Origin: Vicinamibacteria bacterium
Lineage (GTDB): Bacteria > Acidobacteriota > Vicinamibacteria > Vicinamibacterales > JAENWD01
NCBI GenBank assembly: GCA_963739995.1
Contig: CAVUCH010000018.1
Coordinates: 208,922 to 272,921 of the forward strand
DNA length: 64,000 nucleotides
Reading direction: 5' to 3'
Numbering within the stretch: the stretch's first letter is position 1; each line of letters begins with the position of its first letter. The translations under genes were made by a program, and so were the position numbers. Below the pieces are notes generated by a model. The model was not told the DNA's origin. It did not search any database and was given only the letters and a program-made list of their open reading frames with translations. Below, in pieces: positions 1 to 64,000 of the stretch.

Positions 1-224
1 CACGGTCCTGAACCGCTCGCCGGCGCTGCCCACCGTGCCGTCCACTGCTGTGCCGCGTCCGTTCGTGTGCCGCTGCGTCCTTCCTTCCCCTGCTGCCCTG
101 CGTCTCCCGGTCCGGCTCTACGGCGAGGGCTTTGAAGTCCGGGCTGCGCCGCTCACCCGATATGTTGACTCCCCGCGGCCCGTCGGTCATCCTTTCGAAG
201 CCTTTTTGACACCAGCACAGACAC

Positions 225-1346
225 ATGGCGCACGTGAACGTAGCACTTATCGGGTACGCCTTCATGGGCCGGGCGCACAGCAACGCGTGGCGGCAGGTCT
301 CGCGCTTCTTCACGCCGAAGCTCACACCACGCATGAAGGTCATCTGCGGGCGGGACGCGAAGAACGTCAAGAAGGCGGCTGAGCGCCTCGGGTGGGACGA
401 AGCCGCCACCGACTGGCAGGAGGTCGTCGACCGGCCGGACATCGATATCGTCGACATCAGCACGCCAGGCGACAGCCACGCCGCAATCGCGATCGCCGCC
501 GCCAGGGCGGGCAAGGTGGTCTTCTGCGAGAAGCCTCTCGCAAACACGGTCCGGGAGGCGCAGCAAATGCTCGCCGCGGTGCAGAGGGCGGGCGTGGTCC
601 ACATGATCTGCCACAACTACCGGCGTGCGCCCGCCGTGATGCTCGCCCGGCAGCTGATCGAGGAAGGAAAGCTCGGACGCCTCTATCATTACCGCGGCAC
701 GTACCTGCAGGACTGGGTCGCGGACCCCAGTGTGCCGCTGTACTGGCGGCTGCAGAAGGACAAGGCCGGGTCCGGCGCGCTCGGCGACATCGCCTCGCAC
801 TCGCTGGACCTCGCCCGGTTTCTGGTCGGCGAGATTACGGAAGTGACGGCCGCACTGGAGACGTTCGTGAAGGAACGGCCGCTGCCGGACAACCCGAAGA
901 AGAAGGGGGCGGTGACCGTCGACGATGCCTCGGCGTCGATCGTCCGTTTCGACAACGGGGCCCTCGGCACGATCGAGGCCTCGCGCTTCGCCACGGGCCG
1001 GAAGAACTACAACCGGTTCGAAATCAACGGCAGCAAAGGGTCGGTATCGTTCGATATGGAGCGCATGAACGAGCTCGAGGTGTACCTGACTGACGACGAC
1101 AAGTCCGTGCAGGGCTTCCACACGGTGATGGTCACCGAGCCGCACCACCCGTTCTTCAATGCCTGGTGGCCAGCGGGTCACATCATCGGTTACGAACACA
1201 CGTTCATCCATACGGTGTACGACCTGCTGCAGGCGGTCGCCGCCAACAAGGTGCCCTCGCCGAACTTCGCAGACGGAGTGCAGAACCAGCGCGTGCTCGC
1301 GGCGATGGAGAAATCGGCGGCGACGAAGCGGTGGGTGACGGTGTAA
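225..1346 (+). CDS. Gfo/Idh/MocA family oxidoreductase (NAD(P)-dependent sugar dehydrogenase-like)
   Basis: 373-aa ORF with ATG start. It has an N-terminal Rossmann segment [13 protein letters not shown] and the family EKP motif (VVFCEKPLA). The only competing ORFs are low-complexity antisense frames. Confidence 0.9.
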
Positions 1347-1410
1347 CGACTCAGGCTGCAGGCTATTGGCTGCAGCCTTCAGGCAGTATCTGGCCTCAGG
1401 CCAGACGAGC

Positions 1411-1445
1411 CCGCAGCCTGCAGCCTGTGGTCTGCAGTCTGTGGC
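1411..1445. repeat. five tandem heptamers (CTGYRGY)
   Basis: The units are CCGCAGC CTGCAGC CTGTGGT CTGCAGT CTGTGGC. They are preceded by hairpins at 1353-1378 (AGGCTGCAG/CTGCAGCCT) and 1389-1405 (TCTGGCC/GGCCAGA). Confidence 0.6.
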
Positions 1446-1460
1446 GTTAGGAGATCTTCC

Positions 1461-2423
1461 ATGCGTATCGGCGTTTTTGCGGTTCTGTTCGGCAACAAGC
1501 CCTTCGAGGAGACCCTTGATTACCTGAAGGAGCTCGGGGTCGGCGCGATCGAGATCGGTACCGGCGCGTACCCCGGCAACGCGCACTGCAATCCCGGCGA
1601 GCTGCTGGCGGACGAGGGCAAGCTGAAGGCGTTCCGGAAGGCCGTGGAGGATCGCGGCCTCGTGATCAGCGCGCTCAGCTGCCACGGAAACCCGATCCAT
1701 CCGGACTCGAAGATCGCGGGCGAGCACCACGCCGTCTTCGAACAGACGGTCCGGCTCGCCGCCAAGCTGGGTGTGCAGCAGGTGATCACGTTCAGCGGCT
1801 GCCCCGGCGGCGACGCGTCGGCGAAGGGCCCCAACTGGATCACGGCGCCATGGCCCCCTGAGTATCTCGAGATGCTCGAGTGGCAGTGGAGCGAGAAGGT
1901 CGTACCCTACTGGACTTCGACCGCGAAGATGTGCAAGTCGGCGGGCGTGCGGGTGGCCATCGAGATGCACCCCAACTTCGTCGTCTACAACCCGGAAACG
2001 ATGCTGCGGCTGCGGGACGTGGCCCGGGGCACGATCGGCTGCAACTTCGATCCGAGCCACATGTTCTGGCAGCAGGTGGATGTGGCCTCCGCAATCCGCG
2101 CGCTCGGTGACTGCATCTACCACGTGCACGCGAAGGACTGCCGTATCGACGCGCAGAACACGGCGGTGAACGGCGTGCTCGACGTGAAGAAGTACACGGA
2201 CGAGATCAAGCGGTCGTGGATCTTCCGAACTGTGGGCTACGGCAACGGTGAGAGCGTCTGGCGGGACATCCTGTCGAACCTGCGGCTCGTCGGCTACGAT
2301 CACGTGGTCAGCATCGAGCACGAAGACAGCCTCATGTCCGGCGATGAGGGGTTGAAGAAGGCGATTGCGTTCCTGAAACAGATCGTCATCGAGGCGCCTG
2401 CAGGGACGGCGTACTGGGCGTGA
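1461..2423 (+). CDS. sugar phosphate isomerase/epimerase (xylose-isomerase-like TIM barrel)
   Basis: 320-aa ORF preceded by AGGAG at 1449-1453. Segments GVGAIEIGTG, VAIEMHPNF and VVSIEHED are typical of this TIM-barrel family. Confidence 0.9.
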   Translation: MRIGVFAVLFGNKPFEETLDYLKELGVGAIEIGTGAYPGNAHCNPGELLADEGKLKAFRKAVEDRGLVISALSCHGNPIHPDSKIAGEHHAVFEQTVRLAAKLGVQQVITFSGCPGGDASAKGPNWITAPWPPEYLEMLEWQWSEKVVPYWTSTAKMCKSAGVRVAIEMHPNFVVYNPETMLRLRDVARGTIGCNFDPSHMFWQQVDVASAIRALGDCIYHVHAKDCRIDAQNTAVNGVLDVKKYTDEIKRSWIFRTVGYGNGESVWRDILSNLRLVGYDHVVSIEHEDSLMSGDEGLKKAIAFLKQIVIEAPAGTAYWA

Positions 2424-2430
2424 AACACAC

Positions 2431-2597
2431 CAGGTCAGGGGGTCAGGGACCAGGGATCCGGGGTCAGCGATCAGGGAAGATGCCTCACGCTCCACCTCCG
2501 ATCCTGGACGGCCGTCCTTGATCGCTGAGCGCCGATCGCTGATCCTGATCCGCTGACCGCTGACCGCTGATCCCTGAGCTGATCCCTGATCGCTGAA
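2431..2597. repeat. two opposed heptamer-type tandem arrays forming a long imperfect inverted repeat
   Basis: The left array (2431-2476) consists of GGTCAGG/GATCAGG-type units. The right array (2519-2597) consists of TGACCGC/TGATCCC/TGATCGC units. The palindrome GGACGGCCGTCC (2506-2517) lies between them. Confidence 0.7.
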
Positions 2598-2610
2598 GAA
2601 AGGATCCCCC

Positions 2611-3213
2611 GTGGCATCCGAACTCACCCGACGCCAGGCTCTTCGGCATCTCGCGCGGGGCACGGCCGCTGCCGTGACCGCGCCGCTCTGGGTGGAGAAC
2701 CTCCTCGCCCTGGCGGAGCAGCACGCTGCGCACCGGCCTTCGCCGGAAGCCGCCGCGGGCGCGTGGGCGCCCAAGGTGTTCAATCCCCGCCAGAACGAGC
2801 TCGTGATCACGCTGGCCGAGCTGATCATCCCGGAGACCGACACCCCTGGCGCGAAGGCAGCCAAGGTGAACGAGTACATTGACATGGTGCTCGCCGAGGC
2901 CAAACCGGAGCTCCGCGAGAAATTCCTGCAGGGCCTCGCCTGGGTCGATGCGCGGAGCGAAGAGCGCTTCCGCTCGCCGTTCGTGAACGCGCCCCCGCCA
3001 CAGCAGATCGAACTGCTCACGAGCCTGAGCACGGCCACCGCGCCGTCGGCCGTCGACGCACCCGGCGTGGAGTTCTTCCAGGCGCTGAAGGGGATGACGA
3101 TAACGGGCTACTACACGTCCGAGCTTGGGCTGGTCCAGGAGATCGGGGACGACCCCCAGATGTTCCTCACCGAGTTCAAGGGCTGCGAGCACAGGGAACA
3201 CGGCGCCGCCTGA
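2611..3213 (+). CDS. gluconate 2-dehydrogenase subunit 3-like protein (TAT-exported small subunit)
   Basis: 200-aa ORF with GTG start and a twin-arginine-type leader (TRRQALRHLARGTAAAV). The C-terminal part (MTITGYYTSELG) resembles small subunits that pair with GMC flavoproteins. Confidence 0.8.
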   Translation: MASELTRRQALRHLARGTAAAVTAPLWVENLLALAEQHAAHRPSPEAAAGAWAPKVFNPRQNELVITLAELIIPETDTPGAKAAKVNEYIDMVLAEAKPELREKFLQGLAWVDARSEERFRSPFVNAPPPQQIELLTSLSTATAPSAVDAPGVEFFQALKGMTITGYYTSELGLVQEIGDDPQMFLTEFKGCEHREHGAA

Positions 3214-3223
3214 CGCCCGGCCC

Positions 3224-3964
3224 GTGCCCTCGCCCGCCATCGAGTTCCGTGCGGTATCCTTCGCCCGCCCCGGGCGGCGCATCCTCGATAGCGTCTCGTT
3301 CATGGTTCCCGAAGGGGAGACGCTGGCGCTCGTCGGCCGGAGCGGGGCGGGCAAGAGCACCATCCTCAAACTGATCAACCGTCTGCTCGATCAGCAGGCC
3401 GGCACGGTTCTGGTGAGCGGACGCGACACCCGAGCGTGGGACGCGTACGATCTGCGCCGGCATGCCGGATACGTCCTGCAGGAGATCGGGCTCTTTCCGC
3501 ATCTCACCGTGGGCGAGAACGTCGGGATCGTTCCCCGACTGCTCGAGTGGGATCGACGGCGCATCGCGGCCCGTGTCGGCGAACTGCTCGCGCTGGTCGG
3601 CTTGCCCGCGGCGGAGTTCCGCGACCGCCGGCCTGACGAGCTGTCCGGCGGGCAGCGGCAGCGTGTTGGCATCGCCCGCGCGCTGGCTGCGGACCCGCCG
3701 GTGCTGTTGATGGACGAGCCCTTCGGCGCGCTCGATCCGATCACGCGCGCGGAGCTGCGCGCAGAGTTCCGGGGGATCCAGGCGCGTCTCCAGAAATCGG
3801 TGGTGATCGTGACGCACGACATGGGCGAGGCCTTCGCGCTCGGGGATCGCGTGGGCGTGCTCGACGAGGGCGCGCTCATCGCGTGGGACACCGCCGACGC
3901 CGTCTCACGATCGAGCGACGCCCGCGTGCGGAGGCTGCTGGATGCCGGAGGGTCGAGCGGGTGA
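3224..3964 (+). CDS. ABC transporter ATP-binding protein (glycine betaine/osmoprotectant type)
   Basis: Walker A GRSGAGKST, signature LSGGQRQR and Walker B LLMDEP are present. The start is set to the in-frame GTG at 3224, just after the upstream stop; the tracked ORF start at 3125 overlaps the previous gene. Confidence 0.85.
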   Translation: MPSPAIEFRAVSFARPGRRILDSVSFMVPEGETLALVGRSGAGKSTILKLINRLLDQQAGTVLVSGRDTRAWDAYDLRRHAGYVLQEIGLFPHLTVGENVGIVPRLLEWDRRRIAARVGELLALVGLPAAEFRDRRPDELSGGQRQRVGIARALAADPPVLLMDEPFGALDPITRAELRAEFRGIQARLQKSVVIVTHDMGEAFALGDRVGVLDEGALIAWDTADAVSRSSDARVRRLLDAGGSSG

Positions 3965-5499
3965 GGCTGCTCGCCTTCTGGCAGGCGCACGCCTCCGAGC
4001 TGGGCCACCTGATGGCCCAGCACATAGCGCTCGTCGTTCTCTCGACAGCCACGGCGATGGCGCTCGCGATCCCACTGGGAATAGTCGCGGCCAAGCGGCC
4101 CAGGCTCGGTGCGCCGCTCCTCGGGTTCGCAAACCTCGTCCAGACCATTCCAAGCCTCGCACTGTTGGGGTTCCTGCTGCCGCTGCCGTTCGTTGGCGGG
4201 ATTGGCCCGCGCGCGGCAATCGTGGCATTGGTGCTCTATGGTGTGCTGCCCATCATGCGTACCACGCTGGCGGGATTCCAGGGCATCGATCCGTCGGTGC
4301 GGGAAGCAGCGCTCGCGATGGGCATGCGGCCCTTCGAGCTGCTGCGGCTCGTGGAGCTGCCGCTGGCGTGGCCTTCGATGCTGGCGGGCATCCGCGTGGC
4401 CACGGTCGTCGCCGTGGGCACGGCGACGATTGCGGCCGCCATCGGGGCGGGCGGGCTCGGCGAGTACATTTTTCGCGGCCTGTCGATGGTTGACGCCACG
4501 GTCATTCTTGCTGGTGCGGTGCCGTCCGCCGCGCTCGCGTTGCTGGCTGACGGCGCGCTCGCCCTGCTGCAGCGGCGCACCCGGCAACGGCGCCAGGCTC
4601 GCTTCCCCGCCGCCGTCAGCGCGGGCGCTCTCGTTCTGCTGGCGATCGCCATGTCCTTCGCGCTCACCTCGCGGCGGACGGGCGCCATCGTGATTGGGTC
4701 GAAGAACTTCACAGAGCAGGTTCTCCTCGGGGAGCTCATGGCACAGGCCCTGGAGCGGTACGGCGGCCAGAAGGTCGACCGGCGGCTGAACCTCGGCGGC
4801 ACGTTCATCTGCGACCGCGCGCTGCGGGCGGGCGAAATCGACGTGTACGTCGAGTACACCGGGACCGCGCTGTCCGCCATCTTCAAGAAACCGGTCACCA
4901 GTGACAGGCGCGCCGTGCTCGAAACCGTTCGGGAGCAGTACGCCGCGAGCGGCAGAACAATGCTGGCGCCGCTCGGGTTCAACAACACGTTTGCCATGCT
5001 GGTGCGCGGGGCCGACGCGCGCAAGCTCGGGCTGCGCTCCATCTCGGACGCCGTTCCACACGCACGCAGGTGGCGTGCCGGCTTCGGGTACGAGTTCCTG
5101 GAGCGTGCGGACGGTTTCCCGGGGCTGTCGCGCACGTACGGGCTCCAGTTCGCCGAAGCGCCGCGCGTGATGGACCTCTCGCTGACCTACCGCGCCGTCG
5201 CGGGCGGGCAGGTCGACCTGATCGCCGGCGATGCGACCGCCGGCCTGATTGCCGCCCTCGATCTCGCAATGCTGGAGGACGACCGGCACTACTTTCCACC
5301 ATACGATGCCGTGCCGGTCGTGCACGCCGCCACCCTGCTGCGGGAGCCGCGCATCCGCAGCGCGATCGAGCGGCTCGCCGGACAGATTCGCGAGGCGGAC
5401 ATGCGCTCGATGAACTACGCTGTGGAAGAAGAAAAACGTGACCCGGCGGTCGTGGTGCGCAGTTTTCTGGACGCCCGTGCGGCTGCCTCAGGGTCCTAG
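3961..5499 (+). CDS. fused ABC permease / substrate-binding protein (osmoprotectant uptake type)
   Basis: The N-terminal half is a multi-TM permease with an EAA-like loop (EAALAMGMRPFELLRLVELP). The C-terminal half resembles a glycine betaine/choline binding domain (IGSKNFTEQVLLGE, PPYDAVPVV). The GTG start overlaps the upstream stop (GTGA at 3961-3964). Confidence 0.85.
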   Translation: MRLLAFWQAHASELGHLMAQHIALVVLSTATAMALAIPLGIVAAKRPRLGAPLLGFANLVQTIPSLALLGFLLPLPFVGGIGPRAAIVALVLYGVLPIMRTTLAGFQGIDPSVREAALAMGMRPFELLRLVELPLAWPSMLAGIRVATVVAVGTATIAAAIGAGGLGEYIFRGLSMVDATVILAGAVPSAALALLADGALALLQRRTRQRRQARFPAAVSAGALVLLAIAMSFALTSRRTGAIVIGSKNFTEQVLLGELMAQALERYGGQKVDRRLNLGGTFICDRALRAGEIDVYVEYTGTALSAIFKKPVTSDRRAVLETVREQYAASGRTMLAPLGFNNTFAMLVRGADARKLGLRSISDAVPHARRWRAGFGYEFLERADGFPGLSRTYGLQFAEAPRVMDLSLTYRAVAGGQVDLIAGDATAGLIAALDLAMLEDDRHYFPPYDAVPVVHAATLLREPRIRSAIERLAGQIREADMRSMNYAVEEEKRDPAVVVRSFLDARAAASGS

Positions 5500-5654
5500 C
5501 GCATCCAGTGTTCCGTGTTCATGCTGGGGCTCTGATGCTGCAGGTGTCCGTATCGCAGAACGACCACGGCTGGCGCCGCGTGCGCGCAGACGGGTCGGTC
5601 GACCTCGAGGTGCAGTAGGACCGCGCGCGGGTCTGTGTCGCGCGGCTCACCCCT

Positions 5655-6482
5655 ATGGAATCCACCGGGCCCGGCAGCCGCAGCGTGCCGGTCACGACCT
5701 GCAGCGGCACTACCCGTGACCAGCATCGTGACCTCGTGGCCATTGAAGCCCCCCTCGAGGTGCGCGTGAACGGCGAGCGCTTTGCCGTGATGATGCGCAC
5801 GCCGGGCGCCGATCGGCCGCTCGCGCTCGGATTCCTGTTCAGCGAGGGCGTGATCGACAGCCCCGGCGACGTGGTTGCCGTGAACACATGGCCCGACGAT
5901 CCAGTGCTCGGCAATCGCCTCAACGTGGTGGTCAGCGAGCGCGTAGCGCACGTGCTCGGCGAGCAGGCGGGTGAACGGCGGCACGTTGCGATGACATCCG
6001 CCTGTGGCCTCTGCGGACGCGTTTCCATCGAATCCCTCGCACGAGATGTGGCACCACTCCCGGCTTCGTGGACGATGGATGCTGTGCGTATCGCGAGCAT
6101 CCCGGCCCACCTCCGCGCCGCCCAACCGGTCTTCGACGGAACGGGCGGACTCCACGGGGCCGCTCTCTTCAGGCACGACGGTGAGGTTGCGGCATCGGCC
6201 GAGGACGTCGGCCGCCACAATGCCGTCGACAAGATCGTGGGAACGATGTTCGACGACAATCGTCTGCCGCTGGATGATTTCGTGCTCGCCGTCAGCGGGC
6301 GGGCCTCATTCGAACTGGTCCAGAAGGCGTGCCTCGCCGGGATTCCCATGCTCGTCGCGGTCTCCGCGCCCTCGAGCCTCGCAATCGACCTCGCTGAGGC
6401 TTGCGGCATCACCCTCATCGGCTTCGCCCGAGGCGCCCGCTTCAACATCTACACGCACCCGCAACGCATCGTCCACAGGTGA
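5655..6482 (+). CDS. fdhD: formate dehydrogenase accessory sulfurtransferase FdhD
   Basis: 275-aa ORF with CGLCG (catalytic Cys loop), GGLHGAALF and GRHNAVDKIVG motifs characteristic of FdhD. Confidence 0.85.
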   Translation: MESTGPGSRSVPVTTCSGTTRDQHRDLVAIEAPLEVRVNGERFAVMMRTPGADRPLALGFLFSEGVIDSPGDVVAVNTWPDDPVLGNRLNVVVSERVAHVLGEQAGERRHVAMTSACGLCGRVSIESLARDVAPLPASWTMDAVRIASIPAHLRAAQPVFDGTGGLHGAALFRHDGEVAASAEDVGRHNAVDKIVGTMFDDNRLPLDDFVLAVSGRASFELVQKACLAGIPMLVAVSAPSSLAIDLAEACGITLIGFARGARFNIYTHPQRIVHR

Positions 6483-6612
6483 CAGCGTCAGGGCCCGGAC
6501 GAACCGGGTTACACGGCTCCAGTCTCCCGGGGCCGCAGGCTGCGGCTTCGTCGCCGGGACTTCAGACCCGGCGGACAGTCGGGCGGATCGCCAGGGACTG
6601 TAAGATGGCGGC

Positions 6613-8817
6613 ATGTGGAAGCCCTCGACCTGGGCCTCTCTCGTTCCCACCGGAATCGGCCAGCGTAAGCCGCACCACTTCCTCGACATGGCGAGGGTGG
6701 CGTGGGCCAATCGCGACGAGCTCCCGTTCGCGTACCGGATCCTGACCAGGGGCGTCTGCGACGGATGCGCCCTTGGCTCAACAGGGCTCCGCGACTGGAC
6801 GCTGCAGGGGACGCACCTGTGCATGGTGCGTCTGGACCTTCTGCGGCTGAACACCGCGCCGGCGCTGGACCCGGGGCGGCTCGCTGACGTGGTACCGCTG
6901 CGGTCCCTGAGGTCGAAGCAGTTGCGCGACCTGGGCCGGCTGCCAGAACCGATGGTACGTCGTGCGGGCGACCCGGGCTTCCGGGTGATTGGCTGGGACG
7001 AGGCGCTCGACATCGCCGCCTCGCACCTTCGCGCCATCGATCCGGCGCGCGCCGCGTTCTATCTCACGTCGCGCGGTCTCACCAACGAGTCGTACTACGG
7101 GGTGCAGAAAGCTGCACGCGTGTACGGCAGCCCGCACGTCGACACCTGCGCACGCCTATGCCATGCGGCATCCACAGTGGCCATGAAGAGCGTGCTCGGT
7201 CACGGCGCGTCCACCTGCAGCTACGCGGACTGGATCGGGGCCGACCTGATTGTGTTCTTCGGGTCCAACACGCCCAACAACCAGCCGGTCACGACGAAGT
7301 ACCTGTTCCACGCCCGCCGACGAGGGACGGAAGTGGCCGTCGTGAATCCATTGCGCGAGCCGGGGCTCGAGCGCTACTGGATTCCGTCTGTCCCCGAGAG
7401 TGCCCTGTTCGGAACGAAGCTGGCGGATCACTGGTTCGCCGTGCACACCGGCGGTGACCTGGCATTTCTCGTCGGGACGCTGAAGGCGCTGCTCGAGGCG
7501 GACCAGATCGCCCACACGTTCCTCGCGGAGCACACGACGGGCTTCCAGGCGGCCGCCGATGCGGCGGTCGCCGCATCGTGGACGGACATCCAGGCCGAGA
7601 GTGGCGTATCGCGTGCCGACGTCGAGCGCTTCGCCCGGTTACTCGTCGATCGGCCCAATGCGATCTTCGCGTGGTCCATGGGGCTCACACAGCACGCGCA
7701 CGGCGTGGACACCATCCGCGCGTTGCTCAACGTGGGCCTGGCGCGTGGTCTCGTCGGCCGCCCCCATCGCGGGCTGATGCCGATCCGTGGCCACTCGGGC
7801 GTGCAGGGCGGGGCGGAAGTCGGCTGCACGCCCGTTGTCGATGCCGCGACACGCGATCGGTGGGCTGCGCTGTGGGGCGTCCCCATCCCGAACGACCCCG
7901 GCCTGACGGCCGACGCGATGATTGCCGCCGCAGCGTCCGGCACCATCGACGCGTTCTGGATGGTGGGCGGCAATTTTCTCGAGACCCTGGCGGATGCGCC
8001 GCGCACGCGCGAGGCGCTGCGGCGCCCGCGCCTGCGCGTCCATCACGACATCGTGCTCTCGTCGTCGATGCTCGTGGACCCGGCGGATACCGTGCTCGTG
8101 CTGCCCGCCACCACGCGGTACGAAACGCCGGGCGGCGGCACCGAGACGTCGACGGAGCGCCGCATCATCTTCTCGCCGGAAATCGAGGGACGCCGGATCG
8201 GGAGCGCGCGCCCGGAATGGTGGGCGCTCGGCTCGGTGATTGCGCGTGTGAGGCCCGAGGCCGCCGATCACCTGCGGTATGCAGATGCAGGCGCCATCCG
8301 CGCCGAGATCGCGCGCGCGATTCCGCTCTACGCCGGCATCGAGACGCTGCAGAGCCCCGGTGACCAGGTGCAGTGGGGCGGGCCGCGCCTCTTCGACAAC
8401 GGGCAGTTCGCGACACGCGACGGACGTGCCCACCTGAGTGCCGTGGGGCTGCGGGGATGCCGCCTCGAGCCAGGCACGTTCTTCGTGTCGACCCGACGCG
8501 GCAAGCAGTTCAACTCGATGGTGCATCGGGATGTCGATCCGCTGACCGGAGCGCCGCGGGATGCCGTGCTCCTGAGCGCCGGCGATGCTGCTGCGGCCGG
8601 CGCGGTCGACGGCACACGCGTGCGTCTGATCTCCGCCACGGGCACGTTCGACGGGCAGGCGTTCATCGCACCAATGCGTCCTGGCAATCTGGAGGTGCAC
8701 TGGCCGGAAGGGCTCTCGCTGCTCGATGCCGAGCTCGTCGATCCCGAGTCGGGCGAGCCCGACTACACCGCCGTCGTTCGGCTCGAGGTGCTGGACGCGG
8801 CGACTCCCACCGGATGA
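6613..8817 (+). CDS. FdhF/YdeP-family molybdopterin oxidoreductase
   Basis: 734-aa ORF. The N-terminal part (GVCDGCALGSTGLRDWT) and the overall layout match YdeP-like molybdoenzymes, and it is adjacent to fdhD. Confidence 0.85.
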   Translation: MWKPSTWASLVPTGIGQRKPHHFLDMARVAWANRDELPFAYRILTRGVCDGCALGSTGLRDWTLQGTHLCMVRLDLLRLNTAPALDPGRLADVVPLRSLRSKQLRDLGRLPEPMVRRAGDPGFRVIGWDEALDIAASHLRAIDPARAAFYLTSRGLTNESYYGVQKAARVYGSPHVDTCARLCHAASTVAMKSVLGHGASTCSYADWIGADLIVFFGSNTPNNQPVTTKYLFHARRRGTEVAVVNPLREPGLERYWIPSVPESALFGTKLADHWFAVHTGGDLAFLVGTLKALLEADQIAHTFLAEHTTGFQAAADAAVAASWTDIQAESGVSRADVERFARLLVDRPNAIFAWSMGLTQHAHGVDTIRALLNVGLARGLVGRPHRGLMPIRGHSGVQGGAEVGCTPVVDAATRDRWAALWGVPIPNDPGLTADAMIAAAASGTIDAFWMVGGNFLETLADAPRTREALRRPRLRVHHDIVLSSSMLVDPADTVLVLPATTRYETPGGGTETSTERRIIFSPEIEGRRIGSARPEWWALGSVIARVRPEAADHLRYADAGAIRAEIARAIPLYAGIETLQSPGDQVQWGGPRLFDNGQFATRDGRAHLSAVGLRGCRLEPGTFFVSTRRGKQFNSMVHRDVDPLTGAPRDAVLLSAGDAAAAGAVDGTRVRLISATGTFDGQAFIAPMRPGNLEVHWPEGLSLLDAELVDPESGEPDYTAVVRLEVLDAATPTG

Positions 8818-8910
8818 GGCCACAAGCCAGGCACGCCCGGCTCTCACCGGTACTTCCCTTGCGTTCGGCTCCTCGTATACCCCAGTGGTGAGCACAAGGA
8901 GCAGATCAGA

Positions 8911-9714
8911 ATGAAGCGAAGCTTCACGACAGCAGCGGCGACCGCTGCGGTATGGGCGCTGATCGCGGTGCCGGGAAGCGCGCAATCCAGCGGTTCGGGG
9001 ACTGCGGGCTCCGGGAGCAGCCAGCAGGGCGGCACGGCCGGATCGGGTGCCACGGATCAGCAGGGCAGCACGCACGGTCCTCAGGTCGGGTCCGGCAGCA
9101 CAGGCCAGTCCGGCAGCGCTCAGTCTGGCACGAGCGACGAGTCGGGCACCGGGCAGAGCGGGACCCCCGGCTCCACGGGCGACAGTGGGAGCACGCAGGG
9201 CTCGGCGGAAAAGGGGTCCTCACAGGACCGCCCGTTCATCGTTGAAGCCGCCGCCGGCGGCCTGGCCGAAGTCGAGCTGGGGCGGCTCGCGTCGCAGAAG
9301 GCGTCGCGCAGTGAGGTGAAGGAATTCGGCCAGATGATGGTGACCGATCATACCAAGGCCAACGATCAGCTCATGAAGATCGCCCGGGAGAAGGGTCTGG
9401 CGGCGCCGCATGTGCTGAAGCCGGAACACGAGGCCGCGCAGGATCATCTGGCGAAGCTGTCTGGCGAAGCCTTCGATCGTGCGTACATGCAGCACATGGT
9501 GAAGGACCACCAGAAGGACGTCGCGCTCTTCCGCAGGCAGTCGACGGGCGCGTCTGATCCCGACGTGAGGCAGTTCGCGAGCGCGACGCTGCCGACCCTG
9601 CAGAAGCACCTCCAGCGCGCGCAGGAGATCGAGCAGATCGTCGGCGGCACCAGCGGGTCAACCCGGGGAACGTCTGGCAGCTCGCCGGGCGCCGGCGCGA
9701 CGCCGCCCCGGTAG
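8911..9714 (+). CDS. DUF4142 domain protein with a long Gly/Ser/Thr/Gln-rich N-terminal linker
   Basis: AAGGAG lies upstream and there is a signal peptide (AAVWALIAVPGSAQS). About 85 aa of low complexity follow, then two DUF4142-like repeats (FGQMMVTDHTKAN, MQHMVKDHQKD). Confidence 0.8.
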   Translation: MKRSFTTAAATAAVWALIAVPGSAQSSGSGTAGSGSSQQGGTAGSGATDQQGSTHGPQVGSGSTGQSGSAQSGTSDESGTGQSGTPGSTGDSGSTQGSAEKGSSQDRPFIVEAAAGGLAEVELGRLASQKASRSEVKEFGQMMVTDHTKANDQLMKIAREKGLAAPHVLKPEHEAAQDHLAKLSGEAFDRAYMQHMVKDHQKDVALFRRQSTGASDPDVRQFASATLPTLQKHLQRAQEIEQIVGGTSGSTRGTSGSSPGAGATPPR

Positions 9715-9741
9715 GACGCGCCAATGCTGCGTTGAGGGAGC

Positions 9742-9776
9742 ACGCCCGTGCGGGTGGGCCAGGGCCGCACGGGCGT
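9742..9776 (+). terminator. stem-loop downstream of the DUF4142 gene (putative intrinsic terminator)
   Basis: Perfect 12-bp stem ACGCCCGTGCGG / CCGCACGGGCGT with an 11-nt loop, followed by TCTTGT. Confidence 0.5.
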
Positions 9777-9850
9777 TCTTGTCGCTCCACTGCGGTGACG
9801 GATCGGCCCCACGCGCAGCGCAACCTGCGCAGAGTCCACCGTGATCTAAG

Positions 9851-10987
9851 ATGAGCGGCATGAGTGACTCACCCGTCCGTGTTTCCCGTCGCGGCTTCCT
9901 TCAACAGGCCGGTGCCGCCGCGCTCGTCACGCACGCGGCCGCCGGAGCCGCGGCCGCACAGCGTGTCCCCGAGCCTCCGGGCCGGAAGCTTGGCTGGGCG
10001 ATCGTCGGGCTCGGCAGCCTCGCGATCAACCAGATTCTTCCCGCGTTTGCGAAGTGTGAGACGTCGAAGGTGACCGCGCTGGTGTCCGGCAGCCCTGAGA
10101 AGGCGCAGAAGCTTGCCCTCAGATACGGGGTGCCGGAGAAGAACATCTACTCCTACTCGAACTACGACGAGATCCGCGACAACCCCGAGATCGACATCGT
10201 CTATGTGGTGCTCCCGAACAGCATGCATGCGGAGTACACCACCCGGGCGGCGCGCGCAGGCAAGCACGTGTTGTGCGAGAAGCCGATGGCGAACACGCCG
10301 GCCGAGTGCCAGCAGATGATCGACGCCTCGCGCCAGGCGCAGCGCAAGCTGATGGTGGCCTACCGCGTACGCTACGAGCCCTACAACCAGGCGCTGATCA
10401 AGGTGGTCCGCGACAAGGAGTTCGGCCCCCTGAAGGTCGTGCTCTCGGATCACGGTTTCAACATCGGCAACCCGAACCAATGGCGGCTGAAGCGCGCCAT
10501 GGCCGGGGGCGGGTCGCTGATGGACATCGGGATCTACTCGCTGAACGCGGCGCGGTACGTCACGGCTGAGGAGCCGGTCGAGGTCAACGCCATGGAGTAC
10601 ACGACGCCGAACGATCCCCGATTCGGGGAGGTCGAGGAGACGATCAACTTCCAGCTGCGCTTCCCGAGCGGCGTGCTCGCGCAATGCAGCTCCAGTTACG
10701 GGGCGCCATTCAACCGCATCCGGGTTGTCGGGACCAACGGATGGGCCGAACTGGAGCCGGCTACGAGCTACGGCGGACTCCGCATGCGGGCCGGCACGAA
10801 CGCGAAGGTGGAAGACCGCACGCACCCGGTGGTGGACCACTTCGCGAGGGAGATGGACCACCTGTCGCAGTGCGTCATCGACAACACGGAGCCGCTGACC
10901 TCCGGTGAGGAGGGCCTCAAGGACCTCACGGTGATGATGGCCATCTACGAGGCGGCAAAGAGCGGGAAGACGATCAAGCTGTCCTAG
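9851..10987 (+). CDS. TAT-exported Gfo/Idh/MocA oxidoreductase (glucose-fructose oxidoreductase-like)
   Basis: 378-aa ORF with twin-arginine leader SRRGFLQQAGAAAL, Rossmann segment WAIVGLGSLAINQILPAF and EKP motif (HVLCEKPMA). Confidence 0.9.
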   Translation: MSGMSDSPVRVSRRGFLQQAGAAALVTHAAAGAAAAQRVPEPPGRKLGWAIVGLGSLAINQILPAFAKCETSKVTALVSGSPEKAQKLALRYGVPEKNIYSYSNYDEIRDNPEIDIVYVVLPNSMHAEYTTRAARAGKHVLCEKPMANTPAECQQMIDASRQAQRKLMVAYRVRYEPYNQALIKVVRDKEFGPLKVVLSDHGFNIGNPNQWRLKRAMAGGGSLMDIGIYSLNAARYVTAEEPVEVNAMEYTTPNDPRFGEVEETINFQLRFPSGVLAQCSSSYGAPFNRIRVVGTNGWAELEPATSYGGLRMRAGTNAKVEDRTHPVVDHFAREMDHLSQCVIDNTEPLTSGEEGLKDLTVMMAIYEAAKSGKTIKLS

Positions 10988-11149
10988 TGTCCCGGCCGCG
11001 TGATTCGTGGCGTAAATCCCGGAGCGCGGCGCCCGGATGGCAAGGCGCGAAGAGCGAGCTTATTGGGCATAAGTGAGTGATGAGCAACGCAGCCAGCCGG
11101 GATGCCCCGCCCGGGAGTTATGTCGCGAATCACGCGGCCGGGACACTAG
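10984..11149. mobile_element. 166-bp MITE-like / long-hairpin element with perfect 24-bp terminal inverted repeats
   Basis: CTAGTGTCCCGGCCGCGTGATTCG (10984-11007) is the exact reverse complement of 11126-11149. The arms extend imperfectly to about 39 bp. The TAG stop of the upstream gene lies inside the left arm. Confidence 0.5.
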
Positions 11150-11233
11150 CAGCCTGGTGAAAGGCCGGCTGCATTCGGCGAGAGCGGCTCACGCAAGATG
11201 TGGCGCCGGAACTTCAGTTCCGGCGGGATCGCA

Positions 11234-12223
11234 TCACCGCGCGCCCACCGTCATGCGCATCCGGTATACGCGCGAGCGCGCCGTGATGTAGAGCGTCTTC
11301 CCGTCCGCATCGCCGAACGTGCACGCTGCTGGCGCCTCCGGGGTCGGGATGACGCCGAGCCGGCCCCCTTTCGGATCGAACACCCACACGCCGCCGGGAC
11401 CGGTGACGAGCACGTGCCCCTGGGCCGCCACGACGAGACCGTCCGGGACTCCCTGCACGCCCGCCTTCCACGGCCGCATGGTGGCAAGCACCCGCCCTTC
11501 ATCCACAGTGCCGTCGTCGCGAATCGCGAATGCCCGGAACTCCGCCCGATCGCTGTCTGTCACATAGAGCGTGCGCCGGTCAGGCGACAGGCCAATTCCG
11601 TTCGGCCGGACCATGTCACGCACGAGCAGGCGAAGGCGCCCATCCGGGTCAAGCCGGTAGACGCCCTGGAAAGCCAGTTCCTTCCCTTCTACCTGCCGCG
11701 GCAGACCGTAGGGCGGGTCGGTGAAGAACAGGGTGTCGTCGCGCGTGACGACGAAGTCGTTTGGGCTGTTCAGGCGCTTACCCTCGAAGCGATCCACGAC
11801 GGTCACGATGGAGCCGTCGGGCTCCGTCCGCGAGATGCGCCGGTTCTTGTGCTCGGTCGCGAGCAGGCGGCCTTGACGGTCCAATCCGAGTGCAGTAGCC
11901 GCGCCACTGGGCTCGCGGAAGACGGTCACCGTCGCCGATGCGGGATCCCACTTGTGCAGCCGGTCGCGAGGAGAGTCCGCGAAGAGAAGATAGCCACCAG
12001 GGTGCCACAGCGGGCCCTCGGCGTACGCGTATCCGTCGGCAACGCTCGCGACTTCACGATCCGCGAGCAGCCGGATGAGCGCCGGTGTGGTCGGCGCACC
12101 CTCGGGAGGCGGGGGCACCTGGATCGCGAGGAGGGACGCAGCCGCACACGCGCATGCACAGAGGATCGATGCCGATGCCACGGCCGTACGGGAGGCGTAG
12201 ACGACGCGAATCACTCGGGACAT
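11234..12223 (-). CDS. SMP-30/gluconolactonase/LRE family protein (secreted lactonase-like beta-propeller)
   Basis: Start taken at the ATG at 12223 (MSRVIRV..., hydrophobic leader). Motifs EGPLWHP, PNGIGLSPD and PDGLVVAAQG are typical of the family. The longer tracked ORF start would overlap the upstream gene. Confidence 0.85.
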   Translation of the reverse strand: MSRVIRVVYASRTAVASASILCACACAAASLLAIQVPPPPEGAPTTPALIRLLADREVASVADGYAYAEGPLWHPGGYLLFADSPRDRLHKWDPASATVTVFREPSGAATALGLDRQGRLLATEHKNRRISRTEPDGSIVTVVDRFEGKRLNSPNDFVVTRDDTLFFTDPPYGLPRQVEGKELAFQGVYRLDPDGRLRLLVRDMVRPNGIGLSPDRRTLYVTDSDRAEFRAFAIRDDGTVDEGRVLATMRPWKAGVQGVPDGLVVAAQGHVLVTGPGGVWVFDPKGGRLGVIPTPEAPAACTFGDADGKTLYITARSRVYRMRMTVGAR

Positions 12224-12275
12224 GTATGACCTCGTGACGTGATGCGAAAGCATCCAGCAATCACGCGGCGATCGG

Positions 12276-13247
12276 CTACTTCGTCCCGGCCACGAGCGGC
12301 TGAAGGGCGGCATCGAGCGACGCTTCCGTGGTGCCTGCACTCACACCCTTGAACAGGGACCACCGCTCCTCGTGAACCGCGGCGGCCCCCGACGGCACCT
12401 TGCGGAGCGGCCCCAGCGTCTCGAGCTCGATGAAGTTCCCGGCGGTGTACGTCTCTGTGTTGACGCCGAAGTCGGGGTACGAGGCGGTGTCGTCCCAGTC
12501 CACGCGCTTGACGAAGAACGTGTCGTTCCGGAGGTAGCCCGCCCAGCCACGCCGGTTGGCCACTCCGATCTTCTGCGGGGCGTTCATGCCAGCGTCGGTG
12601 CGCAGCCGGATGTACTTGCTGCCGAGGGTCCACCGTGGATCCGACAGGTCCGTGTAGGCCCAGGTTGCGAGCGCACGGGTCGGGAGCAGCGCCTCGTCGT
12701 GCGACTTGTAGGGCTCGTTGGGAATGATCACCGTCCCTCCGCCGTTCATGATCGTCAGCGCCCAGGCCGAGAGATCGAGGGTCCAAGGAGTGTCGTTCGT
12801 GAGCCGGTGTCCGATTGTGACGCCGGTGCCCGTCTCGTCGAGCGTCACTGTCATTTGCTTCTGGAGGCCGGCGGCGTCGCGCGGCTGCGCCAGCGTGACG
12901 CGGTTCCCGGTCACCTGCGCCTGCACCGGACCGTTGTCCGGTCCGTAGCTGCCGGGCATGCTCTCGGGCGCGGCCCAGAGGCGGTGTCCGCCCCAGGGCT
13001 TCCATTCGCCGAGCGCGGTTGTTGTCGCGGCCGTGGCGGCGAGCTCCGCGAGGATGTTCTCTCCGCCGATGAACGCATACCGGATGATTCGCGGGCCGAT
13101 GCCCGTGGTGACGACCAGGTCGACGGTGCCGTTCGACAGCTTCAGAGCGTCGTGGCCCTGCCAGGTCGTCTTGTCCACGCGGACCTGCGCGTCGAGCGGC
13201 GCCGCGCAGAGCAGCAGGAGGAGCAACAATAGGCGGTGACGGCGCAT
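12276..13247 (-). CDS. secreted hypothetical protein (possibly DUF4380 / mutarotase-like beta-sandwich)
   Basis: Start taken at MRRHRLLLLLLLLCAAPLDAQ (signal peptide). The WGGHRLWAAPE segment resembles DUF4380-type proteins. It sits inside the sugar-oxidation operon. Confidence 0.7.
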   Translation of the reverse strand: MRRHRLLLLLLLLCAAPLDAQVRVDKTTWQGHDALKLSNGTVDLVVTTGIGPRIIRYAFIGGENILAELAATAATTTALGEWKPWGGHRLWAAPESMPGSYGPDNGPVQAQVTGNRVTLAQPRDAAGLQKQMTVTLDETGTGVTIGHRLTNDTPWTLDLSAWALTIMNGGGTVIIPNEPYKSHDEALLPTRALATWAYTDLSDPRWTLGSKYIRLRTDAGMNAPQKIGVANRRGWAGYLRNDTFFVKRVDWDDTASYPDFGVNTETYTAGNFIELETLGPLRKVPSGAAAVHEERWSLFKGVSAGTTEASLDAALQPLVAGTK

Positions 13248-13399
13248 GGCGGCGAGCTCCTGACAGTGCTGGTGCGAGGGTGCGATCAGGTGCGCCTGGT
13301 GCGGCCGCGGGCACCTCACAGCGTGCCTGCTGCAAACGCTTGCTGGCACGCATCGCACCGCTCAACTCCTCCGCACCCCTCCCGCACGTGAAGTGTCTG

Positions 13400-14275
13400 C
13401 TACACGTCGCAGAGCGCGACCGCTTCGCGAAGCGAGGCCATGGGATCGCGGGTCGGGATGAACTCGTGGGCGAAGTACCCTGTGTACCCCGTATCCAGAA
13501 TCCCCTTGACGATCGCCGGCCACTGCAGTTCCTGGGTGGGATCGAGCTCATGGCGCCCGGGCACGCCGCCGGTGTGGTAGTGCGCGAACCACTCCTTGTT
13601 CTGCTGGATGGTGCGGATGATGTCACCCTCCATGATTTGCATGTGGTAGATGTCGTACAAGAGTCTTACCCGGGGTGAATTGACCGCTTTCACGACCTTC
13701 ACGCCAAACGCCGTGTGGTCACCCTGGTAATCGGCGTGATCCACCTTGCTGTTGAGCAACTCGACCACGATCGTGACACCGTTCGCTTCGGCGACCGGTG
13801 CGAGGCGGCCGAGCACGGCAATGCAGTTGTCCGCCGCCTCGCTTTCGGCCATGCCTCGCCGGTTGCCGAAGAACGTGATCAGGTTCGGCACGCCCATCTG
13901 CTTGGCCTTCGGCAGCACGCCCTCGAACGTCTTCACGATCGTGTCGTGCAGCGCGCGGTTGTTCAGACCGTCGGGGATCGAGCCGCCACCCTGTCCCGGG
14001 AACCCCGTCGAGCAGATCAACCCGTGCTTCGCCGCGACCTCCCACTCTTCGGGCTGCAGGAGATCGATCGCCTGAAGTCCCATGCCCGCCACGCTGCGAC
14101 AGAGATCCTCGAGCGGAATTTTCGCGTAGCACCACCGGCACACCGACTGTCGCAGGCGGCCAAGCTTCACCGCCTTCTCCTGCGTCGGTGCGCTCGCGCC
14201 ACCAGCGCCCAACGTCGAGCCCATGGCCACGGCACCTGCGGTGGTGAGCGCCTCACGTCGTGTCATTCGGGTCAT
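13400..14275 (-). CDS. TAT-exported TIM-barrel protein (hydroxypyruvate isomerase / sugar phosphate isomerase family)
   Basis: Leader MTRMTRREALTTAGAVAMG, with segments NGVTIVVELLN and FAHYHTGG. The start could also be 14290 or 14266. The 587-aa tracked ORF is an artefactual upstream extension. Confidence 0.85.
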   Translation of the reverse strand: MTRMTRREALTTAGAVAMGSTLGAGGASAPTQEKAVKLGRLRQSVCRWCYAKIPLEDLCRSVAGMGLQAIDLLQPEEWEVAAKHGLICSTGFPGQGGGSIPDGLNNRALHDTIVKTFEGVLPKAKQMGVPNLITFFGNRRGMAESEAADNCIAVLGRLAPVAEANGVTIVVELLNSKVDHADYQGDHTAFGVKVVKAVNSPRVRLLYDIYHMQIMEGDIIRTIQQNKEWFAHYHTGGVPGRHELDPTQELQWPAIVKGILDTGYTGYFAHEFIPTRDPMASLREAVALCDV

Positions 14276-14319
14276 CGGTTCATCCCTCATTGTCGGCTTT
14301 CGGTTGTCTGGAGGAAGGC

Positions 14320-14955
14320 TCACACGCTCTTCAGTCCCAGGTGCGCCAGTGCTTCCGGCGGGCATCCATCCCAGTTCGGGTAGGCCACGTTGCCTATGTA
14401 CTTCAGGTCCTCGACGCCGAGCTTCGACGACCAGAACCCTGAGGCGGTGAGGTCGCGGAAGCTGCTGAAGAAGGCGACTCCCTGGCTGATGGCGGGGTTG
14501 CCCTCCACGCGCTCCGGCCAGGCGATGGCCTCGAGGACTTCCGTCCGCTCGGCCGCGGTGCAGCCGACGAAGGTCTTGTCGAACCGCCGGCGGCACTCGC
14601 CGTCGAGCCACCGGAGGCCGCCCCGCATGGCGGTCTGGCGGCGGGCGCGTTCCGCATCGCCGCTGACGCCCGGCATCAGCATTACGAAATCCATGAACTC
14701 CGGCACGGCTGCGTCGGTGGCGCTTCCCGAGCGCTCGTCCTTCGGGATGATGAGATCGACCAGGACGCGGACCGTCGCCCACTCGTGCGGCGTGAAGAAC
14801 CCGGGCTTGAAGGCGGATTTGGTCTTGGCCGTCGCCTTTCGCGCCTGCGTCACGGCCTGATGGGCGTGCTCCGCTTCGGCGGGCGTCCACGTGAACCCGA
14901 CGGCGGCGGGGACCGCGCTCAGAGCTTTCAGCGCATTCCGTCTCGAGATGGCCAT
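14320..14955 (-). CDS. gluconate 2-dehydrogenase subunit 3 family protein (TAT leader)
   Basis: 211-aa ORF with leader ISRRNALKALSAVPAAV. It sits 3 nt downstream of the GMC flavoprotein gene and is a paralogue of the ORF at 2611-3213. Confidence 0.85.
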   Translation of the reverse strand: MAISRRNALKALSAVPAAVGFTWTPAEAEHAHQAVTQARKATAKTKSAFKPGFFTPHEWATVRVLVDLIIPKDERSGSATDAAVPEFMDFVMLMPGVSGDAERARRQTAMRGGLRWLDGECRRRFDKTFVGCTAAERTEVLEAIAWPERVEGNPAISQGVAFFSSFRDLTASGFWSSKLGVEDLKYIGNVAYPNWDGCPPEALAHLGLKSV

Positions 14956-14958
14956 GAC

Positions 14959-16665
14959 CTAGATGCTCCCCTGCTTGCGCTGTTCGGCGATGTACTCGCT
15001 CGTCCGCATCGCGAGCGCCAGGATCGTCCACGTGGCGTTCTTGTCGGCCTGTGAGACGAACGGACCGCCGTCGCAGACGAACACGTTCTTCGCCTCGTGC
15101 GCCTGGCACCACTCGTTCAGCACCGACGCGTTCGGATTCTTGCCCATGCGCGTCGAACCGCACTCATGGATGATCCGGCCGCCCGGCTCGAGGCCGTAGT
15201 CCTCCTCAGCGGAGGGCAGCGGCGACATGGCCGTGCCGCCCATCTCCGCGATGATGGATCGGAAGGTCTCCTGCATGTGTTTCGCCTGCTTCCGCTCGTG
15301 GTCGCTCCACTTGAAGTGGAAGCGCAGCACTGGAATTCCGTACTTGTCGACGACGTTCGGATCAATCTCGCAGTAGGTGTCCTCGTTCGGAACCTGCTCG
15401 CCACGACCGGCGAAGCCCACCGTCGCGCCGTAGTACCGGCGGTAATCGTCCTTCAACGCCTTGCCGTAACCTCCGCCGCCCGGGAACTGCTGGATGCCGC
15501 CGCCGAAGCCGTAGCTGGGCATGCCGCGGCCACCCCAGATCTCGATGTGATACCCCCGGGGGAAATCCAGCTTGCGGTTGTCGGCCCACCACGGCATGTA
15601 GAGATGCATGCCGCCGGTGCCGTCCTCGTTGTGCGGGGGCATGCCCACGAACTTCGGGATGAAACCACGCACCGAGAGACCCGTGGAGTCGGTCAGGAAC
15701 TTGCCGAGCGTTCCGCTCGAATTCGACAGCCCGTTCGGGTGCCGCGCCGACTTCGAGTTGAGCAGGATCCGCGTGGTTTCGCACGTGCTCGCCGCCACGA
15801 CGACGATGCGTGCCCGCACATGGTGTTCGGAGCCGTCGGCCGTGTTGATGTAGGTGACGCCGGTCGCCTTCCCCGTGTCGTCGGTCGTCACGTCACGCGC
15901 CATCGCGCCGGTGATCAGCGTCATCCGGCCCGTGGCCATCGCCGGCGGCAGCAGCACGGAGGTGGATGAGAAGTTCGAGTGCGTGGAGCACCCGCGCCCG
16001 CACTGGCCGCAATAGTGACATTGCGCGCGGCCGTTGTGGGCCTGAGTGAGAATCGACATCCGCGAGGGGACACACGGAATGTTCAGCCGCTCCGACGCCT
16101 GCTGAATGGCGAGCTCATAGCAGCGTGGCTTGGGCGGCGGCTGGAAAATACCATCCGGCTCGTTCGGCAGGTTGCGCTCGGTCGCGAAGTTCGTCCCGAA
16201 TATCCCGACCAGCCGATCGAGCTTGTCGTAGTACGGCTTCAGATCGTCGTACGTGAAGGGCCAGTCGTCGCCCAGACCATCGACGCTCTTCCGCCGGAAG
16301 TCGTCGGGACCCCACCGCAGCGAAATCCTGCCCCAATGGTTCGTTCGACCGCCGAGCATCCGCGCCCGGTACCAGTGCCATTGCTGCCCGGGCGCGACGG
16401 TGTAGGGCTCGCCCTCGAGCTGCCAGCCGCCGATGCAGCCGTCGAACTCCCCGAAATGGCGCTCGGGCGTCGCCGCACCCCGCCGCGGCGACTCGTAGGG
16501 CCAGGTGAACATCGCCGAATCGGTGGCCGAATCCCACTTCGGACCCGCCTCGAGGACGGCGACCCGCGCGCCTGCCTCGGTGAGCACCTTCGCGGCCATG
16601 CCTCCGCCGGCGCCCGAGCCCACGATGCACACGTCGTAAGAGTCAGAAGTGCGGATGATCTGCAT
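14959..16665 (-). CDS. GMC family oxidoreductase (FAD flavoprotein subunit)
   Basis: Start at MQIIRTSDSYDVCIVGSGAGGG (FAD-binding GxGxxG). A GMC-like C-terminal region contains HECGSTRMG. Confidence 0.9.
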   Translation of the reverse strand: MQIIRTSDSYDVCIVGSGAGGGMAAKVLTEAGARVAVLEAGPKWDSATDSAMFTWPYESPRRGAATPERHFGEFDGCIGGWQLEGEPYTVAPGQQWHWYRARMLGGRTNHWGRISLRWGPDDFRRKSVDGLGDDWPFTYDDLKPYYDKLDRLVGIFGTNFATERNLPNEPDGIFQPPPKPRCYELAIQQASERLNIPCVPSRMSILTQAHNGRAQCHYCGQCGRGCSTHSNFSSTSVLLPPAMATGRMTLITGAMARDVTTDDTGKATGVTYINTADGSEHHVRARIVVVAASTCETTRILLNSKSARHPNGLSNSSGTLGKFLTDSTGLSVRGFIPKFVGMPPHNEDGTGGMHLYMPWWADNRKLDFPRGYHIEIWGGRGMPSYGFGGGIQQFPGGGGYGKALKDDYRRYYGATVGFAGRGEQVPNEDTYCEIDPNVVDKYGIPVLRFHFKWSDHERKQAKHMQETFRSIIAEMGGTAMSPLPSAEEDYGLEPGGRIIHECGSTRMGKNPNASVLNEWCQAHEAKNVFVCDGGPFVSQADKNATWTILALAMRTSEYIAEQRKQGSI

Positions 16666-16928
16666 GAAAGAAGGGATCTCCAGAGGGCGCGACCCGCGCC
16701 CGCGGCACACGGCGCCCCCTCAGCGCCAGGGATGGTCGGCCAAGTGCAGGGATTCTAAGCCGAGCGCCAGGGAGGCGCAAGGAGACGCCCGCGGTCGGTC
16801 ACCGCCGCGTCATGCACTATGCACAATCCACCAGGGAACCGCAGGCCGGTCCGGAGCTTGGGTTACAACATACCCGAGCAGTGAGTCCGAGGCGTGCCCA
16901 GGCGAGCCGCGTTGATCCGGGGATTTTC

Positions 16929-16965
16929 TGCATCTTGCATTGTGCATCGTGCAGTGCATTGCACG
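16929..16965. repeat. TGCA-rich short tandem array containing a 16-bp near-palindrome
   Basis: The sequence is CTGCATCTTGCATTGTGCATCGTGCAGTGCATTGCAC. GTGCAGTGCATTGCAC (16949-16964) is 14/16 self-complementary. An inverted partner TGCACTATGCACAA lies at 16813-16826. Confidence 0.5.
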
Positions 16966-17019
16966 GGTGCCGCCCCGTCGCCCTACTTGACCCCCTTGGG
17001 CAGTCGGAGTAGTCTTTTT

Positions 17020-17038
17020 GAGACTGATTCTCAGTTTC
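17020..17038. promoter_or_regulatory. Fur-box-like 19-bp palindrome upstream of feoAB
   Basis: GAGACTGATTCTCAGTTTC matches the enterobacterial Fur consensus GATAATGATAATCATTATC at 13/19 positions by hand and is itself 14/19 self-complementary. It lies 32 bp upstream of the feoA ATG. Confidence 0.45.
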
Positions 17039-17056
17039 ATTTGCCACCGCTATCCT
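17028..17056 (+). promoter_or_regulatory. candidate sigma70-type promoter of feoAB (TTCTCA-N17-TATCCT)
   Basis: The hexamers have 17-bp spacing, and the -35 element is embedded in the Fur-box-like palindrome. An alternative is TTGACC (16987-16992)-N17-TAGTCT (17010-17015). Confidence 0.3.
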
Positions 17057-17069
17057 CGCGATCGTACAG

Positions 17070-17315
17070 ATGCCAGCTCTAGCCAAATCGCTTGCCGGTG
17101 TTCCCCTCGGTACTTCCGCGGTCGTCCGTCGCGTTGGCAACGGACGGCCAATTGCCCGTCGCCTGATGGAGCTCGGGCTGGTCCCCGGGACGCGCGTGAC
17201 GGTCACCCGGGTGGCGCCGCTCGGGGATCCTCTCGAATTGCGCGTCCGGAACTACGCGCTGTCGATCCGCCGCAGCGAGGCGCTCGGTATCGAAGTGGAC
17301 GAGACAGTGGTGTGA
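17070..17315 (+). CDS. feoA: ferrous iron transport protein FeoA
   Basis: 81-aa ORF. The SH3-like FeoA pattern RRLMELGLVPGTRVTV...PLGDPLEL is present, immediately upstream of feoB. Confidence 0.85.
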   Translation: MPALAKSLAGVPLGTSAVVRRVGNGRPIARRLMELGLVPGTRVTVTRVAPLGDPLELRVRNYALSIRRSEALGIEVDETVV

Positions 17316-19549
17316 ACGCCGCCAGCGCAGCCGCAGACACCAGACGTCCGGCGGCGCCAGAGCTCAGTGCGCATCCGACTGTTCTCGTCGCCGGCAACCC
17401 CAATGCTGGCAAGTCCACGCTGTTCAATGCGCTCACGGGCGCAACCACCAAGGTCAGCAACTATCCGGGCGTAACCGTCGCGCGCACGTCCGCGACGATG
17501 CAGGTGCGGGGGCTCGGTGCAGTCGAGCTGGTCGATCTTCCTGGCTCCTACAGCCTCAGCGCGCGCTCACGCGACGAGCAGGTCGCGGTCGACGCAATCC
17601 TCGGCCGCACCTCCGCACCGCCAGATGCCGTCATCGTCGTCGCCGATGCGACGGCGCTCGCGCGCAGCCTCTACTTCGCCAACGAAATCATCGAGACCGG
17701 GATACCCGTCGTCGTGGCGCTCAGCATGATGGACGATGCCGCGACCCAGGGCGTCCATGTGTCGCTCGATACGCTCTCGGCGGCGATCGGCGCCGAGGTC
17801 GTTCCGGTCATTGCGCCGCGCGGTAAAGGTCTGGGCGAGCTGACGGCAGCCGTCAGCCGTGCTATCGAGCGGCGACGGCCCACGCCCGCAGCGGCACGCC
17901 TCGCAGTCGAGACTGAGGCAGCTATCAGGGAGCTCGCTACCGCCCTGAGCCACGATTCGCCCGCCGCACGCCCGGATGCCGCAACCCGCGCCTGGGCCAT
18001 CTGGCTGCTGCTCTCGCTGGACGACGCCGCGCGTGACGATCTGGGCGGCATCGACCCCGCCGTGCGCGCACACGCCGCGCGCATCCGGCGCCGAGCGCTG
18101 CAGGCGGGACGGGATCTCGATCAGGAGATCATCGGTGGCCGGTATGCGCACGTGGACGCAGCCGTGGCGAAGGCGGTCACCGTCACGCCGCCCGCGGGAC
18201 TCACGTGGACCGAGCGTATCGATCGCGTGCTGACGCATCGGCTCTGGGGCTTTGCCGTGTTCGCGAGCGTGATGCTGGTCCTGTTCCAGGCCCTCTTCGC
18301 CTGGTCGGAGCCCGCCATCACCCTGATCGAGTCGCAGGTCACCTGGGTCCAGGATGCGGTCACCGGCATCATGCCCGCGGGTCCTCTGCGGGATCTCCTC
18401 GTGGACGGCGTGATTGCGGGCGTTGGAAACGTGATCGTATTCATCCCGCAGATCGCGATGCTGTTCCTGTTCATCGGCGTGCTCGAGGATCTCGGTTACC
18501 TTGCCCGCGTGGCCTTCGTGATCGATCGGCTGATGGGCCGCATCGGCCTGCACGGCAAATCGTTCGTGCCCATGCTGTCCGGCTTCTCCTGCGCCGTGCC
18601 CGCGGTGCTCGCCACCCGCACGCTCGACAGCCGGACGGACCGCCTGCTGACGATGATGGTGCTTCCACTCATCTCCTGCAGCGCGCGCCTGCCCATCTAC
18701 GTCCTCGTGATCGCGACGGTGTTCAGCCCGTCGGCGCGCGTCTTTGGTGTCATCAGCGCTGGCGCGGTGGCGCTGTGTGCCATGTACTTCCTCTCGGTCA
18801 CGGCGGCGCTGGGCGCCGCGGCGGTCCTGCGTCGAACCATTTTCCGCGGGCCGCGCCCCACGCTGATGCTCGAACTGCCGCCGTATCGGAGGCCGGTGCT
18901 CCGCGTCCTGCTGCGCAGCACGTGGCAGCAGGTGCGGTCGTTCCTGGTGAACGCCGGCACGGTAATCCTGGCCCTGACGGTGGTGCTCTGGGCGCTTCTC
19001 AGCTATCCCAAGAGCGACACGGCGGCGCGGCACGTTGCTAACGAACGTGCGCGCATCGAGGCGTCGCTGGCGGGCGAGGCGCGCGCCGACGCGCTGGAGA
19101 CGCTCTCGGGCCGGGAGCGCGGCGAACAGCTCCGGCACAGCGTCGCCGGGCGCGTCGGGCACGTCATCGAACCCCTCATCGCGCCGCTCGGGTTCGACTG
19201 GCGGATCGGCGTGGGCATCCTCGGCGCCTTTGCCGCCCGCGAGGTGTTCGTGTCGACGATGGGCATCGTGTTCGACATCAACGACGCCGACGAACAGAAC
19301 CAGCCGTTGCGCGATGCCTTGCGGTCGGCGGCGCGCGCCGATGGCTCCCGGCTGATGACGCCGCTCACCGGCGTGTCGCTGATGGTGTTCTTCGTGCTGG
19401 CGTGCCAGTGCATGAGCACGCTGGCGGTGGTGCGGCGCGAGTCCGGGTCGTGGAAGTGGCCGGCCTTCATGTTCGCGTACCAGACGGCGCTCGCTTACAC
19501 GGCGGCGTTCATCGTCTTCCAGGCGGGCCGCGCGCTGGGTTTCGCCTGA
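17312..19549 (+). CDS. feoB: ferrous iron transporter FeoB
   Basis: The GTG start overlaps the feoA stop (GTGA). The G-domain has G1 GNPNAGKST and DLPGSYSL, followed by a polytopic membrane domain. Confidence 0.9.
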   Translation: MNAASAAADTRRPAAPELSAHPTVLVAGNPNAGKSTLFNALTGATTKVSNYPGVTVARTSATMQVRGLGAVELVDLPGSYSLSARSRDEQVAVDAILGRTSAPPDAVIVVADATALARSLYFANEIIETGIPVVVALSMMDDAATQGVHVSLDTLSAAIGAEVVPVIAPRGKGLGELTAAVSRAIERRRPTPAAARLAVETEAAIRELATALSHDSPAARPDAATRAWAIWLLLSLDDAARDDLGGIDPAVRAHAARIRRRALQAGRDLDQEIIGGRYAHVDAAVAKAVTVTPPAGLTWTERIDRVLTHRLWGFAVFASVMLVLFQALFAWSEPAITLIESQVTWVQDAVTGIMPAGPLRDLLVDGVIAGVGNVIVFIPQIAMLFLFIGVLEDLGYLARVAFVIDRLMGRIGLHGKSFVPMLSGFSCAVPAVLATRTLDSRTDRLLTMMVLPLISCSARLPIYVLVIATVFSPSARVFGVISAGAVALCAMYFLSVTAALGAAAVLRRTIFRGPRPTLMLELPPYRRPVLRVLLRSTWQQVRSFLVNAGTVILALTVVLWALLSYPKSDTAARHVANERARIEASLAGEARADALETLSGRERGEQLRHSVAGRVGHVIEPLIAPLGFDWRIGVGILGAFAAREVFVSTMGIVFDINDADEQNQPLRDALRSAARADGSRLMTPLTGVSLMVFFVLACQCMSTLAVVRRESGSWKWPAFMFAYQTALAYTAAFIVFQAGRALGFA

Positions 19550-19557
19550 GGCGGCGT

Positions 19558-19713
19558 ATGGACTGGCAAGCTGCCGGTGTCGTGGCGATTGTTTCCGGCG
19601 CCGTGTATTTCCTGGCGCAGCGGATGCTCGCGCGGCGCCGCCGGCGCAAGGGCACGCAGACGTTCGTACCGCTCTCCGCCATCAAGAAGCGACCGGATCA
19701 CGACTGCCACTGA
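19558..19713 (+). CDS. small membrane protein downstream of feoB (FeoB-associated small protein-like)
   Basis: 51-aa ORF starting 9 nt after the feoB stop. It has one TM helix (AAGVVAIVSGAVYFLAQ), then a basic stretch RRRRRK and a C-terminal HDCH. Confidence 0.4.
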   Translation: MDWQAAGVVAIVSGAVYFLAQRMLARRRRRKGTQTFVPLSAIKKRPDHDCH

Positions 19714-19837
19714 GTTGACAGTGCAGGGCCCGCGGACGCCGCGCCCCGGGCGCCACGACAGCGTGACAGCGACCGTGTCAGCCACGGCCTGAGCGCCCCG
19801 GGCGACCGCCATCCCGTGATAACGTGACGCCGCACCC

Positions 19838-21271
19838 GTGACGGCCACCCGTTATCCGCGCATCGCGTCGTTCAAGACGGCCGACGCCTTTCTGCGCCAC
19901 ACGCAGCAGCTCGGCATCGATCTGCCATTCGACGCGTCGCTGCAGTCGGGTGCGGCCGCACCGTTGGCACAACCGCTCGCCGCGGGTGGCCTGCGCGCCG
20001 GCAACCGTTTCACCATCCTTCCGATGGAGGGCTGGGACGGCACGATCGACGGCAGCCCGACGGATCTGACACGCCGCCGCTGGGAGCGGTTCGGGGAGAG
20101 CGGGGCGAAGGTGATCTGGGGCGGCGAAGCCGTGGCCGTGCGGCACGACGGACGCGCGAACCCGAACCAGCTCGTGATCGAAGATCGGACGCTGGCAGAT
20201 CTCGAGTCGCTCCGTCAGCACCTCGTGACCACGCACGTCACGCACTTCGCGGCCGCCGACGATCTCGTGGTGGGACTCCAGCTCACGCACTCAGGCCGGT
20301 ACTCACGCCCCACCGCCGCAGGTCCACGCCCGCGCATCGCCTACAGGCACCCGGTGCTCGATAAGCGCCTCGCCATTACGGACGATGCACCGTGCGTCAG
20401 CGACGAGGAGCTCGATCGCCTCGTCGACGACTTCGTGCGTGCCGCGCGCGACGCGGCACGCATCGGGTTTGCCTTCGTGGACGTGAAGCACTGTCACGGC
20501 TATCTTGGACACGAGCTACTGAGCGCCCGGGACCGCCCAGGGCGGTACGGCGGCACCTTCGAGAACCGGACGCGGTTCCTGCGATCGGTGGTCGAGGGCA
20601 TTCGTGGCGAGGCGCCCGGGCTGCGCGTCGGCGTGCGCCTGTCAGCCTTCGACATGGTGCCGTTCCGAAGGGGGCCCTCGGAGGTCGGCGAGCCGGAGGC
20701 CGACGATGAAGGGTATCGCTCCGCTTTCGGGTTCACCGGCGCGGGTGCGGGCGGCCGCGTCGACGACAGCGATCAGCTTCTCACGGCGCTCGAGGGGATG
20801 GGCGTGTGCTGGGTGTGCCTCACCGCCGGCAGCCCCTATTACAACCCGCACATCCAGCGCCCCGCCCTGTTTCCGCCGTCGGACAGCTATCTCCCGCCGG
20901 AGGATCCCCTCGTCGGCGTGGCGCGGCAGATCCAGGCGACTGCGGCCCTCAAGGCGCGCCATCCGGGCCTGGCCATTGTCGGCTCCGCCTACAGCTACCT
21001 CCAGGAGTGGCTGCCGAACGTGGCCCAGGGGGTCGTGCGGGCGGGGATGGCCGATTCGATCGGCATCGGACGCCTCGTCCTGAGCTATCCCGACTTTCCG
21101 GCCGACGTGCTCGCAGGACGTGCGCTCAAGCGGAACCTCCTGTGCCGCACGTTCAGCGACTGCACCACGGCGCCGAGAAACGGGCTGGTGTCAGGGTGTT
21201 ATCCGCTGGATCGCTTCTACGCGGTGCGCGCCGAGGCAAAACGGCTCAAAGAGATCAAGGCGGGACTGTGA
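19838..21271 (+). CDS. NADH:flavin oxidoreductase / NADH oxidase family protein (OYE-like TIM barrel)
   Basis: 477-aa ORF with GTG start. Segments [17 protein letters not shown] and [14 protein letters not shown] are typical of the OYE-like family. Confidence 0.85.
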
Positions 21272-21281
21272 GTCGCGACCG

Positions 21282-22517
21282 ATGAACACCACGAGAGCCC
21301 AGACCCACGTCGCGTTGACCGCTTTTCTCGCGCTGTTTGCGATCGTCGGCGTGGCCCTGTACGGCCTGCCGTTCTTCTACGACCACATGGTTCGCGAGTT
21401 CGGCTGGACTCGCCAGCAGGTCACGTCCGGCAACGCGTACAGCAAGCTGCTGATCGGACCGCTCTTCGGGTTCATCGCGGGCTGGGTCGTCGATCGCTTT
21501 GGACCGAAGCGCCTGATGCTGGCCGGCATTGTGATGGCCGGTGGGGCGCTCGTCGGGCTGGGCAGCATCTCCACGCTCACCGGGTTCTACGCGTTCTACC
21601 TGTTCAACGCGCTCGGCTACGTCTGCGGCGGGCCGCTGCCGAACCAGGTACTGCTCTCACGCTGGTTCGACAGGAACCGCGGCAAGGCGATGGGGTTCGC
21701 ATACCTCGGCATTGGTGTCGGGGGCGCGCTGGTGCCGCTGCTTGCATACGCGTTCACCCAGGCGTACGGCTGGCAGACGGCGCTGAAGCTGCTCGGCATC
21801 CTCATGATTGCGGTGGCCCTGCCCCCCGCAATCTTCATCCGCGAGCGGCCGCCCGATCCTCGCGGCCCGAATCGTGCCGTCCCGACGCCAGGCGGTGCTG
21901 CACTCGTGCCCCTCGGGCCGATCGTCCGGCAGCGCGCGTTCGTTCTGCTCCTCGTCGGCAGCATGTGCTCGATTGGCGCCGTGGGCGGCACGATGCAGAA
22001 CCTGAAGTTGTACCTGAGCCTCGACATCGGGTATACGCAGGGAGAAGTCGCGCGGGTCCTCTCGCTGGTGCTCGCGGGCAGCCTCGTCGGACGGCTGCTG
22101 ATGGGATACATGGCCGATCGCTACGCCCGCCGTCGAGTCATGCTCCTCATCTATGCCATCGTCGCGTGCTCCATTCCTCTGCTGTTCTTCGCGTCCTACC
22201 AGGCGGCCATCTACTTCTTCGCGGCGGCCTTCGGCATCGGCCTGGGCGGCGACTACATGATCATCCCGCTCATGGCGGCTGACCTGTTCGGCGTGCGCGC
22301 GCTCGGACGCGTGATGGGCATCGTCCTGACGGCCGACGGCGTGGCGGAGGCGGTGGTGCCCATGACAGTGGCCACCCTTCGGGATCAGACAGGGTCGTAC
22401 CACGCTGGATTCGCGGTGCTGATTGCGCTCGCCGCGATCGGCGCGCTGGCAGTCCTGGCACTTCCAGGGGCGCGGCAGGCAACCGCGGAGCCCGCCGGGC
22501 AGGCGGGCGGCAGTTGA
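21282..22517 (+). CDS. MFS transporter
   Basis: Start at MNTTRAQTHVALTAF, 10 nt after the upstream stop. About 12 hydrophobic helices are visible, plus an MFS loop motif (DRFGPKRLMLAG). Confidence 0.85.
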   Translation: MNTTRAQTHVALTAFLALFAIVGVALYGLPFFYDHMVREFGWTRQQVTSGNAYSKLLIGPLFGFIAGWVVDRFGPKRLMLAGIVMAGGALVGLGSISTLTGFYAFYLFNALGYVCGGPLPNQVLLSRWFDRNRGKAMGFAYLGIGVGGALVPLLAYAFTQAYGWQTALKLLGILMIAVALPPAIFIRERPPDPRGPNRAVPTPGGAALVPLGPIVRQRAFVLLLVGSMCSIGAVGGTMQNLKLYLSLDIGYTQGEVARVLSLVLAGSLVGRLLMGYMADRYARRRVMLLIYAIVACSIPLLFFASYQAAIYFFAAAFGIGLGGDYMIIPLMAADLFGVRALGRVMGIVLTADGVAEAVVPMTVATLRDQTGSYHAGFAVLIALAAIGALAVLALPGARQATAEPAGQAGGS

Positions 22518-23599
22518 TGTCAGACGAAGCTGTTCCCGCTGACTCGCCAGCGGACGACCCGCGCCCTCTGCAGCATCCGCTCGTCAGCTCCGAGCAACTC
22601 GCGGAGCTCTCGGACGAGGAGCTGCTCGACCTGCAGATGCGCCAGCTGGATATTCGCATCGAGGGCAGCGCTCTCGAGCCCCGCATCGCGCAGCTGCACG
22701 AGGAGCTGGGGACGCGAGGCCTCACGTTCCGCCCCCACTACTGGCTGTCGGACGAGTGGTTCACGCCCGACGGCATCCCCGGAGTGGCAATCCCGTTCTA
22801 CCTGGCACACCCGCGCCTCGCGAAGCTGGAGCTCGCGCAGATGCTCGAAGTGGAGGGAGGCGATCCCGAGTGGTGCATGCGCATTCTCCGGCACGAGGCG
22901 GGCCACGCCATCGACAACGCGTTCGCGCTCCGCCGCAAAAGGCAGCGTCGCGAAATCTTTGGCAGCCCCAGTCAGGAGTACCCCGAGTTCTACGCACCGA
23001 AGCCGTACAGCAAGAGCTTCGTCCTGCACCTCGACGCGTGGTACGCACAGAGTCACCCGGACGAAGACTTCGCCGAGACATTTGCGGTGTGGCTCACGCC
23101 GAGCTCGGACTGGGAGAAGCGATATCAGGACTGGCCGGCGCTGAAAAAACTCCAGTACATGGATCGCGTGATGCAGTCGCTCGCGGGACGCGAGCCGCTC
23201 GTCACCTCCGGCAAGACGCTCGACGCGCTGCCGCGGCTGCGGAAGACGCTGCGCCAGCACTATCGCCGGAAGCGTCGGCACTACGGCCTGGACTACCCCG
23301 CCTTCTACGACCGCGACCTGCGGCGCCTGTTCTCCGACGCTCCCGAGTTCGCCGGCAACATGGCCGCATCCCAGTTCATTGGCCGCCTCCGGCGATCGGT
23401 GCGCCAGCGCGTCTCGTCGTGGACCGGTATCTACCAGTACACGATCGACCAGGTGCTCGAAGACATGATCGAACGCTCGCGGCAACTCAAGCTGCGCCTC
23501 GCCGTCCCCGAAGACGAGGCGCGGCAGCAGTTCACGGTGCTGCTCACCGTCCAGGCCATGAACTACCTGCACAGCGGCGGGCACCGGGTGGCGCTGTGA
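22517..23599 (+). CDS. putative zinc-dependent metallopeptidase-like protein (HExxH)
   Basis: The ATG overlaps the MFS stop by 1 nt (TGATG). There is a single HEAGH motif with a downstream acidic segment HPDEDFAETFA and an acidic N-terminus. It resembles the uncharacterised putative zinc-binding metallopeptidase family. Confidence 0.8.
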   Translation: MSDEAVPADSPADDPRPLQHPLVSSEQLAELSDEELLDLQMRQLDIRIEGSALEPRIAQLHEELGTRGLTFRPHYWLSDEWFTPDGIPGVAIPFYLAHPRLAKLELAQMLEVEGGDPEWCMRILRHEAGHAIDNAFALRRKRQRREIFGSPSQEYPEFYAPKPYSKSFVLHLDAWYAQSHPDEDFAETFAVWLTPSSDWEKRYQDWPALKKLQYMDRVMQSLAGREPLVTSGKTLDALPRLRKTLRQHYRRKRRHYGLDYPAFYDRDLRRLFSDAPEFAGNMAASQFIGRLRRSVRQRVSSWTGIYQYTIDQVLEDMIERSRQLKLRLAVPEDEARQQFTVLLTVQAMNYLHSGGHRVAL

Positions 23600-24618
23600 A
23601 GCCGCAGCGCGTGCTCACGCTCGTGCACAAGCACCTGGTGCCGCCGGTGGACACCGATGGCATCGACGTCCTCACCGCGGCCTGGAAGATGGAGTACGAC
23701 GTCATCGAAACGCTGCGGGAGATCGGGCACGAGGTGCTGCCGCTCGGCGTCCACGACGACCTGGGTGTCATCCGCACCGCCATCGATCAGTGGAAGCCCA
23801 CCATCGTGTTCAACCTGCTGGAGTCATTCGACGACGTGACGACCTTCGACATGAACGTGGTGAGTTACCTCGAACTGCTGAAGGTGCCCTACACGGGCTG
23901 CAACCCGCGCGGACTCCTTCTGGCTCGGGACAAGGCGCTTTCGAAGCAGTTGATGGCCTACCATCGCATCCCGGTGCCGGAGTTCGCCGTCTTCCGGCCC
24001 CGGCGCGGCGTGAAGCTGCCCCGCAAGCTCGCGTTCCCGTTGATCGTGAAGTCGCTGACGTACGAGGCGTCCGTCGGGATCTCGCAGGCGTCGGTGGTGA
24101 CCGACGACGAACACCTGCGAAAGCGAGTCGAGTTCATCCACCAGAGCATCGGCACCGATGCAATCGTGGAGCGCTACATCAACGGGCGCGAGCTCTACGT
24201 GGGGCTGCTCGGCAACGACCGCGTTCGTGTGTTCCCGGTGTGGGAAATGCATTTCGAAAAGATGATCGAGGGCGGCAGCTGGCCGATCGCGACCGAGCGC
24301 GTCAAGTGGAGCGCCAAGTACCAGGAGCGCTACGGCATCATGACCGACCAGGCCAGCCACCTGCCGGACGGGACCGCCGAACAGATCCAGCGCATCGCAC
24401 GGCGCGTCTACCGGACGCTCGGATTGACCGGCTACGCGCGCATCGACCTGCGGATGGACGGAGCCGGGCGCATCTATGTCCTCGAGGCGAACCCGAACCC
24501 GCAGCTCGCCTACGGCGAAGACTTTGCCGAGTCAGCCGAGCGCGGCGGCGTGACCTACGAAGGGTTGCTGGAGCGGATCGTCGGATTGGGATTGAGCTGG
24601 AGGCCGGGGACTATGTGA
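23596..24618 (+). CDS. ATP-grasp ligase (D-alanine--D-alanine ligase-related family, non-canonical)
   Basis: The GTG start overlaps the upstream stop (GTGA). ATP-grasp hallmarks include KALSKQLM, FPLIVKSL, ERYINGRELYVGLLG and YVLEANPNP. It lacks the GGxSxEHxVS N-terminal motif of true Ddl. Confidence 0.85.
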   Translation: MKPQRVLTLVHKHLVPPVDTDGIDVLTAAWKMEYDVIETLREIGHEVLPLGVHDDLGVIRTAIDQWKPTIVFNLLESFDDVTTFDMNVVSYLELLKVPYTGCNPRGLLLARDKALSKQLMAYHRIPVPEFAVFRPRRGVKLPRKLAFPLIVKSLTYEASVGISQASVVTDDEHLRKRVEFIHQSIGTDAIVERYINGRELYVGLLGNDRVRVFPVWEMHFEKMIEGGSWPIATERVKWSAKYQERYGIMTDQASHLPDGTAEQIQRIARRVYRTLGLTGYARIDLRMDGAGRIYVLEANPNPQLAYGEDFAESAERGGVTYEGLLERIVGLGLSWRPGTM

Positions 24619-24730
24619 ACATTCGTAATGCAAAATGTAAAATGCAAAATGTAGAAATCAAGCATTGCCACGCTGCCTTCTTCATTCTTCATTCTTCATT
24701 CTTCATTTTTCATTTTTCATTTCGCCTCCC
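24619..24730. repeat. AT-rich island made of two heptamer tandem arrays
   Basis: Array 1 is (AATGYAA)x4-5 at 24627-24661. Array 2 is (CTTCATT)x4 plus (TTTCATT)x2 at 24680-24721. By hand count 39/112 bases are G+C in an otherwise GC-rich window. The island lies between convergent stop codons. Confidence 0.8.
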
Positions 24731-26161
24731 TCACCGCGGCGCCAGGCGCGGAGCGACCCGCGTCTCTGACAGACGACTCAACTCCGTGCCGGTCGTGGTG
24801 ACGTAGTACTTTGCCAACATGTTGGTCCGCTCCCACACGGGGACGCTGACGCGGCCGCTCAGGTAATCGAGGTAGCGCGACATCACCTCCGCGAAGTGCG
24901 CCTCATGGCCCAGGCGGTAGGTGTCCGGGATGGCGACGTGGAGCAGGCCGGCGCGTTCGTCCACGCTGATTCCGGGATAGGTGCGCTGCAACGCGGCGAT
25001 CTTCCGCTCGAGGGCCGTGCGGACCTGGTGAGCCCGTGCCGCGTCCACCGGCAGCACATACAGCTCCGGGCGGTACGCGTCCGCCCGCGTCTGCCGCACC
25101 TCGACGGTGGATAGGGCGCCGCGGTAGCGTGCAAAATGCGTGTCGCCGCCTCCCTCGGGAGCTTCCCAGTCCCAGATGACGTTGAGGGTCACGTGCGTGC
25201 CGCGCAGCCGGTAGGTGACGAGCGTGTTGCAGAAGTACTCGAGCGCGCCGTCCTTCACGTGTGCTGACAGCGAGTCCGGGAATGCCGCCTGGCCGGTGAC
25301 CCGCCGGAAGTCCGCTTCGGGGATCGTCGTAGGCCACCGCTGCGCCGCGAGCACCCGCACGTCTCGCGAGTGGTCGATGCTCTGGTCTGGAAGGAGCGTC
25401 CATTGGACGAGATCGACCAGGTGCGTGCCGATGTCGTTCAGGCCTTCTCCCTGCTCGGCCGTGTCGAAGAACCAGGCGGGGCGGATGTTGGGTGCTCCCG
25501 ACACGACCTTCATCAGGTGATGAACGCTCTCCATGTACACGCCGGGCTCTGCCGGCGTGCCCTCCACCGGTTGTCCGAACACCGACGGGTCACTCACGAG
25601 CTCACGCTGGAGCACGTTCGTAATCTCGAAGCGCTCCGTCATGATGTCGTAGGCCACGAGCCGTCTCGTGTCGGCCTCGGTCAACGCGGCATCGACCGAC
25701 GGCAGGTCTGCCGAACGCAGGATCCACGGCTTGTCTGCGAGCACGTTGAGGCCGGACCGGACGGATGCGAGGATCTGCTCGATCTTGCCGCGGTTCCGCC
25801 CCGAGATGACGACCGCGTTGCCGGGCCGCGACTCGAGCATCCGGGTGAAGTAATCGGGGCCCGCGTGCACCTCGAGCTGCCACGCGGTCGGACTCTCCCG
25901 GCGGGCGTTGTAGGCCGAGATGCGGTTGAGGTGTGCCGTCAAATCCGGGCCCAGCGGCGCGAACACGTGCACCTGCGGCGAGACGCCGGGATACATCGTC
26001 TTCTGCACGAGCGCGGCGTGAAAGTGCCCCGGGGCGAGGGTCATCAGCCGGACTTCGGGAGGCGCGGGCTTCCCTTGCGCGATTACCCTGCCGGTGCCCG
26101 CGATCGCCGCCGCCCCGGCCAGGAGGGCGCCGGCCGCGCAGGCGTGCCACAACGTCACCAT
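24731..26161 (-). CDS. secreted putative oxidoreductase (Gfo/Idh/MocA-like with the 'oxidoreductase C-terminal domain')
   Basis: 476-aa ORF with a signal peptide. The LAPGHFHAALVQK segment and overall layout are typical of this family. Confidence 0.8.
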   Translation of the reverse strand: MVTLWHACAAGALLAGAAAIAGTGRVIAQGKPAPPEVRLMTLAPGHFHAALVQKTMYPGVSPQVHVFAPLGPDLTAHLNRISAYNARRESPTAWQLEVHAGPDYFTRMLESRPGNAVVISGRNRGKIEQILASVRSGLNVLADKPWILRSADLPSVDAALTEADTRRLVAYDIMTERFEITNVLQRELVSDPSVFGQPVEGTPAEPGVYMESVHHLMKVVSGAPNIRPAWFFDTAEQGEGLNDIGTHLVDLVQWTLLPDQSIDHSRDVRVLAAQRWPTTIPEADFRRVTGQAAFPDSLSAHVKDGALEYFCNTLVTYRLRGTHVTLNVIWDWEAPEGGGDTHFARYRGALSTVEVRQTRADAYRPELYVLPVDAARAHQVRTALERKIAALQRTYPGISVDERAGLLHVAIPDTYRLGHEAHFAEVMSRYLDYLSGRVSVPVWERTNMLAKYYVTTTGTELSRLSETRVAPRLAPR

Positions 26162-26237
26162 GCAGAGGATCCCTTCACAACCGGTTCATCGCCGCCTGGC
26201 ATTGCTTGCGTCATGGTCTACGCGGGCCGGACTTGAG

Positions 26238-26318
26238 AATGTGGAGCCAGGACTTCAGTCCCCGGCGATCCGTCCGTGCAAGCGGGTCTCGCCGGAACTG
26301 AAGTTCCGGCGCCACATT
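26238..26318. repeat. inverted pair of REP-like hairpin repeats
   Basis: AATGTGGAGCCAGGACTTCAGTCCCCGGCG (26238-26267) faces CGCCGGAACTGAAGTTCCGGCGCCACATT (26290-26318). Each unit is itself a short hairpin. Confidence 0.6.
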
Positions 26319-26404
26319 TTTTCGCTCCGCTCGCTGAATCTGCCGGGTCTGCAGAATGTGGGGCGGTTCGTAGGGACGCCGCGCCCACGTTGCCGCGATC
26401 CGAG

Positions 26405-26424
26405 GGGCGGTTCGCGAACCGCCC
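26405..26424. terminator. perfect 20-bp palindrome downstream of the SDR gene
   Basis: GGGCGGTTCGCGAACCGCCC lies 21 nt past the minus-strand stop at 26446. There is no clear U-tract. Confidence 0.35.
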
Positions 26425-26445
26425 TGTAGCCGATCGATTACATAC

Positions 26446-27262
26446 CTATAACCGCGGGATAGTGAGGCCACCGTCCACGTTGATGATCGTGCCGGTTGCA
26501 TATGGGACGTCGCCGCGCAGCAGCGCGGCCACGGCCGCTCCGACGTCTTCCGGAGTACCCCAGCGACCCTCGGGCACCAGTCCGCCGGCGATGCGTGCGT
26601 CGTAGGTCTCCTTTACGCCCGCGGTCATGTCGGTAGCGATAATCCCCGGCCGGACCTCATACACCGGGACCCCGTGCGGCGCCAGGCGTGCGGCAAACAG
26701 CTTCACCGCCATCGCGAGCCCGGCCTTGCTGACACAGGTACTCGCCGCGATTCGGCGACGCCAGGTCGGCAGAGACGGACGTGATGAACACAATGGCGCT
26801 GCGTGGGACGGCCGTTTCTGCGCCCCGACGCTGCACCAGGACACGCGCGATCGCCTGTGTGAGGAAGTACGGACCCTGGAGGTTCGTCTTTATCAGTTCT
26901 TCGAAGCTCTCCTCGGAGGCCTCGAGCAGGTCGCCGCGGACACGTGGCGCGCGGCCGGCATTGTTCACGAGCGCATCGACGGCCCCGAGGCGGGCCAGCA
27001 CCTGGTCGACCAGACGCCTGCGATCCCCGGCGCTCGCCACGTCCGCCTGGATGTATTCCACGGGCCGGCCCCAGCGACGCAGTTCCGCCAGCACCTCCTG
27101 CACAGCATCCTGCGGCCGCACGCCGCAGAGCGCCAGGCCCCACCCCTCACGCGCCAGCGAGCGGCACACGCCAAGGCCGATGCCGCGCGTGCCGCCGGTC
27201 ACGACAGCCACGCGGTCGCGGGCAGATGCCGCGCTCTCGGAGAGAAGTGACGGTACAGGCAC
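26446..27262 (-). pseudogene. SDR family oxidoreductase (3-ketoacyl-ACP reductase-like) interrupted by a +1 frameshift
   Basis: The N-terminal frame (27262-26738) carries VVTGGTRGIG and ends ...SPNRGEY. The C-terminal frame resumes with [11 protein letters not shown]... and runs to the stop at 26446. One extra C (minus strand, position 26737) sits directly after the catalytic Tyr codon. Confidence 0.75.
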
Positions 27263-27267
27263 GTCGA

Positions 27268-28683
27268 TCAGTGTAGGCCCGGGGGCGAAGCCGGCCGGGC
27301 GATACCAGCTCCAAAAAATGCGAGATACGGCTCGCCGCGTGCGAGCCGCCGCACGTACAACGCAGCTTCGCGCGCGTGGTAGTCACCCCACTGGCTCGAC
27401 TCCCCGCGCGGCGTCCGCGCGCCCGCCGGCACGTGGTCCCAGCGGTTGGGCCAGTGATACACCGAATGCAGCAGCAGCCCTTCGTGGGCCGGGTCAGTCG
27501 CGAGGTACACGTCGGCCGCGTTGAACAACGTGTCGAGGGTACGCAGGCCCGCCTGTTCGTAGGCCGCCCCGTCCTCGCCACGCGCGGCCAGGACGCGGGC
27601 GAGCCGCAGCAGACCCTGTGAGGCGATGGCGGCGGCCGAACTGTCAACGGGCTCATGGTCGTTGAACGGATCTGCCGCACGGCCTCCCCAGTCACCGAGC
27701 GCCGCAAGTCCTGGCGCACCGGTGTCCCAATAGGGGACGCCGTCAGCGGCGGCGGCCTGGCTCATGTAATAGTCGGCGGTCGCACGCGCGGCCTCGAACA
27801 TCCAGGTGTCGACCGCCCTCCGACCGTCCCAGTCCTCCAGCGGGCCGTCCTCGAGAGTGGCAAGAAACTCGAGTTGTTCGGCAAATCCCAGAATCGCCCA
27901 GGCGAGGCCGCGCGTCCAGGTCGTGAAGGGCGAGTAGCCCTGCTGGCTGTTGGGGCTGCGGAAGGAGCCGTTGGCGACGTTGAAGATCGCTTCGTGCGCC
28001 ACGCGACCCCGCACATCGAACGCGTCCCGGCCGCGGCCGTAGTAGACGTTTGCTTCAGCCGTCGCATGGGCGTGCTGCACCAGCCGCCCGAGCAGGCTCA
28101 CGCGCGCATCCTGCTCGTCCATCAGCACGTGCCCGAGCGCGTGGCCGAGAGCAAGAATCCGCAGCGATCGCATCGTGTCCACGAAGAGCGAGTGCGTGCC
28201 GTTGAACGAGTGGATGTATCCGCCATCGGCCAGGCGGGTCCAGCGCCGGGCCTGCACGGCACCGCTCACCTTCAGCGCCAGCTCGTACAGGCGCAGCTCC
28301 CACTGGCCCGCCTCCAGCCGCCCCTCACGCGCGAGCCGCCAGAGCGTGCCGTAGGTGCTCACGGTGTTGAAGCCATGATCGTGGACACCCATGTGCGTCA
28401 GGTGTGGCGTCATATATGCGAGCGTGCGGGCGCGGCCGATCTCGAGAAAGGCTGCATCGCCCGTCGCGTCGAACTGCAGCAGGGAAGATCCGAACTGAAA
28501 GCCTTGCGTCCAGTCCGTCCATCCCCGTGCCTCGTACTTACCCTCCACCGTGAAGACCGGTGCGCCCGACGACTGGTCCCACCGCCGATCGAGTGCCTGG
28601 ATCTTGCCGGCTGACAGATCGAACAGCCGGTCGACGTGCGGGAGGAGATCGGCGGGCGTGCGGTGGCGGTCGATTGTGATCAT
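27268..28683 (-). CDS. glycoside hydrolase, GH88-like (unsaturated glucuronyl/galacturonyl hydrolase-like alpha/alpha toroid)
   Basis: Start taken at MITIDRH (28683). The segments GVHDHGFNTVSTYG and HSVYHWPNRWD, plus the repetitive helical pattern, resemble GH88/GH105-type enzymes. The family call is tentative. Confidence 0.7.
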   Translation of the reverse strand: MITIDRHRTPADLLPHVDRLFDLSAGKIQALDRRWDQSSGAPVFTVEGKYEARGWTDWTQGFQFGSSLLQFDATGDAAFLEIGRARTLAYMTPHLTHMGVHDHGFNTVSTYGTLWRLAREGRLEAGQWELRLYELALKVSGAVQARRWTRLADGGYIHSFNGTHSLFVDTMRSLRILALGHALGHVLMDEQDARVSLLGRLVQHAHATAEANVYYGRGRDAFDVRGRVAHEAIFNVANGSFRSPNSQQGYSPFTTWTRGLAWAILGFAEQLEFLATLEDGPLEDWDGRRAVDTWMFEAARATADYYMSQAAAADGVPYWDTGAPGLAALGDWGGRAADPFNDHEPVDSSAAAIASQGLLRLARVLAARGEDGAAYEQAGLRTLDTLFNAADVYLATDPAHEGLLLHSVYHWPNRWDHVPAGARTPRGESSQWGDYHAREAALYVRRLARGEPYLAFFGAGIARPASPPGLH

Positions 28684-28704
28684 CGAGGACAGTGTACAGA
28701 GGAA

Positions 28705-28729
28705 CACCGGGGCCCTTCGGGCCCCGGTG
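28705..28729 (-). terminator. hairpin with an 11-bp GC stem and a 3-4 nt central loop between the TonB receptor and the GH88-like gene
   Basis: CACCGGGGCCC-TTC-GGGCCCCGGTG; on the minus strand it is followed by TTCCTCTGT. Confidence 0.5.
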
Positions 28730-28822
28730 TCACACCGACAAGGTATTCAACTGCCGCCCGTGCGACCGGACGGAATGCAATCCCGCCAGCCGCCGGCCGC
28801 CAGGCAGAAGACCGTCGGGCCT

Positions 28823-31800
28823 TTAGAACCGCACCTTGACGCCGATCTGCACCTGCCGCTCGGTCGTGCCGCACAACGCGCATGACGCGCTCGAAAGCAT
28901 CGCAGTAATCTGGCCCGCCGTCCCGGCCTCGATGTTGCCGTTGGGCTGAGCGAACTGCGGGTGATTGAGCACGTTGAACGCCTCGATGCGAATCTCGGTG
29001 TCCAGGCGACCGATCTGCGTGTTCTTGATGAGCGAGGCGTCGATGTTGAACTGCCCCGGCCCTCGGAGAATGTTGCGCCCCGAGTTGCCGAAGGTGCCGG
29101 TCGTGTCCGCCGGAGGGGCAAAGCACGAGAGATCGAACCAGCGCTCGATCGTGGGATTATTCAGCTTCCCGTTGCACAGCCGATCCGGGCGATTGGCGGA
29201 GCCCGTGGATCGCACATTCTGGTTCTGCGATGGCGTGAACGGCAGGCCCGAGCGGAGGTAGAGAATGCCGTTCACCTGCCACCCGCCGTAGAACGCGTCG
29301 CGCGCCCATGGCAGCTCGTAGATCCAGCTCGAGCTGAAAGTGTGCCGCACGTCATAGTCTGACGGCCCCCGGTTGTAGCCGAGATCGTACGCGTTGCTGA
29401 TCCCCGCTTCGTTGTCAGACGCCAAGTCGATCGACTTGCCCAGCGTATAGCTGTTCATGAACGAGAAGTTGTTCGCGAAACGTCGCTGGAATTTGAGGAG
29501 CAGCGCGTGGTAGTCGATGGTGCCCACCGACTGAGACTGGCTGAGAGACCGGACGTCGGGCGCCAGCGTGATGTACGGCCGGTTGACGTTCGCGTCGCTC
29601 ACGCCGACGACCGGTGGCGCCTGGTTGATGTCGACCTTGAGCACCATGTGCCGGCCCCGCGAACCAGCGTATGCGGCCTCCACCAGGTAGTTCGAGCCGA
29701 GCGCGCGCTGGATGTTCACGTTGTAGTTCTGCGCGTACCCATCGCGGAAGTTCACGTCGAAGATCGAACGCGTGTTCCCTGCCGGCGGGCGGGTCGGATC
29801 CACGCCCGTCGGGAGCGGCAGGCCGTCCTTGACGAGCAGCGTGACACCGGTCGACGACACCGGCGTCGGCGTGAGCGCCAGCGCCTGGAGGAACGGCGGG
29901 TTCTGAGCCTTCGACGAGGATGTTCCTCCGGGCGTGAAATTCCAGAACAGACCGAACCCGCCACGGACAATCGTCTTGCCGCTGCCGTCCAGGTCGTACG
30001 CGAAACCCAGACGCGGGCCGACATCGCCCTTGGAGTAGGTCTGAAGACGCCGTCCCAACCGGTCCCCGCCGATTGTGGCGTCGTCGGACGCCAGCACGAA
30101 AGTGCCGTTCGTCTCGTCGAAGTTCGACTGCCGATCGTCGACTTCGATCCAGGGCGGGTACACATCCCACCGCAGGCCCAGATTCAACGTCAGCTTGTTG
30201 GTGGCGCGCCAGTCGTCCTGCACGTACACGGAGAACTCCGGCCGCGTCTCGGTGTAGGTCTCGACCGCCCCCGACTCCGTAAGGCCCGAGAGATTCCGGA
30301 TCTTTTGAGAGGAGTAGCCAAGCAGGAAGCTGGCGACGTCGAACCCCGAATTGGCGTTGAGCACGCAGCTTGCCGGCTGACCAGCGCAGTTCGACGTCTG
30401 GTTGTTGTTGAACTGGAACTGGCCGACGATGTTGTCGGCGTTGAGGATCTCACGGGAGCGCAGCGTGAGGCTCCCGCCGGACTTCCACGTGTGGCGGCCC
30501 TTGATCCAGGTCACGTTGTCGAATATCTGGAAGTCGTTCTGGTTCGTGATCAGCGGCTGGTTGCTGTTGGCCCCCAGGTTCCGGATGTTTTGAAAGTTGA
30601 GCTGGGTCATCGCCGACGTCGACGGGTTGACGTTGATGCCCGGGATGCCCATCTGCGCCGCGAGGTTCTGACCGGCATCGATGGACGTCATGAAGAACTT
30701 GATCTGGGTCCAGCCGAACCGGAACTCGTTCAGCCAGTTGCTGCTGAACGTGTGCGTGTCATTGAACGCAAGGCCCTGCGCCTTGATGTTGCCGTCGCCG
30801 GCCCCGAAGGTAGCGCCGGCGTCGCCGTGAGGCAGCGTGGCGGGCTGCAGCCGATGCGTCTTCTGATAGCTGTAGCGCGTGAAGAAGCGATTGTTGGCGG
30901 TGAGGTTGTGGTCAACCTTGACATCGAACTGGTTGTCCTGCCGCTCCTTGACCGGGTTGATCAAATAGTTGTTGACCGGCTGGCCGGCGCTGCCGATCGT
31001 GCCCGTCGTGTTCGGCTCCGGATAGAGCTGCTCAAGAATGTTTCTGGACGCCGGGTCCCACCGCGCCTCGGGGATGATGTTCCCCGCGAACGGCTGTCCG
31101 GTCGTCGGGTCGTAGATGACACGGCTCAACTCCGTGAAGTTCCCCTGCCGCATCAGCATGGACGGAACGTTCGACAGGAACGTCTGTCCCTGTTCCTCGC
31201 GGTGACCCTGGTAATCGGCGAAGAAGAACGTCCGGTCCTTGAACAGCGGACCGCCGAACGACCCCCCGAACTGGTTCTGCTTGAAATCGGGCTTCGCGCG
31301 CCCCGCGCGGTTGTTGAAGAAGTTGTTGGCGTCGAGTGCATCGTTCCGGTGGAACTCGAAGACGCTTCCTCTGTAGCTGTTCGTGCCGGACTTGATTTGC
31401 AGGTTGACGACGCCGCCGAGCGACCGGCCGAATTCGGCCGAGTAGGTGCTCGTCTGCAGCTTGAACTCATCGAGGGCGTCGACGCTCGGAAAAAGGACCA
31501 CCGTCTGCAGCCACGTCTCGTTGTTGTCCACGCCGTCGAGCATGTAGTTGTTGTCGCGCGATCGCTGCCCATTGGCGGAGAACGACGCGGAGGCGCGCCA
31601 CGCCAGGCTGCCTGCGCCGTCGATGTTCGATCCCGGGATGCCGCGCAGCACTCCGGGCACGGTGCGGGTCAGGCTGACGAAGTTCCTGCCGTTCAGCGGA
31701 AGGGTCTGAATCTGTTCCTCGACGACGGTCGTGCCAAGCTCGGAGGTCGACGTCTGAAGGAGCGGCGTCGCCGCCTGGATCGTCACCGACTCCGTCATGT

Positions 31801-32164
31801 TGCCGATTTCGAGCGTGAGGTCCATCCTCACGCGCTGACTGACCCCGAGCTCGATGCCGGAGAGCGCCGCGGTCTTGAATCCTGCCATCTCGGCGGTTAC
31901 GAGATACGTTCCAGTCGGCAGCGATGGCGCGGTGTATTCCCCCGCGTTGTCGCTCGTGACCGTCCGCGTCAGCCCGGTTCCCGTGTTGGTGATTGTGACC
32001 TTCGCACCAGACACGATTGCTCCAGTCGAGTCGACGACGGTTCCAACGATGGTGCCTGTCACCGCCTGCGCAGCGACAACGCCCGGCAGGCACGAGACGA
32101 GTCCGATGCAGACGAGGAAGACCGCGGCCATCCGGCCGAACGACGTACCAGCACGCTCGCTCAT
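28823..32164 (-). CDS. TonB-dependent receptor with N-terminal carboxypeptidase-regulatory-like domain
   Basis: Start at MSERAGTSFGRMAAVFLV (signal peptide), then GTIVGTVVDSTGAIVSGAKVTITN (CarbopepD_reg-like), a plug region (LNGRNFVSL) and a long beta-barrel ending ...QIGVKVRF. The 1409-aa tracked ORF is an artefactual extension. Confidence 0.9.
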   Translation of the reverse strand: MSERAGTSFGRMAAVFLVCIGLVSCLPGVVAAQAVTGTIVGTVVDSTGAIVSGAKVTITNTGTGLTRTVTSDNAGEYTAPSLPTGTYLVTAEMAGFKTAALSGIELGVSQRVRMDLTLEIGNMTESVTIQAATPLLQTSTSELGTTVVEEQIQTLPLNGRNFVSLTRTVPGVLRGIPGSNIDGAGSLAWRASASFSANGQRSRDNNYMLDGVDNNETWLQTVVLFPSVDALDEFKLQTSTYSAEFGRSLGGVVNLQIKSGTNSYRGSVFEFHRNDALDANNFFNNRAGRAKPDFKQNQFGGSFGGPLFKDRTFFFADYQGHREEQGQTFLSNVPSMLMRQGNFTELSRVIYDPTTGQPFAGNIIPEARWDPASRNILEQLYPEPNTTGTIGSAGQPVNNYLINPVKERQDNQFDVKVDHNLTANNRFFTRYSYQKTHRLQPATLPHGDAGATFGAGDGNIKAQGLAFNDTHTFSSNWLNEFRFGWTQIKFFMTSIDAGQNLAAQMGIPGINVNPSTSAMTQLNFQNIRNLGANSNQPLITNQNDFQIFDNVTWIKGRHTWKSGGSLTLRSREILNADNIVGQFQFNNNQTSNCAGQPASCVLNANSGFDVASFLLGYSSQKIRNLSGLTESGAVETYTETRPEFSVYVQDDWRATNKLTLNLGLRWDVYPPWIEVDDRQSNFDETNGTFVLASDDATIGGDRLGRRLQTYSKGDVGPRLGFAYDLDGSGKTIVRGGFGLFWNFTPGGTSSSKAQNPPFLQALALTPTPVSSTGVTLLVKDGLPLPTGVDPTRPPAGNTRSIFDVNFRDGYAQNYNVNIQRALGSNYLVEAAYAGSRGRHMVLKVDINQAPPVVGVSDANVNRPYITLAPDVRSLSQSQSVGTIDYHALLLKFQRRFANNFSFMNSYTLGKSIDLASDNEAGISNAYDLGYNRGPSDYDVRHTFSSSWIYELPWARDAFYGGWQVNGILYLRSGLPFTPSQNQNVRSTGSANRPDRLCNGKLNNPTIERWFDLSCFAPPADTTGTFGNSGRNILRGPGQFNIDASLIKNTQIGRLDTEIRIEAFNVLNHPQFAQPNGNIEAGTAGQITAMLSSASCALCGTTERQVQIGVKVRF

Positions 32165-32429
32165 CGATGCCTCCCGGCGGTTGAGTGACCACCTGTTGGG
32201 CGCATGAAACACGGGACACTGAGAGAGCGGCGATGCGACGTCTCTGCGAACAGCGTGGTGTCGCGCGGCATGGCCAGCTACCCTCATTCGGACGTCTAGC
32301 GCGGCATCGTATATCATATGCGACGCTCTGCGAACAAATGAGCTTGGTATCTCTCGAACAACCGCGAATGCCGCCGTGTCGCGCGGTGCACGGCGCCACC
32401 CTCCGCCGATGTCAGTGGACCCGTGCTCG

Positions 32430-35273
32430 ATGCTGACGTCGTGTAGCCACGCCGAGGGTACCCGCCTGACCTGCGCCGCTGCGACGCTCGCGGCCGCCCT
32501 GGCCTTCGTGCCCGCCGGTTCCCATGCCACCGTCAACTCGGAGGGAGTGCCGGCCCACGCACAGGCGCCGCACCCGTCGGGAACAATCGCGGTACTCCAG
32601 CGGTCATTCGAGGCCCCGCCGGCCGATGCGGCGCCGATGATGCGCTGGTGGTGGTTCGGTCCCTCGGTCACCCATACGCAACTCGAGCGCGAGATGCGCG
32701 CGATGAAGGCCGGCGGGATCGGCGGGTTCGAGGTCCAGCCTGTGTACCCGCTCGCGCTTGATGACGAAGCCACCGGGGTTCGCACGCTGCCGTTCCTGTC
32801 GGACGAGTTCCTCGACGCGCTGCGATTCGTGTCCGACAAGGCACGCGAGCTGGGTCTGCGCATGGACCTCACGCTTGGCAGCGGCTGGCCGTTTGGCGGA
32901 CCGGGCGTGCCGATCGCAGCCGCCTCCGCCAGGCTGCGTGTGGAACGAAGGGAGGTTTCGCCTGGTGAACGCGCCGTGGCGGTTCCGGACCTCGGTGGCG
33001 GCGAACGCCTGATCGCCGTGTTCCTGGACGAGGCTGCGGTTGAATCCGCCACGCCGCGCCGATCCCGTCTGGTGTTGCCGGCCGATCACCGTCTGCCGAT
33101 CCCCGCGGATGCCACAGGCCCGCTCCGCGTGCAGTTCTTCATCGCCAGCCGCACCGGCATGCAGGTGAAGAGGGCCGCCATTGGTGGCGAGGGCTTCGTC
33201 CTGGATCATTACGACCGCAAGGCGCTCGACGGGTACTTGAGGGTGGTGGGCGATCGCCTGATGTCGGCCTTCCGTGGACACCCTCCGTTCGCGGTGTTCT
33301 GCGATAGCCTCGAGGCCTACGAGGGCGACTGGACAGGTGACCTGCTCGACGAATTCAACCGCCGGCGCGGCTATGACCTCGCGCCCCACCTGCCCGCCCT
33401 CGTGGAAGGAGGCACACGCGACTCGGAGGACGTTCGCCACGATTGGGGCCGCACGCTGACCGAGCTGATGAACGACCGCTTTCTCGCACCGCTGCACGAG
33501 TGGGCCGCCCGGGCCGGGACACGCCTGCGCGCGCAGGCGTACGGAATCCCTCCGGCCTCGCTCTCGAGCAACGCGCTGGTCGACATCTCCGATGGCGAGG
33601 GCGCCCAGTGGACCCGTCTCACGGCATCGCGATGGGCATCCTCCGCCGCGCACCTCTTCGGCCGCGACGTGGCGTCGTCCGAAACCTGGACCTGGCTGCG
33701 CTCGCCGGCGTTTCGCGCGGGACCGCTCGACATGAAGGTCGAAGCCGACCGCCACTTCCTGCAGGGCATCAATCAGCTCGTGGGTCATGGCTGGCCATAC
33801 ACACCGTCCGGCGTCGACGAACCAGGCTGGCGTTTCTACGCCGCCGGCGTGTTCAACGACCGGAACCCGTGGTGGATTGTCATGCCCGACCTCGCGCGAT
33901 ACCTGCAACGCGTCAGCTTCCTGCTGCGGCAAGGCGACCCGGTCGCGGACGTGGCCGTCTACCTGCCGACGAGCGACGCGTGGGCCCGCTTCACGCCCGG
34001 TCACGTCAACCTGTTCGACACGTTGCGGGACCGTCTGGGCCCAGACCTGCTGGGCACCATCACCGCGGCTGGGTACGGATTCGATCTGTTCGACGATGAG
34101 GCGCTCGCTCGGATCGGGCGCCTGGACGGGAACCGGCTGCTGCTTGGCAGGCTCGCCTACCAGATCGTGATCCTGCCCGGTGTCGAGCGGGTGCCGCCAG
34201 CAACGATGCGGACGCTCGAGGCGTTCGCGCGCAAGGGGGGCGTGGTCGTGGCCACGCGACGTATTCCGGATCGGGCGCCTGGCCTCCAGGCAACCGCCCA
34301 GGAGCGCGCCGATGTGCGGGCCGCGGCGGCGCGACTGTTTGGCGGGTCCGTTTCGCCGCGGCGCTTCATCGCCGATGAGCGAGAGGAGCTCCTGACGACG
34401 CTGCGCGCCTCGTTGCGTCCCGACCTGCGGATGACACCGGCGGTGCCGGACGTCGGCTTCGTACACCGGCGGCTCCCGTTCGCCGATGTGTACTTCGTGG
34501 CGAACACTTCGAACGTCACCGTCCGCACGAGCGCCGCGTTCCGCGTGGGACGACGGAGCGCGGAATTGTGGGACCCGATGGCGGGCGCGGTATCCGTGCT
34601 CGTCGCGGACGCGCCGGATGCCGGCGAGGTCACGCTGCCGCTCACGCTGGAACCGTACGCGTCGAGGGTTGTCGTTTTCACCGATCGGGCGCTGCCCGCC
34701 CAGCCACGCGGGCGCGCCGTCCGTGCCCCAGCGCCGATCTCACTCGCGGACGGATGGCGTCTCAGGTTCCCAGACGAGCCGGAGCCGCGCCCGGCTGCGC
34801 CGCTTCGGTCGTGGACCCTGGATGAGCCGCGGCGGTACTTCTCGGGCGTCGGCACCTACGAGCGAGAGGTTCGCGTCCCACAGTCGCTGGTGGGTAGCAG
34901 CGTCGGCGTGCGGCTCGACTTCGGCGAGGCCCGCGCTCTTCCGCAACAGGATCTCGAGCGCGGCATGCAGGCGTGGCTCGATGCGCCGGTGCGCGAGGCG
35001 GCCGTCGTGTGGATCAACGGCGTGCGCGTCGGCTCGGTGTGGTGCCCGCCGTACGCGCTCGACGTGTCGCAGGCCTTGCGGGCCGGCAGCAACCACATTC
35101 GGATCGACGTCGCCAACCTTGCGCTCAATGCGATGGCTGGACGGGCGCTGCCGTCGTACCGGCTGCTGAATGCGCGCTACGGTACGCGATTCGAGCCGCA
35201 GGACATGGACAAGGTGCGGCCGGAACCGTCCGGGTTGCTCGGTGAGATCCGACTCGTGCCGTTCGAACGGTAG
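32430..35273 (+). CDS. large secreted glycosyl hydrolase (alpha-L-rhamnosidase/GH106-like or GH2-like; family uncertain)
   Basis: The long ORF has a signal peptide (LTCAAATLAAALAFVPAGSHA), the N-terminal motif PMMRWWWFGP and the segment GGIGGFEVQPVYP seen in this group of glycosidases. The start could also be 32376 or 32409. Confidence 0.75.
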   Translation: MLTSCSHAEGTRLTCAAATLAAALAFVPAGSHATVNSEGVPAHAQAPHPSGTIAVLQRSFEAPPADAAPMMRWWWFGPSVTHTQLEREMRAMKAGGIGGFEVQPVYPLALDDEATGVRTLPFLSDEFLDALRFVSDKARELGLRMDLTLGSGWPFGGPGVPIAAASARLRVERREVSPGERAVAVPDLGGGERLIAVFLDEAAVESATPRRSRLVLPADHRLPIPADATGPLRVQFFIASRTGMQVKRAAIGGEGFVLDHYDRKALDGYLRVVGDRLMSAFRGHPPFAVFCDSLEAYEGDWTGDLLDEFNRRRGYDLAPHLPALVEGGTRDSEDVRHDWGRTLTELMNDRFLAPLHEWAARAGTRLRAQAYGIPPASLSSNALVDISDGEGAQWTRLTASRWASSAAHLFGRDVASSETWTWLRSPAFRAGPLDMKVEADRHFLQGINQLVGHGWPYTPSGVDEPGWRFYAAGVFNDRNPWWIVMPDLARYLQRVSFLLRQGDPVADVAVYLPTSDAWARFTPGHVNLFDTLRDRLGPDLLGTITAAGYGFDLFDDEALARIGRLDGNRLLLGRLAYQIVILPGVERVPPATMRTLEAFARKGGVVVATRRIPDRAPGLQATAQERADVRAAAARLFGGSVSPRRFIADEREELLTTLRASLRPDLRMTPAVPDVGFVHRRLPFADVYFVANTSNVTVRTSAAFRVGRRSAELWDPMAGAVSVLVADAPDAGEVTLPLTLEPYASRVVVFTDRALPAQPRGRAVRAPAPISLADGWRLRFPDEPEPRPAAPLRSWTLDEPRRYFSGVGTYEREVRVPQSLVGSSVGVRLDFGEARALPQQDLERGMQAWLDAPVREAAVVWINGVRVGSVWCPPYALDVSQALRAGSNHIRIDVANLALNAMAGRALPSYRLLNARYGTRFEPQDMDKVRPEPSGLLGEIRLVPFER

Positions 35274-35296
35274 TCGGCCTCGGTGCGCCTTCCTGC

Positions 35297-35332
35297 CACA
35301 CCGGGACTGAAGTCCCGGCGTTGAACAGATAC
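35297..35332. repeat. REP-like hairpin repeat copy
   Basis: CACACCGGGACTGAAGTCCCGGCGTTGAACAGATAC shares the core with the copies at 26238-26318 and 39763-39800. Confidence 0.5.
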
Positions 35333-35550
35333 AATCTGCAGCGGCCGCCAGCACGTGTCGCGCGGAATCTGCAACGCTGGCCCACGATAGCCGCCGCGGA
35401 TTTCGATGCGGGACGGCGTGCGTGCGCCGATCTGCCAACGCGCGGGTGACGCCAGGAGGCTCGCGAATCGGGCCGGGTTCTTGCTGGGCAGCCGCGAAAG
35501 CCGTTTGAGTCGCCGTCGTCCCGTGCCCCCGGGTCCTCCGTTCGCAGCGC

Positions 35551-37422
35551 ATGACTACGATCTCCACTGACACCATCGTTCAGGTTCTCGAACGGTCCTG
35601 GGGCTTCCGCGAGTTCAGGCCCTGGCAGCGCGAGGCGATCCGCGCGATTCTCGACGGTCGTGACAGCGTTCTGGTCCTGCCGACCGGCGGGGGCAAGTCT
35701 CTCTGCTTCCAGGCGCCGGCGCTGCTCGACGACGGCACGGGCGGGCCGCGCCTCGCGCTGGTCGTGTCGCCGCTCATCGCTCTCATGAAGGACCAGGTGG
35801 ACGGGCTCGTCGCGAGCGGTGTGCCCGCAGCGTGCCTGAACAGCGCGCAGGCGCCTGACGAGCGCAGTGCGGCGGTGGCGATGGTGCGCAGCGGCGCGTG
35901 CCGCCTGTTGTACGTCTCGCCCGAGCGCCTGGTGGGCGACGGCAGCGAGAACTTCCGCGAGTGGGTCGCACGCGCCGGCGTGCGGTTCATCGCGATCGAC
36001 GAGGCACATTGCATCAGCCAGTGGGGACACGACTTCAGGCCTGAGTACCGCCTGCTTGGACGTCTCAAGCACGATTTTGCCGGCGCCTCCATTCACGCGT
36101 TCACCGCCACGGCGACCGTGCGCGTGCGCGACGACATGGCCGCGCAGCTCGGCCTCCGCGACCCCGTCGTCCTCGTCGGAGCGTACGACCGGGCGAACCT
36201 CACGTACCGTGTCGTTCCCCGCATGGAGCTGCGGCAACAGGTCCAGAAGGTGCTCGCTCGTCATCCTGGCGAAGCAGGAATCGTCTACTGCCTGTCGCGG
36301 CGGGAGGTCGACGACACGGCAGGCTGGCTGCAGGGGCTCGGCGTGCGGGCGCTCGCGTACCACGCGGGCATGACAGACACCGCGAGACGGTCGAACCAGG
36401 AGGCGTTCATCGATGAGCGCGCCGATGTGGTCGTCGCGACCGTGGCTTTCGGCATGGGAATCGATCGACCCGACGTGCGGTTCGTGATCCACGCCGGCAC
36501 GCCGCGATCGCTCGAGCACTATCAGCAGGAATCAGGGCGGGCGGGCCGCGACGGCCTGCCGGCCGAGTGCGTCCTCATCGCATCCCCCGCCGACTTCCTG
36601 CGCTGGAAGAGCCTCCTCGAACTGAACAACGAGCTCAGTGAGAGCAACCGGCTCCACCTGCGCGAGATGGAGCGCTACACGGCGGCTACCCACTGCCGGC
36701 ATCGGGCGCTCGTCGAGTACTTCGGCCAGTCGTATCCGTCGGGGACGCCTTGTGGCGCGTGTGACTGGTGCCTGGGCGAGCTCGAACGGATCGAAGAACC
36801 GGTGGTGGTCGCCCGCAAGATCCTGTCGTGCGTCGCGCGGGTGGGCCAGCGGTTTGGCGTCGCGCATGTGGGCGCCGTCCTGCGCGGCGACGCGACGGAG
36901 GCGGTGTCGACGCGCGGCCATCAGAAGCTGAGCACGTTCGGCCTGCTCCGGGAATGTCCGGTGGCGGAGATCCGGGGGTACATCGATCAGCTCACGCAGT
37001 CGGGCCTGCTCGCGCGGACTGGCGAGCAGTACCCTACCCTGCAGCTCACAGCGGCCGGCGTCGCCCTGCTCCGCGGCGTTGGCGACGCGGTCCTGTATCG
37101 CCAGCCTCGTGCCCTTCGGAACGCCCGCACGAAGGCCGGACGACGAGGCGCACCGACCGCGGCAACAGCTGCCCTCAGCGCGGACGAACGTGCGCTCTTC
37201 GACGCGCTGCGCACGCTCCGCCTCGAGCTGGCGCGTGAGCGGCACGTCCCGCCGTACGTCATTTTCCATGACAACACGCTGCAGCATCTCGCACGCATGC
37301 GGCCCGGCACGCATGCGGCGCTGCTCAGGGTGCCCGGGGTCGGTGAGAAAAAGGCCGAGAGCCTGGGTGACCGCGTGCTTGCGGCGATCCGGGCACATGG
37401 TGGAGCAGGCGCGGGGACGTGA
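35551..37422 (+). CDS. recQ: ATP-dependent DNA helicase RecQ
   Basis: Helicase motif I is LPTGGGKSLCFQ and the DEAH box is IDEAHCISQWGHDFRPEY. A zinc-binding Cys cluster (CRHRAL...CGACDWC), a winged helix and a C-terminal HRDC-like region follow. Confidence 0.92.
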   Translation: MTTISTDTIVQVLERSWGFREFRPWQREAIRAILDGRDSVLVLPTGGGKSLCFQAPALLDDGTGGPRLALVVSPLIALMKDQVDGLVASGVPAACLNSAQAPDERSAAVAMVRSGACRLLYVSPERLVGDGSENFREWVARAGVRFIAIDEAHCISQWGHDFRPEYRLLGRLKHDFAGASIHAFTATATVRVRDDMAAQLGLRDPVVLVGAYDRANLTYRVVPRMELRQQVQKVLARHPGEAGIVYCLSRREVDDTAGWLQGLGVRALAYHAGMTDTARRSNQEAFIDERADVVVATVAFGMGIDRPDVRFVIHAGTPRSLEHYQQESGRAGRDGLPAECVLIASPADFLRWKSLLELNNELSESNRLHLREMERYTAATHCRHRALVEYFGQSYPSGTPCGACDWCLGELERIEEPVVVARKILSCVARVGQRFGVAHVGAVLRGDATEAVSTRGHQKLSTFGLLRECPVAEIRGYIDQLTQSGLLARTGEQYPTLQLTAAGVALLRGVGDAVLYRQPRALRNARTKAGRRGAPTAATAALSADERALFDALRTLRLELARERHVPPYVIFHDNTLQHLARMRPGTHAALLRVPGVGEKKAESLGDRVLAAIRAHGGAGAGT

Positions 37423-37542
37423 GGCGGCGGAGCAGCCGGGGCGAACCGAGCTATGCTGCCGGTGTTCCTACCGTTCGCGGCAATGGGCGTCATTCTCGAG
37501 TCCCGCTGGGCGTTACGTGATATGCGCTGCTGAGAGCATCCG

Positions 37543-38280
37543 ATGCACCTGACGATTTACCCGAGCAAGGGCACGCTTGGCGCGGCCGCTGCCGCGGACG
37601 CCTCGGAAGCGATCCGGGCCGCAGTCGCAGAATCGGGCCGGGCGCGGATCATCGCCGCCACCGGGGCGTCGCAATTCGAGTTCCTCGCCGCGCTCGTGTC
37701 GCTTTCCGACGTGCCATGGGAGCGGGTCGAGCTGTTCCATTTGGACGAGTACATCGGGCTCTCGGCCGATCATCCCGCGAGCTTCCGGCGGTACCTGCGC
37801 GAGCGCCTGATTGAACCGGCGCGCATCGGAACGGTGCACCTGCTGAACGGCGAGCAGGACCCGCACGATGTGTGCGCGCGCATCGGGGCACTCATCGCCG
37901 CGGCGCCCGTGGACGTGGCCTTCGTGGGGATCGGCGAGAACGCCCACCTCGCGTTCAACGATCCGCCCGCCGACTTCGACACCCGAGAGCCCTACCTCGT
38001 CGTCTCGCTGGACGAAGCCTGCCGGCGGCAGCAGGTGGGCGAAGGCTGGTTCTCCGAGATCGAATCGGTGCCCACGCAGGCCATCTCGATGTCATGCCGT
38101 CAGATTCTCGCCTCACGACGCATCCTCTGCATCGCGCCCGACGCGCGCAAGGCCGAGGCGGTCAGGGCCACCGTCGAAGGGCCCGTGACACCCCACGTCC
38201 CTGCCTCCATCCTGCAGACGCACGACGACGTGACCCTCTACCTGGACGTGGACTCGGCGTCGCGGCTGCAGCAGTCCTGA
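37543..38280 (+). CDS. glucosamine-6-phosphate deaminase / 6-phosphogluconolactonase family protein
   Basis: 245-aa ORF. The segments FHLDEYIG and [17 protein letters not shown] are typical of NagB-like isomerase/deaminases. Confidence 0.85.
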
Positions 38281-38323
38281 TGTCCCTGGCGTCCCGGTCG
38301 AAGCGGATGCGCGGAGCCACCGG

Positions 38324-39688
38324 GTGAGGCGGCCGATCCGCCACCTCCGCTGGTATATCGGCGGCCTGCTGTTCCTGTCGACGGTCATAAACTACATCGA
38401 CCGTCAGACGCTCAGCGTGCTCGCCCCGTACCTCAAGACGGAGTTCCAGTGGACGAACACTGACTTCGCGTGGGTCCTGATCGGGTTTCGCGTGGCGTAC
38501 GCGGTGGGCCAGACGCTCGCCGGCCGCGCGGTCGACGTGCTCGGCACGCGCCGTGGTCTGAGCTTGTCGGTGGTGTGGTACTCGTGCGCCGCAATGGCCA
38601 CCTCGATGGCGAGCGGGCTCGCGAGCTTCATCGGCTTCCGGTTCGCGCTCGGGCTCGGCGAGGCAGGCAACTGGCCTGGCGCGACGAAGGCGGTGTCGGA
38701 GTGGTTTCCACGCCGCGAAAGCGGGTGGGCGGTCGCGCTATTCGACAGCGGCTCCTCCATTGGCGGGGCGCTCGCGCCGTTCATCGTGCTCACGATCTAC
38801 CACCTGTTCGACAGCTGGCGCCCGGCCTTCCTCGTCACCGGATCGCTCGGCTTCATCTGGGTGCTCGTGTTCCGCTGGGTGTACCGGCGTCCGGAGGAGC
38901 ACCCCTGGATCAGCGACGAAGAGCGGATGCTGATCGTCAGCGGCCGCGAGGAACACGACGCACCGCAGCACCCGACTCACGGCTCCGGGCTCGACGCTCC
39001 AGCCAGCGTCAGGTCGGCAGCTACGCTCCCGGGGGCATCAGATGATTCGCGAGTTCCGCGCCAGCTCCCGTATCGCGTGTTGCTCCGGCTGCCACAGACC
39101 TGGGGTTACGTCCTCTCCAAGACCTTCACCGATCCCGTGTGGTTCTTCATCACCGACTGGTTCGCCATCTACCTGGTGTCGCGCGGGTTCAAGGTCGAGG
39201 AGAGCCTCGTAGGCTTCTGGGTGCCGTTCCTCGCCGCCGATCTGGGCAACTTCTTCGGCGGCGGCTTTTCGAGCTGGCTGATCACGCGCGGCTGGAGCGT
39301 CGGAGCGGCCCGCAAGTGCATCGCCGTGATCGGCGGTCTCGGCATGACGCTGCTGGTCCCCGTGGTGTGGACCTCCTCGTTCTCGGCGATGGTGGCCTGC
39401 TTCGCGATCTCGACGTTCGCCTACGCTGCCTTCTCCACAATCATCCTCAACCTGCCCGCCGACATCTTCCCCACTGGCTCGGTCGCCAGCGTCAGCGGTC
39501 TCGGGGGCACCGGCGCCGGCATCGGCACAATCAGCGCGATCTACTTGACAGGGTGGGTCGCCGACCACTACTCGTTCGCCCCCATCCTGATCGGGGCCAG
39601 CATCGTGCCGCTCGTCGCAATGACCGCGGTGCTGATCCTCATACGGAACACGGCCGCGATGGACCGCGGCGTCCTCAGACGGATCTGA
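38324..39688 (+). CDS. MFS transporter (anion:cation symporter / hexuronate transporter-like)
   Basis: GTG start. The N-terminus [27 protein letters not shown] is typical of ExuT-like ACS-family MFS proteins, and about 12 TM segments are visible. Confidence 0.85.
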
Positions 39689-39762
39689 CTGGTGCGACGT
39701 GCGGCGTGGTGCGGGTGCGACGGGCTGCTGCGGGTGCGAGGGCTGCGTTGGGGCACGCATCA

Positions 39763-39800
39763 GATGTGGAGCCGGGGCTTCAGTCCCGGCGAACAGATCT
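39763..39800. repeat. REP-like hairpin repeat copy
   Basis: GATGTGGAGCCGGGGCTTCAGTCCCGGCGAACAGATCT lies between convergent genes. Confidence 0.5.
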
Positions 39801-39809
39801 AGTGGCTAG

Positions 39810-40238
39810 TCAGAAGTCCATGGTCCGCCTGTCCGGCGGCACCCAGCGCACCTTCGCCTGCGACGAGGCGAGCGCCTCGGCGCTGTAGTACTCCGAGATC
39901 GGCGCGTCGTTGACGCACCCCGCGATCACCGAATCGATGCGCTCGTCCAGCGGACGACTCGGATCGGTCACGGCGAACCGCGCGGCAAGCCTCTTCATCC
40001 AGAACACCGTCAGCGTTTCGTGGTAGCCCTCTACGCGGTGGTGCGCCAGGAAACGCGCGAGGCCGTCACGCATGCGCGTAGTCGCGTCGGTTTCGGACTC
40101 GCGCGACAGGTAGCACAACGCGACGCGCATGTGCTCACGGTGATGGAAGCGCGTGAGCGGCAGCGTGGCGGCCTCGAAGCTCTCGACGAGCGCGGCGAGC
40201 GGGAGCTCGTCGACAACGGGCGCAGCAGGACCGGACAC
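39810..40238 (-). CDS. hypothetical protein
   Basis: 142-aa ORF with normal amino-acid composition (for example GYHETLTVFWMKRL). It is divergent from the MFS gene. I recognise no family. Confidence 0.55.
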   Translation of the reverse strand: MSGPAAPVVDELPLAALVESFEAATLPLTRFHHREHMRVALCYLSRESETDATTRMRDGLARFLAHHRVEGYHETLTVFWMKRLAARFAVTDPSRPLDERIDSVIAGCVNDAPISEYYSAEALASSQAKVRWVPPDRRTMDF

Positions 40239-40405
40239 GCTGGTATTCTGGCCCGCCGAACGCGGGCGTGCAACGCCGGGCCGGGTGTGAGCCGGGTGCT
40301 AAGATGGTCGTCCGCGTGTCGCAGCCATCCCCATCATCCCGTCCGCCGGAACCGCCGTTTGCCACAGGGGTCGCCGACGTCGCGGAGCCGCAGCCGGTGG
40401 CTGCG

Positions 40406-41632
40406 ATGCAGGGCGGGCGGGCGCAGCTCTGGCGCGTCGCTGCGGCGCTCACCTACCGCGATTTCCGCGTGCTGTGGCTGGGCGCCTGCACGTCCAGCAT
40501 CGGCACCTGGATGCAGAAGGTGGCTCAGAGCTGGCTCGTGCTCGAGCTGACCGACTCCGCCTGGTATCTCGCGCTCGACAGCTTTGTCGGGGAAGCACCG
40601 CTGCTGCTCTTCACGTTGATCGGCGGCGTGGTCGCCGACCGGCAGGATCGCCGCAAGCTGCTGCTCGTCTCACAGGTCGTGCAGATGTCGTCGGCGTTTG
40701 CCCTGGCCCTGCTCGTGGCGACGGGGCACGTGACGATCTGGTTCATCCTCGGCCTGTCGTTCATGTCGGGATGCGCCCAGGCATTCGGCGGCCCGGCATA
40801 TCAGTCGCTCATCCCGTCGCTCATCAGGACCGAGCACCTGCCGAACGCGGTCGCGCTCAACTCGATCCAGTTCAACATCGCGCGCGTCGTCGGCCCCGTG
40901 CTGGCGGGAACGGCGCTGCATCGCTTGGGGATGGTGTCCTGTTTCACGCTGAACGGCATCTCGTTCCTGGTGGTGATCGGGTCGCTGCTCGCGCTGCACA
41001 TCCAGCACACGCCCCGGGTGGCGGGCAACCGCCGCATGCTCGACGAGCTGAAAGGCGGCATCGTCTTCGTACGCGACGAGCGGCGCCTGCTCGGCCTGAC
41101 CGTGCTGGCGTTCGCGATGACGTTCCTGGCTGTCCCGCTGCTGACGTTTCTGCCCCTCATCGCAAGGAATGTATTCAACGAAGGCGTCGGCCAGTACAGC
41201 GAGATGATGGCGTTCTCGGGTGTTGGCGCCGTGGCGGGCGCGCTGGTGGTCGCGTGGCTTGGCAAGTTTCGTCACATGGGGCTGGCGGCGCTGCTGGTCC
41301 AGTTGATCATCGGCGCGTTGATCGTGGCGTTCGCGCTGACGCGCGTGCTCTGGGTGACGCACCTCCTGCTGCTGGCCACGGGCGCCGCGATGATCGTGTC
41401 GATGTCGCTCGTCACCTCGCTCGCGCAGCTCATCGCGCCCAACGAGATGCGCGGCCGGGTGATGAGCATCTACATGCTCGCGTTCCGCGGCGGGATGCCG
41501 CTCGGCAGTCTGATGAGCGGCAAGATCGCCGATATGACGTCCGCGCCGACTGCCCTGATGATTAACGGAGTTCTGCTCATCTGTGTCGCGGGATACTTCC
41601 TGGTCCGCAGCCATGGCGTGCGGGAAGTCTGA
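40406..41632 (+). CDS. MFS transporter (enterobactin-exporter/MFS_3-like)
   Basis: The segment YRDFRVLWLGACTSSIGTWMQKVAQSWLV is typical of this MFS subgroup. The start is ambiguous (40268, 40304 or 40406). Confidence 0.8.
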   Translation: MQGGRAQLWRVAAALTYRDFRVLWLGACTSSIGTWMQKVAQSWLVLELTDSAWYLALDSFVGEAPLLLFTLIGGVVADRQDRRKLLLVSQVVQMSSAFALALLVATGHVTIWFILGLSFMSGCAQAFGGPAYQSLIPSLIRTEHLPNAVALNSIQFNIARVVGPVLAGTALHRLGMVSCFTLNGISFLVVIGSLLALHIQHTPRVAGNRRMLDELKGGIVFVRDERRLLGLTVLAFAMTFLAVPLLTFLPLIARNVFNEGVGQYSEMMAFSGVGAVAGALVVAWLGKFRHMGLAALLVQLIIGALIVAFALTRVLWVTHLLLLATGAAMIVSMSLVTSLAQLIAPNEMRGRVMSIYMLAFRGGMPLGSLMSGKIADMTSAPTALMINGVLLICVAGYFLVRSHGVREV

Positions 41633-41675
41633 ACCGGAAACCCGAGCCGGCTCGGACGGGTCCGTGGCGAAGGGC

Positions 41676-41705
41676 GCGGGAGACCGGCCGGGGCCGGTCT
41701 CCCGC
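41676..41705. terminator. GC-rich hairpin between convergent genes
   Basis: GCGGGAGACCGGCC-GG-GGCCGGTCTCCCGC is a near-perfect 30-nt palindrome between the stops at 41632 (+) and 41714 (-). Confidence 0.45.
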
Positions 41706-41713
41706 TCGCGTCA

Positions 41714-42214
41714 CTACGGCTTCTCCGATCCGTCCTGTCGCCGTTTCTCCCACTGCTCGCGGTGCTGCGCACCACGCGCCTCACGTTCCGCACGCAGCGC
41801 CTTCGCCTTCTCCTGCTGCTCCGGGGTGAGCACGTTGTAGACGTCAGCGTGGACCCGTGCACGCAGCACTGCCGCGTCCGCCTCGACCTTCGCCAGCTCC
41901 GCGCTCCGGGCACGCACCGCCCCTTCGTCCACAGGGACGGCCATCACCGCGCCGCTCTGCGCGCGACGGGCCTCCCGCAACCGTTGGAAGATCGCCTGCC
42001 GCTCCGACTTGTGTAACTCCATGATGCGGCGCACGTCCTGCCGCTGGTCGTCCGACAACCCAAGCTGCCCAAGCCCCGGGAACGCGCCACGCATGCCCCG
42101 ATGCTCGCCGCCCACAGGCCCGCGCGGCTGTGCCGATACCGCCGTCCCGAGCCCGAATGCCATACCCAGAGCGGCCACGACCGCCGTCATCTTCGTTTTC
42201 TGAATCGCTTTCAT
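41714..42214 (-). CDS. Spy/CpxP-family periplasmic chaperone-like protein
   Basis: Start at MKAIQKTKMTAVVAALG (signal peptide) preceded by GGAGGA. The protein is helical and charged with two LTxxQ-type motifs (LSDDQ, LTPEQ). The long tracked ORF is an artefact. Confidence 0.7.
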   Translation of the reverse strand: MKAIQKTKMTAVVAALGMAFGLGTAVSAQPRGPVGGEHRGMRGAFPGLGQLGLSDDQRQDVRRIMELHKSERQAIFQRLREARRAQSGAVMAVPVDEGAVRARSAELAKVEADAAVLRARVHADVYNVLTPEQQEKAKALRAEREARGAQHREQWEKRRQDGSEKP

Positions 42215-42391
42215 GTTCTCCTCCATCCGGAAACGCCGGCTTGGTCCGCCACCGCTTCGTTCTGTTCCATTTAACGGGGATCGTGCGGCTCCCCCGTGAC
42301 GGAGTTGTGAAAATTCCATGACAGAACCGGTTGGGGTAACCGGGCACTTTTGTTCATCATCAGAGGCCGCGCCGATCCAAGATACGTCCGC

Positions 42392-43294
42392 ATGCGCGTG
42401 GCCGCAGGCGGAACGCTGCTCCTGATTCTCGCATCCACGATGGCTGCTGCCGACACGCTCGCCGACCGCATCGCCACCCTGACGCATCCGTTCAAAGGCA
42501 GGGTCGCCGTGTACGCGCGGAACCTGACCACCGGCCGGGAGTTCGCGCTCGACGCCGACGCGAGGGTCAGGACCGCCAGCACGATCAAGCTGCCCATCCT
42601 GTGCGCCCTCGAGTCGCTGGTGGCGTCCGGGCGGGTCCGATGGGACGAGCGGATCCGGCTGAAGCCGGAGGACAAGGTGACCGGGTCGGGCGTGCTCGGC
42701 AGCCTCGAAGACGGCACAGACCTCACCGTCCGCAACCTCGCCATCCTGATGATCATCGTCAGCGACAACACCGCGACGAATCTGATCACGGATCGGATCA
42801 CGGCGGATGCCGTCAACGACTATCTCGATACGGTTGGTCTGACCGTGACCCGTTACAACCGGAAGGTCCGTGGCGATGGCGCTCGACTGGCGGAGCCCAG
42901 CGGCTGGAGCAGGGCCGGCACACGCGAAGAGAACCGCAAGTACGGCCTCGGCGTGTCCACCCCACGCGAGATGGTGCGGCTGCTGCAGATGCTCGAGGCG
43001 GGGACGATCGTCAGCCCGGCAGCATCGAAGGATATCCTGGACATTCTCGCGAAGCAGCAGGTGCGCGATGGAATCGCGCGCCGTGCTCCGGACGATCTCC
43101 GCATCGTCAGCAAGAGCGGGGCGCTCGACGCTATGCGAAGTGACGTCGGGATTGTCTACTCGAAGGGCGGGCCCGTTGCGATGGCAATCACGGTAGATGA
43201 GATGCCGGCCACTGACTACTCGCCCGACAACGTGGGCAACGTGCTCATAGGGGAGCTCGCCACGGTGCTGTTGGAGGAATTGGCCGCTCACTGA
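42392..43294 (+). CDS. serine hydrolase, class A beta-lactamase-related
   Basis: A signal peptide is followed by the SxxK motif STIK, an SDN motif (VSDNTATN) and a KSG motif (VSKSGAL), in the canonical order. Confidence 0.8.
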   Translation: MRVAAGGTLLLILASTMAAADTLADRIATLTHPFKGRVAVYARNLTTGREFALDADARVRTASTIKLPILCALESLVASGRVRWDERIRLKPEDKVTGSGVLGSLEDGTDLTVRNLAILMIIVSDNTATNLITDRITADAVNDYLDTVGLTVTRYNRKVRGDGARLAEPSGWSRAGTREENRKYGLGVSTPREMVRLLQMLEAGTIVSPAASKDILDILAKQQVRDGIARRAPDDLRIVSKSGALDAMRSDVGIVYSKGGPVAMAITVDEMPATDYSPDNVGNVLIGELATVLLEELAAH

Positions 43295-43345
43295 CCGGGA
43301 CCCCGCCACACGCGCCCGTTGACTTTACGCGGCGCTCCAGATTAC

Positions 43346-43362
43346 GTTCAGGGTCCCTGAAC
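43346..43362. promoter_or_regulatory. perfect 17-bp palindrome (possible operator) upstream of the Omp85-like gene
   Basis: GTTCAGGGTCCCTGAAC lies just downstream of TTGACT (43319-43324)-N17-TTACGT. Confidence 0.3.
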
Positions 43363-43428
43363 AACTGGCTGGTCGGTCGCGACGGACCCGGTCACCGGGC
43401 CGCAGGTGCAGGTGCGCATCATTCCCCA

Positions 43429-44667
43429 ATGAGAACCAGTCGATTGCGTGGGTCCCTGCTGCTCGTTTGCATCCTCTCAGCCACCCCGGCGCTGGCCCAG
43501 GAAACACGACGTGCGGCGGTTGAGGAGCTGCGCGCCGCGCGCGCCGCGACCGTCGCTCCCTACAAACAAGGACGCCTGGAGCGGACGCTCTTCTATATCG
43601 AACAGAACCGCCTGCTTCAACGGGTGACGCGCGAAGAGGGGCTGTACTTGCGGGTCGGGAGCATCCAGCGAGGCGGCGGCTTCGCGTTCGGCGGCGGCTA
43701 CCGCACGCCGTTCGCGGCCGGCCAGCTTGTGTTCAATGCCGACGCGGCGATCACGGTGAAGGGGTACGCGGTGGCCGGGGTGGACATCTCGGCACCCCGT
43801 CTCTTCTCCGAGCGCATGACGCTGACGGGCAGGGGCCTGTATCGATACTTTCCGCAGGAGGACTACTTCGGTATGGGGCCACGCTCGGAAAAGGACGCCC
43901 GCACCACCTACCTACTCGAAGAACGAGAGCTGGCCGGGATTGCGCAGGTGCGCGTGACACCCTGGCTGACGTGGAGCACCAAGGTCGCCCGCCTGGATCC
44001 CCGCGTCGACGACGGCACCGATCGACTCTATCCAACCATCGGCGAGCTGTTCACCGACGTCACCGCGCCGGGTCTCGCGCAACAGCCGGCCTTCTTCGAA
44101 ACAGGGACGATGCTCGAACTCGACACCCGGGACCAGCCCGGCAATCCACGCAGCGGAACGTACGCGTCACTGCTCGGCGCGCGGTTCGGCGATCTCGACG
44201 ATCTCGGGTATGACTTCTCGCGGCTCAGTGCCGAAGTGCAGCACTACGTGCCAATCTTCGACAAAAAGCGGGTGATTGCCGTGCGGGCCGCGCTCAATCG
44301 CTATGAGCCGCGCGGCGGCTCAATCGTCCCGTTCTACTACATCCTCCCGCTTGGCGGGACGGACTCGATTCGCGGCTTCACCAACTTCCGCTTTCGCGAC
44401 CTCAACGCCGTGCTGTTCAACGCCGAATACCGCTGGGAAGCATTTGCCGGCCTCGATATGGCGCTCTTCTACGATGTCGGCAGCGTGGCCCAGCGGTGGA
44501 GCGATCTTGGCTCCGATGGCTGGAAACGATCGTGGGGCATCGGTTTGCGGTTCAACACCTACCGAGCGATCTTCATGCGCACGGAACTGGCTTTCGGGAG
44601 CGGTGAAGGGACCCGGGTGTTCGTTGCGTTCGGAGGGCCGCTACGCCTTCAGCGGTACCTGCGATGA
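43429..44667 (+). CDS. Omp85/BamA-family outer membrane barrel protein without an obvious POTRA array
   Basis: Signal peptide LLLVCILSATPALAQE. The C-terminal motifs LGGTDSIRGF, NAEYRWE and GIGLRFNT are typical of surface-antigen (D15) barrels. Confidence 0.75.
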   Translation: MRTSRLRGSLLLVCILSATPALAQETRRAAVEELRAARAATVAPYKQGRLERTLFYIEQNRLLQRVTREEGLYLRVGSIQRGGGFAFGGGYRTPFAAGQLVFNADAAITVKGYAVAGVDISAPRLFSERMTLTGRGLYRYFPQEDYFGMGPRSEKDARTTYLLEERELAGIAQVRVTPWLTWSTKVARLDPRVDDGTDRLYPTIGELFTDVTAPGLAQQPAFFETGTMLELDTRDQPGNPRSGTYASLLGARFGDLDDLGYDFSRLSAEVQHYVPIFDKKRVIAVRAALNRYEPRGGSIVPFYYILPLGGTDSIRGFTNFRFRDLNAVLFNAEYRWEAFAGLDMALFYDVGSVAQRWSDLGSDGWKRSWGIGLRFNTYRAIFMRTELAFGSGEGTRVFVAFGGPLRLQRYLR

Positions 44668-46313
44668 CCCGAGGCTTTCTCCTCATACCGTTCCTGGCCG
44701 GCGCTGTGATTGCCGGTTCCGCCGGCCTGGTGGCGAGTCCGCCCGCGAAGTTCTACCGGGACGACCCGCTGCTCGCCGATCCGGAGACCCAGGACGCTTC
44801 CCATGTCAGCCCATGGAAGGTGAACGAGTCGTACGATTTCATCGAGAACTCGTTTCTCGATGCCGGCGAGCGCCGCGACGTTCGTGCCTCGAACGTCAAC
44901 ACGCTGGACGAAGTGCCGGACTCGAGCTGGTTCACGAACCGCCTCGGCACGCGTGTCATGACCGCCGACGAGGTCGAGACCGGTCCGGTGGCCGGTACGG
45001 GCCCTGAGCCTGGCCCGTGGACGATCGTCGAAGGCAAGAACGAAGGGATCACGCCCGGGCTGACGATTGCCGACCACCGCGGGGACGTGTACTTCGTGAA
45101 GTTCGACCCGCCGTCGAATCCGGAGATGGCGACCGGCGCCGAAGTGATCTCGACGCAGTTCTTTCACGCCCTCGGCTATCACGTTCCGGAGAACTACATC
45201 GCGACGCTCCGTTCCGAAGACCTGCGGATCGGCGACGCCGCGACCATCAAGGGGACCGACGGCCGGAAGCGCCCCTTCGTAAGGTCAGACCTCGATGGGG
45301 TCCTCGCGAAGGCGGCCCGCAACGGCGATGGCACGTACCGCGTGGTGGCGAGCAAGGCGCTCTCCGGCACACCGCTCGGCCCGTTCCGTTATTACGGCAC
45401 CCGGCCGGACGACCCGAACGACATCTACGATCACGAGCACCGGCGGGAGCTTCGCGGCCTCCGCGTGTTCGCGGCCTGGCTGAATCACGACGACTCGCGC
45501 AGCGTGAACACGCTCGACACCCTCGTCGAGCACGAGGGTCGGCGCATCGTCCGGCACCACCTCATCGACTTCGCCTCCACGCTCGGCAGCGGAAGCACGG
45601 CGGCCCAGAAGCCCCGCGCGGGAAACGAGTACATCTGGGAAGCCCGCCCGACGTTCATCACGATGCTCACCTTCGGGCTCTACGTCCGCCCGTGGATAAA
45701 AGTGCAGTATCCCGACCTCCCGTCGATCGGACGCATCGAGGCGGCCTACTTCGCCCCGGAGCGCTGGAAGCCGGAGTACCCCAATAGCGCCTTCGACAAC
45801 ATGCGGGCGGACGATGCCTTCTGGGCGGCACGCTTGCTGACGGCCTTCGACGACGACCTGATCCGCGCAGCGGTGAAGAGCGCCCAGTTCAGCGATCCGG
45901 AAGCGGACGCCTACCTGGCGCAGACGCTGATCACCCGTAAAGACAAGATCCTGCAGGCGTGGCTGAACGGTGTACTGCCGCTCCACGACTTCGCCCTTTC
46001 GCGCGAGGGCACGCTGACGTTCACCAATGTCGCAGCCGCGGCCGTAGCTGCCCAGATCCGCGAGTACCGGATCCGGTGGTTCGCCTTCGACAATCAGGCG
46101 GGCACCACGACGCCGCTGGGCGACGAGGTCTCGGTTACCGACACGCGGGCCGCGGCGCCTCCCCCGTTGCTCGCCGAGCCGCCGGAGTTCGTGATGATCG
46201 AGTTGCGCGGTCTCCACGACCGGCACCCGGGGTGGGCGTCCCCGACGAAGGTCTACTTTCGGCGCGAGGAAGCGAAAGGCTGGCAGCTTGTGGGCGTCGA
46301 GCGGCAGCCCTAA
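44664..46313 (+). CDS. exported hypothetical protein with protein-kinase-like motif set
   Basis: The ATG overlaps the upstream stop (ATGA). It has an N-terminal hydrophobic leader, then motifs in kinase order: YFVKF, PEMATGAE, NHDDSRSVN (HxDxxxxN) and IDFAS (DFG-like). Confidence 0.75.
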   Translation: MTRGFLLIPFLAGAVIAGSAGLVASPPAKFYRDDPLLADPETQDASHVSPWKVNESYDFIENSFLDAGERRDVRASNVNTLDEVPDSSWFTNRLGTRVMTADEVETGPVAGTGPEPGPWTIVEGKNEGITPGLTIADHRGDVYFVKFDPPSNPEMATGAEVISTQFFHALGYHVPENYIATLRSEDLRIGDAATIKGTDGRKRPFVRSDLDGVLAKAARNGDGTYRVVASKALSGTPLGPFRYYGTRPDDPNDIYDHEHRRELRGLRVFAAWLNHDDSRSVNTLDTLVEHEGRRIVRHHLIDFASTLGSGSTAAQKPRAGNEYIWEARPTFITMLTFGLYVRPWIKVQYPDLPSIGRIEAAYFAPERWKPEYPNSAFDNMRADDAFWAARLLTAFDDDLIRAAVKSAQFSDPEADAYLAQTLITRKDKILQAWLNGVLPLHDFALSREGTLTFTNVAAAAVAAQIREYRIRWFAFDNQAGTTTPLGDEVSVTDTRAAAPPPLLAEPPEFVMIELRGLHDRHPGWASPTKVYFRREEAKGWQLVGVERQP

Positions 46314-46419
46314 CCATGCGGGCCGGTCGGATTCCTGCCGCGATACATTCCGGCCCCTGTTGGCCGGGACTTCGGTACAGAACTACCCCGATGAGCCGTT
46401 GCCGCGGTAGTATCGGGCT

Positions 46420-47115
46420 GTGATCCTCACGTCCTACGCGCTGGCACTCGGGTTCGTCCACGGGCTCGGCGCCGACCACCTCATGGCGATCGCAGCACTC
46501 TCCGTGCGTGCGCCAGGCGACGACCGCACCAGAACGCATCCGATGCGAGTCGCCCTCGGATTCGCCGTCGGGCATGCGCTGCTGTTGCTCCTCGGATCAG
46601 CTGCCGTCGTGCTGCTCGGCTGGCAGATCCCCGTGCTCCTGGAGCGCACCGGCGAACTCGTCGGGGGCGCTTTACTGATCGCGCTGGGCGCATTCAGTCT
46701 CTGGGTGGCCTTCAGCCAGCAGTTGTATGGTCACACGCACACGCACGGCGACTCGATGCACACGCACTGGCACGTGCATCTGGGGCGGCGCAGCCGGCAC
46801 CCCGCCGGGGATCACTCGCACGTACCCGGCATCCTCGGGGCCGTGTTTGCCGTCTCAGGTTTGCGCGCACTCACGATGATGGCGCCCTTCGGAGACGCGG
46901 TCGCCGGCGGGCTTGCGGCGTCGCTGGCCACGCTGCTCTACCTGATCGGCGTCTTCGCGGTGGGCATCGTGATCTCGATGTCGCTCTTCGGTGTGGTGCT
47001 GTCGCGCGTGTTGGGTTCGGTCTGGCTGGCCAGACACATCGGCCGTGGGGCCGCCGTCCTCACGGCGCTGGCCTCCATCGGGCTGGGGATCTACTGGATC
47101 GCCGCACGCGGATAG
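46420..47115 (+). CDS. NicO/NiCoT-like metal (Ni/Co) transporter family membrane protein with His-rich loop
   Basis: GTG start. The HGLGADH motif in TM1 resembles the NiCoT signature. A central loop reads HTHTHGDSMHTHWHVH, and 6-7 TM segments are visible. Confidence 0.7.
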   Translation: MILTSYALALGFVHGLGADHLMAIAALSVRAPGDDRTRTHPMRVALGFAVGHALLLLLGSAAVVLLGWQIPVLLERTGELVGGALLIALGAFSLWVAFSQQLYGHTHTHGDSMHTHWHVHLGRRSRHPAGDHSHVPGILGAVFAVSGLRALTMMAPFGDAVAGGLAASLATLLYLIGVFAVGIVISMSLFGVVLSRVLGSVWLARHIGRGAAVLTALASIGLGIYWIAARG

Positions 47116-47205
47116 AGAGGCCGGTTAAAGCGGCGAGCGGCAGGCAGTAGGCGCACAGCATACGCTGGCCGCCGCTTCCCGCCGCCCTCCGCCCGGGCGC
47201 GCCGA

Positions 47206-47793
47206 TCAGTGCTTGACGATCTCGTACAGCGTCCCTGCGCCACCGCCGATCGCCGCCCCGATGAGCGCGCCCTTCTTGCCACCGGCGATTGCACCCACGC
47301 CTGCGCCGGCGCCGGCCGATCCGCCAATCACGAGCGCACGCTTCTTCCACGATCGGCGCGGCTCGACCGGTCGTGCCGGCACATAGTCGTCGTCACGCAC
47401 CGACCGCGTCGGCTGCACGCGAGGCCGCGAGTACGCCACGGGCACGGCACGTGCCGACTGCATCGGCTGCACGGGCGCGAAGGCCCTCACATTCGAAAGG
47501 GTGGCGATGTCGTCGCCGCCCACGCATCCGGCCTCGATGGACATTCCGGCGACAGAGGGCATGCGGCGAATGACGGCGCGCTGACCAGGCTCGCACGTGA
47601 CGTTCAGCGCAGGGGCCGATTCGCTGTCCATTACGGCTGCGGGCGTGCCTCGCTGATCCGAGACTAGCTGCAGGGGCCGCTGCGTCTCCGCCGCGCTCCA
47701 CGAGGCTTCGTCCCGCGCGCTCGATCCGGTCCAGCCGAAGACGGCTATGCCAGTGATCAGGGCCCCGGCGATACCGCCAATCAGTTGTTTCAT
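47206..47793 (-). CDS. membrane-anchored hypothetical protein with C-terminal glycine-zipper
   Basis: Start at MKQLIGGIAGALITGIAVFG, preceded by GGAGGA. The C-terminus reads VIGGSAGAGAGVGAIAGGKKGALIGAAIGGGAG. Confidence 0.6.
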   Translation of the reverse strand: MKQLIGGIAGALITGIAVFGWTGSSARDEASWSAAETQRPLQLVSDQRGTPAAVMDSESAPALNVTCEPGQRAVIRRMPSVAGMSIEAGCVGGDDIATLSNVRAFAPVQPMQSARAVPVAYSRPRVQPTRSVRDDDYVPARPVEPRRSWKKRALVIGGSAGAGAGVGAIAGGKKGALIGAAIGGGAGTLYEIVKH

Positions 47794-48153
47794 CGCATCC
47801 TCCTGCTGCAACTAGAGTCAAGACGGGTGCCAGCAGCGGCACTCCCCAACAGCGCGAAATCCCCTAGAAATCGCAGAGAAATGACGGCTGCCGTTCGCGA
47901 ACTGTCCTCCGCAGGGCACAAGGGGAGGTCTGCCAGTGACAGCGGCCGGCGGAGCCGGCCCAGGGGTGCGACCGGGTGCGGCATTGCGGCAGGTGCTCCG
48001 AAGTGGAGCGCAACCGTGCGACACGTCCGACTGTGCCCCGCTGTGCGCGGGTGCGACCGGTCCGACTCGGGTAGAGCGCGCGAGCGGGGGTTCGATGTGG
48101 GTGGTGAAGATGGCGCCACGGGCGCTCTGAACGCCGTCTTATACTTGAACTTG

Positions 48154-48867
48154 ATGTCGACGGACGGACCGACGCCTCCGCGCGCGCTGCGGCTGCTCAT
48201 CGTTGAGGACGATGAGGACATCGCGCACCTACTGGCGCACAGCGTCCGAAAGGCCGGGTTCGAGGCTGCGGTGATGCTCTCGGGTGCGGGCGTGCTTGCG
48301 CGGCTGCGCGAGAGCCCGCCCGATCTGCTCCTGCTGGATGTCATGCTCCCGGGGCTGGACGGCAGGGACATCTGCCGTGCGGTGCGGAAAGACCCACGCA
48401 CGCAGTCGATTCCCGTGATCATGATCACCGCGCGAGCCGAGGAGACCGACCGCGTCGCGGGCCTCGAGCTCGGCGCCGACGATTACATCACCAAGCCATT
48501 CAGCCCTCGCGAGGTCGTCGCCCGGGTCCGCGCCGTGCTGCGCCGCGCCGCCGCAGCACCCAAGGCATCCCACTCTCTCACCTTCGGCGATCTGCAGGTC
48601 GACGCCGAACGACACGTGGTCACCGCGGGCGGTCACGAGGTGCGATTGACCGCGAAAGAGTTCCTGCTGCTCAGGTACTTCCTGGAGCATCGCGGGCGCG
48701 TGCTGTCCCGGGACCTCCTGCTGTCGGATGTGTGGGGCTATCGCTACACAGGCGGCACGCGCACCGTCGACGTCCACGTCCGTCGATTGCGGGAAAAGCT
48801 GCCCGTCATGGCCGATGCCATCGTCACGGTGCCGCAATTCGGATACAAGCTCCGGGAGACCCCGTGA
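48154..48867 (+). CDS. phoB: OmpR/PhoB-family response regulator
   Basis: The receiver domain has [23 protein letters not shown] and DDYITKPF. The winged-helix output has RVLSRDLLL and [12 protein letters not shown]. The phoB symbol is assigned only from context next to the pst genes. Confidence 0.85.
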
Positions 48868-50645
48868 GGCGGGGGAGCTTCCGGACCAAGATGTTCCTGG
48901 CGGCGTCGGGGGCCGGCATCCTCACGGCGCTCGTCACGGCCAGTCTGCTGTTCTGGTCGCTGCGGCACCAGATGCACGACCGAATCGAGGAGCGCGTGCT
49001 GCTCGAGGCGCGGCTCGTGGCCGATCAGCTGGAGCGCGATCGGTCGCCGGCACGGCCCGGCGGCTACGAGGCGGAGGCCATCCGGCTTGCGGCGCTCGTC
49101 GAAGCGCGCGTGACGTTCATCGCGGCGGATGGCCGCGTGCTCGGCGATTCGTGGGTGAACACCGATCGAATCAGCACGCTCGAGGAGCACGCGCATCGGC
49201 CCGAGATCGTGGAAGCGCGCGCACGCGGTGTGGGCCACGCGCGCAGGGTGAGCGCCACCGTGGACACCGACATGCTCTACACGGCGGTGACCGTCCGCGA
49301 CCCGGACATCGCGTTCGTGCGCCTCGCCGTTCCGGCCGCCAGCGTGCGGCAGCTGCTGCGGCAGGTCATTCCGCTCACTCTTCTCGCGATGGCACTGGGT
49401 ACGGGTGTGGCGCTCGCGCTGGCCTGGGCATTTTCCCTGCCGTTGTCGCGCCGTGTGGCGGCAATCGCCACGGTCGCCGATCGCTACGCTGCTGGCGACT
49501 TCACGCGTCCGCCGATCGATTACGGCGTCGACGAGCTCGGTCGCGTGGCGCGGTCGCTCGACGCGGTGGTCGTCGAGCTCGGCGTGCGGGTAGCGGATCT
49601 GGCGCGCAACCGCGCGCGCATGGAAGCAATCCTCGCGGGCATGGTGGAAGGGGTGCTGGTGCTCGACGAGGATGGCCGCGTGCGCCTCGTCAACGAGGCG
49701 GCACGGCGGATGCTCGGCATCACCGACGAGGGGATCGGCCGTCGCTACACCGGTTCGATCCGCCACCCCGACATCGTGGCGCAGATCGGGCGCGCGTTGC
49801 GCGGCGAGGAGCCTTCCGGCGTGGAGCTGACGTTCGGTGTGGATTCGTCGCGGGTGCTCATCGCGCGGGCGGCCCCGACGCGGGGCCCGGCCGGCGCGGG
49901 CGGCGTCCTCGTCCTCCATGACATCACCGACCTGAGACACGCGGATCAGGTGCGACGCGATTTCGTCGGCAACGTCTCCCACGAACTGCGCACGCCGCTC
50001 ACCGCGATCCGCGGCTACGTCGAGACGCTCCTCGAGGAGAGCCCGGAAGGTCAGACGCACGAGTTCCTGCAGGTCATCTTCCGCCACACGGCGCGCATGG
50101 AGCGGCTGGTGGGAGATCTGCTGCGTCTGGCGAGACTCGACGCAGGGCAGGAGGTTACCGGTCTCGCGACGGTTCATCTCGGGCCTGTCGTGCAGGGTGT
50201 CGTGGACGAACTGTCGCCGCTCATCGAGTCACGGCGGGCAGATCTCCGCGTGCGCATCGAGGATGAAGGCCGCGCTCTGGAGACGGACCCCGCCTGCGTG
50301 CACGACATCCTGCGCAACCTGCTCGAGAACGCGGTCAGCTACTCGCCGGAGGGGGGCACTGTATCGCTTACCGCAGTCGTGTCCGGCGAGCGGGCGACTC
50401 TCGAGGTGGCGGATTCAGGGCCCGGGATTCCGCCCGCCGACCTGCAGCGGGTGTTCGAGCGTTTCTATCGGGTAGACAAGTCGCGCGTGAGGAACCCGGG
50501 AGGCACGGGCATCGGACTCGCAATCGTGAGGAACCTCGTGGAGATGCTCGGGGGCACCGTGGTCGCCCGCAACGCGGACAAGGGCGGCGCCGTCTTTACT
50601 GTCAGCTTGCCGGCACGTGCCGCACCGCGTGCCGCCGCAGGCTGA
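48864..50645 (+). CDS. phoR: sensor histidine kinase, PhoR-like
   Basis: The GTG start overlaps the regulator stop (GTGA). It has two TM segments, HAMP and PAS-like regions, the H-box [18 protein letters not shown] and an HATPase domain ([17 protein letters not shown]). Confidence 0.85.
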
Positions 50646-50648
50646 CCC

Positions 50649-51656
50649 TCACCGCCACCCGAAGAGCCACACCGCCTGGTAGGTGACTGCGGCCACGAGC
50701 GCGGCGGCCGGAATCGTCAGGAGCCAGGCCCAGACGATTCGTCGCGCCACACCCCACCGCACGGCCGACAGCCGTCGCGTTGCGCCGACCCCGATGATCG
50801 CACCCGTGATCGTGTGAGTCGTGCTGATGCCGACCCCCAGGTAGGTCGCGATGCCGATCGCGAACGCCGCCCCGGTTTCGGCGGCGAAGCCGCTCACGGG
50901 CTGCAGGCGTGTGATCTTCGAGCCCATCGTGTGGATGATGCGCCAGCCGCCCGAGAGCGTGCCAAGACCGATTGCGGCGTGCGCCGCGAGCACCACCCAG
51001 ACCGGGATGTAGAACGTATCGATGTAGTTCGCGGAGTACAGGACACCGGCGATGATCCCCATGGTCTTCTGGGCGTCATTGGCGCCGTGCATGAGGCTGA
51101 ACCCGGCAGCGGAGACCAGCTGCAGCCGCCGGAACCAGCCGTCCACGCGGCTGGGCGGCACCCAGCGGAAGCACCAGAACATCAGCGTCATCAGCGCCAG
51201 CCCCACGGTAAGGCCGATCATCGGCGCCACGACGATGAAGACGATCGTCTTGATCCAGCCAGCGGGAATGATCACTTGGAATCCAGCTTTCGCGATCGCG
51301 GCGCCCGCATACCCGCCAAACAGCGCGTGCGACGAGCTCGTCGGCAGCCCGAAGAACCACGTGATCAGATTCCAGGTGATCGCGCCACAGAGACCAGCGA
51401 AGATGACTGCCAGCGTCACGTACTCGAGGTGCACCATGCCGCTGCCGACAGTCTTCGCGACGGCGGTGCCAAACGTGAACGCGGCGATGAAATTGAAGAA
51501 GGCCGCCCACATGACGGCCTTGCCGGGGGAGAGGACCCGGGTCGAGACAACCGTGGCGATGGAGTTCGCCGCGTCGTGGAACCCGTTGATGTAGTCGAAG
51601 ATGAGCGCGAGCGTGATGAGCGCGACGACAACGAGTAGCCCGACCGGGACGTCCAT
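50649..51656 (-). CDS. inorganic phosphate transporter, PiT family
   Basis: 335-aa polytopic protein with the PiT signature FDYINGFHDAANSIAT and its repeat SLMHGANDAQKTMG. Confidence 0.9.
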   Translation of the reverse strand: MDVPVGLLVVVALITLALIFDYINGFHDAANSIATVVSTRVLSPGKAVMWAAFFNFIAAFTFGTAVAKTVGSGMVHLEYVTLAVIFAGLCGAITWNLITWFFGLPTSSSHALFGGYAGAAIAKAGFQVIIPAGWIKTIVFIVVAPMIGLTVGLALMTLMFWCFRWVPPSRVDGWFRRLQLVSAAGFSLMHGANDAQKTMGIIAGVLYSANYIDTFYIPVWVVLAAHAAIGLGTLSGGWRIIHTMGSKITRLQPVSGFAAETGAAFAIGIATYLGVGISTTHTITGAIIGVGATRRLSAVRWGVARRIVWAWLLTIPAAALVAAVTYQAVWLFGWR

Positions 51657-51662
51657 GCCGGG

Positions 51663-52280
51663 CTATCCGTTCTTGACGACGACGCCCTCGAAGACGTTCG
51701 CGACGTCCTCGCAGCGATCGGTGGCGTCTTCGAGCAAGTCGAGCACTTCCTTCCACTTCATGACGGTCAGCGCGTCCGTCTCCCCTTCGAAGAGCCGGCG
51801 CAGCGCCTCGTCGTGGATGTCGTCGGCCTCGTTCTCGAGCCGGTTGATCTCCACAGTGACCACGTGGACACCGGTGCGCTTTTCCAGGGCTGCCGCTCCC
51901 TGCCGCACCTGCTCGGTGGCCCTGGCGATGATCCGCGCCAGTTCGCGGGCACCAAAGCGCACATCCGGGATGCGGTAGCGGCGGATTACCGCCGCCGACG
52001 CGTCGATGGCGTCCATCACGTCGTCGAGCGACCGCGCGAGTCCGTGAATGTCTTCGCGGTCGAGTGGCGTCACGAACGTGCGGTTCAGCCGCTGGAAGAC
52101 CTCGTGCGTGATGGTGTCGCAGCGATGCTCGATGTCCTTTATGCCGGCGGCACTCTCCCACCGGGGCGGAACGGTCGAGAGCATCTCCTCGAGCAGCCGC
52201 GCACCGACCATCAGCTCATCAGCGAGCGCGATGAAGTCTGCGAAGAACTTTTCCTCGCGGGGTATGAGTCGGAATCTCAC
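51663..52280 (-). CDS. DUF47 family protein (PhoU-like, PiT-associated)
   Basis: 205-aa helical protein with the segments KFFADFIALADE and ENEADDIHDEALRRLF. Pairing with a downstream PiT gene is canonical. Confidence 0.85.
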   Translation of the reverse strand: MRFRLIPREEKFFADFIALADELMVGARLLEEMLSTVPPRWESAAGIKDIEHRCDTITHEVFQRLNRTFVTPLDREDIHGLARSLDDVMDAIDASAAVIRRYRIPDVRFGARELARIIARATEQVRQGAAALEKRTGVHVVTVEINRLENEADDIHDEALRRLFEGETDALTVMKWKEVLDLLEDATDRCEDVANVFEGVVVKNG

Positions 52281-52360
52281 GAATGCAGGCCCCTCCCGAG
52301 AGCCGCCGGATCATACCAGCATTGCGTGGAGGGGAGCGGGAGAGGGCGTGCGGCGGGCTG

Positions 52361-53212
52361 TTAGCGCCCGACGTGCATCCGTTCGAGGCGCCTGGTTGCC
52401 AGCCGCGCGATGAGCGAGCATACCAAGACGATTAACACGAGGACGAGTGCGCCCGCCCAGGCCTGGCGGTGCCAGTCCTCGTAGGGCGAGATGGCATATG
52501 CGTAGATCTGCACGGTCAGGGACGAGATGGGCTGTGTCAGACTCGTGCTCCAGAAGCGGTTGTTGAAGGCGGTAAAGAGGAGGGGCGCCGTTTCGCCGGC
52601 GACGCGCGCCAGCGCCAGCACGATGCCGGTCATGATGCCCGGCAGCGCCGCCGGCAATACCACGGTAAAGACGGCACGGGCGCGTGTCGCCCCCAGCGCG
52701 AGCGCGCCCTCGCGCAGCGACATCGGGACGAGCTGCAACAGCTCGTCGGTCGTCCGCGTGATGATCGGAATCATCACGATGCCGAGCGCCACGCCCCCGG
52801 CCAGCGCCGAGAACTGCTTGACCGGCAGCACCACGATCCCGTAGACGAAGACCCCGATGACGATCGACGGAACGCCGTTCAGGGTGTCGGCGGCGAACCG
52901 CACCACTCCTGCCAGCCGGGTCTCGCGGTACTCCGCCACGTAGATGCCGCTGATGACGCCGATCGGCACGGCGAAGATCGCGCCGAGTGCGGTGACGGTG
53001 AGAGTGCCAACAATCGAGTTGGCCATCCCGCCCCCGGGTTCTCCGACCGGTGTCGGCATGTGCGTGAAGAAGTCGAGCGTGAGCGCCTGGATGCCGCGCG
53101 TCACGGCGAAGAAGAGGATGAAGGCGAGCGGCACCAGCGCAAACACCACGGCCATGCCGCAGAGCGTGGTCATGATGAAGGAGACGCCTCTGCGGACCCG
53201 CGGACCGCTCAT
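52361..53212 (-). CDS. pstA: phosphate ABC transporter permease PstA
   Basis: 283-aa permease with an EAA-like loop (LREGALALGATRARAVFTVVLP). It overlaps pstC by 4 nt. Confidence 0.9.
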   Translation of the reverse strand: MSGPRVRRGVSFIMTTLCGMAVVFALVPLAFILFFAVTRGIQALTLDFFTHMPTPVGEPGGGMANSIVGTLTVTALGAIFAVPIGVISGIYVAEYRETRLAGVVRFAADTLNGVPSIVIGVFVYGIVVLPVKQFSALAGGVALGIVMIPIITRTTDELLQLVPMSLREGALALGATRARAVFTVVLPAALPGIMTGIVLALARVAGETAPLLFTAFNNRFWSTSLTQPISSLTVQIYAYAISPYEDWHRQAWAGALVLVLIVLVCSLIARLATRRLERMHVGR

Positions 53213-54162
53213 GCCGCGCCTCCGGCTGCGCTGACAACGGGCGCCGCCCGCCGCGTCATCCCGCTGCCCTGCCGGCCCATGCGCCAGATGAGGAAGCGTG
53301 AGACGCCATTGACGAGCAGCGTGATGATGAAGAGCAGCAGCCCGATCTCGATCAGCGCATGCAGGTAGAGATCGTCGGCGGCTTCGCTGAACTCGTTCGC
53401 AATCACGGCAGCCATCGTGTACTGCGGGGCGAAGACCGAGAGCGACACCCTCGGCGTGTTGCCGATCACCATGGTCACGGCCATGGTCTCGCCGAGCGCC
53501 CGGCCGAAGCCCAGCATGATCGCGCCGATGATGCCGATCCGGCCGTACTGCAGGGCCACGCGGATCGCTTCCCAGCGTGTGGCGCCGAGCGCGTACGCCC
53601 CCTCCCGCTGCGCGGCGGGAACCGCACGCAGCACTTCGCGGGCCACCGACGATGTGTAGGGCACCACCATGATTGCCAGGATGAGAACCGCCGCCAGCAT
53701 GCCGACACCGAGCGGCGGGCCCGAGAACAGCGGCAGCTGCCGCAGCGCGTCCGGAAATGCGACCTGCACCGAACGCACCGCGGGCACCAGCACAAAGATG
53801 CCCCAGAGGCCGTAGACGATCGATGGTATGGCGGCGAGCAACTCCGTCAACTGTGTGAGCGGGGCGCGCAGCCGCGGAGGGCAGAGCTCCGAGAGGAAGA
53901 TGGCGATGCCGAGTGCGACGGGTGCCGCAAGCAGCAGCGCGAGCACCGACGAGTAGAGCGTGCCCCAGATGAACGGCCGTGCGCCGAAGTCGCCGGACAC
54001 CGGGTCCCAGATCTCGGTCGTCCAGAACGCGAGGCCGAACTTCTCGATGGCCATCCACGACTGCCGTGTGAGCTCGACCGCCATGCCGGCCACGAGCACC
54101 ACCACAGCGACCGCGAAGACGCCCGTACCGACCCGAAACCAGACCTCGGAATGGCGTGTCAT
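53209..54162 (-). CDS. pstC: phosphate ABC transporter permease PstC
   Basis: 317-aa permease with the loop QREGAYALGATRWEAI, located between pstS and pstA. Confidence 0.9.
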   Translation of the reverse strand: MTRHSEVWFRVGTGVFAVAVVVLVAGMAVELTRQSWMAIEKFGLAFWTTEIWDPVSGDFGARPFIWGTLYSSVLALLLAAPVALGIAIFLSELCPPRLRAPLTQLTELLAAIPSIVYGLWGIFVLVPAVRSVQVAFPDALRQLPLFSGPPLGVGMLAAVLILAIMVVPYTSSVAREVLRAVPAAQREGAYALGATRWEAIRVALQYGRIGIIGAIMLGFGRALGETMAVTMVIGNTPRVSLSVFAPQYTMAAVIANEFSEAADDLYLHALIEIGLLLFIITLLVNGVSRFLIWRMGRQGSGMTRRAAPVVSAAGGAA

Positions 54163-54169
54163 CGCGCGT

Positions 54170-55210
54170 TCACAGCTTGATCTTTGCGAGCGTGTCGAGT
54201 TCCATCTTCACCACGGCATCCGGCAAAGGGGCATATCCCAGCTCCGCTGCGAACTTCTGGCCGTCGGTGAGCATCCACTTCACGAAATCCACGAAGATGC
54301 GCGCCTGCTGCTTGTCTTTCGGATTCTCGTACAGCAGCAGCCAGGTGAAGGACGCGATCGGATACACACCTTTGCCAGGCGGGTTGGTGATCGAGACACG
54401 GAAGTCCTTTGGCATGTTTCCCGCGGCTGCCGCCGCCGCGGCGGTCACGCTCTTGACGTTCGCCTCGACGAACTCCCCTGCCGTGTTCTGCACGGCGCCG
54501 TACCGGATCTTGCTCTGCAGCGCGTAAATCAGCTCGATGTATCCGATCGAGCCGGGCGTCTGCCGGACAAGGCCCGCCACGCCCTCGTTGCCTTTGCCAC
54601 CGACGCCCGTCGGCCAGTTCACGGATGTGGCCACCCCCACTTTCTGCTTCCACTCGGGAGACATCTTCGCGAGATAGTCCACCCAGATGTAGGTCGTGCC
54701 GGACCCGTCAGACCGGTGCACCACAGTGATGTCGGTGGCGGGCAGCTGCACCCCCGGATTGAGCTTCGTGAGCGCCGGGTCGTTCCACTTGTTCACCTTG
54801 CCGAGAAAGATATCAGCCAGCAGCGGGCCCGTGAACTTCAGAGTCGCGTCCACACCTGGGATGTTGTACACCGGCACGTCGGCCCCGATCACCGTTGGAA
54901 GGTGAAGGATGCGGCCGGGCGCCGCCAGCAGTTGCTCCTGGGTCATCGGTCCATCGGTGGCACCGAAGAAGACCGTCTGGTTCGTAATCTGCCGGATGCC
55001 TCCGCCCGACCCGATCGACTGGTAATTGATCTCGACGTTCGGCTTGAGCTTGTTGTACTCGGAGAACCACTTGGAGTAGATCGGGTAGGGGAACGTCGCG
55101 CCGGCGCCATTGATCTTGATGGTCTGGGCTGCGAGGACGACGCCCATCAGGATGGCAATCCCCGTGGACGCGAGCACGGAATAGCGTCGAATTGACCGTA
55201 ACGAATGCAT
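54170..55210 (-). CDS. pstS: phosphate ABC transporter substrate-binding protein PstS
   Basis: A signal/anchor segment is followed by GAGATFPYPIYSKWF and YQSIGSGGGIRQ, which are typical PstS motifs. Confidence 0.9.
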   Translation of the reverse strand: MHSLRSIRRYSVLASTGIAILMGVVLAAQTIKINGAGATFPYPIYSKWFSEYNKLKPNVEINYQSIGSGGGIRQITNQTVFFGATDGPMTQEQLLAAPGRILHLPTVIGADVPVYNIPGVDATLKFTGPLLADIFLGKVNKWNDPALTKLNPGVQLPATDITVVHRSDGSGTTYIWVDYLAKMSPEWKQKVGVATSVNWPTGVGGKGNEGVAGLVRQTPGSIGYIELIYALQSKIRYGAVQNTAGEFVEANVKSVTAAAAAAAGNMPKDFRVSITNPPGKGVYPIASFTWLLLYENPKDKQQARIFVDFVKWMLTDGQKFAAELGYAPLPDAVVKMELDTLAKIKL

Positions 55211-55236
55211 GTGACTGCTCCAGCAAATGACTCAGG

Positions 55237-56346
55237 CTAGAAGTTGACGAGGGCGTGCAGCGCAACCCGCTTCTGCTGGGGTTGCGCAGGCAGAAACCCA
55301 CGGTTGTCCACCTGCTCGTAATCGAGCAGAACCGCCGACGACACGTTCCCCTGGCGCGGGAGCCAGTAGGAGAGTCCGGCGATGGTTCGCCTGCGGTTGG
55401 TGTCGGCGGCCTGGTTCGACTCCATGTCGTCGTACCGAACCAGCCCCTCGAAGCCGTGCGTGAACTTGGGGGTGACCCACACCGAGTACCCGGCGCCGTC
55501 CACCGCCTCCAGCGTGACGGAGGTGCGATCCTTCGTGTCGAGATACTGGGCCGCCGCGTTCGCGTACTTGTGTTCGAAGGTCGCGGCTGCAATGAAGCGC
55601 TTCCGATCGCCATCCCGGACGTAGCTGTCCGCGTCGTAGAAGGCCGTGAGACGCAGTCCGCGCAGCGTTTGGCCGAGCGGTATCGGGCGGATGGTGCCGC
55701 GAATCTGAATGGCCTTCTGATCGTTGGCCTCCGGCCTCGAGTACGTCTCCCCGTTGTAGATGCCGACGTGCACGTCCCCGTAGTTTCCGGGAAACGCCGT
55801 GCGGAAGGAGACGCCGGCATCCGAGGAACTCAGGTAACCTTCGCGGTCGGCGAAAACCGGACCCTGGAAGCGGTAGCGATACACGGTCTCCTCGAAGTCC
55901 ACCCACGGTGTCTGCTGGATGCCGAGTCGCACCCAGGAGCCTCTGGGCATCCAGTCGTCCAGATTCAGCTGCGCGTAGCCGTACTTCAGGCGGAAGGTGA
56001 GGCTGCCGTTCAGGGAGCTGCCGGCACCCGATTCCCGGACGATGTCCGGCGTGACGCGGAACCCGAGCAGGTGGGAGATGTTGCCGGTGACGTTGATATA
56101 CGCGCGGCCGACGTTGAATCCATTGAGGTTCACCACGTTCCCATCGCTGTCGGTGATTTCGGGCTCCACCTGGTAGGTGTAGTCCGTGAAGATCGTGGCC
56201 CCAACCTTGATGCTCGGCGTGTCGTCTGGTGGCGTGTAGCCTGCAGCGGGTGTCACCTGGGCGGCAGCGGGCAGCGCCGCAGTCAGCAGGGCGGCAGCCG
56301 CGAGCGACAAGCGGCCCGTCCCGAACAATCCAGCCGACCGTCTCAA
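55237..56346 (-). CDS. outer-membrane beta-barrel porin (phosphate-selective porin-like by context)
   Basis: TTG start, 5 nt after GGAGA. It has a signal peptide ending AAAQ, alternating beta-strand sequence and a C-terminal ...ALVNF. It lies 26 nt upstream of pstS. Confidence 0.7.
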   Translation of the reverse strand: MRRSAGLFGTGRLSLAAAALLTAALPAAAQVTPAAGYTPPDDTPSIKVGATIFTDYTYQVEPEITDSDGNVVNLNGFNVGRAYINVTGNISHLLGFRVTPDIVRESGAGSSLNGSLTFRLKYGYAQLNLDDWMPRGSWVRLGIQQTPWVDFEETVYRYRFQGPVFADREGYLSSSDAGVSFRTAFPGNYGDVHVGIYNGETYSRPEANDQKAIQIRGTIRPIPLGQTLRGLRLTAFYDADSYVRDGDRKRFIAAATFEHKYANAAAQYLDTKDRTSVTLEAVDGAGYSVWVTPKFTHGFEGLVRYDDMESNQAADTNRRRTIAGLSYWLPRQGNVSSAVLLDYEQVDNRGFLPAQPQQKRVALHALVNF

Positions 56347-56361
56347 TCAGTTCTCCGCGCG

Positions 56362-56426
56362 TGGGTGTTCGCTCAACACTGGAATAGTACCGGTGGGGTG
56401 TTTCGAGTACGGGTCCGGGGTGTTTC
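56362..56426 (-). promoter_or_regulatory. helically phased direct repeats (candidate Pho-box-like sites) plus a -10 element upstream of porin-pstSCA
   Basis: On the coding strand, GAAACACCCC occurs at 56426-56417 and at 56404-56395 (22 bp apart), and CGAACACCCA occurs at 56371-56362 (33 bp further). TACTAT at 56389-56384 lies 5 nt after the second repeat. Confidence 0.4.
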
Positions 56427-56561
56427 CTTGGCGTTAAATGTCTGCGGGGACGGCCTGTCCTGCCCCGCGGCGCCCATGGCGCAAATTGCGGTTCGGTCGC
56501 GGCCGTCGGGTCTTTCCGATTGTAACTTCCTGCGACGGGGGATCGACCCGCCGGCGGGCGC

Positions 56562-58418
56562 TCAGCTGGTGGGTAAGGCGGTCAGCGCCGCTTCAGGGTC
56601 GATCGGCGCGCACACCACGCGATCGCGCCCGGCGCGTTTGGCGTCATAGAGAGCCGTGTCAGCCGCGGCCAGCAGGCCGTCCGGCGTCACGCCGTGGTCC
56701 GGCAGCGCCGCCAGCCCGAGCGATACCGTGATGGCAGCCATGGTCTCTCCGCGAAGCCGCACGGAGAGCTCGCCCACCTGCCGCCGCAGCTCTTCCGCGC
56801 GCTCCTGCGCCACTGTGAGCGACGCGTCCGCAAGCACGATGACGAATTCCTCGCCGCCGAACCGGCAGGAGACATCTTCGCCGCGGAAGGATCGCCGCAG
56901 CAGGCCCGCAAGCTCCTTCAGCACGGCGTCGCCGCCCTCGTGGCCCCAGGCATCGTTGAACCGCTTGAAGTGATCGACGTCGAGCATGATCACCGAGAGC
57001 GGCCCATCCGCGCGCACAGCCCGCCTGCACTCGCGTTCGAGTGTCTGCTCCAGGTACCGCCGGTTGAACAGCCCGGTCAGCGGGTCGACGATCGACTGGT
57101 TCCGGAGCGCCTCACGCAGCCGCAGGTTCGCGAGGGCCAGTCCGATGTGCTCGGCCAGTGCCACCGCCAGGCGCGCCCGTGTGGACTCCAGCCGGTTGTC
57201 CTCCGCGGGCTCCTGATCGTCGATGGAGCTGAAATTCAGCTGCAGGATGCCGAGGTTGTCGCCCTGCGCCATCATCGGCACGCAAATGGAAATGGCACCG
57301 TCTTCCGGGGCCAGGTGCGCGCACCGCAACGGAGACTCGCGCTCCTCCACCATGTGCGGACGACCGCGACGGAACGCCCAGCATTCGCCCGGTCCGAATA
57401 CCCTCTGTCGCGGCGCGGCCGGGCCCCACGTGGCCATCGTCTCGAGCAGATTGCCGGAGGCGCGCAGCACGGCGAGGGCCCCTGAGTCCGCCGGGAACAG
57501 ACGGTGGAGCGCGCAGTGCACGACGCCAAAGATCTCCTCTGCGCTGTGACACGACTGCAGGAGCTGGCCCAGGTCCGTGAGTTGGGCGATCTGCCCGGCG
57601 TGGCGTTCGGCGCGGCCGACCGAGGCGACCAGTCGCTCGTTGCTGGCGACGAGCTCCGACGTGCGGTGGGCAACCTGGAATTCGAGATCCTCCTGGTTCG
57701 CACGCAGCCGGTGATCCTGTTGCTCGATCTCCACCAGCATGCGGTTGAAGTCCTCGACAAGGGCTCCCACCTCGTCGCGACCGGCCGGTGTTGCACGGAG
57801 TGCAAAATTGCGTTCCGACGTCACCAACCGGGCCGTATGCGCCAGGTCGAGAATGGGTCCTGTAATCCAGTGCTGCAGGCGAGCGGAGACGACGAAGGCG
57901 AGCAGCCCGCACCCCGTGAGAATGGCGAGCACGATCAGTCCGAACAGCCGCATACGCGCCGCGAGTTCATCGAGGCCCGACCGGATATACACCGTTCCGA
58001 GCAGTTCGCGGTCGAGGACGATGGGCCGGGCGACGACCAGCGCGCCGTCCTCGAACCGGACGCCGGGCGCCATCGCAGCGGAGGGGGCGGTCAGCCTGGC
58101 GTGGTCCCAGGCGTTGTAGGACGCGAAGACTTGTCCTTTGCGATCGTAGATCGCGGCAACCTGGACGGCGGGCTCGGCCTCCAGCGCGGCAAGGAGCTCG
58201 CCGGCATCCTTGGGGGTGCCGAAGGCGAGTGCCACCTGGCAGTTGCGCCCCACGATGTCCGCGATGACGGTCAGCTTCTGCTCGAGCGCGCGTCGGAACG
58301 TCACGACCTCGTACGCCCCGAGCGCCACTGCCGAGAACAGCAGCGCCAGGACGGTGACCAGCGCCGTCGCGCAGATCAGCTTCAGCCGGATGGATTTGTC
58401 CGCAAAGCGCGTTCTCAT
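56562..58418 (-). CDS. diguanylate cyclase with periplasmic sensor (YfiN/CHASE8-like), HAMP, GAF and GGDEF domains
   Basis: Start at MRTRFADK, overlapping the upstream stop (ATGA). Two TM segments flank a periplasmic domain of about 130 aa. A HAMP domain and a GAF-like region follow, then a GGDEF domain with an intact GGEEF and an RGED I-site 5 residues upstream. Confidence 0.88.
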   Translation of the reverse strand: MRTRFADKSIRLKLICATALVTVLALLFSAVALGAYEVVTFRRALEQKLTVIADIVGRNCQVALAFGTPKDAGELLAALEAEPAVQVAAIYDRKGQVFASYNAWDHARLTAPSAAMAPGVRFEDGALVVARPIVLDRELLGTVYIRSGLDELAARMRLFGLIVLAILTGCGLLAFVVSARLQHWITGPILDLAHTARLVTSERNFALRATPAGRDEVGALVEDFNRMLVEIEQQDHRLRANQEDLEFQVAHRTSELVASNERLVASVGRAERHAGQIAQLTDLGQLLQSCHSAEEIFGVVHCALHRLFPADSGALAVLRASGNLLETMATWGPAAPRQRVFGPGECWAFRRGRPHMVEERESPLRCAHLAPEDGAISICVPMMAQGDNLGILQLNFSSIDDQEPAEDNRLESTRARLAVALAEHIGLALANLRLREALRNQSIVDPLTGLFNRRYLEQTLERECRRAVRADGPLSVIMLDVDHFKRFNDAWGHEGGDAVLKELAGLLRRSFRGEDVSCRFGGEEFVIVLADASLTVAQERAEELRRQVGELSVRLRGETMAAITVSLGLAALPDHGVTPDGLLAAADTALYDAKRAGRDRVVCAPIDPEAALTALPTS

Positions 58419-59029
58419 CGGGTTGCGCCTCCGGCGCCACGAACCGACGAGGCCAGCGCCAGCAGGCGGGCGCTCATCGTCAGCTTCGCCCGGTCTGCCG
58501 CGGAGGCGTTTATGTCGAACCGGACATACGACCCGTTCATCGTGAGCCCGATGATGCCGCCGCGCTGCGTGAACCGGTCGACCTCGCTGATGCTGAGGAC
58601 GGGCGTCGATCCGAGCCGGTCGATGATGTCCTCCACACGCTTGTTCTCCGAGAACGCGATGAAGGCGACGTGGCACCCCCCGGGCAGATCATGTGACCGC
58701 CTGATCGTCACCGATCGTCCCTTGACCGTGCGCCCCTGCAGGGCATCGTCGAGCGCGCTGCCAAAGGGGTCGACGCCAAGTACGCACACGACCACAGGCG
58801 ATCCCGCGTCGGCGAATGCCGCCGACGGCCAATCCACGAAGCGGGCGATGTTGTAGACGAAAGCGGCCTTTACCCGGTATTCGTCGGCACGCGAAGTGGC
58901 GGCAGGCTCGCCCGGCACGCTTGCGGCGAGTGCGACGCACGTGACGAACACCCGCACCGTGTTGCGGCGTGCCACGAGGCCGGGTACGCCGGGCCGCGCG
59001 GTCGACGCCCAGGCAGTCAGTAATGCCAC
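58415..59029 (-). CDS. YfiR-like periplasmic protein (DUF4154)
   Basis: The segment YRVKAAFVYNIARFVDWP is typical of DUF4154/YfiR. The start is either 59029 (13-nt overlap with the receptor gene) or the GTG at 58975, which precedes the hydrophobic leader. Confidence 0.75.
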   Translation of the reverse strand: MALLTAWASTARPGVPGLVARRNTVRVFVTCVALAASVPGEPAATSRADEYRVKAAFVYNIARFVDWPSAAFADAGSPVVVCVLGVDPFGSALDDALQGRTVKGRSVTIRRSHDLPGGCHVAFIAFSENKRVEDIIDRLGSTPVLSISEVDRFTQRGGIIGLTMNGSYVRFDINASAADRAKLTMSARLLALASSVRGAGGATR

Positions 59030-61083
59030 GTCGCCCGCACGCGGATCGTGCGGCCGTCCTGCACGATAATCTGCTGCCGATGCTCGACCGAGCCGGGGTC
59101 GCCGTACGACGCGTTGAAGAGGTTGTGCAACGAGGCGGAGAGTCCGATTCCCCGGCGCAACGGGAACCGTGAGAGCGTCACATCGGCCACGAATGCCGCG
59201 GGCACCTGCGCGTCGTGCACCGTGCGACGCGCGCCGATGTAATGGCCGTTGAACGCGGCGATGATCCCGCTGCGCGCCAGCGGCGCGTCGAGCACCACGG
59301 TAGCGACCTGGCCGGGTGAATTGCTGACGCTGAGGCGCGTCGCCGTGTCGCGTGTTGAACCATGCGCGTATGCCATGCGCGTCCGGAGGTGCCCCGGCAA
59401 CTCGGTCTGCACTTCCAGTTCGGTGCCAGTGGCGGTCACCCCTTCGAGGTTCTGATAGTACAAGCCGTCGAGCGTGTCCTCGCTGCCGCTGCGTTGGGTG
59501 ATCAAGTCGCGGACATGGTTCTGAAAGAGCGAAGCGGTGACCTGCACGCGGGCCCCAATCCGCTGCTCCGCCACGATTTCACGGGTCGAGATGCGTTCCG
59601 GACCGAGCGCCGCGCTGAGCAGGCTCTCGTCGTAGTACAGCTCGTACGGATTGGGAGCGCGGAATGCCCGTCCATACAGCACCTTTACGGTTGTGGTGTC
59701 GAACGGCGTTGCGATCAGCGCCACGCGCGGGCTCACGGTGGAACCGAAGCCGGCGAAGTAATCGTCGAAGCGAAGGCCCGCGTTCAGCAGCACCTTCGAA
59801 CTGATGCGGAACTCGTCCTCGGCATAGACGCCCACCGTCTGCGAGCCGCGGCGATCGTCGAGCAGGACCCCCGTCTCGTCCATCGCCGACTGGTTCTGTC
59901 GCAGGCTGTTGCGGTACTCGATGCCGCCCGTGAGCGCGTGCCGCTCGAAGCGGCGCACTGCAGTCGCCTCCGTGGTAACCCAGGCGCCGCGGGCGTTATC
60001 CGTGAACAGACCCGGCTCATAGGCGTAAGTGCCGTCGTACTCGTAGTGATCGTAGGCGGCCCGCAGCAGCACGGTCGTCCGCGGGCGAAGGCGGTGCGTG
60101 AACTGCAGATCTACGAACGTGCGCGCGTCGCGCGTGCGAGTTCTCGGGTCGTCGAAGAGTGTCTCGAATGCACCCGTGGGAACCGTCTTGCGGCGTGACC
60201 CGAACCCGGCCTGCAGCTGCAGCGACCCGGTCCTGGCGCTCGCGAACGCACTGCGCGACGCGTCCGCGTCCGCATCGTGCGCGATGCCCGCCCCCGCGGC
60301 ACCGTCGTCGAACTCCGGGTAGTACAACCGGTGATTCCCGTCCGTCGCGAATCCGGTGACGGAGGCAAGCGCTTCGACCCCCCCGGTGGTTCGGCCGCCC
60401 GCGGTGACCCGGCCGCTCCGTGTCGTCTCGGATCCGACTTGCGCCTCCGCCTCGACTCCGTTCAGTGATCCTCCCGGCCGCGTGACGAGATTGACGACGC
60501 CGAAGAAGGCGCTCGTTCCGTAGACAGACGAGCTCGGCCCGCGGATGACCTCCACGCGCTCGAACAACGCGACATCCAAAGGTGATTCGGTGCCCAGCAG
60601 CGCCCCCTCGAAGATCGTGTCGTTCAGCCGGTGACCGTTCACGAGGACGAGCACCCGGCAGTTGTAATCCCCCGGCCGCGCGAAGCCCCGCACGCCCACG
60701 TAGCTGTAGTTACGGTCGTTGGTCACGTAAAAGCCGCGAACGCTGCGCAGCACGTCCGCGAGCGTGCGGTAACCGTGGGTGCGAATCTCTTCGCGCGTGA
60801 TGACAGTTACCGAGGCCGGTGCGTGCGTCACTTCCTGCACCACGCGCGAGGCGCCGAAGACTGTCTCCACTTTCAGCTTCAGCAGATCCTCGAGCGGCAG
60901 GTCGGCCAGCGGGCGCTGTTCGACGACAGCACTCGGTGCCGGCGTCTGTGACCCGTCCGCACTCGGTGCCGGGGTCTGTGCCGCTGCCCGGGCCGGCTGA
61001 GAGAACGCGCTGACACACGCCAGGGCTACCGCCAGACGCGATGCTGTCGATCGACCGCCAGTGGATGGGCAGCGCGTCTTCAC
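59017..61083 (-). CDS. TonB-dependent receptor-like outer membrane protein
   Basis: A signal peptide is followed by LEDLLKLKVETVFGASR, a plug domain (VEVIRGPSSSVYG) and a 22-strand-type barrel ending ...VRATWHY. Confidence 0.85.
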   Translation of the reverse strand: MKTRCPSTGGRSTASRLAVALACVSAFSQPARAAAQTPAPSADGSQTPAPSAVVEQRPLADLPLEDLLKLKVETVFGASRVVQEVTHAPASVTVITREEIRTHGYRTLADVLRSVRGFYVTNDRNYSYVGVRGFARPGDYNCRVLVLVNGHRLNDTIFEGALLGTESPLDVALFERVEVIRGPSSSVYGTSAFFGVVNLVTRPGGSLNGVEAEAQVGSETTRSGRVTAGGRTTGGVEALASVTGFATDGNHRLYYPEFDDGAAGAGIAHDADADASRSAFASARTGSLQLQAGFGSRRKTVPTGAFETLFDDPRTRTRDARTFVDLQFTHRLRPRTTVLLRAAYDHYEYDGTYAYEPGLFTDNARGAWVTTEATAVRRFERHALTGGIEYRNSLRQNQSAMDETGVLLDDRRGSQTVGVYAEDEFRISSKVLLNAGLRFDDYFAGFGSTVSPRVALIATPFDTTTVKVLYGRAFRAPNPYELYYDESLLSAALGPERISTREIVAEQRIGARVQVTASLFQNHVRDLITQRSGSEDTLDGLYYQNLEGVTATGTELEVQTELPGHLRTRMAYAHGSTRDTATRLSVSNSPGQVATVVLDAPLARSGIIAAFNGHYIGARRTVHDAQVPAAFVADVTLSRFPLRRGIGLSASLHNLFNASYGDPGSVEHRQQIIVQDGRTIRVRATWHY

Positions 61084-61290
61084 CAGCTACGTTCCTGCTC
61101 GAAAATACTCACGGCATCCTGCCGCTGCACCGAGGTACGGGCGAAGTCATCTTGGGCTTATCGGACCGCTGCCCTCGCCTCTCCACGCTCGATCCCGCTC
61201 CGCGGCGCCTCCGCGGCCGGCGCCGTGCGAACTCGACAATTGAAACGCGGCGGCTGAGATTCGCGCGCGTTTCGCTGGCGTCAACATTGC

Positions 61291-61716
61291 GTGAGCCGCG
61301 GCATGCGATACGCGATTTGCCTCCTCTCTGTCATCACAGCGGCGTGCTCGGCTGCACCGGGGGCACCTCTCACGGACATCACCGCAACGACAACCGAAGC
61401 TACCGGGCGCTATGAGGTCGTGCAGCGGAGCGTCGAGGGCAAGCGCTATACGCTCCGTGTCGACGCGATGCGACCCGAGCGCGCGCAGGCCATTGCGGAC
61501 CAACTGGTCTCACAACTGCTGGCGCACTCACCCGACGAGGTAGTCGTGGAGGTCAGGCCCCATCAATCGGCGGCTGGGGAGACCACCAGGATTCGCTGGG
61601 TACGCGGGCCGGACGTGCCGGCGGCAGCGGTCTCCCAGCCGCCCGATGGAACGGCTTCTGGCGACCGCATCGGCAATCGGCCCACGGGACAGTCGGGAAC
61701 CGACCCCGACCACTGA
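61291..61716 (+). CDS. putative lipoprotein, hypothetical
   Basis: 141-aa ORF with a lipobox-like LSVITAAC. The C-terminal third is Pro/Gly-rich. I recognise no family. Confidence 0.45.
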   Translation: MSRGMRYAICLLSVITAACSAAPGAPLTDITATTTEATGRYEVVQRSVEGKRYTLRVDAMRPERAQAIADQLVSQLLAHSPDEVVVEVRPHQSAAGETTRIRWVRGPDVPAAAVSQPPDGTASGDRIGNRPTGQSGTDPDH

Positions 61717-61850
61717 GGGTCCGGGGGGCGCACTCCGCCGGCACTGAAGTACTGGCTCCACATTGCTCGAGCTCCGGCTCCACGTCGGATGGGACCGACT
61801 CGAGACCGACACACGCGAACTCGTGGAGCCGGGATCCGTCCGGCGGACAA

Positions 61851-64000
61851 TCAGGGCAGGAAAAACCGCACGCCGCCGCGAATGGTGAGGGGCACCCCGA
61901 TGGTGCGCGTAGGCGTTCGCCCTGTGTCGTAGTCGGTGTCCAGGAGATTTTCCACCGTGGCGAACGCCACGACGCGGCGCGTCACGGGGCGCCTCAGCGA
62001 CAGATCGAGCAGCGCCGCCTGCCGCAGCACCAGCGTGTTCCGGTCATCCTCGAACTGATCGCCGAAGGCGCGGACCTGTACCTGCACGCCGACCGCGCCG
62101 GGCGCCGTCCACCGCACGGCGGCCGTCCCCTGCCAGACCGGCACCTGGGGCACGCGGTTGCCCGATAGCGCCTGGGTGTCGACGAAGCGCGACCGCGTGA
62201 ATGCCATCGAGCCGAGAAGTGACAGGCCCTGTCGCACGCGATACTCGCCCTCGGTCTCGAGTCCGCTCGCGTGAACGGTGCCCGCATTCTCCCGGCGGCG
62301 CGTGATCAGCTCCGGCGTGGACGATAGGGTGACGTTCGTGATGGCCGACTCGAGGCTGCCGGCGAAGAGTGTCGTCCGCAGCGTGCCGCGTGGCAGCTCG
62401 ATATGTGCCCCGAGCTCACCGCTCGACAGCTCCTCGGGCTCGAGCGACGGGTTCGCCACGGTCACCGCGTTGCCGACCCGGAAGCCCCGGTAGCGTTCGT
62501 TCAGAGTGGGCGGCCGGAACGACGACGTGAATGCCGCACGAATGGTGACATGGTGGGCGAGACGGTACGAGACCGACACGCGCGGTGACAGAACCCCGGT
62601 GCCCTCAAGCCCGTCGCGTTCGCGTTGCCACAGGTCGCCACGTGCTCCCGCCACGAGCGTCGTCCTCGAGCCCAGCTCCGCGCGGACCTGCGCAAACACG
62701 CCGCTGCTGCGCTGAAACCCCCGTGTGTTCGTGACCGACCGTACGGGGCCCGAAGGAAGGAACGCGGTCTCCTCGTTGGTGGCGACAATCTCCCGGGTCT
62801 CTGCCCCGGCGAGCAGATCGATCGACCTGAACAGGCGGCGCCAGGTCAGACCGTACCCGAACTGCGAGGCCGGCACCCGCTGGCGGACCGTGAGCGTCTC
62901 AGTGTTCCGTGATGCCCCGATAGACGAGAACGCCTGCCGGTACACCTGGTCGCCCAGCTGTCCATAGGTCTCGAGCTGTCCGCCTCCGACGGGCACCGCC
63001 AGATCGAACCGTGCCTGCCGTACGCCGGTGCTGTTGGTCTGAAGCGGGGTCCCATTCTCACGACTCTCCCCGAGACCGTCGCCGCGCACGCGCAGCGACC
63101 ACCCGGACGGGGGCTGGATCGCCACGACGGCCAGGCCGCTGAGGTAGTCGCTCCCCGCGCGAACATCCACGCTGCCGCGATCCTCCGGTGCGATCACGTA
63201 CGTGCCATCGGTCCGGCTTGCCTCGCCCGCAATCGAGGCGGTCCACCCGCGCCCGGCCGTGCCGGTGAACACCGACGCGCGCGGCGTCGCGTGCGAGGCG
63301 GCCTCGATCGTGGCGCTCGCGGATGGTCCACGCGGCCGCAGGGTCAGAACCTGCACGACACCCGAGAGCGCATCGGCGCCGTACAGGTCGCTGGCGCCTC
63401 CGCGGACGACCTCTACACGCTCGATCGCCGCCTGCGGCACGCGGTCCCAGTAGACCCATCCGCCAAACGGGTCGTTGAGCGGCGCTCCATCGGCCAGCAC
63501 CAGCGCACGGCTCGCACCGGATGCCGACACACCCCGGAGGGATGCGCCCTGCGCCGTCGGGTTCGCAGTGCGCGAGGAGGTACGACGAAACAGACTGAAC
63601 CCCGGCACGCTCCGCAGCACATCGTCGAGCGCAGGTGACGCCGCGAGCTGCAGGTCGGCGGGTGTGACCACGGAAACCGGCGCCGCCCCTTCCAGCCGCT
63701 CGCTGCCGCGGGTGGCGGTCACGCTGACGGTCTCTCCGAGCGCCCGCGGCAGAAGCGTGATCCGCAGTTCTTCGGGCGCAGCGCTCGCGGTGCCGTGTGC
63801 CGGGACGAACGTTCTCGCATCGGATGAGCGGAAACCCGGAAGTGTGATCGTGAGCCGACGCCAGCCCGGCGCGGCCGTCGTGATTTCGAACCGGCCGTCA
63901 GCTGTGGTGGTTACGGGAAACCCGTCTCCGGAATCGATGGAGACTGTGGCACCAGGGAGGGGCGACCCGGCGGGATCGACAACGATGCCGCGGATGGGCG
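61851..64000 (-). CDS. TonB-dependent receptor (partial; 5' end beyond the window)
   Basis: The frame stays open from 61851 to the window edge. The upstream part reads like a carboxypeptidase-regulatory domain (IRGIVVDPAGSPLPGATVSIDSG), then a plug (VEVVRGGASDLYG) and a barrel ending ...GGVRFFLP. Confidence 0.85.
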   Translation of the reverse strand, partial: PIRGIVVDPAGSPLPGATVSIDSGDGFPVTTTADGRFEITTAAPGWRRLTITLPGFRSSDARTFVPAHGTASAAPEELRITLLPRALGETVSVTATRGSERLEGAAPVSVVTPADLQLAASPALDDVLRSVPGFSLFRRTSSRTANPTAQGASLRGVSASGASRALVLADGAPLNDPFGGWVYWDRVPQAAIERVEVVRGGASDLYGADALSGVVQVLTLRPRGPSASATIEAASHATPRASVFTGTAGRGWTASIAGEASRTDGTYVIAPEDRGSVDVRAGSDYLSGLAVVAIQPPSGWSLRVRGDGLGESRENGTPLQTNSTGVRQARFDLAVPVGGGQLETYGQLGDQVYRQAFSSIGASRNTETLTVRQRVPASQFGYGLTWRRLFRSIDLLAGAETREIVATNEETAFLPSGPVRSVTNTRGFQRSSGVFAQVRAELGSRTTLVAGARGDLWQRERDGLEGTGVLSPRVSVSYRLAHHVTIRAAFTSSFRPPTLNERYRGFRVGNAVTVANPSLEPEELSSGELGAHIELPRGTLRTTLFAGSLESAITNVTLSSTPELITRRRENAGTVHASGLETEGEYRVRQGLSLLGSMAFTRSRFVDTQALSGNRVPQVPVWQGTAAVRWTAPGAVGVQVQVRAFGDQFEDDRNTLVLRQAALLDLSLRRPVTRRVVAFATVENLLDTDYDTGRTPTRTIGVPLTIRGGVRFFLP

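Follow-up and report, generated by a model that had tools for sequence, protein, structure and literature searches.

Kinases of the HipA type act as toxins in the cytoplasm and come with antitoxins, and the eukaryotic Fam20 kinases depend on lumenal ATP that is delivered by transporters. NTT/TLC transporters are regarded as hallmarks of energy parasitism. Omp85 proteins can have partners; lipoprotein subunits accompany BamA and TamB accompanies TamA, which offers a model for accessory proteins. Omp85 barrels without POTRA domains have no assigned function (PMC4104836), and in Leptospira the genes of such noNterm Omp85s have genes for exported lipoproteins immediately downstream (PMC11358297). 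Genes for NTT-HEAT proteins with a cNBD gene after them have been described from free-living bacteria, where their role is open (Major et al. 2017, PMC5381601). Here we report a previously undescribed pair of genes, one for an Omp85 barrel and one for an exported partner with a predicted kinase fold, and its operon link with NTT transporters, which is new here.

A coupled gene pair

The window is a 64,000 nt stretch of a Vicinamibacteria bacterium (GCA_963739995.1, contig CAVUCH010000018.1, positions 208,922-272,921, forward strand). The organism is a soil bacterium. The pair and its junction are as follows.

43429..44667, + strand: gene for a 412-aa protein, a predicted POTRA-less ('noNterm') Omp85-family outer-membrane barrel (open reading frame, Pfam PF01103)
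44664..46313, + strand: gene for a 549-aa exported protein with a predicted protein-kinase-like (PKL) fold (open reading frame, AF2 model, Foldseek)
44664..44667, + strand: ATGA stop/start overlap that joins the Omp85 gene and the partner gene

Both open reading frames begin with ATG, and they and their four-nucleotide overlap were confirmed as the earlier note had described them. Close spacing is general: at nearly all other loci the start codon of the partner gene lies about -41 to +20 nt from the Omp85 stop, and overlaps of 4 nt or 1 nt are frequent. No promoter or terminator signals above shuffle expectation were found around the pair, and its base composition is that of its flanks.

A predicted Omp85 barrel without POTRA domains

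The product of the first gene divides into three parts.

43429..43497, + strand: predicted signal peptide, residues 1-23, ending ...ATPALA before QETR (read from the sequence)
43498..43653, + strand: conserved pre-barrel segment of ~50 residues, QETRRAAVEELRAARA...PYKQGRLER (orthologue consensus)
43654..44643, + strand: predicted beta-barrel, about residues 76-405, with IRGF, EYR and YDVG motifs (invariant columns, PDB alignments)

Orthologues share a hydrophobic leader that ends in A-x-A and is followed by Q-[DE]-T-R-A-E. The pre-barrel segment (consensus AQxTRAExLxxxRAEKAxxLxPYxPGxLER) is probably helical, and at ~50 residues it is too short for a POTRA domain to be possible there. The sole Pfam match of the product is to Omp85, PF01103 (residues 227-377, E 2.6e-15, 57 bits with the cutoff at 24); the Pfam search returned no POTRA. 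Among NCBIfam models, NF047779 (Omp85_fam) scored 98 bits, under its cutoff of 200, and the BamA and TamA models scored well under theirs. A profile built from 42 orthologues retrieved only BamA and TamA barrels from the PDB, down to E 7e-10, with the alignment limited to the barrel; the barrel register is extrapolated from profile positions 152-317, which align with E. coli BamA 497-665. Invariant in the 42 orthologues are R315 of IRGF (the loop-6 motif), R321, E333, Y334 and R335 (the EYR motif, 333-335), F347, G370 and G372, and D349 and G351 of YDVG are kept at ≥90%. The earlier note had read this product as a signal peptide and a C-terminal Omp85/D15-like barrel with no array of POTRA domains, and every part of that reading holds, with the motifs that it quoted falling on conserved columns. 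The gene 1 product is a BamA-type, POTRA-less Omp85 barrel as judged from sequence profiles.

An exported partner with a predicted kinase-like fold

The layout of the partner combines sequence features with an AlphaFold model (pLDDT 95.9, pTM 0.93).

44664..44735, + strand: predicted Sec-type signal peptide, residues 1-24, MTRGFLLIPFLAGAVIAGSAGLVA before SPP (sequence)
44736..45017, + strand: N-terminal extension, residues 25-118, with DDP...DPE and NVNxxDEVPDSSWFTNR motifs and conserved columns W89 and R93
45018..45971, + strand: predicted kinase-like core, residues 119-436 (DSSP of the model, Foldseek)
45981..46304, + strand: predicted C-terminal beta-sandwich, Ig/FN3-like, residues 440-547 (eight strands in the model)

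A leader with a basic n-region and a hydrophobic h-region is present in 117 of 118 full-length homologues, which agrees with the hydrophobic leader and export claimed earlier for the window protein. Since the latter has no Cys at the signal-peptide site, it should not be a lipoprotein; a lipobox Cys is found in at least 16 of the 118, distant members included. The partner is thus predicted to be soluble in the window organism and a lipoprotein in many relatives. Searches with the partner against Pfam (E up to 1), NCBIfam and PDB sequences gave no match, as expected from the claim that it fits no named family; by these searches the family is undescribed and is absent from Pfam and NCBIfam.

The N-terminal extension is modelled at pLDDT >95. 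In the core, DSSP places N-lobe strands at 119-147, alphaC at 155-170 and alphaE at 261-273, followed by the catalytic loop, a beta hairpin at 283-300 and a helical C-lobe. Foldseek against the PDB returned almost exclusively protein-kinase-like folds: the best match was H. pylori CtkA (prob 1.00, TMt 0.49), the lowest E-value was that of Fam20C (4kqb, 4e-4), and further matches were Fam20A/B, Rio2, 7vkb, HipT and VPS34. A viral library yielded PI3K/PI4K, CotH and Ser/Thr kinases, and matches of these kinds also came from an earlier, shallower model (pLDDT 71). The likeness to solved kinases is moderate, with a best TMt of 0.49 and no E-value better than 4e-4; this and the negative hhalign comparison with HipA count against the phosphotransfer reading put forward below. 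Weak Pfam matches that recur among 61 family members point the same way as the model, namely HipA_2 in 14 and HipA_C in 6 (any other Pfam family in at most two); the HipA_2 match is colinear with the N-lobe (member P0266), although the best HipA match (E 3e-4) reaches 13.9 bits where Pfam requires 27. For the C-terminal domain, Foldseek gave a monobody and an FN3 domain (3n1g_C, TMt 0.40) as sub-matches, and the domain shows weak HMM similarity to Ig constant domains. We read the core as a bilobal protein-kinase-like (PKL) fold, as modelled.

Residues of the candidate active site were counted in 171 partner homologues.

45036..45059, + strand: Gly-rich-loop-like motif K125-N-E-G128-I-T-P-G132, between strands 119-125 and 132-136
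45099..45101, + strand: K146, at the beta3-Lys position, end of strand 142-147 (conservation and model)
45141..45143, + strand: E160, at the alphaC-Glu position, helix 155-170 (conservation and model)
45402..45455, + strand: invariant block R247-x2-D250-x2-D253-x3-H257-x2-R260-R261-x2-R264, before and within alphaE
45486..45509, + strand: catalytic-loop motif H275-D-D277-S-R-S-V-N282, loop between helix 266-273 and strand 283-290
45567..45572, + strand: D302-F303, DFG-like metal-binding Asp, directly after strand 293-300

K125 is kept in 169/171 and G128 in all 171. Position 146 is Lys in 152 and Glu in 19, and position 160 is Glu in 146 and Asp in 7. The catalytic loop retains H275 (143/171), D277 (159, with Glu in a further 11) and N282 (171/171), and the DFG-like motif retains D302 (170/171) and F303 (157/171). 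Each residue of the R247-R264 block, which is specific to this family, is kept in 165-171 of the 171; the block may form a phosphate, metal or substrate site. Because K146 and E160 are less conserved than this Arg/Asp/His block, the chemistry may differ from that of ordinary kinases. By residue conservation, the predicted nucleotide/metal site made up of K125/G128, K146, E160, D277, N282 and D302 appears intact.

These results bear out the central proposal of the earlier note, that the 549-aa product carries four kinase-type motifs in the expected order: all four are present on the expected structural elements, the model retrieves kinase-like folds (CtkA at prob 1.00, Fam20C at E 4e-4), and K146, E160, H275, D277, N282 and D302 are kept across the homologue set. 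Of the three outcomes that the note had named as refuting it (no kinase-like fold, unconserved motif residues, no synteny of the two genes), none occurred. One detail changes. The conserved catalytic Asp of the HDD motif is its second, D277; the first, D276, is Asp in only 86/171 and is not conserved.

Distribution and operon context

Partner homologues number more than 7,000 in one search and form 4,529 clusters at 50% identity in another. The pair occurs in Acidobacteriota, Latescibacterota, Gemmatimonadota and Zixibacteria. These phyla are abundant in soil and sediment. An Omp85 gene is adjacent to the partner gene in 154 of 154 informative loci, so the synteny looked for across genomes is there, and the pairing is well beyond chance. 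The partner retains ~60% identity across an order. The neighbours of the pair vary, with no immunity-like gene conserved among them.

Among divergent lineages, which include Latescibacterota, the pair opens an operon in the order Omp85, partner, sometimes an exported Metallophos protein, NTT, NTT-HEAT and a cNMP-binding protein. After de-duplication, 15 divergent loci were informative, and 14 of them have a TLC gene within 10 kb of the pair. The order is repeated in L101, L104-106, L159-162, L164, L169 and L174, and the operon is also found in L085, L087, L068 and L089. In L161 it reads by Pfam as Omp85, partner, TLC, TLC+HEAT, cNMP_binding, and a TLC+HEAT gene followed by a cNMP-binding gene recurs in L161, L089, L101, L106, L159, L160, L169 and others. 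The Metallophos gene is part of a minority of operons only; these neighbours carry a signal peptide or lipobox. Many of the operon-bearing contigs come from sediments and soils. In the window's own clade an NTT is near the pair in only 5 of 58 informative loci, and no NTT/TLC, Metallophos or cNMP-binding gene lies within the 64-kb window. Any ATP supply of this kind in the window organism is therefore an extrapolation.

A putative extracytoplasmic phosphotransfer module

The reading that we favour, and hold to be slightly better than even, is that the pair is an obligate, co-translated envelope module for extracytoplasmic phosphotransfer, anchored at the outer membrane. In the outer membrane, the gene 1 product would form an Omp85 barrel of the 16-strand type, preceded only by its ~50-residue conserved N-terminal segment. 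The gene 2 product would be exported by Sec and bring a kinase-fold core, nearest to HipA/CtkA and Fam20 types, together with its Ig-like domain. It may dock on the barrel or be held by it, either at the cell surface or facing the periplasm, and there it would use a nucleotide as the donor of phosphate, or of another nucleotide-derived group, for an envelope substrate. In the divergent lineages, the operon's two NTT/TLC-family transporters, one fused to HEAT repeats, would sit in the inner membrane, and these exchangers may send ATP into the periplasm and take back ADP. The whole would match, in bacteria, the lumenal kinases of eukaryotic secretory organelles, which receive their ATP through ATP/ADP antiporters. 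The NTT operon hints that ATP is supplied to an extracytoplasmic kinase in some bacteria, and the link is easier to reconcile with an enzyme that works in the periplasm or at the outer membrane than with one that is released from the cell. To our knowledge, the periplasm is commonly taken to contain no ATP, which counts against this proposal. So does the direction of transport: all characterised NTTs import nucleotides into the cytoplasm (PMC5381601).

A fuller version, possible but on the whole doubtful, makes the pair the outer arm of an extracytoplasmic phosphorylation system with NTT ATP/ADP antiport, reversal by Metallophos and a cNMP-gated supply. The barrel-held enzyme would phosphorylate an envelope protein, lipid or glycan, the exported Metallophos phosphatase would remove the mark, and the cytoplasmic cNMP-binding protein with HEAT repeats would gate the ATP supply. 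If this were true, it would provide a role for the NTTs of free-living bacteria and for the noNterm Omp85 class, and the periplasm could be energised with ATP.

Rather unlikely is a system resembling two-partner secretion, in which the barrel carries the kinase-fold protein over the outer membrane. Like HipA-type kinases and secreted CtkA, the protein would be an effector or toxin, active on the cell surface or in other cells, and it would use the ATP of its target cell. The direct coupling of a barrel gene to the gene of a Sec-exported cargo would suit it, as would the fact that CtkA, the solved structure that comes nearest, is a kinase that is secreted or translocated (PMC5536186), and roles of this sort have been speculated on for the Leptospira noNterm Omp85s and their adjacent exported lipoproteins (PMC11358297). 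However, POTRA domains for TpsA-type cargo are absent, the barrel matches PF01103 instead of the ShlB type, and a TPS domain is lacking in the partner. The variable neighbours include no conserved immunity-like gene, the identity kept across the order is unlike that of fast-evolving toxins, and an operon with inner-membrane NTTs and an exported phosphatase suits an enzyme within the envelope.

Nucleotide scavenging is a little less probable again. Here the barrel would be the entry, the kinase fold would serve mainly to bind or process external nucleotides in the periplasm, Metallophos would trim them and the NTTs would import them. Metallophos enzymes include periplasmic nucleotidases, which counts for this reading, but we know of no Omp85 barrel that acts as a solute channel, which counts against it. 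The import by characterised NTTs noted above (PMC5381601) and the sediment and soil origin of many operon-bearing contigs also favour it. Pure binding, however, leaves the near-invariant catalytic-loop Asp/Asn and DFG-like Asp unexplained, the window's clade retains the pair without nearby NTTs, and most of the operons have no Metallophos gene.

Least probable is a non-catalytic accessory. The partner would then be a pseudokinase-like plug or scaffold by which a specialised Omp85 insertase is regulated or assisted, and the NTT linkage would be regulatory or coincidental. The obligate, tight coupling, the lipoprotein forms in many lineages, reminiscent of the BAM lipoproteins, the replacement of K146 by Glu in some homologues and the proposal that noNterm Omp85s act in membrane-protein biogenesis (PMC4104836) would fit it, but D277, N282, D302 and the Gly-rich loop are 93-100% conserved in several phyla, which is unusual for pseudokinases, and the NTT association in the divergent clade is too strong for coincidence.

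A widespread exported family with a predicted kinase fold and apparently intact catalytic residues challenges the view of an ATP-free periplasm or implies unusual chemistry. The predicted obligate enzyme partner is a handle on POTRA-less Omp85 barrels, and the operon in which NTT-HEAT-cNBD genes stand together with those for the barrel and the exported kinase-fold partner offers a concrete hypothesis for the NTTs of free-living bacteria.

Comparison with described systems

Type Vb systems (FhaC/FHA, ShlB/ShlA) likewise couple an Omp85-superfamily barrel gene to the gene of a Sec-exported partner. They differ in both components: the barrel here is BamA-type and POTRA-less, whereas ShlB/FhaC-type barrels match PF03865 and have two POTRA domains, and the partner lacks a TPS domain and is modelled as a compact, globular enzyme where those systems have a long beta-helix. 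On these grounds a two-partner secretion system was rejected, and the two-partner secretion logic that the earlier note had seen in the pair is not supported.

HipA/CtkA kinases (HipA_C PF07804, HipA_2 PF20613; CtkA 3akj/3akk, HipT 7ab3) are the best structural match of the partner and share with it a D-x4-N catalytic loop and a metal-binding Asp ~20-25 residues on, after a beta hairpin. Unlike them, the partner is Sec-exported or a lipoprotein, has an Omp85 neighbour and no adjacent HTH antitoxin, and bears a ~95-residue N-terminal extension, the R/D/H block and a C-terminal Ig-like domain. No family member exceeds the Pfam threshold, the window protein has no HipA match, and hhalign gave no match with E. 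coli HipA (prob 0.3). Membership of the HipA family was rejected on the sub-threshold profile matches, this hhalign result, the lack of a HipB-type antitoxin and the signal peptide.

The noNterm Omp85s (Heinz & Lithgow 2014, PMC4104836; Leptospira, PMC11358297) have a barrel without POTRA domains, like gene 1, but neither a kinase-fold partner nor an NTT linkage is reported in those studies. The NTT-HEAT/cNBD operons correspond to the downstream half of the divergent operon (TLC, TLC+HEAT, cNMP_binding), and Omp85 or kinase-fold genes are not mentioned in the available part of their account (PMC5381601). The window locus is unlike these operons in that the transporters are absent.

Fam20C/Fam20B and the bacterial CotH proteins resemble the partner at the level of the fold only (TM-scores 0.26-0.40), and neither Fam20C PF06702 nor CotH PF08757 matched the window protein or the 61 members at E up to 10. 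The organisms and membrane systems of Fam20 are entirely different from those of the partner. Nevertheless, Fam20 and CotH are kinase-fold enzymes outside the cytosol, as proposed here for the partner, and the transporter that supplies Fam20 with lumenal ATP finds a parallel in the NTT genes of the divergent-lineage operon.

The gene pair in the window

The earlier note described an Omp85-type barrel gene coupled to a gene for an exported protein with kinase-like motifs. Both ORFs are recovered on the same strand and have the ATGA at 44664-44667 in common, and all of the peptide motifs quoted in that note are found in the two products. A scan finds no sigma-70-like promoter or intrinsic terminator around the pair above shuffle expectation. 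The G+C content of the pair (64–66%) is the same as that of the flanks, and the pair thus looks native.

Features at and around the gene pair (window positions)
41714-42160, minus strand: LTXXQ/Metal_resist (CpxP/Spy-like) periplasmic protein, upstream of the Omp85 gene
42350-43294, plus strand: class-A beta-lactamase-like protein (PF13354, E 5e-62), next to the Omp85 gene on its upstream side
43429-44667, plus strand: Omp85, 412 aa
44664-46313, plus strand: partner, 549 aa
46420-47115, downstream of the pair: polytopic membrane protein, 231 aa, His-rich (HGLGADH, HTHTHGDSMHTHWHVH), no Pfam match
48190-52280, 2–6 kb downstream of the pair: phosphate-homeostasis-like cluster

A long minus-strand ORF at 41714-43309 is rejected as a spurious extension across the beta-lactamase gene.

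A POTRA-less Omp85 barrel

Pfam assigns the 412-aa product to Omp85 (PF01103, E 2.6e-15), and the 423-position NCBIfam model of the ‘Omp85 family’ subfamily also matches it, with a score under the model cutoff; the NCBIfam models for BamA, TamA and TamL score far under their cutoffs. A profile of 42 orthologues from related loci (A4) matches PDB entries only over the barrel part of BamA and TamA structures, with profile positions 152-317 aligning with Escherichia coli BamA 497-665 and positions 257-377 with TamA 404-530. Extrapolation from these alignments puts the probable start of the barrel at about residue 75–80. The signal peptide ends in ATPALA, followed by QETR, which leaves a pre-barrel segment of ~50 residues that is conserved among the orthologues (consensus AQxTRAE…R…K…PY.PG.LER). 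A POTRA domain would not fit into a segment of this length, and POTRA profiles give no match to the protein, in agreement with the earlier reading. Conserved barrel motifs across the 42 orthologues include the loop-6 IRGF, in which R315 is invariant, an invariant EYR at 333-335, and YDVG. By these sequence features the product is assigned to the Omp85 superfamily, ‘noNterm’ class, a class without known function (PMC4104836; PMC11358297).

The orthologues usually end at F405, which is conserved in at least 90%. In the window, residues 406-412 (44644-44664) run ~7 residues past this usual barrel end (GPLRLQRYLR) and into the overlap with the partner start codon; the same extension is present in L004, a locus with an 88% identical relative.

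The partner is a predicted kinase-fold protein

As the earlier note had it, the partner belongs to no named family. Searches of Pfam and NCBIfam give nothing meaningful, and searches of PDB sequences, whether by phmmer or with profiles of 35 or 61 sequences, give no significant match; the chance-level matches (pyruvate carboxylase, antibody light chains and an armadillo design) are dismissed. The family is large, with more than 7,000 homologues in a 90%-clustered collection and 4,529 clusters at 50% identity (E ≤ 1e-3), 1,484 of which have E ≤ 1e-30. Among the matches listed, all are named ‘hypothetical protein’ and none carries a Pfam domain. Long ‘fusion’ homologues (P0138, P0226, P0249, P0187 and others) have no informative Pfam domains.

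Two cases hint at a fusion of Omp85 and partner and are set aside, as they look like frameshifted assemblies. In L056 a single open frame (4663-7611) matches the HMMs of both proteins, and in P0221 (826 aa) the partner domain is preceded by a weak Omp85 match. Assembly errors are suspected in L056 because the Omp85 there is also split over two frames; for both cases the alternative to a frameshifted assembly is a natural fusion of barrel and enzyme.

A first AF2 model of the partner, built from 35 close homologues, has a pLDDT of 71 and a poor catalytic region, and its Foldseek matches are suggestive only. It is replaced by a second model from 126 diverse homologues with a pLDDT of 95.9 and pTM of 0.93, for which Foldseek matches in the PDB are almost exclusively protein-kinase-like folds, as the kinase-like reading of the motifs had anticipated. 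The leading matches are Helicobacter pylori CtkA (3akj/3akk; prob 1.00, TMt 0.49) and Fam20C (4kqb; E 4e-4, prob 0.98), followed by weaker matches to Fam20A, hydra Fam20, Rio2, the bacterial kinase 7vkb, HipT and VPS34. The viral library BFVD also yields PI3K/PI4K, CotH and Ser/Thr kinases. The strongest BFVD matches, with E values down to 1.9e-7, are large multi-domain phage proteins of 970–1,340 aa whose names, where given, are ADP-ribosyltransferase or portal protein, and these may contain a related kinase-like domain. Outside the kinase-like core, the model has an N-terminal extension of ~95 residues with the motif DEVPDSSWFTNR and a C-terminal beta-sandwich of ~108 residues that resembles Ig/FN3 domains.

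In a lax Pfam scan of 61 representatives taken singly, the sole recurring families are HipA_2 (14/61, best E 3e-4) and HipA_C (6/61); the HipA_2 match in one of these proteins, P0266, is colinear over the N-lobe. An hhalign comparison of the 126-sequence profile with E. coli HipA alone returns a prob of 0.3 and no residue-level equivalence. Taken together, the fold matches, the weak HipA_2 and HipA_C similarity and the negative hhalign result place the family outside HipA, as a branch of its own that is new to the kinase-like superfamily.

The four motifs proposed earlier fall at the elements expected in a kinase fold according to the secondary structure of the model, and their conservation is assessed in an HMM-guided alignment of 171 unique homologues.

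Partner residues: place in the model and conservation among 171 homologues
K125: 169/171
G128: 171/171
K146: end of strand 142-147 (beta3); 152/171 Lys, 19 Glu
E160: within helix 155-170 (alphaC); 146/171 Glu, 7 Asp
H275-x-D277-x4-N282: loop joining helix 266-273 (alphaE) to strand 283-290
H275: 143/171
D276: 86/171, unconserved
D277: 159/171 Asp, 11 Glu
N282: 171/171
D302-F303: directly after strand 293-300; D302 170/171

The HxDxxxxN catalytic-loop pattern is therefore kept, but the conserved Asp of ‘HDD’ is D277 rather than D276. By sequence, K125-x-x-G128-x-T-P-G is a putative Gly-rich-loop-like motif. A family-specific block, R-x2-D-x2-D-x3-H-x2-RR-x2-R (residues 247-264, window 45402-45455), exceeds K146 and E160, the Lys and Glu of classical kinases, in conservation: R247, D250, D253, H257, R260, R261 and R264, and likewise D384, W387 and R425, are each kept in 165–171 of the 171 sequences. 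We infer that this R/D/H block is a phosphate, metal or substrate site; to our knowledge, it has no counterpart in HipA, CtkA or Fam20. Both the predicted structure and the motif conservation thus point to membership in the kinase-like fold superfamily.

Export of the partner, also part of the earlier claim, holds across the family. A basic n-region and a hydrophobic h-region precede the conserved core in 117 of 118 full-length members; many members have A-x-A sites, and at least 16/118 have a lipobox Cys (more by eye). The window protein starts MTRGFLLIPFLAGAVIAGSAGLVA, followed by SPP, with Cys absent. These leaders predict that the family is extracytoplasmic throughout and that many members are lipoproteins.

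Conservation of the gene pair

A total of 173 related loci were examined, comprising 80 species-representative loci, 13 fetched from chosen representatives and 80 from a metagenome scan. The species-representative loci, obtained through alignment A1, are by record title from Acidobacteriota or Vicinamibacterales, bar a few evidently mislabelled MAGs. Because the A1 search reached only Acidobacteriota, this first synteny sample is biased; it was widened by the metagenome scan (A5), for which the query was a divergent, lipoprotein-type subgroup of the partner. Using HMMs for both proteins, an Omp85 gene adjoins the partner gene in every locus with enough flanking sequence, so the pair is syntenic well beyond the window. 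Omp85 lies upstream in 150 cases and downstream in 4, and 20 further contigs are too short to judge; the downstream arrangement is seen in L092, L096 and L168. The junction is almost always tight, with the partner start from about −41 to +20 nt from the Omp85 stop and frequent 4- or 1-nt overlaps. Omp85 diverges faster than the partner, at 32–44% identity where the partner retains 49–62%. In several loci (L092 at 6542-10019, L095, L099, L110, L111 and L122) the partner gene, or the pair as a whole, is duplicated in tandem. The L092 partner copies are 82% identical and both are lipoproteins.

Gene neighborhoods

The window falls in a Vicinamibacterales subgroup in which the pair is usually alone or followed by a GT87 glycosyltransferase, which we take to be of the polyprenol-phosphate-sugar type, and an M1 peptidase. 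GT87 lies downstream of the partner in 26 Vicinamibacterial loci (L001-L003 and 23 others) and the M1 aminopeptidase in 20; the window has neither at this position. A gene for a TLC-family nucleotide transporter (NTT) is nearby in only 5 of 58 informative loci of the Vicinamibacterales set, and no homologue of TLC, Metallophos or the cNMP-binding protein (cNBD) is present within the 64-kb window. Two MFS genes in the window (38324-39688 and 40268-41632) are rejected as NTT equivalents, as they are MFS_1 and MFS_3 rather than TLC.

The other window neighbors appear unrelated to the module. By eye, the 231-aa His-rich membrane protein looks like a metal transporter. In the phosphate-homeostasis-like cluster, the genes of a two-component system (OmpR-type response regulator and HAMP/PAS histidine kinase) accompany those for a PiT phosphate transporter (PHO4, E 2e-92) and a PhoU_div/DUF47 protein. 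Conservation of this cluster does not extend to the related loci inspected, and chance may explain why it lies close to a putative module for phosphotransfer.

In divergent lineages, further genes continue after the pair on its strand and with short gaps: in order, a Metallophos phosphoesterase in some operons, exported and bearing a signal peptide or lipobox, a TLC/NTT-family transporter (~450 aa), a TLC/NTT-HEAT fusion (~920 aa) and a cNMP-binding protein (~150 aa). Examples are L101, L104-106, L159-162, L164, L169 and L174. Each operon gene is confirmed by Pfam in L161, and likewise in L085, L087, L068 and L089. Once near-duplicates are removed, 15 divergent loci show 4 kb or more on each side, and 14 of them have a TLC gene within 10 kb. 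Where members of this clade carry a name, it is Latescibacterota, Handelsmanbacteria or Gemmatimonadota; a Zixibacteria member is also seen.

Individual loci carry further genes. A response regulator and a GAF/PAS histidine kinase follow the full operon in L161 (16350-18864), and a Hanks-type Ser/Thr kinase gene lies on the opposite strand between the NTT and Metallophos genes in L087 (1722-3362, minus strand). In L090 (4383-6522), where a cluster mate of the partner bears the label Zixibacteria, the genes after the pair encode an exported protein of 425 aa, weakly RelA_SpoT-like (E 8.5e-4), and then a PAP2 lipid phosphatase, by sequence probably further nucleotide- or phosphate-handling envelope proteins.

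A candidate envelope phosphotransfer system

By computation, the universal unit of these loci is a two-gene module: an Omp85 barrel that lacks POTRA domains, and an exported protein of predicted kinase fold with conserved nucleotide- and metal-site residues. Statements on its activity, location and transport direction are hypotheses drawn from sequence and modelled structure. The barrel and the partner may associate as a complex at the outer membrane, where the partner would transfer phosphate, in a nucleotide-dependent manner, onto an envelope substrate; the exported Metallophos protein could act as the opposing phosphatase. Less likely readings, each of which explains fewer of the observations, are a partner that serves as a non-catalytic accessory to an Omp85 insertase and a nucleotide-scavenging route. 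The likeness to two-partner secretion drawn in the earlier note is not supported, as the defining features of such systems were checked and are not found in the pair; secretion of a kinase effector in a similar manner is a less likely reading that again explains fewer observations. Identity with BamA, TamA or TpsB, with the HipA family or with Fam20/CotH is likewise rejected on the absence of their defining features.

No description of an Omp85 and kinase-fold pair, of a periplasmic kinase or of an NTT operon that includes outer-membrane components was found in the literature, and we found no described counterpart of the Omp85-partner(-NTT) system as a whole. Part of the operon is familiar: an NTT-HEAT gene followed by a cNBD gene is reported to occur widely among free-living bacteria without a known role (Major et al. 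2017, PMC5381601), and that arrangement is identical to the one in the divergent operons. None of the papers found that use the term NTT-HEAT gives it a function.

For a phosphate-transferring partner, the NTT operon suggests how an exported kinase-fold enzyme might be fed. NTTs are exchangers; given high cytoplasmic ATP and a release of ADP in the periplasm, they could work in the ATP-out/ADP-in direction, by which they would supply the partner. Lumenal kinases such as Fam20C depend on ATP/ADP antiporters in eukaryotic organelles, and the proposed supply of the partner by NTTs resembles that arrangement.
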